Virus record (IMG/VR): IMGVR_UViG_3300021197_001002
DNA: 64,000 nucleotides
Strand: one strand, 5' to 3'
DNA from: an uncultured virus (IMG/VR IMGVR_UViG_3300021197_001002)
Lineage: Duplodnaviria; Heunggongvirae; Uroviricota; Caudoviricetes
Each line of letters begins with the position of its first letter. The first letter of the stretch is position 1. Under the pieces are notes generated by a model. That model did not search any database, was not told the origin of the DNA, and was given only the letters and a program-made list of their open reading frames with translations. This document shows positions 1-64,000 of this stretch, piece after piece. A program made the translations under genes and the position numbers.

Positions 1-2
1 AT

Positions 3-1229
3 AAATATAATTCATTAAAGTTAAAATATGATATTAGAAAACTTTTTATTTCATTTGAAAAATTATTATACAATAAATTTAATCAAAGTACACATCAAAA
101 TGTAGACCATCTTAAAAATACAATGACGGCATTTAACAGACATCACGATGATGATGATGTTTTTACAGGTTCGCTATTTGAATATGGTTTGGGTAATGGA
201 TTTGATTATGATATATTCCGCCACTTAGAAAAAGTGAATAAAGAAAGGGCTACAATGAATAAAATGTTCAAGTCTCCACTCGACTACGTAATAGATAATT
301 TAATTGCTAAAGCAAATCTTCCAACTATGCGAGAAAAGGGAATAAAATTTGACGATATACAATCACTTCGTTGGCTTCCTCAAACAAGAAAAGATACATT
401 TTCAAAACCTATTAGTGTTACACGTTCTAAAAAATTAGGTGCTGGACAAGTTCTTCCTTATGAAATAGATACTGTAGCACCAATGCCCGAAGGTATTACT
501 TTACCCGGTTTATTAGATAAAACTAAAAGACATATAAACCCATTAATGGATGTTTCAGGAACATGGGTTTCACCAAGTAATCAAGGTACACTTGCAAATC
601 CGGATTTTACATTTGACCCACATGTTCAAGCAATACTTCTTGGTAATATTAATTCTCCAAATTTCTATAGAAGAGAAAAAGAAGGCGCAAAAATGCCCGG
701 TGGTGAAGGTTTTCAATATGGAGGATTCCCAAAAGATAGTTATTTTAGAGTTCAATTACCACAAAATGCTACACCTATGTCGATAGCGCAAGTAATGCGA
801 GAAAAACTTGCAAGAGAAAACTTGCCACCAGTACTTCAAAACCCTAATTTAAAATTAGATAATGAAACACTTGAATTTGTAAATCAATTTCCAGAACAAC
901 AAGGTATGCGTAGTTGGTATCAAGACGTAGGTAAGCCGTTAGACCTTCAAGGTTTAATTGATTCAAATCAAATAAACCGATTATCTGAATCACAAAAGAT
1001 ACTAAATAGCCCATTTTTACCTGTTCAAACAGGCGAACCAATGGACATCGCTATGCGGTTGTTGAAATACGACAGGGCTACTGAAATGTACGAGTTAGCA
1101 CAAGAGGCTATGGCGTTAGGTTTAGCAGACAATTGGGAGGATGCTATGAAAATAGCAGAAGAAGAAGCGGAATCGCCTTCTGAGTTTAACCCTCAGTTTC
1201 AGCAAAAGAACACAGGCGAACCAATGGAC
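3..1229 (+). CDS. 5'-truncated hypothetical protein (candidate cassette polyprotein) running into an assembly gap
   Basis: The frame of ORF 123 is open from base 3 (KYNSLKLKYD...KNTMTAF), so the start may lie before the window. It has two TGEPMD motifs; the 3' end is lost in the Ns at 1230-1329. Confidence 0.7.
1029..1229 (+). repeat. 18-nt exact direct repeat ACAGGCGAACCAATGGAC (1029-1046 and 1212-1229), in frame, encoding TGEPMD
   Basis: Read directly; spacing is 183 nt (61 codons) and the second copy abuts the N-gap. Confidence 0.95.
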
Positions 1230-1329
1230 NNNNNNNNNNNNNNNNNNNNNNNNNNNNNNNNNNNNNNNNNNNNNNNNNNNNNNNNNNNNNNNNNNNNNNN
1301 NNNNNNNNNNNNNNNNNNNNNNNNNNNNN
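1230..1329. other. Scaffold gap (100 N)
   Basis: Run of Ns. Confidence 1.
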
Positions 1330-1424
1330 CGTGGAATTTACGGAAAACATAACCATATGGACGTTTCGCATACAGAAGGCGGAAAATTAACCCTTGAGTC
1401 TGAACACGGTAACCGAGCAAGACA

Positions 1425-1432
1425 TTTTAAAG
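1425..1432 (+). promoter_or_regulatory. Putative archaeal TATA box
   Basis: TTTTAAAG about 25 nt upstream of ATG 1451. Confidence 0.35.
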
Positions 1433-1450
1433 AAAAGGGTACACTAAGAC

Positions 1451-1924
1451 ATGAAGAGTGATGTTATGACACCAATGCAAAAGGCTTGGCTGTTGTTGAA
1501 GATGCCTGTTTACGATACAGGTATACCCGGAATACAATTCGTTACTCAAGGAAAAAATGAGGATTGGACACAAGATAAAAATCTTCATGGTGGTTTACCC
1601 GGTATTTGGATGAAGGAAGGAAAAACATATGATTCTTCTCAAAGAGAAATACCACATGAAAAAGATTTAGAAGATTGGGCTGAAATAACCAATATGACTC
1701 CAAATCAATTTTTACAAGAAACGAAAACAGATGAAATGGTTGATGACGATTACTACAAAAATCTCATGCAAAGAGCAATGGAAGGTGAAGATATGCGTTT
1801 CGTAATGCCAAGAGCAGATTATGAGTTTACTGACAGCCCTGTGGGACATGATGGGAGGCATCGTATGCGAGCGTTGAGAAATTTAGGGTATGGAGATACA
1901 CCAGTACCAGTTTTTAGACAGTAG
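1451..1924 (+). CDS. ParB/sulfiredoxin-like domain protein with N-terminal AWxLLK tag (start possibly 1466)
   Basis: C-terminal DGRHRMRAL..LG...VPV matches the ParB/Srx signature; N-terminal PMQKAWLLLK. Confidence 0.6.
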   Translation: MKSDVMTPMQKAWLLLKMPVYDTGIPGIQFVTQGKNEDWTQDKNLHGGLPGIWMKEGKTYDSSQREIPHEKDLEDWAEITNMTPNQFLQETKTDEMVDDDYYKNLMQRAMEGEDMRFVMPRADYEFTDSPVGHDGRHRMRALRNLGYGDTPVPVFRQ

Positions 1925-1937
1925 GAGGTGAAAAACA

Positions 1938-2093
1938 ATGACACGATGTAAAATGCTTGATGAATGGTTCGATGACGAATCAAAGAAGATAGATAAGACC
2001 GAATCAGTAACGAATGTAGAATTTGTTACAGGAAAGAAGAAGTCAAAAAATTCACTTAGTTCACTTTGGTCAAAGTTATGGTCATCTAAGTGA
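1938..2093 (+). CDS. Small hypothetical protein, 51 aa (MTRCKMLDEWFDD...LWSKLWSSK); not in ORF track
   Basis: Strong GGAGGTG RBS upstream; open frame; amphipathic C-terminus. Confidence 0.65.
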   Translation: MTRCKMLDEWFDDESKKIDKTESVTNVEFVTGKKKSKNSLSSLWSKLWSSK

Positions 2094-2229
2094 CTACTAC
2101 ACTCTCTTATATTATAGAGAGTAGGACTATAATAAATTGACCATAACTTATAGTCAAATTAGTGACCACTTCTATGAATAAAGTGAATAAAGCGGTATAG
2201 TGAACATAGCGAAATGTTTATGTTGACCA
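2065..2229. promoter_or_regulatory. Cluster of inverted repeats and TGACYA motifs (candidate operator/origin/packaging region), plus TATA-like TTTATG at 2217
   Basis: 12-bp IR at 2073-2084/2138-2149; hairpin ACTCTCT/AGAGAGT at 2101-2122; near-palindrome at 2137-2157. Confidence 0.45.
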
Positions 2230-2244
2230 TTTTAGTAGCCAACA

Positions 2245-2781
2245 TTGAGCAAGATGCAAGTAGGTAACGATAACTCGGATGCAGAAATTCGCTTAATGGG
2301 GCTAATTTTAGCACAATCAGCATTAATTGGACTATCAGTTGGAGTATACGACGCAGGAATTTGGTTAAACAATGACGACGCTATGTTGAATGGGTTTACA
2401 TATGCTATGGCTGGTTTCTTTGTTCAAGGAATTGCATACTATTTCTTCAAGATGTTCTTTGAACAGAACATGCAAGAGCGAGTACATATGCAAAACATTG
2501 AACGTCAACGCCAACAACGCTATCGAAGTACACAATTAAATTTTGATAACCGTAGAGCCGACATGGAAATGCGAATGCAAGAAGCACAACTTGAGCGTGA
2601 ATTGCAATGGATGGAACAAAATCCCGGTAAGATGCCTCCTTCATGGGGAGTACAGGGAGGTTCAACATCTATGATAACTCAATACGATGATAATATGTTA
2701 ATTAAAAATCCACCAAAACATGAAGCCATTCTTGACAAGCCTATGCATCTTGGTGCTGTAGACGAAAAGAAAAGTCAATGA
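2245..2781 (+). CDS. Membrane protein (2 TM helices, then coiled coil)
   Basis: Hydrophobic segments LMGLILAQSALIGLSVGVY and GFTYAMAGFFVQGIAYYFF, followed by a Q/R/E-rich helix; TTG start. Confidence 0.75.
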   Translation: MSKMQVGNDNSDAEIRLMGLILAQSALIGLSVGVYDAGIWLNNDDAMLNGFTYAMAGFFVQGIAYYFFKMFFEQNMQERVHMQNIERQRQQRYRSTQLNFDNRRADMEMRMQEAQLERELQWMEQNPGKMPPSWGVQGGSTSMITQYDDNMLIKNPPKHEAILDKPMHLGAVDEKKSQ

Positions 2782-2791
2782 AGGTGATTAA

Positions 2792-3046
2792 TTGGGGCGC
2801 ATATTTAAAACGCCAACAGACGATAGTACCGAAGCAACACTTCGGGCTATGCATACTCAAAACACATTAGACAATTATTATGAGAAGGGATGGGGATGGT
2901 TTCGTACATTTTTATTCACATTTTTCGCTATCTTAGGAACAAGTCTTTGGGAAAAAAGTACTGATGTATCAGTTTGGGATAACACAATTGAATGGTTTGT
3001 ATTGAAAATAGAAGCATTTGGTAATTGGTTACTGGAGTTGTTCTAA
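2792..3046 (+). CDS. Small membrane protein
   Basis: AGGTGA RBS with TTG start; TM segment WFRTFLFTFFAILGTSLW; TAATG overlap with the next gene. Confidence 0.75.
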   Translation: MGRIFKTPTDDSTEATLRAMHTQNTLDNYYEKGWGWFRTFLFTFFAILGTSLWEKSTDVSVWDNTIEWFVLKIEAFGNWLLELF

Positions 3047-3762
3047 TGGTTGACCCCGCAGGTTCCGCATTGGTTGGTGTCATGGTATGGGGTCAATCTC
3101 TATACAACTCATGGCGACCTCGACGTGTTGGAATATACGGCGCAGGACAAGTTGGTAAGACAACTCTTGACCGTTACATGACTACTCCCGGTGAAATGGA
3201 AGAAATCCCCGATGCTGAACGAACAGACCACAAAAAATTTCTTGGTAAATACAACATGCCAAAGCCTTCTCGAAAAAGAGTTTCTTGGAAAGGGCATAAG
3301 CGTGTAGTATACTCATCTGATGTAGGAGGTCAAGAACGTTTTTGGAATTTATGGATTGATGATATGGTCAATCGTCAAGTTGAAGCAGTTGTCTACATGT
3401 TTGATGAACGAGCGTTCAAAGGTGGAGATGATGCAATAAAACAAATTGGCGGTTTCAAATATCTTGTTGATGCAATACTTCATCGTCAATATCGTTATCG
3501 AAATTTTAAGGCTCGACGTAAAGGAAAAAAGTACGTACCAAAACTCATTATGCTTGTTGCAAACAAAGCAGACAGGTTTTTTGATGAAACAGCCGCAATG
3601 CTTTGGCAACAAGACCGTATAGGGGAACATAAGGTATTTGACCCCTTTCGAGATGATTTAATACGCTTACAAAAAGGTGGTATTCCAACAAGAAGGTCTT
3701 TTATGGCGACTCGTATTGGATGGAACGTAGAAAACACGATGGTTGATTTACTTACAGCATAG
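3046..3762 (+). CDS. Ras-superfamily (Arf/Rab/Roc-like) small GTPase
   Basis: G1 GAGQVGKTT, candidate G2 Thr (ERT), G3 DVGGQERFWNLW, G4 ANKAD, G5-like MATRIGWNV; hydrophobic N-terminal helix; start placed at ATG 3046 by TAATG coupling. Confidence 0.9.
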   Translation: MVDPAGSALVGVMVWGQSLYNSWRPRRVGIYGAGQVGKTTLDRYMTTPGEMEEIPDAERTDHKKFLGKYNMPKPSRKRVSWKGHKRVVYSSDVGGQERFWNLWIDDMVNRQVEAVVYMFDERAFKGGDDAIKQIGGFKYLVDAILHRQYRYRNFKARRKGKKYVPKLIMLVANKADRFFDETAAMLWQQDRIGEHKVFDPFRDDLIRLQKGGIPTRRSFMATRIGWNVENTMVDLLTA

Positions 3763-3770
3763 GTGATAAG

Positions 3771-3947
3771 ATGACAAAAACAAGAATTAATTCGGTTGGG
3801 AAGCACAGTAAAAGTCTAAGAAGTGTGATACCACATTGGATAGTAGAACTAATGGAACTTTCAAAAGATAATTCATTAGTATGGAGTATTGAATGGGATT
3901 CAGAAACGGGTAAACGACAAATAATGGTAAACAAGGTGATTGAATGA
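3771..3947 (+). CDS. AbrB/MazE-like swapped-hairpin DNA-binding protein, 58 aa; not in ORF track
   Basis: MTKTRINSVGKHSKSLRSVIPHWIVELMELSKDNSLVWSIE...; AGGTGA RBS; ATGA overlap with the next gene; SLR.xIP..IV..L.L..D.L.W pattern. Confidence 0.7.
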   Translation: MTKTRINSVGKHSKSLRSVIPHWIVELMELSKDNSLVWSIEWDSETGKRQIMVNKVIE

Positions 3948-4888
3948 CAATGATATTTGATAGAAATACTGGTATGCAACAATTGGCTACATCAAATGAA
4001 GCACATTTGTATGCTTTAAGTCAACAAGGTAATGAGTCTTTATCCCATGCCGCACTTATGGAACAAGCAACAGCGCAAACTGCAATGCAGAATATTGCTA
4101 ATGAGCAAAACTTAGAAGTTCCAAAAGTAAATTTTTACCCGTCGAGACATCCTGACCCCCAAAAGGCACGAAAGAAAGACATTAAACAAGCGTACAAATT
4201 ACTTACTCCAGCAAAAAGACCGTGGTATAATCCGTTTAGATGGTTTTTTGGTCGTAAATACCGATACGATAAGCAAGCGAGTGTGTGTGTTGTAGATGGA
4301 TGTGATTGTGCAACTCTTATTCAACACGATAATTTGTATGCAAAAATTACTGATGAAGATTCAGGTTACTCATTATGGCAACTATATTGGCAAAATCCCG
4401 TCACAATGCAAGCGGAAGCCTTTGTAGCAAAAGAAAAGGTAACTAATGGAAGAAAAATGAAAGGAACGTACTGTCCTGAACATCTTCATTTGTATCACCT
4501 TTTAGTAAAGTGGGAAGCGGAAGAAGATAAAATTCGTGAAGCAAATCCACGTAGACTACGTGATAAAGTAAAACGAGGTGTATCAATGGTAACTGTTCCT
4601 GTAACGGCTATAGCCAAAAAAGACCCAACACCTTCATTTTTAGCAAAGTACGAAGATTTTTTTGCAATGTTAGAAAAGGATAGCAAGCGTACAAATGGAA
4701 TTTCTATACTTAATTATGAAAACCCTACTAATGGACAAAATGACGTTACGATGATTGTCTTTGACCTTAGAATTTTTCAACAAGAGTTGGCAATGATGAA
4801 CCAACCAACACCTGCATTTCAAGCAATGTTGAATCAACAGCCCTATCAAAACACTCTTGAAGAACAACAGCATGGGATAGGTGAGTGA
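3944..4888 (+). CDS. Hypothetical protein, possibly Zn-binding
   Basis: 314-aa ORF with CVVDGC...YCPEH; coupled to both neighbours. Confidence 0.75.
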   Translation: MTMIFDRNTGMQQLATSNEAHLYALSQQGNESLSHAALMEQATAQTAMQNIANEQNLEVPKVNFYPSRHPDPQKARKKDIKQAYKLLTPAKRPWYNPFRWFFGRKYRYDKQASVCVVDGCDCATLIQHDNLYAKITDEDSGYSLWQLYWQNPVTMQAEAFVAKEKVTNGRKMKGTYCPEHLHLYHLLVKWEAEEDKIREANPRRLRDKVKRGVSMVTVPVTAIAKKDPTPSFLAKYEDFFAMLEKDSKRTNGISILNYENPTNGQNDVTMIVFDLRIFQQELAMMNQPTPAFQAMLNQQPYQNTLEEQQHGIGE

Positions 4889-5510
4889 GATGCTTAATTT
4901 TAACGGTAATAATAATTCAAACGGGGCATTGAACCTCGGAGTATCGAATAATCAACCCCCACAATCAATGCAAAATCCATTTGGTAATCAACAAATGCAA
5001 GGAATGTCCCAAAATCCATTCATGCAGGGTATGGCAGGTGAACAAAATCCGTGGATGCAACAACCTGTTGCACCACCAAGTGAACTCGAAATACAAATAA
5101 TGCTTCTACGTGGTATTGTACCCGTAGACCGTTTCCTTGCAAGTGAATCTATGGGTACACTCGTACAGATGTTTAACAATATTGTAACCTTTAGTGTACT
5201 TGAAATATTTAAGAATGCTTCATTTGTTGCTGATGATGATGGTAATCTAAAAATGGATGTAACATCTTTACCTTCTCATCTTCAAACCATGAGTAGTGAA
5301 AACATTCAATCTAATTTCACAGCCCTTCAAAGTGCGGCGAATCAAAATGTACAGATGGCAGAACAAAATCAAATGCAACTCAACACTATGGCACAACAAT
5401 CTATGATGGGAGGGGCGTTACAAGCGGCTCTTGCAGATGAAGGAATGATGCGAAAAGTAGGTGGAGGCGTAGGAAACTTCGCTCGCAATTTTATTACGGG
5501 AAGTCGATAA
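4881..5510 (+). CDS. Q/M/N-rich hypothetical protein with amphipathic C-terminus
   Basis: 209-aa ORF; low-complexity N-terminus; ends KVGGGVGNFARNFITGSR. Confidence 0.75.
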   Translation: MSEMLNFNGNNNSNGALNLGVSNNQPPQSMQNPFGNQQMQGMSQNPFMQGMAGEQNPWMQQPVAPPSELEIQIMLLRGIVPVDRFLASESMGTLVQMFNNIVTFSVLEIFKNASFVADDDGNLKMDVTSLPSHLQTMSSENIQSNFTALQSAANQNVQMAEQNQMQLNTMAQQSMMGGALQAALADEGMMRKVGGGVGNFARNFITGSR

Positions 5511-5511
5511 T

Positions 5512-5757
5512 ATGAATGATAAAAATTACATGCCGTTAGGATTTAGAAATACTTCTCTTAATGTACTAAACCCCCGAAGAAGTGTCATTATTGACATGAT
5601 AATGGTTCAATTTATTTCTATTATTGTAGTAATGCTTATGATATTAATTTTCAAAGGCCAAGAACTTTCTTCAAGTGTTTTGTCCTACTATCTTGTCGGA
5701 CTCTTCGGAAGTGCTTTGATGCTCACTGGAGTCTACTCCAGAATCACTCGTGGATAA
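5512..5757 (+). CDS. Small 2-TM membrane protein (holin-like topology)
   Basis: Hydrophobic segments MIMVQFISIIVVMLMILIF and VLSYYLVGLFGSALMLTGVY. Confidence 0.7.
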   Translation: MNDKNYMPLGFRNTSLNVLNPRRSVIIDMIMVQFISIIVVMLMILIFKGQELSSSVLSYYLVGLFGSALMLTGVYSRITRG

Positions 5758-5994
5758 TTCCCACTTGTGAAGAGGACAAGTTGAATTTTTAAGTTTTAAT
5801 TTTGTATTTAGATGACACCCACAAGCGGTGCATCGAGTACCATAATGTGGACATGTTCTACATATTCTAATTCTATGAAGTATTTCATCATCGTCTGCAT
5901 AATCACGTTTTGATAAATCTTTTACGGCTTGAGAAATGCTTCTGAATGAATCCTTAGAAATAGGAACTCCGGCTATTCTTTTCGCTCTCCACAT
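5671..5994 (-). CDS. Cys-rich protein (DUF6171-like)
   Basis: RxxICxxCP...CxxCGC......K......CP..KW motif; start probably at MWRAKR (5994). Confidence 0.7.
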   Translation of the reverse strand: MWRAKRIAGVPISKDSFRSISQAVKDLSKRDYADDDEILHRIRICRTCPHYGTRCTACGCHLNTKLKLKNSTCPLHKWELSTSDSGVDSSEHQSTSEESDKIVGQNT

Positions 5995-6055
5995 AGTACA
6001 TTCCAATCTTATCTTCACCATAATTGTTTTCAAAGAGATACCCGTAACATGGACA

Positions 6056-6739
6056 ATGGCGGCGGGTGAGCAAGTAATAAAACGGTCTTGCTCATTCTGC
6101 ATGGATGAGGACCGTGAAGAGTTGGAAGAACAACTTTTACAAGGTTACATTTCCCCAAAGCAACTTGACAAAGATAAAGGTTGGAGAACCAATACTACGG
6201 ACCGACATTTTAGAAATCACATGGGTGAATATCACGTTGCGGCTAACGAAACGTGTGCTCTATGTACATCTCCCAATCGTGCTGATTATGAGCGACTGTA
6301 TTTTTCTGATGGTTCACAAATAGATGCTATAGCCGAAGAAGTTGGAATTAGTGAAAACCTCGTTTACCAACATATGAAGCATCATTTCCAACCTTTGGTG
6401 CAGAAAACAGCGGCTCTTGAAATAGCATCCTTTGCCGTTGGTAATGAATTAGATTTACTTCGTACAAATGCGGAAAGATTAAATGGTAAACTAACTGAAC
6501 TTCTTGATGAAGGGACTGTACATGAGGATGGGTTTGTTCGGGATGCTGTTATGCTTCACAAAGAAGTACGAGAAACAGTCAAAGACTTGCTTCGCTTCCA
6601 AGAACAATGGGGTCCTCAAGGTGAAACACAGCAAGTTAATCAAACATTCAATATTTTACAGGTCGAACTTGGAAAAGAAAGCCCTGAAACTTGGGCTAAG
6701 ATAAAGTCTCGATTACAAGAAAACATGGGGGTTGAATAA
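6056..6739 (+). CDS. Tandem Zn-finger/HTH protein, candidate terminase small subunit
   Basis: Two CxxC...HTH...HxxxH units (CSFC..RHFRNH; CALC..QHMKHH), then a coiled coil; lies upstream of TerL; start reassigned to ATG 6056. Confidence 0.5.
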   Translation: MAAGEQVIKRSCSFCMDEDREELEEQLLQGYISPKQLDKDKGWRTNTTDRHFRNHMGEYHVAANETCALCTSPNRADYERLYFSDGSQIDAIAEEVGISENLVYQHMKHHFQPLVQKTAALEIASFAVGNELDLLRTNAERLNGKLTELLDEGTVHEDGFVRDAVMLHKEVRETVKDLLRFQEQWGPQGETQQVNQTFNILQVELGKESPETWAKIKSRLQENMGVE

Positions 6740-8988
6740 TGCCAATGATGGGAAGAGGTTCTGATACACGAATGTATGCACCACGTAGTGAATCAGACAC
6801 TATGTATTCATCTGCTAACGAAGGTGAAACAAAATACAATCCTACATCTCCTCAAGATAAAGACGAGAGGAATGAAAAGAAAAAGTTACGTGCCGAAGAA
6901 AAGAAGGAACGTAGAGACAAGATAAAACATCTCAAAATTCGTGCTTCTCAAGGAATAAAAGGGGAAGAATCTGCTGTAGCAGAAGATGACGGCAACAAAC
7001 AAGACGATGAACGAGAGATGGGACTACAAGGTGGTCCTGCTGGAAGTCGTGGTAATCTTCTCGACCTTGCAACAGGTGCAAAGTCTGGTACAGGTTCAGC
7101 AATGACTGGACCGTTGCCGATTGCAATGAGTGAGCCAATGGATGGTGCTTGGAGTAGTTTGTTGAAAGGTCAAGAGGTAAGTGACTTTATTCAACAACAT
7201 CCAAATATAAAATTTCAAGAACAAACATTATGGGATGATGATATTGCTAATGAAACCGACGATTACGGTACAAGTACTCTTGGTTCAACATCATTTACTG
7301 ACCCTCAATTTGATACCGCCCGTTCAAGAAGAATGAATCCTCAAACTATGGATATACTTCAAAGGTTTGTAGATAGAAGTAAGGCTAAACCTAAGATTAT
7401 TCAACAAGTTCATGGTAATGTAGAAAATCCATATTATGTCCCACCTGATATGGAAAAACCACCATTGAGAACTGCATCTTCTAACCCTCGACTTGAAAAT
7501 CAATATTATTATGATACTGCGGCTGAAAAACAAGGGGATTATGGAGATGAATATTATTCTGATGAGCAATTAAAGGATTTTAATAGGCGATTTAATATTC
7601 AAACAGGTGAGCCAATGGATGGTGCTTGGAGTAGTTTGTTGAAAGCATCCATTGAAGAATTAATTCAAGAACGAGATAGACTTCAAGAATCAGGTCTTAG
7701 TCGAGAAGCAAAACAATTTGACCGTGTAATACAACAAATGATGCGACCTGATAGACAAGAACAACATATTTTAGAAAGTTTAGGTATACCTTCTGCAAAA
7801 TTAATTATGCCTGAACTTGATAATCAATCTTTAAGAGATATTGGACAAGATATGATGCATGAAGGAAAACAAAATCCTGATTACATTGAAATGCAACGTA
7901 GAATGGGTGATTACGACCCTCAAGTACGACAGCAATTTATGAACAATATCAGTAATATGGCACGTCGTATGCCAAAAATTGATGCAAATCGTCAAGAAGC
8001 AGAAGAAAGTCTAAGAAATTTACAAGCGTCTGACCCTACTAAATTCTTTGCAGACCAAGAAATTGCAACAGGTGAACCAATGGTGGATGCTTGGAGTTCA
8101 CTACTCAAGCGTGATACACCGAATAAAATTCAATCACGTCGTCGCCGTGAAAAGCGACAAGAATTTAGACCATCAACTGGTCAATTTAAGCGACCACCCG
8201 GTGGTATGAATCCCGCAGGTTCTACAATGCGAAGATTCCGAGCACGTATGCGTGGTATCAAAGGAAGTAAGAAAACAGGATTGATGAAGCCTCATTTGTC
8301 TGTTGAGATGAGCCACCGTGGTATCGCTACTAAGCAACCTATGTCAAAAGACCCACAAAAGTATCGACAATATATGGGTCAATCGGAGGCTCGTAAAATT
8401 TTAGGAAATGTCCGTTCTTCATTCTCACCTCACGCTCGATACGGTGAGCGTTCAGTTTCAGCAGGACCTACAGGTGCAGGTCGTATTGGTGGGCTATTAG
8501 CGGGTCAATCGGGTCAAATGAATCGCCCATCTCTTCGTCAAATAGGCATCCGACGACCACGAATCCGACGACCACGAAATCCTGTTCAGGCTATGCAAGC
8601 ACCAATGGGTGTTCCAAGTCAACCAATGCAAGCACCTTCAAGCATCAGTTCACTTCCGCAACCTTCTGCACCAATGATGATGAGTGAAGAACGTGCTGAA
8701 AGTGAATTGCTTAAAGGTCGCACTAATTCTTTAACATACCATAAACTCAATCTTCTTCGCCGTTTAATACGAGCACAAGAACGTGCTGAAAAACTTGGTA
8801 AATCAATGCAAGGTACACGTTCAGCAATGGAAAACGGACACATACCAAGTCATCCTGCTGGTGTACACCAACACGAAGATGAAGATGAAAAAAATGATGG
8901 ACCTACACAAAATCTTGAAACAAATTCAAGCCGTTTAGGTCTTGACCCTGCTGGTTACTTAACATCTAAGCGGGGGCATATGGGATGA
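6739..8988 (+). CDS. Low-complexity putative virion/internal protein carrying two repeat-delimited inserted cassettes
   Basis: 749 aa; three (S/TG)EPMx(G/D)AWSSLLK motifs; Arg-rich C-terminal half. Confidence 0.8.
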   Translation: MPMMGRGSDTRMYAPRSESDTMYSSANEGETKYNPTSPQDKDERNEKKKLRAEEKKERRDKIKHLKIRASQGIKGEESAVAEDDGNKQDDEREMGLQGGPAGSRGNLLDLATGAKSGTGSAMTGPLPIAMSEPMDGAWSSLLKGQEVSDFIQQHPNIKFQEQTLWDDDIANETDDYGTSTLGSTSFTDPQFDTARSRRMNPQTMDILQRFVDRSKAKPKIIQQVHGNVENPYYVPPDMEKPPLRTASSNPRLENQYYYDTAAEKQGDYGDEYYSDEQLKDFNRRFNIQTGEPMDGAWSSLLKASIEELIQERDRLQESGLSREAKQFDRVIQQMMRPDRQEQHILESLGIPSAKLIMPELDNQSLRDIGQDMMHEGKQNPDYIEMQRRMGDYDPQVRQQFMNNISNMARRMPKIDANRQEAEESLRNLQASDPTKFFADQEIATGEPMVDAWSSLLKRDTPNKIQSRRRREKRQEFRPSTGQFKRPPGGMNPAGSTMRRFRARMRGIKGSKKTGLMKPHLSVEMSHRGIATKQPMSKDPQKYRQYMGQSEARKILGNVRSSFSPHARYGERSVSAGPTGAGRIGGLLAGQSGQMNRPSLRQIGIRRPRIRRPRNPVQAMQAPMGVPSQPMQAPSSISSLPQPSAPMMMSEERAESELLKGRTNSLTYHKLNLLRRLIRAQERAEKLGKSMQGTRSAMENGHIPSHPAGVHQHEDEDEKNDGPTQNLETNSSRLGLDPAGYLTSKRGHMG
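7130..8109 (+). repeat. In-frame direct repeats: exact 39-nt GTGAGCCAATGGATGGTGCTTGGAGTAGTTTGTTGAAAG at 7130-7168 and 7607-7645; diverged third copy at 8068-8109
   Basis: Read directly; spacings are 477 and 465 nt, both multiples of 3. Confidence 0.95.
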
Positions 8989-11177
8989 TACGGATTCAAC
9001 CTCCACGTTTGCTCAAAGCATGGAGTATGATTGCTCATCCACCAGAAGGTCCTGTAGCGTTTCGCAACCCCCCTCCACACACTTTTCGCCCTGCACAAGA
9101 ACCCGATATTCCTGCATTTGCACACAATGGTCGTGGAGACATTGTACCCGGTGAGTTTGATTCAAGTCAAGGACCATTGGCTTACAAAACAGAACATGGA
9201 AATTTCTATCATGGTATAGATTCATTGGCTGTTTCTCTTGCTAATTTTTTTAAGATGCATGGAAAAGATGTAGACCCTATTGCGGTTATCAATAAAGCAA
9301 TTGAAAATTTTAATAATTCTCATTCTCATGGACAACATCACGAATTGCCACCATTTGACAATATGGCATGGAGAAAAATTCGTGCAAATACTTTACCTCA
9401 AGGTACTACTGCAAAAGATGCAGAAGGGAATGAGCAGACAAATAGGCAAAGTCGTACACATAATCGAACACTCATTACTGCATTAACAAATAAAAATGCT
9501 GACCAAACTCCTTTTGGTCGATTCATAGAATCATATTACATTCCATTTAATCAAAACTTATTCCATATTTTACAAGACATGGGATTTGAGGACAGACAAA
9601 TAAAAGGCTCACTAAAATCAGGAGTTACCTATCCTTATGTCTATTCTAATCACACAGCACCCGAAGGTTGGGTATACTCAAACAAGGGCGAACATCCTGA
9701 AACATATACAAGTGATATGATGGGACGTGCAAAACCCGGCTATTTCCCTGACCAAGAATCTGTACACACATGGTCTACGGTACATCATCTTCCTGATGTT
9801 TTCTTTTATCCATCTCAAAAGAATGAAAATAAAGACATCATGAGTGGTGGAGGCGCACCAACAAAACTTGTAGCGGCGGCTCACGCCATGATTGACCAAG
9901 CGATAGAACAAGGGGGAATGGAATCTATTCCTGATGTTCCTGTTACGCTTAACACGGGAACTCTTGGCGCACCCAATATGATTCAACGACCACTTCATGA
10001 AATTCTTAGTAACAAAGACCTCAAGGAAGCACTCGTCAAAGACATGGCTCACGTTCCTGCTATGATGTATTTGTTTGGCCGCAGTTATCAAGGTAATTTC
10101 AAAAAGTTATACAACCACATGATGGATAAATACGGTGGTGGAGAAGAAGCACTTTCTGTAGAAGAACACGGTAAGTACCTTACTGGTGGAGAAAAAGGTG
10201 GTCAAGGGTTGCATAAAAATGCGGCTCGACTACTTGCATTGGCTCGTGCATCAGGAGAAGGAAGTGAAGAAGGTCGAAGTAAAATGGGAGAACATGGTGT
10301 TTCTGCTGATGAACTGGAAGCCGCAAATTTACCATATAGTGAACAACGACTCGGACAAGTTGATAGATTCCGTAACGTTATCGAAGCATTAGCAAATCAC
10401 CAAGCAGAAGCAAGAGGGCATCCTGTACAAATGGGATTGGGAGATATACCTTCATCCCCTATGCCTTCACAAATGATTCACGGTTATCCACAACAGGATG
10501 AAACAGGAGAATACCCTGAACCTATTTTGGATGACCATATGCAAGCATATCTTCACAGCATAGAAGATTTTGCACCTAACGGCCAACAAATGAGTGAAGG
10601 CCAACCATCATTGTCTCAACCGAAGGAAACAGCGCAGACCTTACCTCCTGCGGCTACTCATGTTCCTGTTCGTTCAACACCTTCGGTTGAGACACCCCCT
10701 GTAGAGGCTGAACGACCAGTTGTATCACCGAGATTCCAAGATGTACGACATCAAATATCTGACTTTTCACCATCACAGTTTCGTGAAATGTTGCAGATTG
10801 CAGGGGCATCACGCCCACAACCAATCACCGATGCACCATTGAGCGAGTTGGAAGCAAGGTCACAGCAAGCCTTATCAGACCCACGCCAACGTCTGCTAAC
10901 TGATTACATGAAGTCCGAGGACGCACACCTGCCACTTATGGATAAACTCATGAAGGCTCTTGAGCGTATGCAGTACCACGAAGCGCAGATGGATAGCGAC
11001 GTTGTACCTCATCTGACAAACACATTAAATTCACCATTAAACTTAGCAAAGTATGTTGGTCTTACCAGTAGCGAAGTTAATGCAATAAACCACACAATGG
11101 GCGATTGGTATGATATTGCAAAATCATACAATGTAGAACCTAAAGTTGTAAAAGTAATTAAAATGAATTTGAGATGA
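8985..11177 (+). CDS. Hypothetical protein (730 aa), probable head-associated protein
   Basis: Long ORF with ATGA coupling; begins ...RLLKAW; no recognisable enzyme motif. Confidence 0.8.
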   Translation: MIRIQPPRLLKAWSMIAHPPEGPVAFRNPPPHTFRPAQEPDIPAFAHNGRGDIVPGEFDSSQGPLAYKTEHGNFYHGIDSLAVSLANFFKMHGKDVDPIAVINKAIENFNNSHSHGQHHELPPFDNMAWRKIRANTLPQGTTAKDAEGNEQTNRQSRTHNRTLITALTNKNADQTPFGRFIESYYIPFNQNLFHILQDMGFEDRQIKGSLKSGVTYPYVYSNHTAPEGWVYSNKGEHPETYTSDMMGRAKPGYFPDQESVHTWSTVHHLPDVFFYPSQKNENKDIMSGGGAPTKLVAAAHAMIDQAIEQGGMESIPDVPVTLNTGTLGAPNMIQRPLHEILSNKDLKEALVKDMAHVPAMMYLFGRSYQGNFKKLYNHMMDKYGGGEEALSVEEHGKYLTGGEKGGQGLHKNAARLLALARASGEGSEEGRSKMGEHGVSADELEAANLPYSEQRLGQVDRFRNVIEALANHQAEARGHPVQMGLGDIPSSPMPSQMIHGYPQQDETGEYPEPILDDHMQAYLHSIEDFAPNGQQMSEGQPSLSQPKETAQTLPPAATHVPVRSTPSVETPPVEAERPVVSPRFQDVRHQISDFSPSQFREMLQIAGASRPQPITDAPLSELEARSQQALSDPRQRLLTDYMKSEDAHLPLMDKLMKALERMQYHEAQMDSDVVPHLTNTLNSPLNLAKYVGLTSSEVNAINHTMGDWYDIAKSYNVEPKVVKVIKMNLR

Positions 11178-11181
11178 TACT

Positions 11182-12096
11182 ATGAGCAAGCCAGTTTTAG
11201 TAATTAAAAAATCAGGAGGATTACAAACCCTTCAAACAGTAGGTGCTGGTGCAAGACCTTCTATTATGGATTTAGGGAGAACTGCATTTGGTGCAGGAAG
11301 TGGAAAATTATCTCGTGCGGGTGCGCTTCTTGGTTTAGGATTAAAAGGGGCGGCGGCGACTGGTGCGGTGGTTAATACAGCAAAGCGAATGCAAAGTGGC
11401 GATTTTACTGCACCATTACAAGCAGGACAAGCATATGAAAGTCTTGACCCAACATCATTTCTTTCTGGAACTACTCAAGCAGGATTGGAGAATCAACAAA
11501 AATTTCAAAGTCAACAAAACCGCAATAATATGCCTCAAAGTACTCATGCTGAAAGAATGGGAGGGTATACAGCAGGTTCTAAACCCAATCAAGTAGGAGT
11601 AAGAGCAAAGGGTCCTGCTAATGTAAGAGTACCACTTCCCCATGAACCAAAAAAGGCAAGACCTTCGTTTATGCCTCCTTTACCTTTACCTACACCTCCA
11701 CAAAATAATCCTTTTAATCCTCAACAACCACTCGATACATCTATTTTTAATCAACCTATAGCACCTATACCACCAATGTCGCAACAACCTGTACAGCAAC
11801 CTGTACAGCAACCTGTACAGCAACCTGTACAGCAACCTGTACAGCAACCTGTACAGCAAACCGGTGAACTTTTACGTAATAGACTTCATACCGACGGACA
11901 AAATAAAGGTATAGAAGGGGCAACACCAACTCAAGTAGGTCAACTTTATAGAAACGAATTAAATCCTAATAATCCTCATGTTGTTAAATCGTACATCAAG
12001 AAACTCTATGACGAGTTTGGTGGGTATTTGTACAAAATGACCCCTCATGAAGCGGGTCAATTCGCAGTTTATACAATGTTTACACTAAGGAAGTGA
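11182..12096 (+). CDS. Low-complexity G/A- and Q/P-rich hypothetical protein
   Basis: 304-aa ORF containing a QQPV tandem array. Confidence 0.75.
   Translation: MSKPVLVIKKSGGLQTLQTVGAGARPSIMDLGRTAFGAGSGKLSRAGALLGLGLKGAAATGAVVNTAKRMQSGDFTAPLQAGQAYESLDPTSFLSGTTQAGLENQQKFQSQQNRNNMPQSTHAERMGGYTAGSKPNQVGVRAKGPANVRVPLPHEPKKARPSFMPPLPLPTPPQNNPFNPQQPLDTSIFNQPIAPIPPMSQQPVQQPVQQPVQQPVQQPVQQPVQQTGELLRNRLHTDGQNKGIEGATPTQVGQLYRNELNPNNPHVVKSYIKKLYDEFGGYLYKMTPHEAGQFAVYTMFTLRK
11785..11856 (+). repeat. Tandem repeat (CAACCTGTACAG) x6, coding QPVQ
   Basis: Six perfect 12-nt copies read directly. Confidence 0.95.
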
Positions 12097-12112
12097 TGAA
12101 ATAGACATTCCA

Positions 12113-13594
12113 ATGGAGGGCGACATCAATGAATTTATCCACGATATGGATAAACAGATGTCTGCAAAGTCTTTTCGATACTTCTTTGAGGACATATTAG
12201 GATTTGATTATTCGCACCACCATGAAAGTTGGGACAAAGGGTTAGCAGAAAACAAATATTACTGCGTCAAAGCGAGTCGTGACCACGGTAAGTCTGTTTT
12301 CTTTATGTCCTATGCTTTATGGATAGCGGCATTTAAGCCCGGTACACACGTCATGATTTTCTCTCACTCTTTGGAACAGACATTGGAACACATGAGATTT
12401 ATTCGTAATAACATCGAATCCACACCAATCCTTCGTGAACTTATTCCAGAAGGAAGGCCGTGGAGAAAAACCTACTTTGAGTTTGAAAACGGAAGCCGAA
12501 TGATGGCTAAGTCCGTTGGTGGTGGTACTCGTGGTTTCCACCCTCACGTTGTAGTATGCGACGATATTCTATGGGGTACAACAGGTACAGAATTACAGCG
12601 AGCCGCTGATTGGTTCTATGGTGTTCTCCTTCCTGTTCTGCACCACACAGGTCGTATGATGATTGTCGGTACGCCGTTTTCATACAACGATTTGTACGCT
12701 GAATTAGAACAAAGAGATGCCTTTACTGTCGAGACATATCCTGCAATAGATGCCGCTGGAGAAGCCCTTTGGCCTGAACGATGGAATCTTGAATCACTTG
12801 ACCAACGTAGACTTTCAATGCCAGCGATACAATTTTCTCGTGAATATCTGTGTGAGCCGATTCACGACGTTGCGAGTATGTTTCCTAACGATATTCTCGA
12901 CAAAGCCCGTGATAAAGACCTTGTATTGCTCGACAGGGCTGATACTGAATTTGATGAAAACGGTAATCCCGCAGGTGTATTCGGTCAACACTTCATAGGA
13001 TGGGACACAGCAATTGCTTCGGATAAGAACGCTGACTACACAGCAATGGTTGTTATGCGTACTTTACCTGATGACCATACCAAACAAATTGTCGGAGTTG
13101 TGCATGAGAAAGGATTAGGCGGTGCGGCTCAAAAGAAACATATTTTGATGCTTAACAATCGGTTTCAACCTGATTTGATTGAACTTGAAGGCAACAACTT
13201 TCAGCGTATGTTCGCCGCTGAACTGCAAGATATGCGTAGCGATATACCGATTAAAACGTTCATGACCACTCGACAAAGAAAGGAAAGTATGTTCATGTCT
13301 TTACTTATGGCATTTGAACAAGGACAGATTAGAACACCGTATGGTGATGAACGAAGTCGTACTTTCACACATAAATTAGAACAAGAACTAAACCGATTTG
13401 GAATGCAAAAGAATGGTAAGTTGGAATCTGTAGGTACTCACGATGACTTGGCAATGGCTTTGGCTTTGGCTAATTGGGGTACAAAAGAGTTCAAGGGAAG
13501 CATTGTTTCACTCGATGATTACATGCCCGGATTTGGTGATTGGCTTGACAATACTGTTGGTGGTAAGAACACAGGTGGGTGGGTTATACCATGA
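12113..13594 (+). CDS. terL: Terminase large subunit
   Basis: Walker A ASRDHGKS, Walker B VVVCDD, motif III VGTP, RNase H-fold nuclease IGWDTA...LEGN...HDDLAMALALA. Confidence 0.95.
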   Translation: MEGDINEFIHDMDKQMSAKSFRYFFEDILGFDYSHHHESWDKGLAENKYYCVKASRDHGKSVFFMSYALWIAAFKPGTHVMIFSHSLEQTLEHMRFIRNNIESTPILRELIPEGRPWRKTYFEFENGSRMMAKSVGGGTRGFHPHVVVCDDILWGTTGTELQRAADWFYGVLLPVLHHTGRMMIVGTPFSYNDLYAELEQRDAFTVETYPAIDAAGEALWPERWNLESLDQRRLSMPAIQFSREYLCEPIHDVASMFPNDILDKARDKDLVLLDRADTEFDENGNPAGVFGQHFIGWDTAIASDKNADYTAMVVMRTLPDDHTKQIVGVVHEKGLGGAAQKKHILMLNNRFQPDLIELEGNNFQRMFAAELQDMRSDIPIKTFMTTRQRKESMFMSLLMAFEQGQIRTPYGDERSRTFTHKLEQELNRFGMQKNGKLESVGTHDDLAMALALANWGTKEFKGSIVSLDDYMPGFGDWLDNTVGGKNTGGWVIP

Positions 13595-14529
13595 GTTACT
13601 CGTTTGATATTTGTTGGTCTTTCTTGAAAAGTTATCGTGCTCGCAAACTTGGTTTAATGCAAGATGGTCGGAAAGAGCAACTCAATACACAAAGGACGAT
13701 GGGTAACTTAAACGACCCCAACGCCGAGCCTAAAGATAAGTCTCCCAAACTTGCTGATGATGCTGATGCTAATGTTACTGTCGCCTCGTTAAGAAATCTT
13801 CGTGCAAAACATGGCGACCCATACGCTGGTATGACTCAAGAACAGGCTGATGAATACAATCGTTTGCTTGCGGAAAATAGACAGTTTGAAGAAGCGAGTC
13901 AACCTGAACCTGAACCAGTTTTAGATGATGTTGACCCTTACGCACAAATTTTTGAAGATATGAAAAGAAAGGCTTTCTTGAAAGGTGAATTAATTCATCC
14001 AAGTGCTATGGGATATTTTGCCCGTAGTCGTTTGTTAGGTGAGGATGATGAAGGTAGAATGGGAACTTCATATAAAATTGATGACCTTGCTGACCCACCA
14101 ATGGACATAGAATATAATCGACCAACACCCTATCCTTCTAAAGTACCAAATAAAAAATATCCTGAATTTTCAAGAACTGATGCAAATAATCGAGCATCTA
14201 AACTCACCGCCGCAGAAAATCAAGGACATGAAAACTGGGCTAATTTTACATTAAATCAAAGAGATAAAAGACACGATGATATGATGCAAATACCTCAAGA
14301 AGATGTTGATGCATTTATTGAGCGTCTTTCAAATCCTGAAATGCATCAAAGTGAATTTTTTGATAAACCACACATGAGTGGTAAAGATGAAAGACGACAT
14401 GATGCTATGGATAAGGTACTTGTAAAACGTCCAAGTGCATATCCTCCATATATGAGATATGCAAATGAAGATGGTACTCAACGTTCCATAGAATTACCAC
14501 AAGATTATTACCAAGAGGTAAGAGGATGA
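13591..14529 (+). CDS. Acidic hypothetical protein with N-terminal FDICWSFLK tag
   Basis: ATGA overlap with the terL stop places the start at 13591. Confidence 0.75.
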   Translation: MSYSFDICWSFLKSYRARKLGLMQDGRKEQLNTQRTMGNLNDPNAEPKDKSPKLADDADANVTVASLRNLRAKHGDPYAGMTQEQADEYNRLLAENRQFEEASQPEPEPVLDDVDPYAQIFEDMKRKAFLKGELIHPSAMGYFARSRLLGEDDEGRMGTSYKIDDLADPPMDIEYNRPTPYPSKVPNKKYPEFSRTDANNRASKLTAAENQGHENWANFTLNQRDKRHDDMMQIPQEDVDAFIERLSNPEMHQSEFFDKPHMSGKDERRHDAMDKVLVKRPSAYPPYMRYANEDGTQRSIELPQDYYQEVRG

Positions 14530-14542
14530 TTGGGGTTTTTAA

Positions 14543-14689
14543 ATGAACGATAATATTTTAGCATTAGGGAATCATAATTTTTTATATCATACGTGTTGCT
14601 TTATAGCAAAATTAGATGGCGTTGAAAAACCATTTGGTTTTTGTGAAAAATGCTGGATAAAACATGGAAAACCGGAGGGCATGAAATGA
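14543..14689 (+). CDS. Small Cys-containing protein, 48 aa (MNDNILALG...CCF...FCEKCWIKHGKPEGMK); not in ORF track
   Basis: Open frame; ATGA overlap with the next gene. Confidence 0.5.
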   Translation: MNDNILALGNHNFLYHTCCFIAKLDGVEKPFGFCEKCWIKHGKPEGMK

Positions 14690-14871
14690 CTTGTGAATGT
14701 GGACATTGTGTAGGAATGGGTACTGCTTGGGATTTTCTTGAAAAGAAATTATGCCCTGCTGGAAAAGCGGCGGCTAAGAAAAAATTCGATGTTTATCCAT
14801 CTGCTTATGCTAACGGATGGGCGGTGCAATACTGCAAAGGAAAGTTCAAGAAAAAGGGGAAGAAGAAATGA
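14686..14871 (+). CDS. Small basic protein (KKKFDVYPSAYANGW motif; DUF5872-like)
   Basis: GGAGG RBS; CxCxxC then AWDFLEK; Lys-rich. Confidence 0.65.
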   Translation: MTCECGHCVGMGTAWDFLEKKLCPAGKAAAKKKFDVYPSAYANGWAVQYCKGKFKKKGKKK

Positions 14872-15029
14872 AACTTAAGAAACCTTCTTGCTGTTGTGGT
14901 GGTACAAAGAAAACACCATGCGTCTGCATGATTGAGGGTAACCAATGCTCGGCTTCATCCCCAAAATGTCCTTGCTATGCTCTTATTGACAAACAAAAAA
15001 ACATCAAGAAAATGGTCGGTGTGTACTGA
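14868..15029 (+). CDS. Small Cys-rich (metallothionein-like) protein
   Basis: SCCCGG...CVC...QC....KCPC; ATGA coupling sets the start at 14868. Confidence 0.6.
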   Translation: MKLKKPSCCCGGTKKTPCVCMIEGNQCSASSPKCPCYALIDKQKNIKKMVGVY

Positions 15030-15434
15030 ATGACTCGATGTACTTGCCATGATACACTTGTTATCAAGAACTTGAATCGTTGGTTCAAAGAAAAATGGGT
15101 TGATGTTAGTCGTAAAGACAAAGACGGTAAGCATCCTCCTTGTGGAAGAAGTAAAGCAAGTAAATCAAGCAAAGGTTACCCAAAGTGTAGACCAAGTGTG
15201 AAAGTTTCAAGTAAAACTCCAAAGACAAGTGGCTCTATGAGTAGCGGTCAAAAACAAGCGGCTACAAAACGCAAGCGAGCAAAAAAGCAAGGCGTTGGTG
15301 GCAAACCTACGGTGGTGAAAGCAATGAAAGATAAAAAAGACATGAAAGACATGAAAGGAAAAAAAGGCATGGTGATGGTAATTGCCATTGGTGCTAAACC
15401 AAAGAAAGTCGGCGTTAAAAAGAAAAAGGACTAA
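15030..15434 (+). CDS. Very basic viral protein (LxRWFKEKWVDV...YPKCRP motif)
   Basis: Motif familiar from small basic proteins of large DNA viruses; K/R-rich. Confidence 0.7.
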   Translation: MTRCTCHDTLVIKNLNRWFKEKWVDVSRKDKDGKHPPCGRSKASKSSKGYPKCRPSVKVSSKTPKTSGSMSSGQKQAATKRKRAKKQGVGGKPTVVKAMKDKKDMKDMKGKKGMVMVIAIGAKPKKVGVKKKKD

Positions 15435-15459
15435 ATGATTGGTCAACGGAGAGGTCAAT

Positions 15460-16761
15460 ATGTGGGGGAGTGCATTTGTCGGGGATGAGTATGATTTCCC
15501 CGTTTTAGGAAACGATGAGTTTTCTAATTTACTTGTTAAAAGTATATCACAGCATCCACAATTTCAATATGATAATTTACCTATTGAACCAGTAAGTTCA
15601 TCTTTAGTTGTTAAAGAGGAATTAAAATCATATTCATTTGCTAAGAATGGAGATGGTTGGCTCGAATCCACATGGGGAAAGAGTGCTGACCAAATTATAC
15701 GTGAATGTCGTAAAGCCCGTAGAAATGATAAAACCAATAGAGACATGTACGATTCTATGATTAAAGACGTTAGAACATTAAAGTCGATGGAAGTGGAAGC
15801 CACTATTACCAATTTGTCTTGGTCTGATGGTCTTTCTGATGTTATCAAAAATATGGGTATAAACGATAAAGCGTTAAAATCACTACGAAAGTTTGGAGAA
15901 TCACGTTCTGTTAGTTTACAAAAAGCCTGTCAATTATTTTTGAAAGCAAATACTGTATTGAATATGCTCAATGAGAAAATTGACTGGTCTGTTGATGACC
16001 AATTAGAATGGGTCAATGCAAATCAATTACAAAAAGACGCAAGAAAAATGTGGAGAAATGTATTGAAGCAAGCAGAAAAATTACCTGTTAATGATGTAAA
16101 GGCATTAGAATTTGCATCTGATGTATTGGAAAAGGAAGGTCCTTTACAATCTCGTGAACTCGTAAGACGTGGACTCGGTACATTGGAAAAGAATATCACA
16201 CCACAAAAAATGGCATCTTTACTCAAGACGTATGGCGAAGAGTTTGATATTTACAAAGCCCCGTCGAGAGGGAATTACATTAAAATTGGTACGCATGGGT
16301 TAATTATCAAAGACATATGGGGGTACATGGCGGGTTCACTTGATTCGGATGGAAGCATCTTTATTTCCCAACGTGGCGACCCTCGTGTAACCTTTGTTGC
16401 AAGTGGAAATATGGGTAAGCAGTTGTGTGAAGATTTACAAAAGGCTGTTGGCTGTGGTCGATTAGTTACTGACCAAACAGTAGCAAAGAATACACAAAAA
16501 ACAATTCATCGGCTCATATTTGCATCAAAAGACGATATTCGCCATGTACTCAAACATTCTATGCCTCATATGCGTCTAAAAGACTTGCAAGCAAAGGCTA
16601 TGCTTGCTTATGTAGATGAAAAAGATAAGATGAGAAAGACTGAATTATATCAGTTAGTTACATTTAGTAATTGGAAAGACCATAAAAACAAAGCCGACTC
16701 TCTCTTGAACAAGTGGGGCGTTGATGCTGACACTATAGGCGCATTTGCGGAGGGATTGTAA
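15460..16761 (+). CDS. Protein with C-terminal LAGLIDADG endonuclease-like domain
   Basis: WGYMAGSLDSDGSIFI motif followed by the typical beta-strands and L...MPHMRLK; long helical/wHTH-like N-terminal region; GAGG RBS before ATG 15460. Confidence 0.8.
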   Translation: MWGSAFVGDEYDFPVLGNDEFSNLLVKSISQHPQFQYDNLPIEPVSSSLVVKEELKSYSFAKNGDGWLESTWGKSADQIIRECRKARRNDKTNRDMYDSMIKDVRTLKSMEVEATITNLSWSDGLSDVIKNMGINDKALKSLRKFGESRSVSLQKACQLFLKANTVLNMLNEKIDWSVDDQLEWVNANQLQKDARKMWRNVLKQAEKLPVNDVKALEFASDVLEKEGPLQSRELVRRGLGTLEKNITPQKMASLLKTYGEEFDIYKAPSRGNYIKIGTHGLIIKDIWGYMAGSLDSDGSIFISQRGDPRVTFVASGNMGKQLCEDLQKAVGCGRLVTDQTVAKNTQKTIHRLIFASKDDIRHVLKHSMPHMRLKDLQAKAMLAYVDEKDKMRKTELYQLVTFSNWKDHKNKADSLLNKWGVDADTIGAFAEGL

Positions 16762-18551
16762 TCGCAGAAGAAAATGGAAGAATATCACGATTTTTGTCGG
16801 CTTTAGGTCGGCCTTTCAAAAGAAAGGAAAGCCCAACTCCTACTATGCCACTTTGGTCAAGTGGTATTCAAGAACCCGTAATGGCTCAAGGAATTACGAT
16901 ACCTGCTCTTTTTGCTGTAAGTAATGAATCGCTTATTCTTCGTACTGTACTTTCTAAACTACGACAAGAAATGTTTCGTCGTGGTTTTTATTGGGAAAAG
17001 CAATTTACCAGAAAATGTACTCAATGTGATGAAGAATATCAAGAAGAAGTTGATACTTGTAAACTATGTGATGGTCAAACAAGAAAACCTGACCCTGATG
17101 AACTCACTTATCCAAAGTGGTTACTAAAACAAGAAAACAGCATGGAACAATCATTCTTCCATCTTTTACATGAACTTGAAAGCGATTTAAATATTGTAGA
17201 TGACGGGTTCCTTGTTTTAGTAAAAGAATATTTTATTGACCCTGAAACAAAAGAAGTTCAATTTTATCGTGTTAAAGAAATGATACGAGGCGACCCCATC
17301 TTTATGCGTATTGTTGCTGATAAGCGTGGTGTTCGTGGTGGGCGTTACAAAATTTGTTTAATTCATCGAGAAAATGTCAAAACACATTCTGAAAGCGATA
17401 AATGTGAAATTTGTGGAAGTGAAATGCAAGATGTTCATTATGTAAATATGGCTGGAAGTGGTAAGACACAATACTTTGTTGAAGGGGAAGTACTGCACAT
17501 TTCAAAATATAATCCATCGAAATTGTATGGTCGTTCTCCAGTTAACACAATGTGGAGACAAGCAATGACACTCACAGCAATGGATAACTACATCTATACT
17601 GCATATCAAAAGAGAAGAATACCAAAAGGTATTATTTCTGTTACAACAGATAACTTAGAATCAATGAAGTCGTTCTGGAAGGCAACTGATGAAAAGATGG
17701 AACGTGACCCTCACTATATTCCTCGTGTTGGTATCGAATCTTCGAGTGGAAGAGGAGGGGTCAATTGGGTCAAATTTATGGACACACTTGAAGAAATGCA
17801 ATACATCGCTGTGCGTGATGAAATACGAAACCGTATCGCCGCTTTCTATGGTGTCTCCTCTATCTTCATGATTGATAATGGTAAATCAGGAGGTCTGAAT
17901 AATGAAGGACTACAGATTCTTGTTACTAATCGTGCTGTAGAATTTGGTCAAAAAGTATACACAGAAATTCTCTTCCCAAGACTACTAAAGCAAATGAATG
18001 TTAATGATTGGAAACTCACGCTCTATCCTAATGAAGAAGAAGATGAAATTACTCGACTTCGTAGAGATGAACAAGAACTCAACGTTGCACAAAGAATGGC
18101 GCAATTAGGATTTGTACCTGATTTGCTTGATGAGCCAGCAAATCGAGATATTCGTTTCACATATTCTAAACCACCACCAGCACCAGCACCACCACCCGGT
18201 GGAGGACCACCACCCGGTGGAGGAGGAATGCCTCCTATGATGCCACCCGGTGGAATGCCACCCGGTGGAATGCCACCACAGATGATGGGAAGAGGCGGAA
18301 TGCCAATGCCACCTCAAATGGGTGGAGGAATGCCAGCATCAAGACAAGTTCCTCCCGGTATGGGAATGCCTATGCAACCCGGAAGTGAAGGAATGGGAAT
18401 GAGAAATCGTGGTCCTGTAGCACCTCAAAGAAGAGGAACAATGGGAAGCGGTTCACCACTTTCAAGTGTTCAACAAAGAGGACCTGAACCAACTCCTATG
18501 CAAAACGTTTCTAATGCATTATTAGACGCTCGTAGACCAAGAGGCCGCTAA
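16761..18551 (+). CDS. Portal protein (possible non-canonical ATC start at 16761; track start 16794)
   Basis: Portal-like motifs EVLHI..YNP..LYGRSPV, IPKGII, IAAFYGV; lies between TerL and protease; Zn-ribbon insertions; P/G/M-rich tail. Confidence 0.88.
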   Translation: MAEENGRISRFLSALGRPFKRKESPTPTMPLWSSGIQEPVMAQGITIPALFAVSNESLILRTVLSKLRQEMFRRGFYWEKQFTRKCTQCDEEYQEEVDTCKLCDGQTRKPDPDELTYPKWLLKQENSMEQSFFHLLHELESDLNIVDDGFLVLVKEYFIDPETKEVQFYRVKEMIRGDPIFMRIVADKRGVRGGRYKICLIHRENVKTHSESDKCEICGSEMQDVHYVNMAGSGKTQYFVEGEVLHISKYNPSKLYGRSPVNTMWRQAMTLTAMDNYIYTAYQKRRIPKGIISVTTDNLESMKSFWKATDEKMERDPHYIPRVGIESSSGRGGVNWVKFMDTLEEMQYIAVRDEIRNRIAAFYGVSSIFMIDNGKSGGLNNEGLQILVTNRAVEFGQKVYTEILFPRLLKQMNVNDWKLTLYPNEEEDEITRLRRDEQELNVAQRMAQLGFVPDLLDEPANRDIRFTYSKPPPAPAPPPGGGPPPGGGGMPPMMPPGGMPPGGMPPQMMGRGGMPMPPQMGGGMPASRQVPPGMGMPMQPGSEGMGMRNRGPVAPQRRGTMGSGSPLSSVQQRGPEPTPMQNVSNALLDARRPRGR

Positions 18552-18556
18552 AACTC

Positions 18557-18563
18557 TTTAAAC
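18557..18563 (+). promoter_or_regulatory. Putative TATA box
   Basis: AAACTC-TTTAAAC in the intergenic gap before ATG 18597. Confidence 0.4.
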
Positions 18564-18596
18564 AAGTAGTATATGACATAGACAAGAGGGATTCGT

Positions 18597-18950
18597 ATGG
18601 ACCTATTAAAAATGCACCCAATGGCAAGAAAAATGGAACAAGCGCAAAAAGCATTTGCAACTGCGTTAGAAGAAGGCGATGGTAATCTTGCCAAGCAACA
18701 TTTGACAGAAGTACAGAAACTAAGCGATTTTCTCTTGGAAGATTTGCAATCAGAAATTTTCAAGGCTGAAAACCTTACACGTACACCCGGTGCAAAAGAC
18801 CTCTACGTTAATGGAGTAGCACCATACACATTCCAAAAAGAGCAAGGACGAACTGAATTGACAGGACATCGACTAAGTGGAACTGTATCAGCAGGAAAGC
18901 GACGTAAAGAATTTAATCCATCAAGAGGAACACTTGGTCGTAGGGTGTGA
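18597..18950 (+). CDS. Hypothetical protein (head module)
   Basis: GAGGGG RBS; 117-aa ORF. Confidence 0.75.
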   Translation: MDLLKMHPMARKMEQAQKAFATALEEGDGNLAKQHLTEVQKLSDFLLEDLQSEIFKAENLTRTPGAKDLYVNGVAPYTFQKEQGRTELTGHRLSGTVSAGKRRKEFNPSRGTLGRRV

Positions 18951-18954
18951 TTCT

Positions 18955-19290
18955 TTGTCTGACGCAGGGCAACTCATGAATGTTCTCATCACAAAGATGG
19001 AGAACATGGATAATGACTTGTCTCTTCTGAAAGCAGAAAACGCAAGACTAAAGGCTACACTACAAAATCCAAAAAATCTTCTTCGTAAGATGGGTCTTGT
19101 ATCTATTTCAACTCCGTTAGCGGCAGATGTAATGACTGACCCGCTACGTGCAGATATGGAAAATGATGCACTACTTATGAAAGGTGAAATGTCATCTTCT
19201 ATACCGCAAACAAATGAAGAATTTCACAACATGTCATGGGAAGAAATACACGACATGGCAAAAACCGCAAAAGACACGGAGATGAACTAA
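18955..19290 (+). CDS. Coiled-coil protein sharing the scaffold's C-terminal motif
   Basis: TTG start after GGGTGTGA; ends IPQTNEEFHNMSWEEIHDMA, similar to the protease/scaffold end. Confidence 0.7.
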   Translation: MSDAGQLMNVLITKMENMDNDLSLLKAENARLKATLQNPKNLLRKMGLVSISTPLAADVMTDPLRADMENDALLMKGEMSSSIPQTNEEFHNMSWEEIHDMAKTAKDTEMN

Positions 19291-19733
19291 TGAAGCCAAG
19301 ATTTGATGAAGCACCTGTACTTGTAAAAGCGTTAGAATTAGAACGACGTTTAAACGATTTAGCAATTCACAAAGCAAAATGTGATTGTCCTGAAGGAAAA
19401 TGTAATTGCAAAGATTGCCCTAGTTGTGGTTCTAAGATGAACAAGATGGGTTGCATGAAGATGGGCTGTGGCGGAAAAATGGCAAAGGCTGAACCCGGTT
19501 TCAAGGCTGAAAAAATTTCAGACGTTAATCCTCACATGGTAACAGAAACAGGTGGACAAACTCGTACAGCATACTACACCACTAATGGTAAAACCATTGA
19601 ATCAGAAGATGCTAAGAAAAAGCCTAAGAAGAAAGATACTTCTACAAGTTTAGAATCTTTAGGTAATAGACTTAATCCTCACTCTGGTACTGGTGCAGAA
19701 AGAGAAGATACTGCGGGTGAAAAGGGACTGTGA
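19290..19733 (+). CDS. Hypothetical protein with Cys-rich segment
   Basis: TAATG coupling; CDCPEGKCNCKDCPSCG. Confidence 0.75.
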   Translation: MKPRFDEAPVLVKALELERRLNDLAIHKAKCDCPEGKCNCKDCPSCGSKMNKMGCMKMGCGGKMAKAEPGFKAEKISDVNPHMVTETGGQTRTAYYTTNGKTIESEDAKKKPKKKDTSTSLESLGNRLNPHSGTGAEREDTAGEKGL

Positions 19734-19737
19734 TTCT

Positions 19738-19911
19738 ATGTCTAATGTGCGTGTAGTTAAAGCGAATGACCACGCATCATTGAGAGAGCATAGTGAACGT
19801 GTTGCACCTCTATTGTGTCGAACTTGTGGCGGTTCATCTGAATCAGGATGTAAACTCCCTATGGCGCAAGGAATGGATATACACGCCTGTCCTAAATTTA
19901 CACCGCTATGA
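19738..19911 (+). CDS. Small Zn-binding hypothetical protein
   Basis: CRTCGG...C...HACP; coupled to the next gene. Confidence 0.6.
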   Translation: MSNVRVVKANDHASLREHSERVAPLLCRTCGGSSESGCKLPMAQGMDIHACPKFTPL

Positions 19912-22900
19912 AAGGCGGTGTTAAAATGTCATATACTCAATTAGACCACGCTACATACGATTTGTTAAAATCGTTAGACGATGGTTTAGACCTTGAACGA
20001 AATGCGGCTGAATACATCATCGCATGGAACTCTATGGAAAAATCCCCCCGTGAACCCATTCTTGGTTCTCTTCTTGTATTAGCAGAAGATGTTATTGCGA
20101 AGAAAGAAAAAGAAGAATTGCCTGAATTTGAATATGACAAGGGCGACGATACTGGTGAAGGGCTTCTGCACAATATAGAAGATACTCAAGATGATTTAAC
20201 AAATCACATATGGCTCGATGGGTTACAAGGCGGAAAGAATCTATCTGACCATTTTTCTACATGGCCTGTGTATCGACCCAATCCAGCAAATCACCCATAT
20301 AGAGAACATCATTTTCCATTCCATCCAGCAAATCACCCTGCACTAAGACTTCATGCTACAACAGGAAAACCTCATTGGGTTGAAATGCTAAGAGCACACG
20401 TTTTTGGCGGATATATGGATGAAGAAGCAAAGATGGAAAAAGAATACATAAAGCATCTTAAGGATAATAAACACCCTTTAGCGTTTGGATTTAAACCTCA
20501 AGGTTCAAAGTCAAAGAGTATGAATTTATTAGGCACTCCAGAAGTATTTGGTACGATTGGTACACACCAGAAAGATTTCTACGAACGAGATTACCATAGA
20601 TGGAAAAAATCAAATGAAGCATCTAACATGAAGGACAGTCTTGTGGAAGAAGGAAGAAGTTCTCAAGACATACAAAAAATACTTCGTGAGGCACATTTTG
20701 ACCAAAGAGCAAATGAGTGGCTTACAGAAGATAGTGTTTTAGATGATGATTACAATGTCCATCCAACACCGTTAGGTCATCATGGTTTTAAATTAGGTTT
20801 AGAATGGTTTTCACCAGAAGAAAGAACTGCCATACGACAACAGATAGATGAACACGGTTTAGACAATGTGAGCACTATTGAATTACCAAGTGGGCAAAAA
20901 ATTCCTTCTTCTCGTTTTACATACAATGCTCTTATGCGTAAAACTCCTGAAATGAATTGGGCTGTACGTAGTCCGAGAATGATGGGAAGAAATTCTCATC
21001 TTCGATTAGAAGATAACGATACTGATTACGAATTAGGTGAAGGTGGTCGATTCCTACAAAGTGCGTTAGGAAATGCTGTACACTTACCATATGAAGGAAA
21101 AGAAGAGTCTATCGCTGATTTTATTTTGGAAGAAATAAACAATCTGTATGCAGATGATATGAAAGATGCTGGTAAAGGGTATAAAAGAAAGTTGAAGTAT
21201 TTACCAAGACTAAATTTACACAAAAACGATTCTCCAGAAGATTTGACTTGGGAAGGTCTAAAAGATGCTGAAAAAAGTCAATTTGGAAAACGAACTCAAA
21301 AAATAGACCATTCAAGAATACCAATTGAAGATATACTTTACTTGGCTGGATTTGACCCTAAAACAAGAGAACCTATTCAAAATCATGAATTGCATGGGTC
21401 AATGGAAGGACCCATTGTTCCTTTAGAATGGATTGAGAATATGGAAGAACAGGCTTCGGGGCATATGAATTTACAACAACAAGAGAAAGATATTCGTAAT
21501 CATTTATCATTCTTAAAAGCGGCACATGGTCCTCATCCATCGGAAGATAAACCCCCGTATTGGCGTACAAGTGAAGATGGGGATTATACTTACGGACCCG
21601 GAAACTTTTGGAATAAATTGTATCAGGGTGCTGGTGGTGCAGGTATGTCTTTATCTACATACAATGAAATTCTACATGCATTAACTGCTAACGAAGATGG
21701 TAATTCTTTACTTGGTGAAGTACATGAATCAGGTACTATGGGGGAAAAGAAAACGATAGTACCTAATCAAAACAATTTATCACTTGCCGCACATTTTATG
21801 CCTGAACGTTCTCAAGAACATGGGCATTTTGATGCAAACACGAAAAAATATGTTCACCATAATGCACCTAAACTTATTCAAAACATACTTTCACCTGTAA
21901 ATGTTTCAAGACCAATACCAAGTGGAACATCACATAGTGGATTTAAAGAAGGGGCTACGACTAAAAATAATTTTTCTGAACATAAATCATCTCTTTCACC
22001 ACAGTATGAGTATATGATACGCCATATGACAGATAAAGAGAGACAAATATTTGGTTCACATCTAAAACCGTTTGACAATACATTAACAAGAAATCCGTTC
22101 TTACATCACGCTACTTATCGTGGTTATGTACCATACAGTAGTGATAAACAAATATATGATAACGCCGCAGATACTCACAAAAGAATAATGAGATTTGGTT
22201 ACCAAAACCATTTGAATACACCAAGTGAAAAGTCTGTTACATCGTTTAATGATTTACTAAGAGGTGAAGGAGAAGTTAGCGGAGGAGAAACACCAGAAGA
22301 TATGTTTTCTTTTTTGAATTGGGGAGTATCAAAACCTTCATACAATAAAGTAAAGGATTATTTGAACACAAGTAAACGAGCATTTGGACTTCGTTTACTT
22401 ACGAACATAACAAAGGTTATTGGTTCTCAAAAACCAAGAGACATTTTAGAATATTTACAAGCAGAAGATTTTACAGATTTACGTGAAAAAATGGGCTTCG
22501 ATGCTGTACATGATACAACTCCTATAGGAGATATTGTTGGAGGATTATTAGATGATATTCATCTTGATATTAAAGAACGACCTCAAACATACAAGCATAA
22601 AAAACCAACAATGGAAGATGCAGTTCGTACAGCAATAAGTTTTGGTGGTGCATTACCTGCTATTGATAAAGAGCAAAAATTACAAGATGAATCTGATGAT
22701 TTACTTCAACAACTCAATGAAGCAGACGAAATAGATAAACCGCTGGTAAGAGAAAAACTAACAGATGTAACTTCAAAACTTACCGCAATGCAACAAAAAG
22801 CAATAGAAGGTGTACAAGGAAAGGGAACAACTCATTGGAAAATAGATTCCAAGAGAGAAGAAGAGTTGGCAAAAGCGCACAGAATTTTAGTTGCTAAAGT

Positions 22901-25673
22901 AGCACCAATGATAAAGGAAAAAATGGAAGAAGTAGACCCAACTGCTTTTGACCCGAATGACCCACAGAAATTTATTGATAACAATGCAAGGATGTTTCGT
23001 GATGCTCAACGATATATTTCTAACGTTTCTCATTCTGTACACGGTTTAACAACGACAGGGTATGGGGTTGACTTTACAGATGTAGAAACAAAACCTGCTG
23101 AAAATAAAGGCTTTCATCAAAACATTGCTTCTCATCTTCAAGAACACGGTTTTCCAATTACAGGTAACATGAGTGTAGACGAAGTTCTTGAAGCGTTAGC
23201 AATAGAAAAAACACCACAGTCGAAAGAACATGCAAGAGAACTTATTGAGCGTTCTAACACTTTGAATCAACCATTACACGCAAGTACTGTTAATCAACTC
23301 ATTTCTCATGGGGGTATAACAGATGTACATGGAACAGACATTTCTCATATGCATGATGAATCGTTAGGCGAGAAAGAAGGAAGTGAACTTAATCCTGAAC
23401 AGAAGTTTGCAGTAATGGTACAAACATTAGGCTATCACGATGCAGTACAAGAATTGCATAAGGAAATAAATTCAGATAAAGAATACAAAAAAGCACAGTA
23501 CATCCATGCACTTCCTCGTAGATTTAAGCAACTTATGAACCCAAACACTCAATTTGGTTCTGCTATTGATGCTAGTGGATTAGAATATATTCACAATGAT
23601 GTATACGATGCACAAGGGAAGAAAAAGAGTTCTGCTGGAAAAGGGCGACCACAAATTACTGCTGAAACAAGAAATAATCTTGATTCTATTATTCATTTCA
23701 ATCCTTCTGTACAACAAGAAGAAAGACCAGAAGAACCTACTACTTCAATAGTTACAAGAGCAGGAATGACACAAATTCCTGTTGGTTATTCTAATCCTAA
23801 CAACGGAAGTATTGTAGATACTTTTGATGCTGGCGCACACCATAGTGGTTGGTTAGCAAGTCCTTCTGTTGGTTGTGAGTTTACAGCCGATGGACAAATC
23901 ATGGCAGGTCAATATGTAGAACAAGGATTGTATCACTCGGTTCCACACGAACTTACAGATATGGTACATGGAAAAGAACTACGTGAACAAGTATGGAATA
24001 ATGCACCACCCGCACAAGAATCTCGACTTCCTACAAGTGGTATTGACCCTACAACATTCATTGCTATGAATGAGGACCCAAGTAAATTAGCATTGAGTGA
24101 AATGAGTGATTACATAGAAGGGTTACTCAATCCTGATATTTTACTCATGAAAGAAGATAAACCTGAATGGAATCCTCTAATACGCCCTATGCACCGTATT
24201 TTTGAACTAAGTGATTTAGAACACCTACGTGGATTTAGTGGTTCGTGGGTCGTATCAAAATGGTACGATGGAAAGCGTGTTATGATAATTAAAAATGGTG
24301 AAGAGATTACTGCTCTCAATGAATCAGGTAAAAAAGTAGGTCTGAAAAAGGCTCATAGAGAAGCATTACAAAAAGTCAACGACAATAATTTTGCAATAGA
24401 TACCATTCTTGGCGATGTAGATTTGAACGTTATAGATATACTAAATTACGATAACAATGATATTACAGATATGCAAGTCTTTGAACGAATCAAAGTCATA
24501 CGTTCTCAATTTGAAAGTCATGAGAATGTCATTGTTCCGGGTCCTCACGATACAAAGGTAACAGATAGTGAAGGACTCAAAGAAAGTGTAGAACGAATGC
24601 AAAAAGAACATGAGAATATTTTGCTAAGAGATTCTAAGTCCACATATATGCGTGGAGAATTTAGACACCCTAAGTGGGTATTGTATAGACCAACTCGTGA
24701 TTACAATTTCATTGTTCTTGATAGAAGAGGTAATGGTCCTTACACATATCAATTAGGTGCGGGTCCTCTTATTGACGATGGTGGATTGGCTAATCGAGCG
24801 ATTGAACACAAAGGTGAGTACTACATGGATGTAGGTACAGCACGTAATCAAGATAAAGCGTACAAAGTCGGAGATGTAGTGCGAGTATCAGTAAGTGGAG
24901 TTACAAAGAAAACTCGTGGGCAAAGAAATGTTTTCACCGTACAAGTAAAGCAAATAGAAGGCGTAGGTGAAGGTGAAGGACCTGCAAGTGCAGAATCATT
25001 AGACTTGTTGACAAAATCGTATGCCGCTATCAATATTCCACATAATGTAGAATATGATGAAGAAGGATTCCGTGTTGTACTCAAAGATATTGATACTGTA
25101 ACATACCAAGTAGATGAAGTAGGAAATATGTGGTATCTTCATTCCCCTCAAGGTAATATGGATTTACTATTCAAAAATCAGTATGCAGTAACATTAGCGG
25201 AGAGCCTTCAACCATTTTGGGGTTCTGTAGCACCTCTTATGTTATCAGGAGTATTGAAATCAGAAGAAGAATTTAGTTCTCCGCCTAAAAAACATACACC
25301 AAAAGAAATCGAAGAAGGTTCTGTTGGTATCTTAGAAGAAGATGATGAAAATAGATTACTTAAACCAGAAGATAAGAAAAAAGCGATTGAAGTTATTCTA
25401 AGGACACTTGATACACTCACAAAAGAAAAATTGACATGGACTGGACCGAGAGGTTTGGGAATTGATGTAGGTACACCTACAGAATCACCAAGTGGACCCA
25501 CAAAAATCACAGAAGAAGAAAATCTTCCAGATTTCGATGGAAGAACTGATGAAGAAAGAGATAAAGATGACAAAAAACCAAAGCACATAAAGCCTGTTGA
25601 TGTTTCAACAGAAGAAGGTGAAAATCTCCATTTAGACTATGAAAACGATACCCCAGTACTTTCAAAAGTATAA
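19908..25673 (+). CDS. 1,921-aa head-module protein with a C-terminal degenerate ATP-dependent DNA ligase-like domain (about 24150-25020)
   Basis: WVVSKWYDGKR (motif I-like), NVIDIL (IIIa), ENILLRDSKSTYMRG (IV), KWVLYR (V), OB-fold YMDVGTA...VGDVVRV. Confidence 0.8.
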   Translation: MKGGVKMSYTQLDHATYDLLKSLDDGLDLERNAAEYIIAWNSMEKSPREPILGSLLVLAEDVIAKKEKEELPEFEYDKGDDTGEGLLHNIEDTQDDLTNHIWLDGLQGGKNLSDHFSTWPVYRPNPANHPYREHHFPFHPANHPALRLHATTGKPHWVEMLRAHVFGGYMDEEAKMEKEYIKHLKDNKHPLAFGFKPQGSKSKSMNLLGTPEVFGTIGTHQKDFYERDYHRWKKSNEASNMKDSLVEEGRSSQDIQKILREAHFDQRANEWLTEDSVLDDDYNVHPTPLGHHGFKLGLEWFSPEERTAIRQQIDEHGLDNVSTIELPSGQKIPSSRFTYNALMRKTPEMNWAVRSPRMMGRNSHLRLEDNDTDYELGEGGRFLQSALGNAVHLPYEGKEESIADFILEEINNLYADDMKDAGKGYKRKLKYLPRLNLHKNDSPEDLTWEGLKDAEKSQFGKRTQKIDHSRIPIEDILYLAGFDPKTREPIQNHELHGSMEGPIVPLEWIENMEEQASGHMNLQQQEKDIRNHLSFLKAAHGPHPSEDKPPYWRTSEDGDYTYGPGNFWNKLYQGAGGAGMSLSTYNEILHALTANEDGNSLLGEVHESGTMGEKKTIVPNQNNLSLAAHFMPERSQEHGHFDANTKKYVHHNAPKLIQNILSPVNVSRPIPSGTSHSGFKEGATTKNNFSEHKSSLSPQYEYMIRHMTDKERQIFGSHLKPFDNTLTRNPFLHHATYRGYVPYSSDKQIYDNAADTHKRIMRFGYQNHLNTPSEKSVTSFNDLLRGEGEVSGGETPEDMFSFLNWGVSKPSYNKVKDYLNTSKRAFGLRLLTNITKVIGSQKPRDILEYLQAEDFTDLREKMGFDAVHDTTPIGDIVGGLLDDIHLDIKERPQTYKHKKPTMEDAVRTAISFGGALPAIDKEQKLQDESDDLLQQLNEADEIDKPLVREKLTDVTSKLTAMQQKAIEGVQGKGTTHWKIDSKREEELAKAHRILVAKVAPMIKEKMEEVDPTAFDPNDPQKFIDNNARMFRDAQRYISNVSHSVHGLTTTGYGVDFTDVETKPAENKGFHQNIASHLQEHGFPITGNMSVDEVLEALAIEKTPQSKEHARELIERSNTLNQPLHASTVNQLISHGGITDVHGTDISHMHDESLGEKEGSELNPEQKFAVMVQTLGYHDAVQELHKEINSDKEYKKAQYIHALPRRFKQLMNPNTQFGSAIDASGLEYIHNDVYDAQGKKKSSAGKGRPQITAETRNNLDSIIHFNPSVQQEERPEEPTTSIVTRAGMTQIPVGYSNPNNGSIVDTFDAGAHHSGWLASPSVGCEFTADGQIMAGQYVEQGLYHSVPHELTDMVHGKELREQVWNNAPPAQESRLPTSGIDPTTFIAMNEDPSKLALSEMSDYIEGLLNPDILLMKEDKPEWNPLIRPMHRIFELSDLEHLRGFSGSWVVSKWYDGKRVMIIKNGEEITALNESGKKVGLKKAHREALQKVNDNNFAIDTILGDVDLNVIDILNYDNNDITDMQVFERIKVIRSQFESHENVIVPGPHDTKVTDSEGLKESVERMQKEHENILLRDSKSTYMRGEFRHPKWVLYRPTRDYNFIVLDRRGNGPYTYQLGAGPLIDDGGLANRAIEHKGEYYMDVGTARNQDKAYKVGDVVRVSVSGVTKKTRGQRNVFTVQVKQIEGVGEGEGPASAESLDLLTKSYAAINIPHNVEYDEEGFRVVLKDIDTVTYQVDEVGNMWYLHSPQGNMDLLFKNQYAVTLAESLQPFWGSVAPLMLSGVLKSEEEFSSPPKKHTPKEIEEGSVGILEEDDENRLLKPEDKKKAIEVILRTLDTLTKEKLTWTGPRGLGIDVGTPTESPSGPTKITEEENLPDFDGRTDEERDKDDKKPKHIKPVDVSTEEGENLHLDYENDTPVLSKV

Positions 25674-25679
25674 TAGGGG

Positions 25680-25688
25680 TCTATATAC
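25680..25688 (+). promoter_or_regulatory. Putative TATA box for the protease/capsid operon
   Basis: TCTATATAC about 25-30 nt upstream of ATG 25712. Confidence 0.4.
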
Positions 25689-25711
25689 CATGACGAGGAG
25701 TTGTTAATTCA

Positions 25712-27085
25712 ATGCTCGCTCTCAAGCAACCAGAACAGGGTCTTTCACTCCTCAAGAGTGGAAGCGACCTCGTTGTTGCTGGATATGCATCAGTTGAGTT
25801 GGTCGATAAACAAGGCGACCTTATCACTCGTGGTGCTCTTAAGAATGCATTTGACGGTTTCATGAAGAGTGATAAGTACCGCAATGTACAACTTGCTCAT
25901 TCAAACATCCAAGTCGGTGAAGTCTTGGATTCTTACGTAGACAACAATGGAAGAATGTGGAAGTCCGAATGCGACGACACAGGAATGTTTGTTGTCGTTC
26001 AACTCCGCAATGATATTGAGAAGGCTCGTGAAGTAGCCGCTGAAATCCGCAAGGGTAACCTTCGTGGATTTTCCATTGGAGGACAAGCATTCAAGCGAGT
26101 GCGAAAGTCTGACAATGTAAAAGGCGACTATCAAGAGATTTCAAAGATGGAATTGCATGAGATTACTATTTGTGAAAAAGGTATTAACCCTGAAGCACAA
26201 TTTAGTATTTTAAAGGAGGACAACAATATGACTGATTTGAATACAGTAATGGAAAGACTTGAAGCACGACTTGATGCAATGGAAAAGGGTGAGATTCCTC
26301 CTCAACTCCGTGAGCACATTAAGGATAAAAAAGACGACGAACCAAAGGAAGAAGCATCTTCCGACAAAGGTGATGACGACATGAAAGAAGAAAAGAAAGA
26401 GAACCCCTTTGAAAAGGGAGAATACAGCGATGTTATCTCATCTGAATACCTTAGTTGGATGGAAGATACTCTCAAATCTGCTGGTGTAAACACCAACGAA
26501 GCACGAGCACACTTTGATGACTTGCAAAAGCAACAAATGGGTGGATTCGACAATCCCGACTCCGTTGACGGTGCTGACTACTTCGGTGGTCAAGTTCGTG
26601 GACGAGGACAAGAAGGTGGCAACCCATCAACTGGTGCTATCTCCGCACTCACAGCAGGTGGCGGAAAGCAACCTGCTGGTGCAATGGGACCTGCTAAAGT
26701 TGCAAAGGGAGATTACCTTTCAGCCTCTACAGTTTCACAATCCGACATCGAAGCCGCTTACGAAGTTTACAAAGCGGCGGCAATGGAACAACAATTCCGT
26801 GGTAACCTTGAATCCGAGTTCTCATCCCGTTTTAATCAAGAGATGACGATTGCTAAGAACGAAGAAGCACGAGCACACTTTGATGCTCGTGAGCCACTAT
26901 CGGAAGTACTCAAGTCTATTGAGTCTCTTTCCGAGCGAATTGATAACCTCTCAACCGAGAGCGTTTCAATCCAAAAGTCGGCTTCTTCACCAAACATTGA
27001 AATTCCCTCCACCCAAGATTTGGGTAACATGACTTGGGACGAGGTACACAACCTCGCTGACAAGGCAATTAGGGGAAGCAACTAA
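25712..27085 (+). CDS. HK97-type prohead protease fused to scaffold
   Basis: GYASVELVDKQGD, candidate catalytic His (LAHS) and Ser (GFSIGG), LHEITI..GINPEA; acidic coiled-coil C-terminal half; directly precedes the MCP. Confidence 0.92.
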   Translation: MLALKQPEQGLSLLKSGSDLVVAGYASVELVDKQGDLITRGALKNAFDGFMKSDKYRNVQLAHSNIQVGEVLDSYVDNNGRMWKSECDDTGMFVVVQLRNDIEKAREVAAEIRKGNLRGFSIGGQAFKRVRKSDNVKGDYQEISKMELHEITICEKGINPEAQFSILKEDNNMTDLNTVMERLEARLDAMEKGEIPPQLREHIKDKKDDEPKEEASSDKGDDDMKEEKKENPFEKGEYSDVISSEYLSWMEDTLKSAGVNTNEARAHFDDLQKQQMGGFDNPDSVDGADYFGGQVRGRGQEGGNPSTGAISALTAGGGKQPAGAMGPAKVAKGDYLSASTVSQSDIEAAYEVYKAAAMEQQFRGNLESEFSSRFNQEMTIAKNEEARAHFDAREPLSEVLKSIESLSERIDNLSTESVSIQKSASSPNIEIPSTQDLGNMTWDEVHNLADKAIRGSN

Positions 27086-27104
27086 TCTAAGGAGATGATG
27101 AACA

Positions 27105-28208
27105 ATGGCAAGAGATTACATACGAAGCATTACTGACATGGAACGCTACTACTACGGTGCTGGCAACGCAATGGGTTACTCCTACTCCGGTAGCGAGTTG
27201 CTCAAGGCTGACGCACCTATGCTTTCCACAACAGCGGGAACATACCAAGCGATTTATGGTCGCAAAGTTTGGTCCCAACTAAACCAAGAATTTAACGCAT
27301 TCTCAATTCTACCAAAGCGTCCGTGGGAACGAAGTGGATGGCGAGTCATCACAGAACGTCCTTCCTTTACTGTTGGCGGCGGTGTTGCAGAGAACGCAAC
27401 ACTTCCTGACACAACCAAGCCGACCTTCCAGCACATTGCGGCCAAGCCTAAGACTGTGGTTCACACATTCGACATGAGCGAAACCGCAATGTTCCTTGCT
27501 GACAAGGACGATGGACTTGGCGACATCCGTTCTATCCTAAAGGAAGAAATGGGTAAGCACCACGCAGAGCACATCAACAAGATGATGACCGCAGACAAGG
27601 CTACACTCGCAGGTAACGACTTTGAATCACTTGACCGTATTACGGTTGGTTCAAACGAAACTGGAACTGACATTGACATGTACAGCATTGACCGAAGTGC
27701 AAACTCTTGGTCTTACTCAGAAGTCAATCAAAACGGTGGAACAGACCGTGTTCTGTCCCTTGACCATCTTGATGACCTCTTCCAGAAGTGCTGGACTCGT
27801 GGTGGTAACCCGAAGGTTATCCTTACAGGATATGACACACTTATGCGTCTACAACAACTTCTACAATCCCAACAACGTTTCCTTGAAGAGAAGCGTGTCA
27901 CCCCAACCTACAACGGTGTAAAGGGTGTACCGGGTATTGAAGCAGGTTTCATTGTTGCAACATACAACGGTGTTCCAATCATTCCATCAAAAGATGTACA
28001 AACCGATACTCTAAGTCGTATGTACTTCCTTGATACTGATTACCTGTACTTTAGCACAGCAATTCCAACGCAATACTTTGAGAGTGGTATCGAAACTGGT
28101 GACCCATTCGCTATTAACCGTCTTGGACAAGAGGGTATGTACCGAACTATGGGAGAACTATGGACTACTTTCTACGGAGGTCACGGTTCAGTCCGAGACT
28201 TGAAGTGA
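27105..28208 (+). CDS. Major capsid protein (HK97 fold)
   Basis: 367 aa after the protease; GVAENATLPDT, ATYNGVPIIPS, MYFLDTD motifs; codon bias typical of a highly expressed gene. Confidence 0.92.
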   Translation: MARDYIRSITDMERYYYGAGNAMGYSYSGSELLKADAPMLSTTAGTYQAIYGRKVWSQLNQEFNAFSILPKRPWERSGWRVITERPSFTVGGGVAENATLPDTTKPTFQHIAAKPKTVVHTFDMSETAMFLADKDDGLGDIRSILKEEMGKHHAEHINKMMTADKATLAGNDFESLDRITVGSNETGTDIDMYSIDRSANSWSYSEVNQNGGTDRVLSLDHLDDLFQKCWTRGGNPKVILTGYDTLMRLQQLLQSQQRFLEEKRVTPTYNGVKGVPGIEAGFIVATYNGVPIIPSKDVQTDTLSRMYFLDTDYLYFSTAIPTQYFESGIETGDPFAINRLGQEGMYRTMGELWTTFYGGHGSVRDLK

Positions 28209-28242
28209 GGCTAATGGAAAAAACATATGGAGATGATTTATT

Positions 28243-28707
28243 ATGACAACAGAAACAAAGACACAAAAAGGATTGACAATTTCTTTCGATGACGGTGATT
28301 TTAGTACTGGTACAGTCTCGGTTCTCTTAGACCTTGACTTGCGTACAGGAACACCAGTCGATGAAACTGCTTGGTTAGACGGTAATGCTGGTGGTTCATA
28401 CCCCGGTTCTCTTACTGGTTTTACCGCACAAAATTCCGATGGAAAAGCGGCAGGAAGTATGCGATTGGTACAAATTGCATTCACACTTGCTGATGCGGCT
28501 GAACAAGTATTAGTTCTTACAGCAGGGGCTTCAAAAATTATTGGAGTACTTGGTACTACTTTCGCAGTAGCCGACAAAACCCTATCTGCAACCTTCACTA
28601 ATACTGGTGCGGCCCCTGCCGCTAAGACTGGCGCACTTCTTCCAGCAATCGTCCTTCACGGAGAGGCTGGCGGTGCTGGAACAGTAACGGCGGTTTTGCT
28701 CAACTGA
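28243..28707 (+). CDS. Putative capsid decoration/minor structural protein
   Basis: A/G/T-rich, beta-type composition; directly after the MCP. Confidence 0.6.
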   Translation: MTTETKTQKGLTISFDDGDFSTGTVSVLLDLDLRTGTPVDETAWLDGNAGGSYPGSLTGFTAQNSDGKAAGSMRLVQIAFTLADAAEQVLVLTAGASKIIGVLGTTFAVADKTLSATFTNTGAAPAAKTGALLPAIVLHGEAGGAGTVTAVLLN

Positions 28708-28717
28708 GGGTGATTAA

Positions 28718-29056
28718 GTGCCTCAAGTAACCTACACAGGTCCCTTCTACGAGCGAAGGCGAAGAGATTCAAATGCTTCGTGGATTCGTGGAAAAGGAGA
28801 AGAGGTTACACAAGAGTGGCTTGACGAGTGGAGAAATTCTCTACCTGAAAAGCACTTCCTTATCGAAGGAGATGAAGGAGTTACAGTCGATGGTGGTAAT
28901 GATGGATTACCAGACAGCGGATGGAGTCGAAAAGACATACTTACATGGCTTGACGAACAAAACGTTGATTTACCTAATGGTTACATCACTAAAACAAAGG
29001 CACTCACTCTTGTAGACGAGCACTTAAACCCAACAGAAAATGGAGATGAAGAATAA
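28718..29056 (+). CDS. Hypothetical protein with C-terminal HeH/LEM-like motif
   Basis: PDSGWSRKDILTWLDEQNV......TKTKALTLV; GGGTGA RBS with GTG start. Confidence 0.6.
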   Translation: MPQVTYTGPFYERRRRDSNASWIRGKGEEVTQEWLDEWRNSLPEKHFLIEGDEGVTVDGGNDGLPDSGWSRKDILTWLDEQNVDLPNGYITKTKALTLVDEHLNPTENGDEE

Positions 29057-29382
29057 TGGCAGTAACAATAGACCCAAGACCAACAGTATTTGGCGACAGA
29101 ATGATTGTAACAGGTACTTACGCCGCTGGCGATAACGCAATTGACCTAACTGGAATGCTTGCAAGTATAGACTTTGCAGGTGCAAATTCAAGCGGTGCTA
29201 TTGCGGCACGACCTATCACAGACACAGGAGGTACGGCTAACCTTCAAAATGTCGTATTTGGTGTAGATGTTCGTATAGATGGTACAACCGTCCGTTTGGC
29301 GGCTGGATTGGCTGATGGAACAATCGGTGATACAGCACCCGCACAGGCTGGAACTTTTATTGCAATAGGTCGCCGTTCTTGA
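29056..29382 (+). CDS. Putative minor structural protein
   Basis: TAATG coupling; A/G/T-rich. Confidence 0.65.
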   Translation: MAVTIDPRPTVFGDRMIVTGTYAAGDNAIDLTGMLASIDFAGANSSGAIAARPITDTGGTANLQNVVFGVDVRIDGTTVRLAAGLADGTIGDTAPAQAGTFIAIGRRS

Positions 29383-29392
29383 GGTGGCTTAA

Positions 29393-29611
29393 ATGGCAGT
29401 ACTAAGTGGCTATGGCTCACGAGTAATCGGTCCCTACAGTCCTAAAATGATGTCTGACGGTACGGCAACTGCGCTTATCCAAACAGATATTCGTGCCACA
29501 GGTGGTACGGGTGCTCTTGGAGTAGCGGCGGGAAGTACAACTGCACTCATTAGCATAGAACCGTTTACATCGCTTGGTAACCATTATTTCCTACTTACCT
29601 ACACAGTTTGA
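29393..29611 (+). CDS. Small putative structural protein
   Basis: GAGGTG RBS; 72 aa. Confidence 0.65.
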   Translation: MAVLSGYGSRVIGPYSPKMMSDGTATALIQTDIRATGGTGALGVAAGSTTALISIEPFTSLGNHYFLLTYTV

Positions 29612-29622
29612 GGTGAGTAAGT

Positions 29623-29913
29623 ATGGGATTCGATGTTAGAAGCCTTGACTTATCCGACATAGTAAGGTCGAGTAAGCAGGGTGTACACGTAGACAAAAGT
29701 GGCCTCGCAGACCAAAAGGAACACCCGTTAGCGGGTGTAACAAGAGAGCAACGTAATCGAAACCGTGATATTGGTGATGTCCTCAATATCGGTTCAGGAA
29801 CACGTTGTACACATTGTGGATTCCTTCATTTCCTATGGAGAGCAACTTGTGCAACCTGCGACAAACCTATGGAATACAACTTAGGACATCGAGATGAAGC
29901 AAACCGAGCGTGA
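29623..29913 (+). CDS. Zn-ribbon protein
   Basis: CTHCG...CATCD; GAGGTGA RBS. Confidence 0.75.
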   Translation: MGFDVRSLDLSDIVRSSKQGVHVDKSGLADQKEHPLAGVTREQRNRNRDIGDVLNIGSGTRCTHCGFLHFLWRATCATCDKPMEYNLGHRDEANRA

Positions 29914-29917
29914 TTTA

Positions 29918-30631
29918 ATGGTGAAAGTATTAGTTAAAGCAATGAAACCTCATAGGCAAAGAATTTTTGCTGATGGTAAAGAAATGAAACTACAGCAATT
30001 TGCTAATCGTAAAGTTGCTGAACAGATGCGAGCCGCAGGTCAAGACCCAACTGGTGAAGGATTTCAATCGGCTCGTGATACAATGATGCGTGATGCTGTA
30101 GCCAATCCTGAAAAGCACAGTATCAAATTCATGGGCGAAAGAGTACCCTTTGAGGGGCAAACTTTGGGAAGTTCGCTTAGTGAGCCTGATGTAGCAGGTG
30201 AGCAAGCGGCTATTGACTCTCAATTTGGTGATGATGAACCATTGGATTTCACAAATAAAATACGTGATACAAGAAGTGCTGATTCCTACAAGACTGGTGA
30301 TACTATGACTCCACAAAACGAACTTGGCTCAACAGGTCGTCGTTCTTATACCAATAAAGTGCGTGATACAAGAAGTGCTGATTCCTACAAGACTGGTGAT
30401 ACTATGACTCCACAAGACAAACTCATGTCTGAAATCATGGACGAGACAGGCAATCTAAAACCTGACAACAAGTTCATGGATGATGGAGAAGATGAAGATG
30501 ATATGCCTCCACCAGAAGAAGAGGACGACAGACCAAAGAGTGAAGATGAACTTCTTGAAAGAATCATGGCACAAAAAGCGGTATCACACATTCGTGGATT
30601 CCGTGATGCTTGGAGTGTATTGAAATCGTGA
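29918..30631 (+). CDS. Acidic hypothetical protein with internal duplication and C-terminal DAWSVLKS
   Basis: Start reassigned to MVKVLVKAMK; 54-nt duplication inside. Confidence 0.75.
   Translation: MVKVLVKAMKPHRQRIFADGKEMKLQQFANRKVAEQMRAAGQDPTGEGFQSARDTMMRDAVANPEKHSIKFMGERVPFEGQTLGSSLSEPDVAGEQAAIDSQFGDDEPLDFTNKIRDTRSADSYKTGDTMTPQNELGSTGRRSYTNKVRDTRSADSYKTGDTMTPQDKLMSEIMDETGNLKPDNKFMDDGEDEDDMPPPEEEDDRPKSEDELLERIMAQKAVSHIRGFRDAWSVLKS
30263..30415 (+). repeat. Exact 54-nt direct repeat (30263-30316 and 30362-30415), coding RDTRSADSYKTGDTMTPQ
   Basis: Read directly; period 99 nt. Confidence 0.95.
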
Positions 30632-30644
30632 GGGAGGGTAATGT

Positions 30645-32240
30645 ATGCCAGTAGTATTTTCACCCGGCGAGCCTGAAACAAGGCCACTCGACCCTACTGC
30701 TACTGTGTACACTACTGCTCAAAAAGTCGCTGATTTACTTGACATAAGCCCCACCGATGCGGTGTTAATGTCTGCCGATGGTGATGCCAACGCTGTGTAC
30801 ATCACAGGGACAGACCTACGCAATCATGGTTTTTCTGTTGGTGATAAAGTAAGAATTTACAGCGATGCTGACCCATTTGGAAAAGAAGATTTAGAAATAT
30901 CAGCCATAGGTGCAAGTACAGGCGGAGATACTGCTGGTACTGGGCATGTCAAAATTACGTTTACAACCTCACCTATTACAGCATCAGAATATCAAGTAGC
31001 AGATAATGGCTACATTCAGAATCAAGCGTCGTTTACGAACGGCAAAACTCGTGGTGTAACGAAAGACAAAGTAGACCACGTTATACAAAGAATGCAAGAC
31101 CGCATTGACAACATTACTCACAACGCATGGCGACCATATCTCGTTAGTGCAGAATACATTAACTTCGATACTTACAAGCCATACCGACGACGGTACTATA
31201 CTGACTATGTAGGTACTGCACCTCTCTTGTTCCGTAACGTACAACAAATTCTACGTATTGAATTATGGCAAGGTGATGACTATCGAGAAATCGGTGCGGC
31301 GGAAGTAAGAATAAAAATTCCAGAAGATGTAAATGCAATTACAGGTTCAATCTATATGTCTCCCGGTAATGGTGCTGGAAGTGTAGTTACACTTGCACCC
31401 GGTACAGGTACTAATCAATGGAGAGCCGATTTCGATTCTACAACAACTGCACAAAACTTGGCTGACTTGTTTAACAAGGAGGACCGTGTAAGTAAGACCG
31501 CAGTAGATTTCAGTCCTGCGTTTACATTAGAAGGTTCAACATCTAATGTAGCAGTACATAACGAATTTTTAGCATCGGCAAACTCCGATTTAGGTACTGG
31601 TACGGTGAAAGTAACTTCTATGAGAGGCGTGAAGGCTGGAGAATCTTGTAGTATCGTAACAACGGATTCAAATATTCAACTCGACCAAACAACTTCTGCT
31701 TCTACTACGTTCTCAAGTCTTGATTCTACAACAGTCAATGTTGCCTCTACTACAGACTTTGTACACGCTGGTGTGGCAGTAGATGCAAGCGGTGATGTAT
31801 TCCGATACACAGGAAAGACCGCTACATCCTTTACAGGATGCGTTGCTGTAACAGGGAGTTTGGGTGCTATTACAGGTGCTATCACACAAAACTCTCTACT
31901 TGTAGACCTACAAGGTGGTTCAAGTAGCGGCGACGTAGGACGACTACGAGACTGGTGGCTCGACCCGGAAATGGGTATCATTTACTTCAACAACTCCTAT
32001 CCGTTCTTTGAATGGAATGCAATTAAGGTGGCTTATATTTACGGTGAACGTTACTTAGAAAAGGCGATAGAAGATATATGCACCAAGATGGTTGCTATTG
32101 AATTACTCATGGCTGATGACCGTTCGATTCTTATTCCAGAAGGTACGCAGAACATAGACTTGACCAGTAAAATTCAACTTTATCAGTCTGAAATAGACAG
32201 AACGTTGCCTAAGTACATTGAATTGGTGGTGTTCTCCTAA
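30645..32240 (+). CDS. Head-tail adaptor-like protein with inserted beta domains
   Basis: YTTAQKV N-terminus, RIDNIT, IKVAYIYG...IEDICTKMVA C-terminus; position after the head genes. Confidence 0.6.
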   Translation: MPVVFSPGEPETRPLDPTATVYTTAQKVADLLDISPTDAVLMSADGDANAVYITGTDLRNHGFSVGDKVRIYSDADPFGKEDLEISAIGASTGGDTAGTGHVKITFTTSPITASEYQVADNGYIQNQASFTNGKTRGVTKDKVDHVIQRMQDRIDNITHNAWRPYLVSAEYINFDTYKPYRRRYYTDYVGTAPLLFRNVQQILRIELWQGDDYREIGAAEVRIKIPEDVNAITGSIYMSPGNGAGSVVTLAPGTGTNQWRADFDSTTTAQNLADLFNKEDRVSKTAVDFSPAFTLEGSTSNVAVHNEFLASANSDLGTGTVKVTSMRGVKAGESCSIVTTDSNIQLDQTTSASTTFSSLDSTTVNVASTTDFVHAGVAVDASGDVFRYTGKTATSFTGCVAVTGSLGAITGAITQNSLLVDLQGGSSSGDVGRLRDWWLDPEMGIIYFNNSYPFFEWNAIKVAYIYGERYLEKAIEDICTKMVAIELLMADDRSILIPEGTQNIDLTSKIQLYQSEIDRTLPKYIELVVFS

Positions 32241-32668
32241 TGCGTATGAGTGATGATATAAGTTTTAGAAAATCTGGAAGAGATTATCATAACATTACAA
32301 ATGAAATGTTAATCAATGATATTACTTTTCAAAAGGAAACTAAGGAGATAGCGTTGAATACTCCGCCCAATTTAAGAGATAAAATGGAAAGTATTGAAGC
32401 AGGGGCTATGGGATTTAGAATTAAAGATGGTGTGTTAGTAAATATAGCAAATGAACCTCTTAACGCCACAGAAGAAAAACAACTTAAAGAAGCAACAGAC
32501 AAGAGAATGTTTGAAGTAAGTCCCTTCCTACAAGAACAGGGATTACGATATGTAAATGGAAAAATAGAATTAAAATCATTTGATGCAACAGTAAAGGATG
32601 CTAAGACTCGAATTACTGTTAAGAATGACGGTGCAGGTGCATACAGAAGCATGGAACTGGTGGACTGA
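32240..32668 (+). CDS. Hypothetical neck-region protein
   Basis: TAATG coupling; position. Confidence 0.6.
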   Translation: MRMSDDISFRKSGRDYHNITNEMLINDITFQKETKEIALNTPPNLRDKMESIEAGAMGFRIKDGVLVNIANEPLNATEEKQLKEATDKRMFEVSPFLQEQGLRYVNGKIELKSFDATVKDAKTRITVKNDGAGAYRSMELVD

Positions 32669-32672
32669 TACT

Positions 32673-33122
32673 ATGGTTGCAACATGGACAGAAGGACTTG
32701 ATGCTCTTATCAGTATTTTCAAAACTGATTGGAATCGAGGCAACACGGGTAATTACAGACCAGTAGTTCTCGACATTACAGATACGGGTCCTGAACATGG
32801 AAAGCGTCTTGACTTGCAAAAGCATGATTTCGTGCTATGTTACGAAACGGCGCACAATGAAGAAGCACCAGAATTATTCTATGATTTCGTTACGACACGC
32901 ATAAATATAACCGTAGACGTAAGAACTGTTAAAGGGAGGAAGCATCTGCAATTACTTGAGAACGAGATTCGCAGACTGGTTCACTCAAAAAGAAAGGGGG
33001 ATGGGACAAACTTTGACAGACTTGTTTTCAAAACTCGAACTGACTTATCTGACCGCAGTAAAATCCTTTTCCGAATGACATTTCAAATAGAAGTCGTAAT
33101 ATTAGCAGAATTAATACCATAG
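32673..33122 (+). CDS. Putative tail terminator/completion protein
   Basis: About 149 aa immediately upstream of the tail tube gene; beta-rich RINITVDVR...RMTFQIEVV. Confidence 0.55.
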   Translation: MVATWTEGLDALISIFKTDWNRGNTGNYRPVVLDITDTGPEHGKRLDLQKHDFVLCYETAHNEEAPELFYDFVTTRINITVDVRTVKGRKHLQLLENEIRRLVHSKRKGDGTNFDRLVFKTRTDLSDRSKILFRMTFQIEVVILAELIP

Positions 33123-33132
33123 GTGAAGAAGA

Positions 33133-35286
33133 ATGCCATCAACAGTATACAAGGGAGATGTTTCAGAAGTAGCGTTTGCGCCTGAAACGGGTTTAGACAT
33201 AATAGATAACGTTGATTGCCAATTTGCACTCACGAATGCTAACGGTGTAACTACAATTCGATTTAGCGCAGAAACAAATACTACTTTATTTGAAGCAGGT
33301 ACAAGTAAACTAAAATATCCTAAGAACGCTCTTGTTGGTTCTCAACTCACATTCAAAGGTATAGATGATGGAAAAATATTTACCATTATTGAAAACGATG
33401 GGGCAACAATAAAAATCAGTCCCGCTGTATCAAGTTTAACTGTTACTTCTAATGATGTACTTTCAATTCTACCTTACAAGACACCACCAATGGACACCGC
33501 TGGACATACTGAAAGAAACGAGACATTCACAGACGCTACTTGTGATACAAACCACACATCGGGATTAAGCGACGGTTCTACTACATCTACATCGCATGTT
33601 ACAATGGATTCGACAGCGGCTTTGGCTGTAGGTATGCAAGTTTCGGCTGTATCAGGTATTCCAACTGGTGCGTATGTCTCGGTAATAAATAATTCAACTT
33701 GTTTTACTTTGAGTGTCGCCGCTTCTGCAACATTAAGCAATGCAACTCTTACATTCACAAAATCGGATGGTGCTACAAGCACACCTTCTGAATCACTTCT
33801 TATTGACCAATTTTTGGGTATTGCGAATGCAATTGTACTTCCTGAAACAAAAGTCGATTTGAAGCGTTACCACGTAGTAGGACTTGGCCGTGATACATCT
33901 GTACAAGTTCCCGGTAAATTTACTACAGAAGGGGGTTCATTTGAAGTCAACCTCCATTCAGCACGATGGCTAAAATACTGTTTGGGTAATGAATTAGTAG
34001 GAACTATTGGTACATCAACTGAAACAACAACACTATCAGCAAAGGCTCATGCTGGTCAATCGCTTGTTAATCTTGCCGCTACTGCAAATGCAGGTGTAGG
34101 AAAATATATTTTACTCAAAGATACTACTGGTGGTGATGCATCCGCTACGGTGGATATTGTAAGCGACCATGCAGTTCGTACTACAGACCCAACATCGGAC
34201 GCAACGTGGAATTTATCAATAGACGACAGGGACTTTGAGCAAGCAAAAGGGTATGAAATTCGACGTATCATCGGTGTAGCGGAAACGGCTAACACGTATG
34301 TATATCTTGACCAACCACTTACATTTTCACATGAAAGTGGTTCTACTGTAGCATTGCTTGATTATGATGATGAACCTAACACAAAAGCCCCGAAGATAGA
34401 TACAAATGGTACAATTACTAATCCTATCACTCACTTGATTTACAGTCGAAGTATTTTGCCTTCATTTAGTATTGAGGTTTCACAACGAAGAAGTGATGTA
34501 GACAGCAGTACTGTAGTAGACGGTTCAATAGCAGATACAAAAGACCTCACACGAATCTTTAGAGGATGTAAAGTATCTGATTTCACACTAACAACCGATA
34601 ATGATGCGGCACTACGACTGTCTGTAAACTTCAATGCGGCTCTATGTTTTACTGATACAGGTCGATTAGAAACCGCTAACACAAGTACAAGTCGATATAA
34701 CCCTCATCGAATGTTTGATGATACAGCAAATACTAATTTTAACCGATTGAAATCAGGTATCGGTATTGGCACACAAAAACCATTTATGTTTTACAATGGA
34801 CAAATCAAAGTCGCTGGTCAAACTGTGGCTCAAGTGCATAACTTTTCATTGACTGGTCAAACTGGAGTGCAAGCATTCCATACGATTAACAACACAAGTA
34901 TTGCAACAGGTTCAGCCGAATCCCAAGTTCCATTCGCTGGTTCTCGTAACGCTTCTATCATGGTTGAGGGACAGACCTCGTATGAAATGACTATGGAAAT
35001 TGTTGTCGATGACCCAATCTTCTATCATAAGATGCGTTCACAAACTGAATTTAGTGTTCATACAGAAGGTGCTACAACCAATCAAATTGTTATTGAATTT
35101 GAAAAACAAGCAAGAGGCACTACTGCCGCTGACGCAACAGAAAAATTAGTCGTTCTTATAGATGACTATTATATTGTAGAAGCACCAATGCAAATTCCAG
35201 AAGATAAAGGTGTAATGAAGAGTACAATGAAGATTATGCCTAAAGCAATTAAGGTTCTATCCCGTGATACGATTCTAAAATATTGA
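33133..35286 (+). CDS. Tail tube (major tail) protein with inserted decoration domains
   Basis: EGGSFEVNL, LPSFSIEV...RIFRGCKVSDFTL, PFMFYNG.IKVAG...NFSL, YEMTMEI pattern; precedes the chaperones and TMP. Confidence 0.7.
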   Translation: MPSTVYKGDVSEVAFAPETGLDIIDNVDCQFALTNANGVTTIRFSAETNTTLFEAGTSKLKYPKNALVGSQLTFKGIDDGKIFTIIENDGATIKISPAVSSLTVTSNDVLSILPYKTPPMDTAGHTERNETFTDATCDTNHTSGLSDGSTTSTSHVTMDSTAALAVGMQVSAVSGIPTGAYVSVINNSTCFTLSVAASATLSNATLTFTKSDGATSTPSESLLIDQFLGIANAIVLPETKVDLKRYHVVGLGRDTSVQVPGKFTTEGGSFEVNLHSARWLKYCLGNELVGTIGTSTETTTLSAKAHAGQSLVNLAATANAGVGKYILLKDTTGGDASATVDIVSDHAVRTTDPTSDATWNLSIDDRDFEQAKGYEIRRIIGVAETANTYVYLDQPLTFSHESGSTVALLDYDDEPNTKAPKIDTNGTITNPITHLIYSRSILPSFSIEVSQRRSDVDSSTVVDGSIADTKDLTRIFRGCKVSDFTLTTDNDAALRLSVNFNAALCFTDTGRLETANTSTSRYNPHRMFDDTANTNFNRLKSGIGIGTQKPFMFYNGQIKVAGQTVAQVHNFSLTGQTGVQAFHTINNTSIATGSAESQVPFAGSRNASIMVEGQTSYEMTMEIVVDDPIFYHKMRSQTEFSVHTEGATTNQIVIEFEKQARGTTAADATEKLVVLIDDYYIVEAPMQIPEDKGVMKSTMKIMPKAIKVLSRDTILKY

Positions 35287-35295
35287 GGTGAAAGT

Positions 35296-35817
35296 ATGTA
35301 TACATCAACAAATCAATTTCGTCGTCTTGGTATTCAAGGATATGCTGAATGGGCTTGTATGCAAAACAATGTTCCATTCGATAAAAGTGTTGTATTTACT
35401 GATATTGTTTCAGTCCACAATTGGATTATGCGACAACTAAATCCTACTTTAGAAGTAAAAGTAGAAGAAGAAGTACAGTCTGAACCTGTTCCTGTTCCTG
35501 TAGATGCCAATCCTTTCCCTACAGACCTACAACAATACGATTCTCTAACCGTTGCTGAACTACGTGAACTTTGTAAAGAGCGTGGATTACCAGTATACGG
35601 CACAAAAGCCGAGATTGTTTTGCGATTAAAGCAAAATGATGAAGGTATTATTCCCGAAGAGGAACCTGAAAGCCCTACTGATGAAGTAGCCCTTGAAGGT
35701 GAGTCGGAAGCCCCTACTGATGAAGTAGCCGCATCCAATGGAGAGGAAACAAATGAAGAAAACATTAACGGAGAACAAGAGCCTACTACTAAGGAACGAC
35801 AAAGCAACGAAGCATGA
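35296..35817 (+). CDS. SAP-domain protein
   Basis: YDSLTVAELRELCKERGLPVYGTKAEIVLRL matches the SAP consensus; acidic tail. Confidence 0.8.
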   Translation: MYTSTNQFRRLGIQGYAEWACMQNNVPFDKSVVFTDIVSVHNWIMRQLNPTLEVKVEEEVQSEPVPVPVDANPFPTDLQQYDSLTVAELRELCKERGLPVYGTKAEIVLRLKQNDEGIIPEEEPESPTDEVALEGESEAPTDEVAASNGEETNEENINGEQEPTTKERQSNEA

Positions 35818-36127
35818 AATATCTACTGATAAAAACGACCCTTCACTTTTTATGGAAGTGTGGGTAAGGGATATTTCTTATTTCGATATACAGCAATCCG
35901 TTGAAAAACTACTAAACATTACTCAAAGCGGTGGAGTGAAATTCAATCTCCAAGCCTACTGGCGATACGCTTTCTCACATTGGATAGAAAAGACAAATCC
36001 TGAACTAACCGTAAGCGAACTGCTTAATTTAAACGGTTATGTTGGTGACCAAATTTCAAAGGTTTTACCAAAACCAAATGAAATTTTGGAGGATATAACT
36101 GGAAATTTTACCAACGAGACAGAATAA
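35753..36127 (+). CDS. Tail assembly chaperone (gpG-like)
   Basis: GAGGA RBS; lies between tail tube and TMP; ends just after a slippery site. Confidence 0.75.
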   Translation: MKKTLTENKSLLLRNDKATKHEISTDKNDPSLFMEVWVRDISYFDIQQSVEKLLNITQSGGVKFNLQAYWRYAFSHWIEKTNPELTVSELLNLNGYVGDQISKVLPKPNEILEDITGNFTNETE

Positions 36128-36135
36128 CTGTCTCG
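36103..36135 (+). promoter_or_regulatory. Programmed -1 ribosomal frameshift signal: A AAT TTT plus 8-bp hairpin
   Basis: Slippery heptamer at 36103-36109, 5-nt spacer, then CGAGACAG-AATAA-CTGTCTCG. Confidence 0.85.
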
Positions 36136-36420
36136 AATTATCTTGAACGAAAAAACAAAGACCCAATTCAAAATTACGAATTACAAATACAAGAATGGGC
36201 TTACATAATATCTCAACATTACAACATATCATTAGGTGAAGTATATGAACTGCCAAAAAGTATCTTCAAACAGTCCTTAGTATGGGCTAACATTACAGAA
36301 GAACGAAAGCGTCAAAAGCAAATAAGACAGGAAGAAGAAAGACGACTCCAACAAAAAGCAGGAACAAGGGAAATTGTACGATTAGATTACGACTTTAATG
36401 AACTGGATGAATTACTATGA
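36103..36420 (+). CDS. -1 frameshift extension of the tail chaperone (gpT-like); no ATG, absent from ORF track
   Basis: -1 frame open for 105 codons (FYQRDRITVS...WAYIISQHYNISLGEVYELP...DELL); its stop overlaps the TMP start (ATGA). Confidence 0.85.
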   Translation, partial: KFYQRDRITVSNYLERKNKDPIQNYELQIQEWAYIISQHYNISLGEVYELPKSIFKQSLVWANITEERKRQKQIRQEEERRLQQKAGTREIVRLDYDFNELDELL

Positions 36421-37670
36421 GCCTAGCCACAATTACTTCTATGGCACAATCTGCCAAAGCAATAGGACCTGCTTTTCAAATGGCTGGTCAAATGATAAAA
36501 CAAGCCATTTCTGACTTATGGACTTGGTTTAAAACGAAATTTATCGACCCTGTAATGAATGGAATATCAGAAATAGGTGATTTTTTTGACAAGATTATGA
36601 ACCCTATTGAAACTATGAAGGAATCTTTGTTTGGAACGTTTGATAAATCTATTGATAAAGCCGCTGTATTAGAAGAAGCAGTATTAAGTGCATTCAACAA
36701 AGAATGGGATAAAATGTTGCACTTGGATGAGCGACCTGAATGGATGGATGAGGCCACTTGGCAAGAATTACAACTACAGTCCTCGCTTATGGCCGACCAA
36801 GAATGGGATGGAATGTTGGATTTAGATAAACCAAAACCCGATTGGATGACCAACGAACTTTGGGAAACACTTGGGAAGAAAGGTAAAGATGCCGCAAAAC
36901 AAGAGTGGTATTCGTATTTTTCTCCTGATGCGGAAAAACCTGATTGGATGGATAATACAACATGGGATGCACTAAAGGAAAAATCAGCAGGTGCGGCAAA
37001 CCAAGACTGGGACACATTTCTACACCGTACAGGAGAAAAACCTGATTGGATGACTGATGAAACTTGGGAAAACCTAAATGCAAAAATAGCCACAGAAGGT
37101 GAAGAGGGTGTTAAATCAATTGAAAATGCTTGGGATGGGCTGATTACGGACAGCGATGAACCTGAGTGGTCAAAAGAAACCTTTTGGCAAGAGGCTTCGG
37201 GTCAAATTAAAACAGAAATCCAACTTGCGTTTGAACATATAAAACAAGAAGGACTAAAATTAGCAAATGACCTTATTGGATTTTTTACGAAACCATTTAG
37301 TATGCTCAAAGATATGACAGGTGCAGGAACCGCATCATCTACTTATGATGCGGCTTCATCGTACTTAGATGGAAAAACAGGATTCAGTTTACCGTTTGCT
37401 GATGACGCTGTGATAGGTCCCGGTGCAGGTACGATTATCAAAAGACCCGAAGGAAGTATTCGATTAAATTCTAAAGATACTATAATTGCTGGAACAAACC
37501 TATTCGGCGGTGGCGGTGGCGGTGGCGGTACTGTAAACGTCGTAGTAAATGCCAGTGGTATTACAGACCGTACCGATAAGCGACAATTAGCACGAGAGAT
37601 TGGTAATATGATTCAGCAAGAAATGTCAAGAAGTATCGGTGGTACGACTATGCGGGGGCGGTATAGTTGA
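36417..37670 (+). CDS. Short tape measure protein with Trp-rich repeats
   Basis: Follows the frameshifted chaperones; helical N-terminus; poly-Gly then TVNVVVNA...LAREIG C-terminus typical of TMPs. Confidence 0.7.
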   Translation: MSLATITSMAQSAKAIGPAFQMAGQMIKQAISDLWTWFKTKFIDPVMNGISEIGDFFDKIMNPIETMKESLFGTFDKSIDKAAVLEEAVLSAFNKEWDKMLHLDERPEWMDEATWQELQLQSSLMADQEWDGMLDLDKPKPDWMTNELWETLGKKGKDAAKQEWYSYFSPDAEKPDWMDNTTWDALKEKSAGAANQDWDTFLHRTGEKPDWMTDETWENLNAKIATEGEEGVKSIENAWDGLITDSDEPEWSKETFWQEASGQIKTEIQLAFEHIKQEGLKLANDLIGFFTKPFSMLKDMTGAGTASSTYDAASSYLDGKTGFSLPFADDAVIGPGAGTIIKRPEGSIRLNSKDTIIAGTNLFGGGGGGGGTVNVVVNASGITDRTDKRQLAREIGNMIQQEMSRSIGGTTMRGRYS

Positions 37671-38932
37671 GTACTGGTGCGAGTATGACCCCTGTGCGTT
37701 TGGTAAGCCAAAACGGTAATACATACGCACTAAACTGTACTTCTATATCTATGGACATTGATAGAAAAGTTGTAGCAATGCCTATGCCCTTTGCAGACAG
37801 TTATCGTATAACTGCTGATTTAAATTTAACCACAAGTGTAATCACTCTTGAAGGATATATTGTAGATAATGATGTGAGTGAAATAGATTTTACAAGAAAT
37901 GCTTCTGGTTTTATCGACTTTGAAAGATTAGCAGATGGTCGTACATTAACTACTGCAAACGACTTTGCTGAAAATATAGAGGCGTATCTGAATCAAGATG
38001 TAGCGAAAAATGTTCAGTTAAATAACCATACTTATTTTCAAAATTTTGGATTCCTTTTAGATGATGGTACGGGAGTACGTAAAAGTATAATGTTTGGTGT
38101 CATAAGCGCACAATTTGTTGCTCATTCTATTTCAGGATTAGATTATGTATTGAGAATACATGACGGAACAAACCCACAAACAAATGCACAAATCGCCGCT
38201 AATTTAGTTGCATTACTCAATACATCTGATTTTTCAAAAATAACACCAAGTTCAGAAATAGGGCATAAAGGTGGTGCGGGTACAAAGGTCGTTATGACAT
38301 ACACTAATCCTCCAAGTGTCGGAGATGGAACAGGGGATTATGAAAATAATTTCACTCCCATTTGTACAGGAAAGGCTTGGGTTACTTCTGCTAATACTCC
38401 TAAATTGTATACAAGTGCGATTACTGGTGGAATTGCTTCAAGTGCAACAAGTAATGGAAAAATGAGTGCTGGTGATACGGTACAGCAACTTACTGCCATT
38501 ATTGGTAATTCTAACAATGAATGGGGTAAAGGAGAGACTGGAGGGTTTTCAGCCGCATTCAGTACTGGAAGTAGTGATTACATAAATGGTTTACAAATTC
38601 CATTTGTATCGAAAAGAAATTTAGAAGTCGGAGAAGATTCTACTACTCGATATTTTTATTCTCTAACTGGATATGATGTAGAAGATGGAGATGATTTTAC
38701 CTTTTTATCAGGGGGAACAACTACAGGAGATGATTTTGGTGGTTCTCTTGAAAAAGAAATATTTGCCGATTTTGCAAAACCAGCAGGAACAGATTTTGAA
38801 CATAGGGCTAATGGAATAACATTTACAGGTATTAAGGCAATAGTAGACAAAGCGACATTTGTTCAAATGGGAGGAGAACCTAATATCTATTCATTTACTA
38901 TTCTAATGTTACCAACAAACCAAGTACTATGA
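37667..38932 (+). CDS. Putative distal tail/baseplate protein
   Basis: Position after the TMP; ITLEGYIVD and YSFTILM at the termini. Confidence 0.5.
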   Translation: MSTGASMTPVRLVSQNGNTYALNCTSISMDIDRKVVAMPMPFADSYRITADLNLTTSVITLEGYIVDNDVSEIDFTRNASGFIDFERLADGRTLTTANDFAENIEAYLNQDVAKNVQLNNHTYFQNFGFLLDDGTGVRKSIMFGVISAQFVAHSISGLDYVLRIHDGTNPQTNAQIAANLVALLNTSDFSKITPSSEIGHKGGAGTKVVMTYTNPPSVGDGTGDYENNFTPICTGKAWVTSANTPKLYTSAITGGIASSATSNGKMSAGDTVQQLTAIIGNSNNEWGKGETGGFSAAFSTGSSDYINGLQIPFVSKRNLEVGEDSTTRYFYSLTGYDVEDGDDFTFLSGGTTTGDDFGGSLEKEIFADFAKPAGTDFEHRANGITFTGIKAIVDKATFVQMGGEPNIYSFTILMLPTNQVL

Positions 38933-38941
38933 GATGATACT

Positions 38942-41900
38942 ATGGTTGCAATTGGTAGAACAAGTCATGCTTACTTCTTTGATGGAGTATCAGATTCTAT
39001 CATTATACCTCAAAGTCGATTTAATAGTACGGGTGTAGAGAGAAATGACAACAAATTGCCATTATCAACCCTATCTGATATTGAATTAGAAAACACAATT
39101 GGGAGTATTTCAAATGCAGATTTCACTATTGAAGCATGGGTTATACCAGATTGTGGTGGTATTGTAGCAAAAAGAGATGGTCAATTTACATTAGAAATAG
39201 GTACAGTAGATACTGCTGGACCTGCAAAATTTACTTTATTTATGGAAACGGGAGTGGGAGTTCAAGCCATAGAAGTTACTTCTGCAACTCCTGAATCAAA
39301 CCGCTGGAAAGGTACGGTATTCCCTTCTCAAGAATTTGGAGGAATACATGAATCATATAATAGATTTAACACTTCAAGTTACGGAGAGGCATCGGGATTA
39401 AATTTTAAGAACAGGCCATTGTATCACGTAGTCGGTACTTACGTAAACAATTCAATCGAACTCTATGTCAATAATGTATTGATAGCAAAAGAAACAGTAC
39501 CAGATTTTTATCGTATTTCAGACACTAACGGGCATGTATATCTTGGAGGAGAAGGTGGAGAGTTTAGAGGTGCTATTGAAAGTATACACTTTTCTAATTC
39601 AGCAGGAAGTAATATTTTTTCCAATGAAGCACCAACACTTGGAGATACAAGCACAGGAATGTACCGATTTGAAGAACCACTTGACATTGTAGAAACCGTA
39701 TACACAATGAATGCTGTTACTGCGGCTTCTAATGGTTCTACAACGACTATCACGATTGGTGCGTCTGATGCTCAAAGTTTAATTGCTAAATTAACTGGTA
39801 AAGCCTATGATAGCAGTAGTCCTACAACAGACTTTACCGCTTCACCATACAGTATGGGTAAGTACAAAGTGAATGATTTCTATTCTACACCGGGTACTTC
39901 TGCTACATTATCTATAGCACACACACCGTATAACTTGCTCATTAATGCTGGTTCCCTAAATCGTAATACGTTCAAGCCAAATCAAAAACCACCTGAAAGA
40001 GTGCGCTTGCATTCTATTAATGGCAGTAGTGGTGTTATTACGATTAGTAGTATACACGTTGATTTTGTAAATGGTACGGGTGGACTACGTGGATTACTTC
40101 ATTCACGAACCGCTGATATTGACAATTACTTTGTTGTTGTTGGTGCTGATTTATTGGTCGATAACGGTACAGGAAAACCGTATCAACCACCTCATTATGG
40201 AACTCAAATATTTGATAAAACAGGTCAAATGGTACTCGATGAAAGTGAAACTCAATCTCACGGATTAGTTTATTCATCAAGAATGGCTACAACGACTACT
40301 GATGCAACTAATCCATTTGCTGTAGTGTGGCCTACTACTCTCGATGAATTGTTCCAAGTAGGGCATAGTGGCCGTCATGCGTTATCTCACATTACTGGTC
40401 ATGAATATATGAGAAAGTTACCTAAACCTAACGCTATGTCTGTAGACCAAATAATGGATGGTTCTGCTGATTTAGTTTCTATGCATTATGATTCTTCTCA
40501 AAAGAATCTAAGAGACACCATAAAAATGAATAGTTTGATTGACGTATACGCTGAAAATGTTCGTGGTGTAGTATCAAGCCATCTTAATAGCAGTTCTGTC
40601 GCATCGCTTGTAAATAATGGATTACCAGTAGCGGCAAGAGAACTTATTGCTATAGGTGGTGCTGGCTTTGAAATTAGACCGTTCTTTTTGAAAGGTCCTG
40701 TTCCTAATAAGTATAACGATGAAAGTACCCGATTATATCACTTACGACCAGAAAAAGAATCTCGTATTGCATTACTAAAGGTTCCTGCTTTGCAATCTTC
40801 TTATGACCTTGCACCCTTTGTAGAAATACATTACAATGCAATAGATTTGACTGGTGCGAGTATGGGTATATCAGGTCCTATGCTTATGATAGAAAAAACT
40901 GTACCTGCCTGTTCTCACATTCTAAGCGGCTCTACACGGGTATTGGATGTCATAACATCTGATTTAGCGAATACAGAACTCTATTCAGCGGGTGGGATTG
41001 TAACATTAACTAAATTAAGTGGTAAGAGTTATGCTCTATTGAATGACGGACATTTAGTTGGTGATAATACTGGTGGTAATGAAGTTGATAATGAACTCGA
41101 TTTTAGTAATACTCCAGCGGTATATACGCCTGTGAGTGATGTTTCAGCAGAACCAGCATCACCACCAAAAGCAATAAACAAGTCTCACAATTCAGGAAAC
41201 CATGAATCTGTGTATCATAGATTGATTTTAACACCAAGAAGAAATGATATTGCTACTACGTCTGCTACAAAGACAATGCGATTGAATGTTCATAAAACAA
41301 ATTCTACTGCTGGTCAATTCGATATAGGAACTACAAATCTTTCTGCTCATATGTTTGAAGTCTTTGATATAATAGACAATAAAGTATCACCTAATCTTGC
41401 CGAAGTACAATTGTTTATTCAACCTTCTAACAAGAATCGCACCAATCAATTTCATAATCTTGTGGATTTGTTTTCTGATAATGATTCATTTTGTAGATTT
41501 AATTTGTTGCAATTAATTTCTCGTGGTACGGTAAGAAGCGTCAATGAATCGTTTGATGATTCTAATACGCAACACACGGAAGTAATCATAAGAGGCATTG
41601 GTGAAAAAGTACTTTCCCAAAATGTCAATGTTACAGGAAGCGGTTCGCCTGATTCACACGTTGTAAAGGAAATAGAACCGAACTCACCTGTAGTAACAGT
41701 AACGCTCGGAGGACCCGGACAAGGTGCTGTAAACACTAAGCCGACCTTTGACCCATCGCCCTTGATGCGTTTACCCGGTTCTTCTCGTCGTATGTGCGCT
41801 GTACAAATGACAAAATTATCGGCAAAGAATGGCTCTAACGGTATTGAAAATACAATTACAGTACAACCACTAAACAATTTATCAGATGATATTGCTTCGT

Positions 41901-44900
41901 GGGGAACATATTGTTTCCCAAAGAAGGGGCGAATTTATCTTGCAGATGGTGCGAGTGCTGAATATCAATCAAAAGTAGGTGTAGGATTTTCATTTAATGG
42001 AGGAAGTATAGTTGATAGAACATACTTATCAGCCGAAGGTACTGCGTTTGCTACGTTTTATGAATGGGCGAAAGTAACTGGAATATTACGTGGCACAGCA
42101 TCAAGTGGGAATGTTGTATCAGAAACCTCAACTGTATACATTTACAATGAAAATAACTTTAATGATGACTCTCTTGTACAAGATGGAAGTACAGTAAATG
42201 ACCGGTTATTCCAATCTATGAATGATGTAAACCACGATTATCAACTTGGTACTCAATATTCAAGCACTCGTGCAATGGTGGAAATACCATTCTTTCCTCA
42301 ACAATTTTTTGAACAAGCAAACGAAGGTATTTTTCCGGGTCCTGACAACAGTATGAAAATTCATATTGATGCTACTCATACAGCACATACGTGGAATCCT
42401 ACTCCAGTAGGTCGAAGGGCAGATGATATTCAAGCGGCTGATAGAGGTGCATTTTCTTCTTATTCCTACAATATAAGTGGACAAAATTTTGTTTCTTCTG
42501 CTACTATTACTAAAGTTGAATATGATTCGTCAAGTAAATCCTACAGAATTTTTGTTTCTCATCCTGCATTATTTCCTCCTGTATCTAATCAAAAGAATTA
42601 CAGAAATATGAAATCTTTATGGAGATACAGAAGGGCGTTTATCGCTGATGGCAAATGGTGTATTTACATAAATGACCCAAGTTCTGATGGTTATCTACAA
42701 ATAAATGAAAATGAAAGTGCAACAGGTGGTATTTTATCTGGTTCATATTCAGAAGGATTTTTTGAATCAGCAATTGCACAAACATCTATTTTTGTCGCTC
42801 AAGGATATAGAAGTGAAAATTTAGTTCCTCTTGATTCTGATGGTGAAACACCTTCATCAGACTTTGAAGGGAGAAGTCCATATTATCACGACAATGCTAA
42901 CGTACAAACACAAGGAGGAAATCTTGATTATGGATTACGACAATATGTAAGTGCTATTGAACTAAAAGCAGGTCCTCTATCTAACCCCCATGCACCTAAA
43001 GTGCAATCAAAAAGGGCTGAAAGTAGAGTTGTTGCTGGAGGTGGTGCATTTGGATTTTATTCTTTTATTGTAGAAAATGCAGATTTATTCCCTGAAACTG
43101 TAGAATATACAAAAGATGCAAGTGGAGTTTTTAATATTTCAGAAGGGGATTTACTTTACATTGGAGAGATGGAATTATCTGATGGGAGTACATATGAAGG
43201 ATTATTTTTAGGAAGAATTTTTAGTGAACAAAAACAATTACTGTATTGGCTTTCATCACATACTATAGATGTAAATAATGCAACATTTAGAATGAAACGT
43301 GTAGGACGTTCTAAGTATGCTTTATCTACATCATCTGCCTTTACTACTGGGTCCGCCGCTATAACTTTTTTACCTGATACTGCTGAACAATGGACTATTG
43401 CCGCTAATGCAAGTGCGGATAGTACTACTTCAATACAAATTACTCCAGCAACAGCAAACCGTTTGGCTCATGCAAATACCATTGGTATGAATATTCGTAA
43501 AGGCGATGAATTATTTTTTGAAGATGCTTCTGATTCAAATGCAATAAAATATTTAGGTGTAGTTGAAACGGTGCTTTCAAACCTTGCAGGGGGTGCAACT
43601 AACACAGTAGTTACGTTATCCGCTAACAATGCTAATGTTATTGCTATAGGGGATAAAATTCGATTAGGTGCGGCAAGCGTAATGGCAGAAGATTTAGACG
43701 CAATACTGAATACTACATGGTTAAATCCATTTGCACAGGGTGGTATGCGAAATGGAGATACAGTATGGATGAATATGACACTCAACAACCCACACGCTGT
43801 AGAAGGACTATTTTGCAAGAGTAGGGGTGTGTTAAATGAAGGGGCTGTATGGACAGGATTCAATGGTGGGAAAGGGGCTTTAGCGAATAGACCTCGTGAT
43901 TCGATTCCATTAGAAAATTTCCTTATTGGAAATTCTTGTTTTGAAACAGCGCAAAACTTAGTACAGCATATTAACAAAACTGTAGAAATGAATTACGAAG
44001 CAATGGGTCTTTCTACTTCTCAAGCACCTACTGTAGCGTATTTAGACCCTTATTCGGCAACGGAAGGCAATGCTCGTGTCTTATTATATGACGTAGGACA
44101 TGATAGAGAATTTATTGCTTTCCATGATATACATATGCAAGTTCAATCAAGTGCGGCTACACCGCACATAGGTTTTGGACGTGAAATTGTTCACGCTGGC
44201 GGTGTAACAAAATTGGATAAATTTCTCATGACACACAACGGTGGCGCACCACATTACTTTACTACACAAATTGACGTAGCCAATGGATTCCCAAGTGAAA
44301 ATAAGTATCTCCGTTCTACTCAACAATCTAAATTTATTGAATCAGCATACGCACACGATATTGCTAATTCACCTACTGGTGAATTTAGTATTGAAGATTT
44401 TACAGGTGGAACACCTACTGCGGCTGGTAAAAATAAAATTTTGAAAGGAAAAGGACATGGACACTTTGTACATAGTGGTTACATGTACGGACATACAAAT
44501 AATACATTCACAATAAGTGATAATGCATTACCTCGAAATCAACCAGCGGTTGCATCTATTTATTGGGCTAATGAATTGCATCCAATTACTCGTTCTCCAA
44601 GTAAAGATTCGTTCATAAGGTCGCTTAAATTACATAGAGAACTTCAAGGTGCAATAAATAAAACACACACGTTTAGAGATTCTAGTACCCTATTTGATAC
44701 ACCTGATGGTACACGATGTATATCGGCGTTTTTATGTTTAAAGGGTAATCGCACTACAGAATTAGATTTAACTGCACACGATGAAGGACGACTAAAACAT
44801 TTGAAACATTGGACACAAATGGATTTTATTCGACGTTTGGTTATTGATTGTGGTGAAGTAGGTTTCAAAGAAGGTGTAACGGATATTGAAGCGGCTACTC

Positions 44901-47900
44901 GTGAGATTGTACGCTTAATCAATCAGGCTGGTGCTAAGAATGGAAGAACTCACGCTCGTAGACCTTCTAATCAATATCCCGGTGAAAGTGATAGATTGGG
45001 GCTTGATACGATAGGTGGACTTAAACAAACAATTAGTGGTTTTAAAGACCCTTCATCTCCACATATTAATGCTGATTTCGCCGCTACAGGTTCTACACAT
45101 GACCCTGCCCCGTGGTGGTTCCCTGACGAGTCCTTTGATTCACATGACAGGGGAAGCCACATGGGATATGTAAGAGCGCACATCGGGCGTGTTGTAGAAG
45201 ATGTCAATGGAAATGAAGGATTTTCTGTTATTATACACTCTACTATACCGGGTGCAAGTGGTCGTAATTTCTGTGTTTGGCTTGATAATAGTAAAGGGCA
45301 AGCACCTTACAAGCCTCAATTTTTGATTGGTCATGGTGGAAGATTTAGAAATTTCTGGTGTCAACCTGACGAAATAAGCGGTGAAAATATGCACCCTGCG
45401 CCTATGCCTCTTAACAAGCATGGAAGGCCGTTTGCACCTATTACATCGCTTCGTGAGTACACTCTTCAAGAAGAACCAGCAGAAGGTATTACAAACAACC
45501 ATGACATCACAGGGCGAGATAGTGCCGAAGCAAAGGTACGTAATGTTTCAGCACACATTGGTGGAATAAATCACAATACAGTAAGTGATGAATCTTTTGA
45601 AATTCAAGGAGTTGCTACTTCTTTAGTTGAAGGACTACGAGCAGGTAAAACCGCAGTAGGTCGAATTAACTTTGGTGGTTTAGTAGCGTCGGGTATACCC
45701 GGCTTTGCCCCCGATGCGAGTGAATATGGGTTAGGTGTAAGAGGGGATAAGCGGTTTGACTTTAAATACGGAGAAGCAATAAGTCCCGGTGGCACAGACC
45801 CTACAACAATTGATACGTATACTGGAAACACTAATTCAGAAAAACTTCGTGCTGATAAAGTAGGAAATAGTAATTTATACGGATTTAGATTTACCGACCA
45901 TCGAGGAAACGGTTATGGAGTAAGATACGTATATCGTAAATTTGGAGAAAACTTTAGCAATCAAAATACTATATTACCTGCTACATTAGATGATGAAATA
46001 ATGGTTTACATTAACGATGATGATATTTCAATGGGTGGATTTACTATTGGAGGACACATGCTTGGATTTGGAGAACCAAGTGGGCGTATTGATAATACCA
46101 CTTTACAATTTTCAAAATGGAGAGGCAATGAATGGCGAGGTGTTTATGCACCCGAAGCAGGTGTAGATTCAATTGTTACTTGGGATGGAAGTGCAACTAC
46201 TCTTACAGTATTCTTACGAGCACCATTTAATACAACGAATACAGATTTAAACAATCATCCAGATATACTTGGTTATCTCGGTTATCCGAAAACAAACGGT
46301 GTTATTCATCTGCATGATACCTTTACTGGTACAACTGCAAAAGGATTCATTGGAAACGTCCTATCATATGAGTCGAGGACTACAAATGATATTACAGGGG
46401 CGCATGTATTTCATGGTGTTCGAGGCGATGGTTTTGCTTCTTCACATTATCTTACAGGGGCTAAAGCGAATACCTTTTCAGATGCAACTTGTGATACAAA
46501 TCATACATCTGGATTATCGGATGGTTCATCTACAAACGTAAGACACATTACAATGGATTCTACAGCAAGTTTAGAGACAGGGATGAGTGTTACGGGTGAT
46601 GGTATACCTGCAAATGCAACAGTTGCCGCAATAAACAATTCAACTTGCTTTACCTTAAGTGCTGATACAATTGCCACTAATGCTAACACAACACTTGTAT
46701 TCGGTGCTGGTCATTTAGCAGATGCGGCGACTACACAACCTCATGCGTCAAATAATGTATTTAGAGTATTGATGTCATCAAGAATAAATTGGACTACGCT
46801 ACTCACAGATGAAGTATTAGCATACGCTACAATGGAAGCAATCAATCATCCTAATTTGAATAATGAAGCAGGATTTATTGTAGATTGTACGCATTTGTAT
46901 GCTTGTGATGGAAGAACATTAGGTGAATGGGGGTTGGCAAAGGATGCTGTAATCATAAGAGCATTTAATACTCAAAGAAATACAGCATCCTTATCGAATA
47001 TGTTTAGTGCTACACTTCATACTGACTTTGGAATACACGGCGCACATCTTGAATACGGTGAATATGAAACAATGAAACGAAATGCATCAACAGGTTTGCA
47101 CGTTTTAGGAACATCTGCTACTGTACATAAACCTGTAAGTGATGCTATTCTTGACAAAAATAGACAAATTGACTGTGGGTATTTACCTAAGACTTTACTT
47201 CAAATTAGAACAAAAGGTAAAGGGTATCATGCAAATACGCCTACTCCTAATTTAGTAGATTCGTTTAACAATCCTGTTCCTATTACAAATTGGAGAAATA
47301 ATCTAAAGGGTATTTCATTCACATCTTTTAGCGGCGACCATATTCTTCCTGCATTGAATAATCCATTAATTGTTTCAGGTTCGTATACTCATAGTGGTAA
47401 AATATTTACTGCGGGGAGTTCCAATATAACTCACGCTCTTATACCAGCAGGTCAAGAAAGTTCTTCGATAAGCGGTAAAGCCAAGAAAGTATCTTATGGA
47501 GAAAGATTAAGATATTATTTTAATGATGATAATTATGCATTGTTAAATTCAATTCAAGGTTCTGATTCACTTACAAAAGTAGAATGGGTTGCAGAAATTT
47601 CTAATGATAAATGGGCTTCTTACTTTACTGGTGATAAATCATTAGCCATGATATTACAGCGTTTTGGAGATAGAAATATAGATGGCTATCGCTCATTCGG
47701 TTCTGTAGATTCTGAACCTGTAATTTACTTCAAGGGTGGCAGGGATAGCAATGACCATAGTGTACCGCTTTACTTTGGTGGTGGATTTAGCGGTGTGGTA
47801 ATGGATGTTAATGATGGTACTGAAAACGACTATTCTGATTTCTATACTCATCCATATTCTACAGGTCCTACGGGTACTGCTGGTATACAAAACGCCAATG

Positions 47901-50900
47901 AAATTTCAACTTCTTTTGCTTTGATAGATTGTAACGCTTTACTCGCTTTCTTCCCCGCTACGCCTCTTTTGAATCAACATCGAGGAAGTTTGACTCATCC
48001 TGTAGCAAACAAAAACAATGTAGTTTCACCAGATATAGACAATGGTGCTTTTGCTGTTAACTCATCATTACCCGCACCTGTAAAGGCAAGATATAGTGCC
48101 GGAACAGTATTACAAAGACCAGTGCCAGTCATTGTACGAGTTGCAAACCCTAATGCTCGTTATTCGGATAGAGTGCATACAAGTACACATACAACCTTTG
48201 CAATATACGGTCCCGGTCAAGCATTCCCATTTACTGAAATGGGAACCGTAAACACAGACGAACAGCCACATCCCGGTTATGTGGTTACTACAGGTAACAC
48301 ATGGAGTAAAGTACCATTCGGGCTTAACTTACCCAATGATATTAAAAATTCAGTAGACCAATATTCACCACCAATAGGAACATATATGGCCGCAAGAAAT
48401 CGTTTCCATTGGAATTATAAATGGAATTGGTCGCCAGCACAAGGAACTCCTAACATTGGTGATATAGGAACAACTGCTGGATTAGGACAGCGACCAGACC
48501 ACGGTTATCATTATGGTGAGCACTTTAGTTTTACTCAAACTATGAATGCAAATAACCTTCCTGATTTTAAGAAAGCACATCCGTATAAACACGTAGGTGC
48601 AATGTATTACGGAATAGCAATGGGTGCTGATTTGACGTTCCATATGGACGGTGGTTATCATCCCGGTGGCTCATGGTTAGATAATCAAATGTCTTTCAAT
48701 CCTCCAAATACAACAGGTGATTACAAAATAAAACGAGGACAAAACATTGTACACCCAACGTCGTTTAGAGTATCGGGATTGTTGGCAAAACAAATTATTT
48801 CTGGTGTTTCTAATGAAAATATTTCTTCAATATTTGAACCTGAAATAGTAATTGTTGATGGTACTCGATGTCAAAACGGAGAAGAACTCGCTACTATTCT
48901 TGGACAGGCTATGAATGAGTTCCCGGGTAAGAGTGCAATAAAAGCAATGGGTGGTACTTTTGCACCATCAATGGGTAATGCTATGAGACAAGACCGATAT
49001 GGTTGGATTGAGTTAGACTTCTCCAGTTATACTGTTCCGGGTGCAATTTCAGGTACGTTTAATCTCACATCTTCCTTTGTACAAGCGGCGGCAACTGCTT
49101 CTAATGCTACACAAGAACAGTTAGAACAGATACCTGCTTCTGGATGGTTAAGAACAAGTACAGGAGGGCAAAGCGATGTTAGTAGTCCCGGTGATGTACC
49201 TACTTTTGCACCATACCATAGCCGAGAAGTTGTATATGCAGGTGGTGCGTGGTATGTTGTATTTTTACTTGCACCTAACAAACATTCGTTATATCCATTA
49301 TTTGAAGATTCAAAAACATATGAAGATAAATTTCAAGGCACTTTTAATGCTGTGAGTTCTATACCTACACTTTCTTCATTGCCATCTAAGTTATATGTGT
49401 GGTCTAAGGCAGGTGTACATCGTTTCAACAATGAAAATGAAGTAACACGGGACCATATGACACAAGCGCACTTTAGTGGTGTTGTTGATGCTATTGACCG
49501 TACACGACCTATAGGTGCTATAGGGTGGGCTGGAGAGCGATATTCTTACCTTAATTCCATTAAAACCGCTACATCGGTAATTACTGATGCAACCTGTGAT
49601 TATAATAATGACCCTACAATTACAATGGATTCAACAGCATCCTTAGTTGTTGGAAATGGAGTGAGTGGGACTGGTATACCTGCGGGTGCATATGTAGCAA
49701 GTATTACTAATGCTACTACATTTGAATTATCAGTTTCTACTACGGGTGGTGCTGTAACAAATGGTGAACTTACATTTACAACAAATCTTTACGGTGCAGG
49801 TTTAGGTGCTTGGCATCCTAAACTTGGTTTTAGCCCGTATGGTTCGAGTAATTCATGTATGACAGCCTATGGACATTTACCACATACAAGACCAATAAAA
49901 TACTCACCCGAAGCAATAAGAAGAATTAACGGGCAAACTGGTGCTGATACTGTAATTACAACTCCTTATACATTTAACACAAGTTTACCTCATGGGAATG
50001 GATTTTACACGAGTAGTAATATTAGTGGAGTTACAGGACAAGGTACAGAATTTGCATCAAAAGATGGAGACTTAGGTGATGTACCAATTCACGTTACAGA
50101 TAATACAGATACATCTTTTGATATTTTAAATAATTTACATAAACCACAAGGGGTATACAGTAGAGCATTTGTAGTTGTTTCATATGAAAGTGAATTTGCT
50201 TTGATTGGAAAGCATGACCGTGATGGAATTACTGCTACTGGAGATTGGTTAACTGTAGTATCTAAAACGAAGATAGATTCGGTATCAGCCGCAGATGCAA
50301 TTAAATTTGCAGGTACAGTACAATGGGATGAACGAATACACAATAGTGAGCGATTTATTGCACCAGCAAATGCAGGTCCTAATATCGAAGCATTAGTTAG
50401 TGACAGTTTTGCTTTCCCTACTGATGACTATGTATCAAGTGGTATAACAATACCTAATCTTTCTTCTGATGAACAATTATTCAATGCTGTACCTTGTCTT
50501 AACCCGATAGGAGATTTATTCTTTGACTTAGATGAAAGTCCGGGTTCACTTAACTTAGAAGATGCATCTGATGTAGAAAGAAATATACGATTAAAGTATA
50601 TCACTTCTACTGACAGCGAAATTACAAGCAGATATTCTCATGGTCGTTCTTTTTGGATGGGTGATATTAACGCATTTGAGTTGGATGAAGATTCCCCTGT
50701 AAAGAATTTTTCAGTTGAACACATAGTATGGAAGCGAATGGATGGTGGTAATCTCTCATTACCAGCAGTTAATGCTCGTGGGTTAGGTTCTGTACCATTT
50801 GTAACTCGTGTTAGTAGTGATGGTGCAACAGGTTATCTAACAGGGGAGAAATTATTAGGTAACAATCGTTTTTCTTTTGAAACCACTAATAGTGCAATGT

Positions 50901-53900
50901 TCCCTATTATACAGGCACAAGAATTGAGTCATCCTCAATTAGCATCTATGCCTCTTCTAAATCCTAATGAATTGATTAATATATTAGAAATACCAAATGA
51001 AGAAGTGCAATTTACTTCTATTGAAGTAATTGATGATACAGGACAAACGCATAATGTTGAAGGTGGTTCCCCATTCGGAACAATAATTCGTTCCTTTAAA
51101 CAAATATCAGATAGAACCGCAGAAGGGTTAGCACCTGCGGAAGCGGCAAGTGGTGTCGAACCTAACTTAAAAATTCAATTACCTAATCCTGATTCTATAC
51201 CCGGTAACATCATTGTGCGTAGTGGTTTTGATAGATTACAAGCCTATCAAACAGAAACTATGGGTACAGGGGGAATGTTACGACCGGAAATAGATTCAGA
51301 CATAGAGGGTATATTTACTGATACAACAGACGGACCAAGATTAGGTCCTACGTTCAGCGACCATGAGTACGACCATATTAGCCAAAACGAGTTCCCTGAT
51401 ATGACGAGAAAGGGATGGAAAGCGGCAACAAACAATGCACCACTAAAGACCTCATACGAACTTCATGACCGTTCGCTTTTCTTCCATATAACAAAGAATG
51501 GAAACTCACATACTCATCGTTATCCAACTTATTACAGCCATGCTAACGGTGTAGTGAATAATGACTTAACAGGTGTATCGTTTGTTGGAACTACTTTAAC
51601 GGTGAATGCTACTGTTAACCAAAGTGTATTTGTTGGTGGATTCGGTAATGAAGATACAGGCTCAAGAAAATATCTTAGACTACACAATCCAACTACTGGA
51701 GAAAGTGGTGTAGCGTCTTATACAGGTATATCAGGAAGTACGTTTACAGGATGCAAAGGGGATGCAAACTTCACTTCTATGGTGGCAAGTTCAATTACTG
51801 CTTGTAAGGTCGTTCCTTCTTATTATGTACCTGCTGGAAGCAATCGCTTCTTTGCCGCAAGAAGAATGCGTGACCACGCAGAAGTGAGTGGGAACAGTCC
51901 TGATATGGCTCATTCATTATATTATGCTGGACATGGAGGCGGGGCGGCAACACCGTATAATACATACAAAAAAGCAATACTTACACCAATGGCTATACCA
52001 CGAATGGGTCATCACTTTGTTAATGCTACACAGGCAATGTTACCGGGTCATTTAGCACATCCTGCTTATCAAGGACTATACGGGCTACATAGAGCAGAAC
52101 GTTCTTCTACAGTAGGTAATTTAGAAAAATCACTCATTCAAGATACATCAATGGGAACAAATAAATCTTCTATTGCTTCTGCCACTACTGACCAAATACC
52201 CGGTTATGACCCTTCAATTACTTTTGGTGCAATGACCGCTACTCCAAGTGGACCGAGTGATATACACGGTGGTGCGTTCACGTTAATGTTTGAAACTAAG
52301 GTCAAGTATGATGGATATGGGGTTCTTGCATCGGAGGGTCAAGCAGGTGTTGTAAACTCAAAGGGTGGACATACAATCGTATTGGAAGCCGCCGCTACGT
52401 ACACTTTGAAGCATCACTTCCCTGACCCATCAGAAGTAGGTGCTTATCAAATTGTTATTCAGCCAAACATACACAAATCTCAACTTATTGGATTCCATGC
52501 TAACGGTGGTGCAACTGCTGTTCCAGATGGAAGTGTCGTGGAATTAACAGGACAGCAAGTTGCATTAGTTGTAGGTATACGAGAACCCGATGCAGGTACA
52601 GGTGGGTTAGGACTTGTACTTGCCGAAGCAATAATGGCTGATGTAAGAGGGTGTGAAATATTTATCAATGAATTAATGTTAGACCATGACCCTGACCACG
52701 GAAGCCAATTTACAAACATTCCACCTCTTATGTTATACAATCCATTAGGTGTTCAATCTACAGAATCACCTGCATTCACACGTCGAAGTTTACCATATCA
52801 TCCCGGTATGTTTGCAGATGCTACACCGGGTTTTACAACAAATATTCCGTGGTGGTCTATTGTCCATAAAGCAGGACCGCTTGATTCATCAGCGGAAGGT
52901 TGGAGACATTTATCGTGGCATAGACTCGATAATTACTACGAGTTCATAAGAGCGAGTACAGGCAGTATCGGTTGTCAACTAACGCTTGGAGGTTACCCTT
53001 CTAACTATCCTGACCTTTATTCTAATGTACTTGAGAACATCAGTCTCGCACCTGTGGCTGTGGTTAAGTCCGTAGCGTCAACACTCATTACTGTAGATGA
53101 TGCAAGAGGATTCCCTAAAGCACCTTATTATGGGATGAAATTAGAGTATACTGATGCTGATGGTGTAATAAGAACCCACACATATACAGAAAGAAGTGGT
53201 AATGACGCTTCTTATATGAACAAACCATACAGATTTACAATTACTGCTTCAAGTAACTTTACTGATAATTTAACAGTAGGAACTAAATTAAGACTAACTC
53301 GTGCTTTTAATTTTAAGGGTTCTGGTACAGTACTAAACGACTCGTTAACAAGTAACACTCCTCGTACTCTTGGTCAAACTTTGAAAGGCAGTAGAGATAC
53401 AAACAGTCTACATATGGGAGATGCATATCTGTGCTTATGGCATCCTAATCTTGGTCGCCCTCATACATTCTATTCTGATTCTTCAAGAACGTGGTTGAAT
53501 CCACTTACTGATAGAGCGATTTTAAAGAAACCTCTTAACAGTATGCCTGAACATTTTGAAACTATACATTACCATGACGCAAATTATTATGCAAGTTTAG
53601 GTCCATTTAGTTTCAAGATGAAAACACCTGACATTAGAGATACTATATTGACATATGCAAATGGTGCTGGTTCAGCGGCTACATGTTGTATGACTGTAAT
53701 GGGTAATCAAACAACTAATGCATTTAGCGGAAGTATTACAGTAAGTGCTAATCAAATTCTATCACAGAAAACTGATTTAACAACATCCAATATAATAGTA
53801 ATAGGAAACGAAATATTTTCGATTACAGCAAAAAGCACTCCGTCACCTTCAACAGTAACATACACTAACCCCAACGGTGGTGGTGCTGTTACAACCCCAG

Positions 53901-56638
53901 TTGAATTGTATACATTGGAAAAGAGTACCGCAAGTACAGTTATTGATTCTAATATATTCAATGGTGCTGATGGTACTGTAGTAGCGGCTTCAAGTTTTAC
54001 TGTTCAACAAGGAGGAACAAATATCATGCTTAACCACTTTTGGCCTTGTGGAAGCCGTGGTGGTCCTTTAACGAGTAGACTCGATGGGTACGGATATGTA
54101 TCAGCCTCGTGGGATTATCCGTTAGAATATACTTCTGATGGTCCTGTGTGGGTTGACCATGATGACGATGGTTCATACGCTGTATCATTAGGAATAACAA
54201 AATCAGTTTATGATAACTTTACAGATGCTACTTGTGATACTACAAATACAGATGCTACTGTTACAATGGATTCTACTACTAAGTTAGCAGTAGGCATGGG
54301 AGTAAGTGGTACAGGAATAGCAAGCGGTGCAACAGTATTATCTATCACGAATGCTACTACATTTGAATTAAGTGCTAATGCTACTGCCTCTAATTCAAAT
54401 ACAACTCTCACCTTTACTCCTGTAAAAACACGGACACGACCATTCGGTTATCGCTTCTCTCTACGTCAACCATACAACAAACCTCAATGGGCTTTGTATG
54501 GAATGAGAGCATATCGAGAAGCGAGTATTACTGGCTCTAACACAATTGCTGGTTATCAACATGGTCCTCTTGTACAACAAGAAACTCAAACGTGGACATA
54601 TGCAGGTGGTTCAGGTTTGAGTAACACTACTTATCCTAACACATACGTTGGAATTATGGAACGACAAACAAACTTTAGCGGTATGCTTGGAGTCGATAAA
54701 CCAGAATGGCAAGTACGTTATGGAAACGGTATGCGTATGACAAGAGCATTTGGATGTCCTGTACGAACACTACGAAATGCATCTACAGTAGTGAGAGATT
54801 GGTGGGGTGATGGTGTAGGAAAGGATGTTTCATTGATTGAAGATGCTGTAAAATACTATCTTGTTGATTGGTGGGGTAATACTCGTGGTGAAGATGTACG
54901 CCGTTATCCTGTACGTGGGTTTGGTATCAGACCCGCATGGGATAGTGCTGATGCATATGAGTATGACAGAACAAATGATAGAACACCATATCAGCGATTG
55001 TATAACAATGGTCAACCTTTAGTTAATATGAAAACACTCATTGACTTTTCAGATTCAAACATTACTGATGGCACAAAAGTTCCAAGATTTGGTGGCCGTC
55101 TTAACAATGTTAACAATAACGATGCAAATAATTTAGTCGATGTATTTATGCCGACTAACGCTCAAAGAGTTGGCGATATGGGACATGGTAGAGGTATGCG
55201 ATACCCAACTGCTTACAATGAAGATTTGATTACTGATGTCGATGAACCATATCATACAACAGGTGTAGTGTTGTCACACAATACCGCTGAACCGAATACA
55301 TCAGAAGGTTTGATACGAGCAAGAAATGACGTACTGCAACCTAATGAAGTTCCTCGTGGAATAAGTGCTCGACTCGGTATAGATGAAAATGGACTGTTAA
55401 AACCAGAAGCCGTAGCAAGCGATAGAGTAGAAGATTTCAGCGGTGAGACACCACACAAGGATGCTGTAAGTCGCTCAAGTCCACGTATAGGTATTGATGG
55501 TGAGAACATAGAAGGTGTGGACGACAACATGATGGCAATCAATACCGAAGCACATAGTCTACACACAGACAGAAACGTGGGACAGCGTGTTGTTTTGCAA
55601 GGTGGATTGACCGCTGGTTCGCAAACATTAGGTAACTATGATTTGACAAGTTTGACCTTTGCTGGACAGCCTCAAGGCGGTGTGATGCGTTACACACACA
55701 CTTCCAACTTCAATCCTTTAGGTGGTACATATTTGGCCGAGACTCGTAATTACTTGTCTCCTGTAAGTGACAAGGATTGGGGTGCGTTTACAGATGCTAC
55801 TTGCGATACGAATCACTCATCAGGATTGTCTGATGGTTCTTCTACGAGTGTAAGGCATATCACAATGGATTCTACTGCTAAATTAGTAGTAGGAATGACG
55901 GTAACTGGTACTGGTATTCCTGCAAGTGCCACAGTAGCCGCTATAAATAACGCTACATGTTTCACTCTTAGTGCTGATACAACTGCTACTAATGCAAATA
56001 CAACACTTACCTTCGGACCTCCGAATCTACATAGCAGTAACCCGTATGCAACGAGCACATTTGTAGGTACTTCTCAAACAAACTATACAGATAAAACTAT
56101 CACGTATATGCTTAGAACAGTAAGACTACTTGACAAGCAACACGTAGAAGTTTTCAGACCTAACAATGCACTACACTCATCATCCCCGCAATATGGTGCG
56201 AATTACTTCTCCGCTACTGGTGGTGGAAAGTATGGTCTATTCTTGTATGAAACCAGTAACGGGAGAGCAACATCAGGTCTTTACATAAGAGGAACAAATC
56301 CTGATTCCAATCCACCCTATGCACCTGCGTATGTAATGAAGGTTTCAGCGAGTGATACTGTCCCTATCAGCAAAGGACCAAAAATTATTGGAATAAGTGA
56401 TACGTCATTCGATTCTTCATTACTGAATAACGAAGTTACAAGACTTGTCATAAGTGAAAATACATTGCAACATTATCGTTCCGATGCACCAAGAAGGCGT
56501 TCTCGTATTGATAGTGATGAGAAGGTAAAGCGCATGGACTTTACCGTACTCCCACGATTCTCACAAGCCCTGCACCCTAAAGGACATAAAGGAGATGTAA
56601 CCTACAACACATCAGACCACACAGGTGATGGCTCATGA
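38942..56638 (+). CDS. Giant (5,898 aa) tail/adhesin-like protein with N-terminal LamG/concanavalin-like domain
   Basis: Uninterrupted 17.7-kb ORF; FTIEAWV...YHVVGTY..IELYVN...YLGG...FRGAI; G/S/T-rich; four internal DATCD domains. Confidence 0.85.
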   Translation: MVAIGRTSHAYFFDGVSDSIIIPQSRFNSTGVERNDNKLPLSTLSDIELENTIGSISNADFTIEAWVIPDCGGIVAKRDGQFTLEIGTVDTAGPAKFTLFMETGVGVQAIEVTSATPESNRWKGTVFPSQEFGGIHESYNRFNTSSYGEASGLNFKNRPLYHVVGTYVNNSIELYVNNVLIAKETVPDFYRISDTNGHVYLGGEGGEFRGAIESIHFSNSAGSNIFSNEAPTLGDTSTGMYRFEEPLDIVETVYTMNAVTAASNGSTTTITIGASDAQSLIAKLTGKAYDSSSPTTDFTASPYSMGKYKVNDFYSTPGTSATLSIAHTPYNLLINAGSLNRNTFKPNQKPPERVRLHSINGSSGVITISSIHVDFVNGTGGLRGLLHSRTADIDNYFVVVGADLLVDNGTGKPYQPPHYGTQIFDKTGQMVLDESETQSHGLVYSSRMATTTTDATNPFAVVWPTTLDELFQVGHSGRHALSHITGHEYMRKLPKPNAMSVDQIMDGSADLVSMHYDSSQKNLRDTIKMNSLIDVYAENVRGVVSSHLNSSSVASLVNNGLPVAARELIAIGGAGFEIRPFFLKGPVPNKYNDESTRLYHLRPEKESRIALLKVPALQSSYDLAPFVEIHYNAIDLTGASMGISGPMLMIEKTVPACSHILSGSTRVLDVITSDLANTELYSAGGIVTLTKLSGKSYALLNDGHLVGDNTGGNEVDNELDFSNTPAVYTPVSDVSAEPASPPKAINKSHNSGNHESVYHRLILTPRRNDIATTSATKTMRLNVHKTNSTAGQFDIGTTNLSAHMFEVFDIIDNKVSPNLAEVQLFIQPSNKNRTNQFHNLVDLFSDNDSFCRFNLLQLISRGTVRSVNESFDDSNTQHTEVIIRGIGEKVLSQNVNVTGSGSPDSHVVKEIEPNSPVVTVTLGGPGQGAVNTKPTFDPSPLMRLPGSSRRMCAVQMTKLSAKNGSNGIENTITVQPLNNLSDDIASWGTYCFPKKGRIYLADGASAEYQSKVGVGFSFNGGSIVDRTYLSAEGTAFATFYEWAKVTGILRGTASSGNVVSETSTVYIYNENNFNDDSLVQDGSTVNDRLFQSMNDVNHDYQLGTQYSSTRAMVEIPFFPQQFFEQANEGIFPGPDNSMKIHIDATHTAHTWNPTPVGRRADDIQAADRGAFSSYSYNISGQNFVSSATITKVEYDSSSKSYRIFVSHPALFPPVSNQKNYRNMKSLWRYRRAFIADGKWCIYINDPSSDGYLQINENESATGGILSGSYSEGFFESAIAQTSIFVAQGYRSENLVPLDSDGETPSSDFEGRSPYYHDNANVQTQGGNLDYGLRQYVSAIELKAGPLSNPHAPKVQSKRAESRVVAGGGAFGFYSFIVENADLFPETVEYTKDASGVFNISEGDLLYIGEMELSDGSTYEGLFLGRIFSEQKQLLYWLSSHTIDVNNATFRMKRVGRSKYALSTSSAFTTGSAAITFLPDTAEQWTIAANASADSTTSIQITPATANRLAHANTIGMNIRKGDELFFEDASDSNAIKYLGVVETVLSNLAGGATNTVVTLSANNANVIAIGDKIRLGAASVMAEDLDAILNTTWLNPFAQGGMRNGDTVWMNMTLNNPHAVEGLFCKSRGVLNEGAVWTGFNGGKGALANRPRDSIPLENFLIGNSCFETAQNLVQHINKTVEMNYEAMGLSTSQAPTVAYLDPYSATEGNARVLLYDVGHDREFIAFHDIHMQVQSSAATPHIGFGREIVHAGGVTKLDKFLMTHNGGAPHYFTTQIDVANGFPSENKYLRSTQQSKFIESAYAHDIANSPTGEFSIEDFTGGTPTAAGKNKILKGKGHGHFVHSGYMYGHTNNTFTISDNALPRNQPAVASIYWANELHPITRSPSKDSFIRSLKLHRELQGAINKTHTFRDSSTLFDTPDGTRCISAFLCLKGNRTTELDLTAHDEGRLKHLKHWTQMDFIRRLVIDCGEVGFKEGVTDIEAATREIVRLINQAGAKNGRTHARRPSNQYPGESDRLGLDTIGGLKQTISGFKDPSSPHINADFAATGSTHDPAPWWFPDESFDSHDRGSHMGYVRAHIGRVVEDVNGNEGFSVIIHSTIPGASGRNFCVWLDNSKGQAPYKPQFLIGHGGRFRNFWCQPDEISGENMHPAPMPLNKHGRPFAPITSLREYTLQEEPAEGITNNHDITGRDSAEAKVRNVSAHIGGINHNTVSDESFEIQGVATSLVEGLRAGKTAVGRINFGGLVASGIPGFAPDASEYGLGVRGDKRFDFKYGEAISPGGTDPTTIDTYTGNTNSEKLRADKVGNSNLYGFRFTDHRGNGYGVRYVYRKFGENFSNQNTILPATLDDEIMVYINDDDISMGGFTIGGHMLGFGEPSGRIDNTTLQFSKWRGNEWRGVYAPEAGVDSIVTWDGSATTLTVFLRAPFNTTNTDLNNHPDILGYLGYPKTNGVIHLHDTFTGTTAKGFIGNVLSYESRTTNDITGAHVFHGVRGDGFASSHYLTGAKANTFSDATCDTNHTSGLSDGSSTNVRHITMDSTASLETGMSVTGDGIPANATVAAINNSTCFTLSADTIATNANTTLVFGAGHLADAATTQPHASNNVFRVLMSSRINWTTLLTDEVLAYATMEAINHPNLNNEAGFIVDCTHLYACDGRTLGEWGLAKDAVIIRAFNTQRNTASLSNMFSATLHTDFGIHGAHLEYGEYETMKRNASTGLHVLGTSATVHKPVSDAILDKNRQIDCGYLPKTLLQIRTKGKGYHANTPTPNLVDSFNNPVPITNWRNNLKGISFTSFSGDHILPALNNPLIVSGSYTHSGKIFTAGSSNITHALIPAGQESSSISGKAKKVSYGERLRYYFNDDNYALLNSIQGSDSLTKVEWVAEISNDKWASYFTGDKSLAMILQRFGDRNIDGYRSFGSVDSEPVIYFKGGRDSNDHSVPLYFGGGFSGVVMDVNDGTENDYSDFYTHPYSTGPTGTAGIQNANEISTSFALIDCNALLAFFPATPLLNQHRGSLTHPVANKNNVVSPDIDNGAFAVNSSLPAPVKARYSAGTVLQRPVPVIVRVANPNARYSDRVHTSTHTTFAIYGPGQAFPFTEMGTVNTDEQPHPGYVVTTGNTWSKVPFGLNLPNDIKNSVDQYSPPIGTYMAARNRFHWNYKWNWSPAQGTPNIGDIGTTAGLGQRPDHGYHYGEHFSFTQTMNANNLPDFKKAHPYKHVGAMYYGIAMGADLTFHMDGGYHPGGSWLDNQMSFNPPNTTGDYKIKRGQNIVHPTSFRVSGLLAKQIISGVSNENISSIFEPEIVIVDGTRCQNGEELATILGQAMNEFPGKSAIKAMGGTFAPSMGNAMRQDRYGWIELDFSSYTVPGAISGTFNLTSSFVQAAATASNATQEQLEQIPASGWLRTSTGGQSDVSSPGDVPTFAPYHSREVVYAGGAWYVVFLLAPNKHSLYPLFEDSKTYEDKFQGTFNAVSSIPTLSSLPSKLYVWSKAGVHRFNNENEVTRDHMTQAHFSGVVDAIDRTRPIGAIGWAGERYSYLNSIKTATSVITDATCDYNNDPTITMDSTASLVVGNGVSGTGIPAGAYVASITNATTFELSVSTTGGAVTNGELTFTTNLYGAGLGAWHPKLGFSPYGSSNSCMTAYGHLPHTRPIKYSPEAIRRINGQTGADTVITTPYTFNTSLPHGNGFYTSSNISGVTGQGTEFASKDGDLGDVPIHVTDNTDTSFDILNNLHKPQGVYSRAFVVVSYESEFALIGKHDRDGITATGDWLTVVSKTKIDSVSAADAIKFAGTVQWDERIHNSERFIAPANAGPNIEALVSDSFAFPTDDYVSSGITIPNLSSDEQLFNAVPCLNPIGDLFFDLDESPGSLNLEDASDVERNIRLKYITSTDSEITSRYSHGRSFWMGDINAFELDEDSPVKNFSVEHIVWKRMDGGNLSLPAVNARGLGSVPFVTRVSSDGATGYLTGEKLLGNNRFSFETTNSAMFPIIQAQELSHPQLASMPLLNPNELINILEIPNEEVQFTSIEVIDDTGQTHNVEGGSPFGTIIRSFKQISDRTAEGLAPAEAASGVEPNLKIQLPNPDSIPGNIIVRSGFDRLQAYQTETMGTGGMLRPEIDSDIEGIFTDTTDGPRLGPTFSDHEYDHISQNEFPDMTRKGWKAATNNAPLKTSYELHDRSLFFHITKNGNSHTHRYPTYYSHANGVVNNDLTGVSFVGTTLTVNATVNQSVFVGGFGNEDTGSRKYLRLHNPTTGESGVASYTGISGSTFTGCKGDANFTSMVASSITACKVVPSYYVPAGSNRFFAARRMRDHAEVSGNSPDMAHSLYYAGHGGGAATPYNTYKKAILTPMAIPRMGHHFVNATQAMLPGHLAHPAYQGLYGLHRAERSSTVGNLEKSLIQDTSMGTNKSSIASATTDQIPGYDPSITFGAMTATPSGPSDIHGGAFTLMFETKVKYDGYGVLASEGQAGVVNSKGGHTIVLEAAATYTLKHHFPDPSEVGAYQIVIQPNIHKSQLIGFHANGGATAVPDGSVVELTGQQVALVVGIREPDAGTGGLGLVLAEAIMADVRGCEIFINELMLDHDPDHGSQFTNIPPLMLYNPLGVQSTESPAFTRRSLPYHPGMFADATPGFTTNIPWWSIVHKAGPLDSSAEGWRHLSWHRLDNYYEFIRASTGSIGCQLTLGGYPSNYPDLYSNVLENISLAPVAVVKSVASTLITVDDARGFPKAPYYGMKLEYTDADGVIRTHTYTERSGNDASYMNKPYRFTITASSNFTDNLTVGTKLRLTRAFNFKGSGTVLNDSLTSNTPRTLGQTLKGSRDTNSLHMGDAYLCLWHPNLGRPHTFYSDSSRTWLNPLTDRAILKKPLNSMPEHFETIHYHDANYYASLGPFSFKMKTPDIRDTILTYANGAGSAATCCMTVMGNQTTNAFSGSITVSANQILSQKTDLTTSNIIVIGNEIFSITAKSTPSPSTVTYTNPNGGGAVTTPVELYTLEKSTASTVIDSNIFNGADGTVVAASSFTVQQGGTNIMLNHFWPCGSRGGPLTSRLDGYGYVSASWDYPLEYTSDGPVWVDHDDDGSYAVSLGITKSVYDNFTDATCDTTNTDATVTMDSTTKLAVGMGVSGTGIASGATVLSITNATTFELSANATASNSNTTLTFTPVKTRTRPFGYRFSLRQPYNKPQWALYGMRAYREASITGSNTIAGYQHGPLVQQETQTWTYAGGSGLSNTTYPNTYVGIMERQTNFSGMLGVDKPEWQVRYGNGMRMTRAFGCPVRTLRNASTVVRDWWGDGVGKDVSLIEDAVKYYLVDWWGNTRGEDVRRYPVRGFGIRPAWDSADAYEYDRTNDRTPYQRLYNNGQPLVNMKTLIDFSDSNITDGTKVPRFGGRLNNVNNNDANNLVDVFMPTNAQRVGDMGHGRGMRYPTAYNEDLITDVDEPYHTTGVVLSHNTAEPNTSEGLIRARNDVLQPNEVPRGISARLGIDENGLLKPEAVASDRVEDFSGETPHKDAVSRSSPRIGIDGENIEGVDDNMMAINTEAHSLHTDRNVGQRVVLQGGLTAGSQTLGNYDLTSLTFAGQPQGGVMRYTHTSNFNPLGGTYLAETRNYLSPVSDKDWGAFTDATCDTNHSSGLSDGSSTSVRHITMDSTAKLVVGMTVTGTGIPASATVAAINNATCFTLSADTTATNANTTLTFGPPNLHSSNPYATSTFVGTSQTNYTDKTITYMLRTVRLLDKQHVEVFRPNNALHSSSPQYGANYFSATGGGKYGLFLYETSNGRATSGLYIRGTNPDSNPPYAPAYVMKVSASDTVPISKGPKIIGISDTSFDSSLLNNEVTRLVISENTLQHYRSDAPRRRSRIDSDEKVKRMDFTVLPRFSQALHPKGHKGDVTYNTSDHTGDGS

Positions 56639-56973
56639 TGGATTACGACTTTTGTGATTGTTGTACTCCTATGGAAAATGCATTTGCATTAATGAAAGCA
56701 AAAAAGAAGAGTAAACCGTTTCACGGTTACAACCCTAACAAACATCATCGAAAAGGTGGCTTGAACGCTAAAGGTCGAGCCGCCGCTAAAAGAGAGTCTG
56801 GTGCTAATCTAAAACCTCCAGTTACTACTAAACCCAGTAAACTGAAACCCGGCTCTAAAAAAGCAAAGCGACGTAAATCGTTTTGTGCTCGCATGGGTGG
56901 AATGAAAGGACCTACAAGTAAGAAAGGCAAACTCACACCTAAAGGGGCATCCCTTAAACGGTGGAACTGCTGA
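56635..56973 (+). CDS. Small basic protein (KRRKSFCARM motif; DUF6321-like)
   Basis: GGLNAKGR...NLKPPV...RRKSFCARM...RWNC; N-terminal PMENAFALMK tag. Confidence 0.7.
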   Translation: MMDYDFCDCCTPMENAFALMKAKKKSKPFHGYNPNKHHRKGGLNAKGRAAAKRESGANLKPPVTTKPSKLKPGSKKAKRRKSFCARMGGMKGPTSKKGKLTPKGASLKRWNC

Positions 56974-58373
56974 TGACTGTTATCAAAAATACTACTACTG
57001 GTCGGTTTAACACCGATGTTAGTGAAGTCATGAGTCATGTGCGTAAGCCCGTGTTTGTTGACAATGCTGTTCATCATGCTCGTGTAAGCGTACAAACTTC
57101 ATCGAAGCCAAAGATTACTGTAGAAAAAAGCAATACCCGCACACTACAGGTTATGCCTCAATCATCATATCAGATTGTTGAGGGTGAATCAGGAGTACAG
57201 ATTACACACGCTCAAACACCCGGTCATGAGTACACCGGTAAGCCATATTTTAACGGTGAAAGTTTATCTTCAAGCAACGTTCCAATCCTTCTATTCAATG
57301 AACTGCGCCCTTCCGAACGTTTAGTTCTAAAATCTATAGAAGATAGTACAATAGGAGTTTTTGGGCATTTACAGAATATGAAAAGTCGTACTCTTGATGA
57401 CATAGGATTTACCCATGATGCCGTGAAAATGGGACAGCCTCTCGATATTGGATTGAGAACAACAGACTTAGCCATAAAATTAGCAGAATCAGTAGATACA
57501 GGTATTACAAGTATGAATATTGGTCGCCATGAATCAGTCGTTACAAAGAAAAGAAATCACAGTACAAGATTCATTGGACAGAATTTCAATAACACGAATT
57601 TACTTACAGCATTGCGATACATTGCAAGACACGATGGGCGAATGGTTCTATTAGATACATTTGGAAATTTACTGTATGTACCAATTTCGTTTAGCGAAAA
57701 TACAATTGATATATCAAACTCGTATAGTTCAGGACAAAGTAAAAATCCAATTGATAATTCAGCAAATAGAGTTACAGTACAGGGTATTCCTATGGCATTG
57801 AATGATTTGGTTATAGTAACTGTAGACGATGCGGAATCACAAACGGACGACGTGCGAGAAATATCATCACCATTCGTAGACCATACTGTACGAAATAAAA
57901 ATAGTGCAAAGAGAGTTGCTCGAAAAATTCTACGAGGTCAGTCTTTAATGAAGGGTGCTGAAACAATTTCAAACAGTTATTCTGGTTTAGGACTAAGACC
58001 CGGTATGACAGTTATTCATGAAGGCAAGAATAAAATAATTACTGAAATTAGACATCAACCCTTCGCTATGAAAAGCGATATATCGTTAATGAATATAGAC
58101 GTTGGACTTGAAGGTATTTTGCAATCGTTGAACGAAGGATTTACTGTAGAAGCAAATAACATTAATCCTGAAAATATCTTCCAGATTACGGATGTCAATT
58201 TGGCAATGTTTGGAAAAGTAGAACTTAAAATCCATGCTGAAATATATGAAAATAAGGTTATGAGTACCGCAATTCTTATTGGTGGTACATCGAGAGGAAC
58301 AGTCGGTGGAAGGGGCGAACCTATGGGTGGAAGCAAGAGTAGCAAATTCCTAGTTGGAAGGGGTGGAGTGTAA
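56973..58373 (+). CDS. Putative baseplate hub/tail tip protein
   Basis: LLTALRYIA...LLDTFGNLLY, ANRVTVQG, LRPGMTV...ITEIRH resemble hub (gp27/gpD-like) proteins. Confidence 0.55.
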   Translation: MTVIKNTTTGRFNTDVSEVMSHVRKPVFVDNAVHHARVSVQTSSKPKITVEKSNTRTLQVMPQSSYQIVEGESGVQITHAQTPGHEYTGKPYFNGESLSSSNVPILLFNELRPSERLVLKSIEDSTIGVFGHLQNMKSRTLDDIGFTHDAVKMGQPLDIGLRTTDLAIKLAESVDTGITSMNIGRHESVVTKKRNHSTRFIGQNFNNTNLLTALRYIARHDGRMVLLDTFGNLLYVPISFSENTIDISNSYSSGQSKNPIDNSANRVTVQGIPMALNDLVIVTVDDAESQTDDVREISSPFVDHTVRNKNSAKRVARKILRGQSLMKGAETISNSYSGLGLRPGMTVIHEGKNKIITEIRHQPFAMKSDISLMNIDVGLEGILQSLNEGFTVEANNINPENIFQITDVNLAMFGKVELKIHAEIYENKVMSTAILIGGTSRGTVGGRGEPMGGSKSSKFLVGRGGV

Positions 58374-58717
58374 TGCCAATCAGTAATCACATACGCCGCC
58401 TACTCATTGAAACCATTAGAGATAACATCAATGAAGTTGTCTTGGGATTTGATGGTACACCAGCGACCAGCGACGATGGTTCAGCGGGGCGACCTGCCAT
58501 CACACTCACGCCTACGGTTACGATAGTAGATGACGGGACACTTCTAATAGAGGCGACACTTCCACACACAGAAACCTTTACTGAACCCATAAAGGAAGTA
58601 TACATTCAAACAAGGGGTACAACAAGTTTTACTCCTGTAAGTAGATTCACCATTAAACCAATTACAAAAAATAATTCTAATGAAGTGAAAATTGAAATAA
58701 CAATTGAGGTGGCATAA
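58373..58717 (+). CDS. Putative tail/baseplate protein
   Basis: IKEVYI...SRF...PITKN...VKIEITIEV pattern; TAATG coupling. Confidence 0.55.
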   Translation: MPISNHIRRLLIETIRDNINEVVLGFDGTPATSDDGSAGRPAITLTPTVTIVDDGTLLIEATLPHTETFTEPIKEVYIQTRGTTSFTPVSRFTIKPITKNNSNEVKIEITIEVA

Positions 58718-61095
58718 TGACAGGTAATCCGTTATCAGGACATACAAAAAAGAATATGACATTAACGACTCATACGAGTCTAAGCACTCCTACAATAGAA
58801 GATGGTTTATTTGATGGGGAACCAATCATCAGTCCCAGTATAACAAATGCATACGAAGGTATACATGGAAATGGAATTATCCTTGAAGAAGATACTGCTA
58901 AGGGGGATGGGGATAGAAACAATCCAATTAACTTGGCAGGTCGAGTAAATGGTGTTGCATCGAGTTCTCATTATAGGGTAAACGTGTTAGGTGGTTACGC
59001 TGTAATAGACGGTGTAATGTTTGCCTTCGCAGGTTCAAATACAGACATAGACCTTATTTCTTCAAGCGCACATAAGGCTGGTTCTCCTTCTGCACTAACT
59101 TCGGGTCAAGAAGCATTAGTAGTAATATATGTTAATTCTGATAATGATAATAATTCGATAGGGTGGGAAATGGGTTCTCCTGTTACTGCTGGTACATCAT
59201 ACCCACTTGCACCATCTTCATTTCTTAATTACCCTCTATCCTCATTGGCGGTAAAACAATCTATTGTACTCGCTACATTGCGTTGTGTTTACGAATCAGG
59301 TTCAGGTGATTTAAACATTAAAGTAACTGAAATAAATGATAAGAGAGTATTCATCAGACCTTCTCCTATTTATCTATCACCAGTAACATCGGGCGCAGTA
59401 GCGGCCACAGATGCTATCGAATCCCATACAGCCTTAGATAGTCTACATGGTGCTGATGAAACAGGTGCTATGTCTGCAAGTCGCTTTGGTGCTATATGGG
59501 AATCTTATGGGACTCAACTATCAAGCACTACTGCGCCTGATAACGATAAGAGTGTTTTGTATTATAGTGGAACACATGCGGCTCGATTCACACGTTCAAT
59601 CTTTGACCGTGTATTGACAAGCACAGCAACAAGTATAACACTCAAATCAACTGATGCTAATATTCTACTTCTAACTCCCGGTGGGAGTGCCACACTTACC
59701 ACATCTGGTTCTTTCCCTGCTGGTTATATCATTGAAGTGCGAAATCTACATGCAAGTAACGCTGTAGTATTCGCTCGTGCTTCAAACTATTCAGTAGCAG
59801 GGGGTACTCTCACAAGATTCGTTTGTACTACAAGCCACGCCACTACACCCGTATTCAGCGTCTTATCAGACGACTCAATAGAAACTGTACAAATAGCAGA
59901 CAATGCGGTTACAACGGCTAAGATATTAAATTCAAATGTTACCCTTGCCAAAATAGCAAACATTGCCGATGATAGAATCTTAGGAAATGTAAGCGGAGGT
60001 GCGGCGACTCCTGCTGAATTAACCAAAGCGAATGTATTGACTTTGCTCAATGTTGAAGATGGTGCTGATGCTACAGATACAGCCAATGTAACTGCGGCAG
60101 GGGCTTTGATGGACTCGGAATTAACTGACTTAGCAGGTGTAAAAGGTGTAACAATATCTACATTGCAAGTTAAACCATCGGAAGGTGCGTTTGCTAACGG
60201 AGACAAAACAAAATTGGATGGAATCGAAGCAAGTGCTGATGTTACAGACGCAACCAATGTTAACGCCGCAGGTGCAATAATGCACAGTGATTTGGGAACC
60301 AAAGGACAGATAGTAGTAGGAGATGGTTCGGGTGATGCAACCATTCTTAGCGTCGGCACTAACAACCACGTTCTAACAGCAGATAGTTCAGAAGCATCAG
60401 GTGTTAAATGGGCGGCAACAGCGGCGGCGGGTATAACAGCATTAACTGGTAATGTAACTGCAAGCGGTTCAGGTTCAGTAGCGGCTACTATTGCTGATGA
60501 AGCCGTAACATACGCTAAGATGCAACACGTTTCTGCTACAAGTAGAGTATTAGGAAGAATCACAAGTGGTGCGGGTGATGTTGAAGAACTCACAGGTGCT
60601 AACATCAGAACGATAGCCAACGTCGCAGATGGGGCAGATGCCGCACTTCCTGTAGCAAATGGTAATACTGCGGCAATAGCGGCTATTAACGCTAAAGCAT
60701 CGAAGTTTTCTGCTTATCTTTCAGGGAATCAAAGTTACAGTTCGGGGGCGACAAAGATAGAACATGATACAGTTTTGTGGAATGTTGGTTCTGACTTTAG
60801 CACAAGCAACAATGAATATACTGCACCAAGAGATGGGTACTATCTTGTAGCATGTAGTTATTATGCTTCTGCTACACCAACATGGGCGATGTCTGTTATT
60901 CAGGTTGATACAGGTTCAGGGTATGCTATTCGACTTCGTAGAGCAAGTTCTAACGGTCAAGATAATATGATTTCAGCAGTAATCAAATTAGATGCGGGTG
61001 ATAAGGTTGCTCACTATGCCCATGCTTCGGGAGGCACAACTATACAAGCGGCTCTCAATACTCTCACTTACTTTCAAATTACGGAGATGCTATGA
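58717..61095 (+). CDS. Tail fibre with C-terminal C1q-like domain
   Basis: Fibre repeats IADNAVTTAKI, DKTKLDGIEASADVT, TKGQIVVG..LSVGTNNHVLTADS; C1q-like FSAY...YTAPRDGYY...LDAGDKV. Confidence 0.8.
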   Translation: MTGNPLSGHTKKNMTLTTHTSLSTPTIEDGLFDGEPIISPSITNAYEGIHGNGIILEEDTAKGDGDRNNPINLAGRVNGVASSSHYRVNVLGGYAVIDGVMFAFAGSNTDIDLISSSAHKAGSPSALTSGQEALVVIYVNSDNDNNSIGWEMGSPVTAGTSYPLAPSSFLNYPLSSLAVKQSIVLATLRCVYESGSGDLNIKVTEINDKRVFIRPSPIYLSPVTSGAVAATDAIESHTALDSLHGADETGAMSASRFGAIWESYGTQLSSTTAPDNDKSVLYYSGTHAARFTRSIFDRVLTSTATSITLKSTDANILLLTPGGSATLTTSGSFPAGYIIEVRNLHASNAVVFARASNYSVAGGTLTRFVCTTSHATTPVFSVLSDDSIETVQIADNAVTTAKILNSNVTLAKIANIADDRILGNVSGGAATPAELTKANVLTLLNVEDGADATDTANVTAAGALMDSELTDLAGVKGVTISTLQVKPSEGAFANGDKTKLDGIEASADVTDATNVNAAGAIMHSDLGTKGQIVVGDGSGDATILSVGTNNHVLTADSSEASGVKWAATAAAGITALTGNVTASGSGSVAATIADEAVTYAKMQHVSATSRVLGRITSGAGDVEELTGANIRTIANVADGADAALPVANGNTAAIAAINAKASKFSAYLSGNQSYSSGATKIEHDTVLWNVGSDFSTSNNEYTAPRDGYYLVACSYYASATPTWAMSVIQVDTGSGYAIRLRRASSNGQDNMISAVIKLDAGDKVAHYAHASGGTTIQAALNTLTYFQITEML

Positions 61096-61256
61096 TGACA
61101 CCACAAGAGATGACAACGGGAATGCACAACGCAGGTTTTACTCAATTCGAGTATGCTGAACATGGCCTGTATTTTATTGACGGTACTATCAATCTTAACG
61201 AGTGGCCGAGCAGTTGGGGTACACCGCCTACACAAGCCGTCATAAACAGTTGGTAA
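61092..61256 (+). CDS. Small protein, 54 aa, possible fibre chaperone (XkdW-like); not in ORF track
   Basis: ATGA overlap with the fibre stop; ...INLNEWPSSWGTPPTQAVINSW. Confidence 0.55.
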   Translation: MMTPQEMTTGMHNAGFTQFEYAEHGLYFIDGTINLNEWPSSWGTPPTQAVINSW

Positions 61257-61257
61257 T

Positions 61258-61332
61258 ATGACAATTCTTATTCTTTCCTTAATAGCGTTCATAGCAGGTT
61301 TTGTTGCTACATGGCTTGCTACTGTTGACTAA
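61258..61332 (+). CDS. 24-aa single-TM peptide MTILILSLIAFIAGFVATWLATVD; not in ORF track
   Basis: ATG 1 nt after the previous stop; almost entirely hydrophobic. Confidence 0.4.
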   Translation: MTILILSLIAFIAGFVATWLATVD

Positions 61333-61489
61333 AGGATGAATCAATCCAAAACGCACCGCACTCTTTACATTGAAAGAGATGAATACGCTTATTTTCACCA
61401 TCAAGGTATCTCGCTGTTAAGCGATGCGGAATATGCCAATGCGTACACTTACGACATTTGACCTTTAATCGGTCAATCAATCGTCCCAT
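61319..61489 (-). CDS. Zn-ribbon protein, 56 aa; not in ORF track
   Basis: MGRLIDRLKVKCRKC...LFQCKECGAFWIDSSFSQQ; ATG abuts the thermosome stop. Confidence 0.7.
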   Translation of the reverse strand: MGRLIDRLKVKCRKCTHWHIPHRLTARYLDGENKRIHLFQCKECGAFWIDSSFSQQ

Positions 61490-63022
61490 CTATTCCATGC
61501 CTCGACGTGCTATGATGTCATCAATGCGTAGGATGGCGTTCGTAACTTCCGCCGCACTCAATACTGCTTGTCTTACAAGTTCTACAGGCTCGATAACACC
61601 GAGCGCAAGAACGTCGCATACACCACCGTTCTCAACATCAGGACCAACAGAAGTCTTACCTTCCATCAGTTGGTGTCTCATTTCAAGAATCGTATCGAGT
61701 GGGTCTTGACCAGCATTCTCAGCGATAGTCGCAGGAATACTCTCTAAAGCATCTGCAAAGGCTTCGATAGCCATCTGCGCTCGACCACCTACTTGAGCCG
61801 CATGGTTGCGTAGATAGACAGCCATACGAGCGTATGCGTTACCCGCACCAACAACAATCCTGTCATTTGCCATGACCAATGATACAACACCAAGTGCGTC
61901 ATCAAACCCACGCTCAACTTCTTCAAGTGTATGGGAGGTCGCACCACGTAGTACAAGTGTCGCTTCCTTACTTTCACCAGTATTATTAGAAACAAACAGA
62001 TGCCATACATCGTTATGCTTCTCTCTTGTAATATTTGTTGAAGTGTATGATGAGATGTCATCAACGGTTTGGAAGATAACGCTATCAGTAGCACGTTTTA
62101 GCGCACGTATAACCGATTCAGGAGTACGACGTACAGCCATGATTCCATGCTTCTTGAGGAAGGCACATACGTGGTCATTTACGCTATCACGTACAAAGAC
62201 TATACCATGCTTATTATCGAATGCTTCCACGATACGCTTTGCATTTGAAATCAAATCAGCCTTACCTGCGGATTTGTATGATGAATATGATGAAGCATCA
62301 ATCTGAACCTGTACATTCTCTTCATTCTTTTCAACATCGAGTCCTGTATTAATGAGCATGAAATGACGATAGGATTCCTTTTCATCCTCTACTTCAAGCA
62401 CGAAGTCCTTGTTGACAATCACACCACCAAAGAGGTATGAGTCATCAAGTGAGCCACCCGGAAACGATACTACACGAACTGATTCAGCACTTCCTGCTTG
62501 TTCAACAGCAGACACACATAGTTCTGATACCTTGTCGAGAGCGTTTTCAAGAGTCTTACCAGTAATCGCAGTACGTGCAATCTTAAGGTATTCTTCTCTT
62601 CCTTCGGCTAACATAGCAACCTCATTACTTAGGTATGTAGTTGCCATGAGAGATGCCTCATGATACCCACGACAGATGACGTTGGGGTGTAGACCACGAG
62701 CGAAGAGAGATTCTGTGTTACCGAGTAACGCACCTGCTAATACGACAGTACTTGTTGTACCATCGTAGCATAGGTTCTCTTGTGTCTTTGCTACTTCTGC
62801 AATCATCTTACCACCGGGATGTGATACGTCTACTTCACGTAGAATGGTTGCGCCATCGTTTGTTACGATGACATTCCCATGCCCGTCTACGAGCATCTTA
62901 TCCATACCCATTGGTCCTAACGTGGACTTCACGGTATCGGCAATTGTACGTGCCGCACGTATGTTCATCTGTTGTGCATTTGTTCTTCCTAAGTCCTGTT
63001 CTTTACTCATGTTGTTCACCAT
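61490..63022 (-). CDS. ths: Thermosome (group II chaperonin)
   Basis: STLGPMGMDKMLVD, VTNDGATILRE, DGTTS, TLVLRG, EEVERGFDDAL, ILRIDDII; start may be Met at 63010. Confidence 0.97.
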   Translation of the reverse strand: MVNNMSKEQDLGRTNAQQMNIRAARTIADTVKSTLGPMGMDKMLVDGHGNVIVTNDGATILREVDVSHPGGKMIAEVAKTQENLCYDGTTSTVVLAGALLGNTESLFARGLHPNVICRGYHEASLMATTYLSNEVAMLAEGREEYLKIARTAITGKTLENALDKVSELCVSAVEQAGSAESVRVVSFPGGSLDDSYLFGGVIVNKDFVLEVEDEKESYRHFMLINTGLDVEKNEENVQVQIDASSYSSYKSAGKADLISNAKRIVEAFDNKHGIVFVRDSVNDHVCAFLKKHGIMAVRRTPESVIRALKRATDSVIFQTVDDISSYTSTNITREKHNDVWHLFVSNNTGESKEATLVLRGATSHTLEEVERGFDDALGVVSLVMANDRIVVGAGNAYARMAVYLRNHAAQVGGRAQMAIEAFADALESIPATIAENAGQDPLDTILEMRHQLMEGKTSVGPDVENGGVCDVLALGVIEPVELVRQAVLSAAEVTNAILRIDDIIARRGME

Positions 63023-63627
63023 TTTACTTCTATGTCTACTAATTCTCCCGTGTCTACTGCACGAGAACGAACGTAGCCTTCGCTCTTACCAAATTGGTAT
63101 AAGTCATATGTAAGTTGAGCATCGCTTAAGCAATACTTAGCCACCTCATCATATTTCCCTTGCCTCCATGCTTTAGGCGCATCCTCGCTGTTCATAAGTT
63201 TGTTGTCGCTTAAGGTATGTTTAACCAGTTCTTTGAGGCTGGTCATGACTTTCTGTTGTGTCATAGCCGCTTTATTGACGAGGTTCTTTGTATCAATGAC
63301 GCTTTCTGTTTTCAGCATATCACCTGCTGTCCAACAGTCCAATGCATCCCGTAATACAGGGAGGTCGAATGCTTTGATGTTATGACCGATAATGATACCG
63401 CCCTTCTTGACGTGTGCATCTAAGTCATCACCTAATGTACGAGGGTGTAGTGCCTTTACCGTAGCATCAACAGACAATGATTTGTTACAGTAGATGTTTC
63501 CATCCTCTCCGTTCCATGTAGCCACTACTGTAGGCTCGAAGGATGCGGTCTTATCCCATCCCCCTATTTCCCAAGAGTAGTTACCCGTTTCAATATCTAA
63601 TGCCATTATGTCACTCATTCTTTTCAC
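63016..63627 (-). CDS. RNase H-fold 3'-5' exonuclease (DEDD/PolA-exo-like)
   Basis: ALDIET, IGHNIKAFDLPVL, IDT, YCLSDA motifs. Confidence 0.88.
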   Translation of the reverse strand: MKRMSDIMALDIETGNYSWEIGGWDKTASFEPTVVATWNGEDGNIYCNKSLSVDATVKALHPRTLGDDLDAHVKKGGIIIGHNIKAFDLPVLRDALDCWTAGDMLKTESVIDTKNLVNKAAMTQQKVMTSLKELVKHTLSDNKLMNSEDAPKAWRQGKYDEVAKYCLSDAQLTYDLYQFGKSEGYVRSRAVDTGELVDIEVKW

Positions 63628-64000
63628 CTTTTCTTCTGTAGTACATTCTTCCTGAACTCTTCTTTCGATTGAATAATTTCGCCGAGTAATCCTTGAAGTG
63701 CCGTTGCGCTGTGCTCTTGCTTACACCTGTGTTAGACATATACATATTCCATATACTCATCTGTAATCTCCAACCATCACCCTCATCATCAATCTCGTAT
63801 GGGGCGCATGCCTTGTATGCTTTGAGCATGTCATCATGAATCTTACCTTCCTTAGCCTTACTTCCATTGATTTCAACGGAGTCCTCAAGCCAAGCAATGA
63901 GGTTTTGGAATAGGTCAATGAGAATCTCGTGAGCCATATCTACGTGTTCAGCAGTAATCATCCACTTCTCATCAAGGATAGCCATGTGAGTAGCGAAGAT
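63611..64000 (-). CDS. C-terminal part of a probable AAA+/MCM-like helicase (start lies beyond the window)
   Basis: Frame open to the window edge; A.L....ITAEHVDMA lid-like helix followed by a wHTH-like end; no Walker motifs visible. Confidence 0.45.
   Translation of the reverse strand: MFATHMAILDEKWMITAEHVDMAHEILIDLFQNLIAWLEDSVEINGSKAKEGKIHDDMLKAYKACAPYEIDDEGDGWRLQMSIWNMYMSNTGVSKSTAQRHFKDYSAKLFNRKKSSGRMYYRRKGEKNE

Follow-up and report, generated by a model that had tools for sequence, protein, structure and literature searches.

Comparison of one viral gene with its relatives shows that whole protein modules are gained, lost and exchanged exactly at copies of a short peptide tag, even between near-identical backbones. 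The gene, here called the carrier gene (6739..8988, plus strand, as are all tags, leaders, cassettes and backbone parts located below), lies in a stretch of 64,000 nucleotides, the whole of which was analysed and is referred to as the window. It is an open reading frame of 749 amino acids; its product is a late protein of a magrovirus-like tailed archaeal virus, conserved, basic and largely disordered. The two halves of the protein backbone flank a hot spot for cassettes, which is defined by an amphipathic tag of 13-16 residues, hydrophobic-x-[T/M/A]-[S/G]-E-P-M-x-x-A-W-S-x-L-L-K. On balance, we favour the reading that modules are exchanged between tags at this hot spot and that the tag would be an address helix for the procapsid, ending in a cut site for the S78 prohead protease.

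Judged by the features described in PMC5434244, the virus is a magrovirus-like tailed archaeal virus (Poseidoniales, group A type). It encodes a halovirus-like capsid protein, a portal, TerL and an S78 protease as well as a thermosome-type chaperonin (Cpn60_TCP1, E 1.6e-121), and this combination of a halovirus-like module with a thermosome-type chaperonin matches magroviruses as far as PMC5434244 describes them. According to the same source, they are globally widespread and abundant in the surface ocean. Most magrovirus genes are without known function, and the tag would provide a simple rule to recognise likely virion cargo among the orphan proteins and to predict the starts of mature proteins. 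It would also bear on how cargo is diversified in these viruses, at a pace that leaves near-identical genomes differing in entire modules. The tag-bounded cassette device is not described in the magrovirus literature that we searched, in line with the initial annotation, which did not recognise a repeat-delimited polyprotein of this kind as described.

Architecture of the carrier gene

The carrier protein contains three copies of the 13-residue tag [S/G]EPMxxAWSSLLK. A repeat search detected a single family with three copies of 39 nucleotides (7130-7168, 7607-7645 and 8072-8110), the second being 100% identical to the first and the third 67% identical to both. Together with in-frame reading this places tag 1 (SEPMDGAWSSLLK) at 7129..7167, tag 2 (GEPMDGAWSSLLK) at 7606..7644 and tag 3 (GEPMVDAWSSLLK) at 8071..8109. 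The spacings between the repeats are 477 and 465 nucleotides, that is 159 and 155 amino acids; the search thus confirmed the initial annotation, which had reported three copies at these distances with the first two identical over 39 nucleotides. On the peptide level, tag 3 has 11 of 13 residues in common with tag 2. A degenerate DNA pattern for PMxxAWSxLLK gave three matches in the window, and none of 100 dinucleotide shuffles contained a match.

The N-terminal backbone (6739..7128, amino acids 1-130) begins with the conserved MxxGRGSDTRMYxPRSES, the fixed positions of which are invariant columns in an alignment of 29 sequences (A2). AF2 predicted a helix at residues 38-61 with a pLDDT of about 87, the rest having low confidence. 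The C-terminal backbone (8110..8985, 292 amino acids) is basic, rich in proline, glycine and arginine and largely disordered. Invariant in the same alignment are the blocks RPSTGQF and SHRGxAxKQPMSKDPQKY. A further conserved motif, SELLK (8701-8715), is followed by a confident helix, with AF2 predicting residues 656-693 as helical at a pLDDT of 70-90, and the S[DE]xLK site of this half is kept in the orthologues. The gene after the carrier gene (8985-11177) is conserved in all relatives.

In IMG/VR, 42 loci related to the carrier gene were found, and the C-terminal part of the protein matched 382 protein clusters (E<=0.001). Searches of Pfam and PHROG with the carrier protein, the backbone halves and six cassettes returned nothing at E<=0.01, the carrier protein had no tblastn match in the phage collection, and the cassette-free orthologue L033 yielded nothing usable in the ESM Atlas. 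Contigs from an RNA library (X15) span parts of the carrier gene, which does not amount to a demonstration of transcription.

Cassette 1 (7168..7605, 146 amino acids) is acidic and aromatic and mostly predicted to be disordered. With an input alignment that held no homologues of this segment, AF2 gave a pLDDT mostly below 50, and the cassette looks disordered in this model. Its family has 11 members, which always occupy the first position of the array, and it is missing in locus L002, the backbone of which is 96-99% identical to that of the window. Cassette 2 (7645..8070, 142 amino acids) is predicted to be a folded all-helical domain. An AF2 model made with an 8-row alignment reached a mean pLDDT of 90.0 and a pTM of 0.77, representing a confidently folded helical domain without a known match: Foldseek returned best E values of 0.42 in PDB and 0.2 in BFVD, with none at E<=0.001. 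Neither cassette matched Pfam or PHROG. The family of cassette 2 has 27 members and occurs also in the gene after TerL of L036, L037 and L041 (33-35% identity).

The two cassettes are mutually unrelated (BLASTP, best E 0.26). Their GC content (0.34 and 0.35) is lower than that of the flanks (0.43 and 0.45), and the same holds for GC3 (0.158 and 0.155 vs 0.262 and 0.236); both the lack of relationship and the higher AT content had been noted in the initial annotation. Two identical copies of 39 nucleotides, and the tendency of metagenome contigs to break at tags, could also be produced by a simple tandem duplication or by an assembly error. This explanation is refuted, since the enclosed segments are not homologous to each other and both an independent IMG/VR record (L001/L133) and protein clusters of several origins (P0002, P0011) show the same arrangement. 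In addition, a contig from a run of another study spans tag 1 to tag 2 (X13 record 6, 6900-7632).

Exchange of cassettes at the tags

At least one tag is present in 42 of 43 sequences (the 42 loci and the window), the only exception being L042, a fragment of 215 amino acids without the 5' end. Every full-length sequence with n cassettes has n+1 tags. The loci yielded 54 distinct full-length orthologues, of which 17 have no cassette, 29 have one and eight have two; in 120 cluster representatives, 0, 1, 2, 3, 4 and 5 tags were counted in 1, 28, 60, 27, 3 and 1 sequences, respectively. The slot thus holds between zero and four cassettes in the relatives. The 172 cassettes of the cluster representatives fall into at least 41 families and form 45 architectures when families are defined by E<=1e-5 and at least 50% coverage; an initial clustering at E<=1e-3 had joined some cassettes by a common ...FNxxTxFT in front of the tag, and the stricter cut-off was used later. 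Orthologues had been expected to carry zero to n variable cassettes at exactly this junction, and this was borne out in the loci as well as in the protein clusters.

Cassette-free proteins, which the initial annotation had derived by deleting both segments, exist in nature: L033, L019, L012, L029 and L030 encode proteins of 426-429 amino acids with a continuous ...EPMxDAWSxLLKR(D/E)T... sequence. The orthologues do not all contain the same two segments, and architectures differ even on very similar backbones. On C-terminal backbones 96-100% identical to the one in the window, the architectures [2], [4,1], [23,1], [18,1], [1] and [4,24] were found (numbers denote cassette families). The DNA of the window, L002 and L003 is near-identical as far as the end of tag 1, and near-identity resumes where the last tag starts (ACAGGTGAACCAATGG). 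Between the first and the last tag, the DNA of L003 is unrelated to that of the window, and the window equals L002 plus 477 nucleotides. Near-identical backbones with different cassettes, together with DNA homology breaking exactly at the tags, show that gain, loss and exchange take place at the motif.

In a Pfam scan of 77 relatives, one was above the cut-off, two had sub-threshold matches to DnaJ_CXXCXGXG and 74 had none. The one above the cut-off contains a NUDIX hydrolase cassette (PF00293, E 3.6e-19), which, like the confidently folded cassette 2, is content that would suit a cargo; no toxin family was matched among the 77.

Metagenome contigs from four runs break at tags and continue into other sequence after tag 1. 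In dataset X8 the word depth of the cassette 1 contig was 21.9 vs 98.3 and 95.5 for the flanks, which is a mere hint of coexisting variants, as contig depth cannot rank parts of a gene. A joint between 7645 and 8137 was seen in one contig and is too weak to count, with only 21 letters on one side. One loose contig end after a tag translates into QDPNHEHDVG and resembles another cassette family.

Two other ways of removing cassettes were considered and rejected. Removal at the RNA level is contradicted by DNA variants without cassette 1 (L002); furthermore, the RNA contig without cassette 1 bears a SNP of the L002-type variant. For protein splicing, the junctions are without a Cys, Ser or Thr nucleophile and without His-Asn.

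Cassettes might be exchanged by homologous recombination between co-infecting relatives, within the roughly 33-45 nucleotides of DNA that encode a tag. The 39-nucleotide identity of tags 1 and 2 would then be the scar of a recent recombination of this kind. Adjacent tags are identical at 37-38 of 39 nucleotides in the window, L057, L058 and L059, compared to a background mean of 28 and a 95th percentile of 33. It has to be asked whether the motif could be a mere recombination joint or a neutral linker, without a role as a peptide. The coincidence of homology breakpoints with tags and the near-identical DNA of several neighbouring tags would fit such a joint; we nevertheless regard it as highly improbable, because the peptide persists in lineages whose backbones are 35% identical, with free variation at synonymous sites and even in codon class. 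In 117 distinct tag instances, variation at the third codon position amounts to 0.9-1.9 bits for most codons, and Ser as well as Leu is encoded by codons of both classes. Copy 3 in the window agrees with copy 2 in all except two residues despite a DNA identity of only 67%, and where a tag forms the very N- or C-terminus of another protein there is nothing for it to join. Since synonymous sites vary, the comparison of tag instances shows conservation of the tag by selection on the peptide and not on the DNA, although the search pattern itself accounts for part of the invariance of M, W, L and K.

The comparison with an in-frame integron made in the initial annotation holds as a loose analogy only, as neither an integrase nor an attC-type site was seen and the repeat is conserved as peptide, not as DNA. 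Integrons resemble the arrangement found here in having an array at a fixed site, a content that varies between close relatives and units bounded by a repeat. They depend on the integrase IntI, on folded attC DNA sites and on mobile, promoterless whole genes; in the carrier gene, each unit is an in-frame segment of the protein and the repeat tolerates free synonymous change. No integrase family was matched among the 21 large ORFs of the window, that is ORFs of at least 150 amino acids.

A candidate address and cut site in late proteins

Outside of the carrier gene the tag was found in five ORFs of the window, internally in ORF 3-1352, N-terminally in ORFs 1451, 13579 and 56635 and C-terminally in ORF 29894. 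The variant inside ORF 3-1352 (GEPMDIAMRLLK, 1032..1067) scored 8.2 bits with the tag HMM vs a maximum of 1.5 for reversed sequences. Another GEPMD begins at 1215 in this ORF, and the segment between the tags is 58% identical (E 4e-21) to a cassette in the carrier-gene orthologue of L117. ORF 1451-1924 starts with the leader MKSDVMTPMQKAWLLLK (1451..1501); in L005, a module homologous to this ORF begins after ...PTIVK within a longer frame. The gene after TerL (ORF 13579-14529) has the leader ...MSYSFDICWSFLK (13579..13629), which is followed by module A, ...RKAFLK and module B in the window and directly by module B in the near-identical virus L001. ORF 29894-30631 ends with the tag FRDAWSVLK (30599..30625), one residue before the stop codon. 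This tag continues into a Cys-rich module of 46 amino acids in L165 and L166 and into module A of ORF 13579 in L167. As seen from these modules and the family of cassette 2, comparison of relatives shows that some cassettes move between different tagged genes. The leader ...TPMENAFALMK (56635..56697) of a small basic protein (ORF 56635-56973) scored 4.8 bits, which is near noise. Since two antisense frames reach 3.9-4.5 bits with the short tag HMM, the assignments for ORF 56635 and for ORF 29894 (3.3 bits) rest on position and orthologues.

Five further proteins beginning with ...A[W/F/Y]x[L/I]LK are encoded by G005, a complete relative of 107 kb, in which tag matches above the control are all located on the structural strand. 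The tagged genes of the window and of G005 belong to the late/structural block only, near the terminase, portal, protease and capsid genes. Modules begin exactly after the Lys of the tag, after a leader as well as in mid-chain. Proline never follows this Lys in 234 tag contexts, which are not independent of each other, whereas it makes up 8% of residues.

The last three residues of the tag, hydrophobic-hydrophobic-Lys, are also frequent near protein starts. In a test designed after the pattern had been noticed, they were present in the first 35 amino acids of 16 of 49 window ORFs, compared to 54 of 519 internal stretches of the same length (binomial p 2e-5). Control patterns were not enriched (K-hydrophobic-hydrophobic in 3/49, hydrophobic-hydrophobic-R in 5/49 and hydrophobic-hydrophobic-E in 2/49). 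In G005, the structural strand has the motif in 14 of its 51 ORFs (p 9e-5) and the opposite strand in 6 of 51 (p 0.8), a contrast between strands that is weak when taken alone (Fisher p 0.08). The N-terminal LMK of ORF 19236, one of the 16 matches, was rejected as a site, since in relatives it is merely the start MKPR.

The prohead protease with its scaffold-like tail is encoded at 25712..27085 (plus strand; S78, PF04586, E 1.3e-9, 38.8 bits with a cut-off of 21), and the PHROG match of this ORF is head maturation protease. It has invariant hydrophobic-hydrophobic-Lys motifs at amino acids 13-15, 166-168 and 399-401, corresponding to the N-terminus, the end of the catalytic domain and a position near the C-terminus; L13, K15, I166, L167, K168 and K401 are invariant in 30 sequences. 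The major capsid protein (27105..28208, plus strand; phrog_24667, E 6.5e-62; PF17236) contains SELLK at amino acids 30-34 (27192-27206), ahead of the conserved HK97-type body. A search of PDB by sequence gave no match for this protein. It is 36% identical to the capsid protein of HVTV-1, with ELLK/ADA aligning with GMSK/ADN (the slash follows the Lys), so that the motif at amino acids 32-34 aligns with K/A of HVTV-1, where the long N-terminal extension of HVTV-1 ends. In HK97, gp5 is cleaved after Lys103. It is plausible, as far as positions in the alignments tell, that the hydrophobic-hydrophobic-Lys motifs lie where the capsid protein and the S78 protease are processed during maturation. A predicted complex of protease residues 16-165 with carrier residues 436-480 scored 0.00 in a run without controls, which speaks neither for nor against binding.

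The initial annotation had proposed that the motif doubles as a protein signal. This is upheld in part and indirectly, by the use of the tag as leader, joint and C-terminus of other late proteins, by the N-terminal enrichment of the Lys motif and by its positions in capsid protein and protease. The spacing of M, A, W, L and L at i, i+3, i+4, i+7 and i+8, read from the sequence, is that of an amphipathic helix; AF2 renders tags 2 and 3 helical, yet with a pLDDT below 50. Cutting alone would be insufficient to account for a tag that ends ORF 29894 or stands alone in cassette-free forms, and this argues for a role in binding.

These observations could be accommodated if the tag were a docking helix that is not cut. 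As a short linear motif it would bind a single common partner (such as the capsid interior, the scaffold, the portal, the viral chaperonin or a host protein) and leave the modules of the carrier linked like beads on a string. The tag functions at N-terminal, internal and C-terminal positions alike, and both the persistence of single tags and the helical spacing would suit a docking element. For a protein of 1921 amino acids, 6 of 23 N-terminal variants have LLL, FLL or FML in place of the N-terminal LLK, which makes the Lys dispensable there in some lineages. Still, we consider an uncut helix rather unlikely, as it leaves the constant Lys ending of the tag unexplained and accounts neither for the same motif at the expected maturation points of capsid protein and protease nor for modules starting exactly after the Lys, behind a leader or in a chain.

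The tag might also be a processing or sorting signal that is unconnected with the capsid and read by something other than the prohead protease, for instance by a protease of the host or a pathway of export or secretion. N-terminal leaders of 12-21 residues with a fixed last residue resemble cleaved leader peptides in general. We judge this to be improbable: the tagged genes are confined to the late/structural block, the capsid protein and the prohead protease bear the same ending, and the leaders of the window and of G005 are not followed by a hydrophobic, membrane-spanning stretch.

The reading as address helix and cut site comprises several steps. In the step that we consider most likely, the tag would act as a position-independent address helix and its hydrophobic-hydrophobic-Lys end would be cut after the Lys by the S78 prohead protease of the virus itself. 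The whole carrier chain would enter the procapsid and would there be divided into the N-terminal piece, the cassettes and the C-terminal piece. The released pieces could then go along with the DNA as internal or ejected proteins, whereas proteins merely starting with a tag would shed it as a propeptide. Were the tag alone enough to bring about loading and release, archaeal viruses would have their first known capsid-addressing signal, and a small handle would be available for directing foreign proteins into HK97-type shells. In-frame exchange of segments at a functional peptide motif would, if true, be a route of viral innovation distinct from mosaicism at the gene level.

A wider reading appears possible to us, though rather doubtful, in which the tag forms a genome-wide plug-and-play code. 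Any segment with an ...AWSxLLK helix would be loaded, cut after the Lys and delivered with the DNA, and the tag DNA would serve as a universal splice point. Dozens of small cassettes, likely factors for host takeover or counter-defence such as the NUDIX module, would form a shared pool that is shuffled between viruses and between carrier genes, creating an accessory-gene market in which the traded unit is a protein segment and not a gene.

Comparison with known systems

The capsid-targeting sequence of T4 (CTS), present in IPI-III and Alt and removed by gp21, is described as a short peptide common to unrelated proteins of one virus. The same was found here, where one peptide occurs in several unrelated proteins (the carrier and five other ORFs in the window, five more in G005). 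The T4 sequence directs proteins into the procapsid and ends in the cut motif of the head protease, and the tag is thought of here in the same way. It is restricted to N-termini and ends in L/I-x-E. The magrovirus tag, in contrast, is also located between modules and at C-termini, ends in hydrophobic-hydrophobic-Lys and marks the points of module exchange, and the protease is of the HK97-type S78 family (PF04586) and not of the gp21 family. A tag that is both loading address and protease site, like the T4 sequence, fits the gene data, and cleavage and packaging of this kind would probably take place; with its S78 protease and its Lys ending the device may work like that of T4 but would be no member of the T4 system.

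Encapsulin cargo-loading peptides are short, often C-terminal and sufficient to load unrelated cargo into an HK97-fold shell. To our knowledge, they are not cut and do not mark exchange points; the likeness to the tag would be one of function only.

In giant phages, the prohead protease (SPN3US gp245, phiKZ) processes many head proteins with a consensus motif, removing propeptides of 20 to 254 residues and cutting some proteins at several sites (PMC10052503). This resembles the multi-site cutting proposed for the carrier protein. The pieces removed in giant phages are propeptides of fixed genes, and the account in PMC10052503, as far as it goes, does not describe interchangeable motif-bounded cassettes.

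The polymorphic toxins CdiA-CT (VENN) and Rhs-CT (PxxxxDPxGL) are described as near-identical carriers with different variable parts that are interchanged at a motif (PMC3150448), and release of the CdiA-CT region by proteolytic cleavage has been reported (PMC9424206). A variable region that is demarcated by a peptide and exchanged between close relatives is present here too. CdiA and Rhs are bacterial and have a single C-terminal toxin, an immunity gene and downstream orphan cassettes. The carrier protein, unlike these, belongs to an archaeal virus and has up to four serial cassettes that are internal, the next gene is conserved instead of being a cognate immunity gene, and the tag is also used as a leader; no immunity genes or toxin domains were found.

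Polyvalent proteins combine unrelated modules in one polypeptide in viruses with portal and terminase; packaging in the capsid and, in some cases, proteolytic processing have been predicted for them (PMC5512222, Iyer et al. 2017). As characterised in PMC5512222, they contain recognisable effector domains and often a metallopeptidase of their own. The relatives of the carrier protein do not show two to fifteen recognisable effector domains per chain. In contrast to polyvalent proteins, 74 of the 77 relatives have no Pfam domain, the presumed protease is the head-maturation enzyme, and one repeated tag serves as the joint.

The carrier gene and its tag-bounded segments

The carrier gene is an ORF of 749 aa (6739-8988, plus strand), located in the block upstream of the gene for the T4-type large terminase (TerL, 12113-13594); no Pfam or PHROG family matched it. 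It contains, in frame, three copies of the peptide [S/G]EPMxxAWSSLLK, here termed the tag (tag 1 SEPMDGAWSSLLK, tag 2 GEPMDGAWSSLLK and tag 3 GEPMVDAWSSLLK), and the protein segments between adjacent tags are termed cassettes. On the DNA level, the repeat search revealed a 39-nt family with three copies spaced by 477 and 465 nt, two of them identical (7130-7168 and 7607-7645) and one 67% identical (8072-8110). A degenerate DNA pattern for PMxxAWSxLLK matched three times in the window and in 0 of 100 shuffles. No kinship was detectable between the two enclosed segments of 146 and 142 aa (best BLASTP E 0.26), and both have a higher AT content than the flanks, third codon positions included (GC3 of 0.158 and 0.155 versus 0.262 and 0.236). 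The initial annotation had described three copies, the 39-nt identity, a diverged third copy and unrelated, AT-richer segments between them, and every element of this description was upheld.

Structure prediction for each cassette, which the same annotation had named as a check, gave a different picture for the two segments. The AF2 model of the whole carrier protein (29 rows) reached a mean pLDDT of 48.6 and was confident only at helices 38-61 and 656-693 and in parts of cassette 2; cassette 1, for which the alignment held no homologue, was mostly below 50. Modelled alone (8 rows), cassette 2 was confidently predicted as a six-helix bundle (pLDDT 90.0, pTM 0.77), and a search with this model returned no structural match at E<=0.001.

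Gain, loss and exchange of cassettes in related viruses

IMG/VR was scanned for orthologues with query peptides taken from outside the tag, and 42 related loci were found. The tag is present in 42 of the 43 sequences (the loci and the window), the exception being a 5'-truncated fragment of 215 aa. All full-length sequences with n cassettes have n+1 tags, and the cassette-free forms (426-435 aa) are continuous across ...EPMxDAWSxLLKRxT.... One locus, L002, has a backbone 96-99% identical to that of the window and lacks cassette 1, a second one, L003, carries a single unrelated cassette in an almost identical backbone, and in a third, L022, the cassette of L034 is combined with that of L023. The DNA of the window, L002 and L003 agrees at nearly every base until tag 1 ends, and again from where the last tag begins; in between, L003 cannot be aligned and the window corresponds to L002 plus 477 nt.

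A search of the whole collection with the tag pattern alone, a scan also suggested by the initial annotation, yielded 119 stretches. The strict tag occurs in 114 frames of the fetched loci, 63 of which were flagged as orthologues by strict backbone signatures. The 16 frames inspected were all divergent or truncated orthologues except for one type of gene (the L055 type, see below), and they include 10 of the 11 frames that the backbone signatures had left unflagged; three tag hits (L142, L145 and L154) resemble chance matches.

Among the distinct full-length orthologues from loci (n=54), 17 have no cassette, 29 have one and eight have two. The C-terminal backbone was also compared with a collection of 5.8 billion proteins, giving 382 clusters at E<=0.001. 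In the 120 listed clusters, lengths range from 413 to 932 aa, and 0, 1, 2, 3, 4 and 5 tags are found in 1, 28, 60, 27, 3 and 1 of them, respectively. The 172 cassettes (138 distinct sequences) fall into at least 41 families, including 19 singletons, and form at least 45 architectures, written as ordered lists of family numbers. Even backbones 96-100% identical to that of the window carry, among the listed clusters, the architectures [2], [4,1], [23,1], [18,1], [1] and [4,24]. The orthologue counts, the architectures and the DNA comparison of the window, L002 and L003 together show, from the sequences of relatives, that cassettes are gained, lost and exchanged at the motif; turnover judged in this way is shown to be fast relative to point divergence. 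Thus, the gain and loss at the motif proposed in the initial annotation is established by comparison of relatives, with variable cassettes at this junction numbering 0 to 4 per gene. Cassettes are not arranged at random, since members of the window's cassette 1 family always open the array, and families 1, 2 and 3 mostly close it, adjoining the C-terminal backbone.

A Pfam scan of 77 of the 120 listed relatives found one with a NUDIX cassette (E 3.6e-19), two with sub-threshold zinc-finger matches and nothing in the other 74. This outcome points to a repertoire that consists mostly of orphan sequence and includes at least one predicted enzyme. The NUDIX hydrolase domain is the second cassette of cluster representative P0033, with an extra AWWLLK before it and EPITKAWSDLLK after it. 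Several short cassettes contain CxxC pairs.

The tag as a probable peptide signal and its occurrence in other genes

Third codon positions vary across the 117 distinct tag instances, in which Ser is encoded by both TCN and AGY and Leu by both CTN and TTR. On sequence grounds, the tag is conserved as a peptide and not as a DNA site. The search pattern itself accounts for part of the invariance of M, W, L and K, and the orthologues of the 42 loci were found without that pattern; the conserved part reaches upstream to hydrophobic-x-[T/M/A]-[S/G]-E. Tags that are neighbours in a gene have 26-38 of 39 nt in common (background mean 28, 95th percentile 33), and 37-38 are reached only in the window and in three loci (L057, L058 and L059). 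The 39-nt DNA identity is not required by the system, and we read it in the window as a probable scar of recent recombination within the tag.

Tags are also found outside the carrier gene. In the first ORF of the window (3-1352), a tag HMM detected GEPMDIAMRLLK with 8.2 bits (reversed-sequence maximum 1.5); a second GEPMD follows downstream, then a run of N that leaves the C-terminal part unreadable. N-terminal leaders are present on ORF 1451 (MKSDVMTPMQKAWLLLK), on ORF 13579, the gene after TerL (MSYSFDICWSFLK), and on ORF 56635 (TPMENAFALMK). A head-tail region protein (29894-30631) ends with FRDAWSVLKS-stop; this ORF also has an internal tandem repeat with ...RDTRSADSYKTGDTMTPQ... occurring twice.

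These genes also share cassettes. In ORF 3-1352, the stretch enclosed by the tags and a cassette of the carrier-gene orthologue in L117 are 58% identical (E 4e-21), and the family of the window's cassette 2 is present in the gene after TerL of three loci, L036, L037 and L041 (33-35% identity over 140 aa). In L003 and L034, two more carrier-gene cassette families are found in the upstream gene, bounded by that gene's tag variant. In the window, ORF 13579-14529 consists of the tag, module A, ...AFLK and module B; in L001 (6470-7075), whose carrier gene is 99% identical, the tag is followed by module B, one module of about 116 aa fewer. By its layout, the gene after TerL gives this genome a second slot for cassettes. 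In L167, module A is in addition found in the homologue of ORF 29894, behind its C-terminal tag, and a Cys-rich module of 46 aa stands in this position in L165 and L166. In the complete 107-kb relative G005, every tag match above control lies on the structural strand, and five further proteins begin with ...A[W/F/Y]x[L/I]LK. The L055-type gene (931-1818 in L055, with six sister loci making seven) immediately follows TerL in a different magrovirus lineage and encodes an N-terminal stretch of about 190 aa, the tag SEPMPHAWSELLK and a phrog_7595 domain of unknown function (E 3e-39).

Possible role of the tag and likeness to known systems

Since the tag is located at the start, in the middle or at the end of unrelated late proteins and modules begin after it in any context, it is most readily interpreted as a signal independent of position. 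The ending of the tag recurs near other N-termini: 16 of 49 window ORFs have hydrophobic-hydrophobic-Lys among their first 35 residues, compared with 54 of 519 internal stretches of 35 aa (p 2e-5), in a test that, like the one for G005, was devised once the pattern had been noticed. Controls at window N-termini (the reversed motif, and R or E for Lys) were flat. In G005, the motif lies near the N-terminus of 14 of 51 structural-strand ORFs (p 9e-5) and of 6 of 51 ORFs from the opposite strand (p 0.8), with a weak direct contrast between strands (Fisher p 0.08).

The same motif occupies residues 32-34 of the SU10/HK97-type capsid protein (27105-28208), where the HVTV-1 capsid protein has K|A in the alignment and its own N-terminal extension of about 100 residues comes to an end. 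In the S78 prohead protease with its long tail (protease-scaffold, 25712-27085), it is found at residues 13-15, 166-168 and 399-401, invariant in 30 sequences, the second of these at the end of the catalytic domain and ahead of a variable linker. These positions would be the expected maturation cuts. The S78 protease of HK97 cleaves its capsid protein after a Lys. The N-terminal enrichment and the motif at expected cuts both suggest the head protease as the reader of the tag. Binding may be part of its role as well as cutting, because the tag ends one protein and stands alone in cassette-free forms. We give about even odds to a combined function, in which the tag would address proteins to the capsid and end in a cut site for the head protease. 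The main rival is a docking helix that stays uncut; two observations count against a cut site, namely that 6 of 23 variants of the 1921-aa protein do not retain the N-terminal Lys and that one N-terminal match is merely the start codon region. The interpretation as a protein signal is plausible and unproven, its functional step being inferred.

The device seems most similar to a combination of two kinds of system, the capsid-targeting sequence of T4, which gp21 processes, and the multi-site processing by the giant-phage head protease on the one hand, and the exchange of cassettes at a demarcating motif in CdiA and Rhs toxins on the other, without being a member of any of them. Protease family and motif are unlike those of T4, the cassettes have no toxin-immunity pairing as in CdiA and Rhs, and, in contrast to polyvalent proteins, the carrier has no recognisable effector domains. 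The initial annotation had likened the exchange to an in-frame integron, a likeness that does not extend to integron machinery, which was absent from the 21 large window ORFs scanned. No mention of such a device was found in the main texts of PMC11706807 and PMC10160649 and in the accessible part of PMC5434244.

The named relatives of the capsid protein are tailed archaeal viruses only, namely HVTV-1 and HCTV-1/5 (33-36% identity) and viruses that have been assigned to methanogens. According to PMC5434244 (accessible part), group A magroviruses combine a halovirus-like head module with a thermosome gene, and the window encodes a group II chaperonin (61490-63022, minus strand). The portal (16794-18551) has a CxxC...CxxC insert at its N-terminus and a long Pro/Gly/Met-rich tail; between terminase and portal, ORF 15439-16761 has a weak HNH endonuclease match (phrog_5046, E 1.4e-4), and ORF 11182-12096 contains six QQPV units in tandem. 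Two very large ORFs are also present. That of 1921 aa (19908-25673), between portal and protease, has the position of a head-internal or polyvalent-type protein and a sub-threshold match to ATP-dependent DNA ligase (PF01068, E 4.9e-5, 23.5 bits with a cut-off of 26.2). The other, of 5898 aa (38942-56638), lies in the tail region and is among the largest expected for a virus of about 100 kb. A tail-fibre-like protein (58717-61095) ends in a C1q-type domain marginally below the Pfam cut-off (PF00386, 23.3 versus 23.7 bits).
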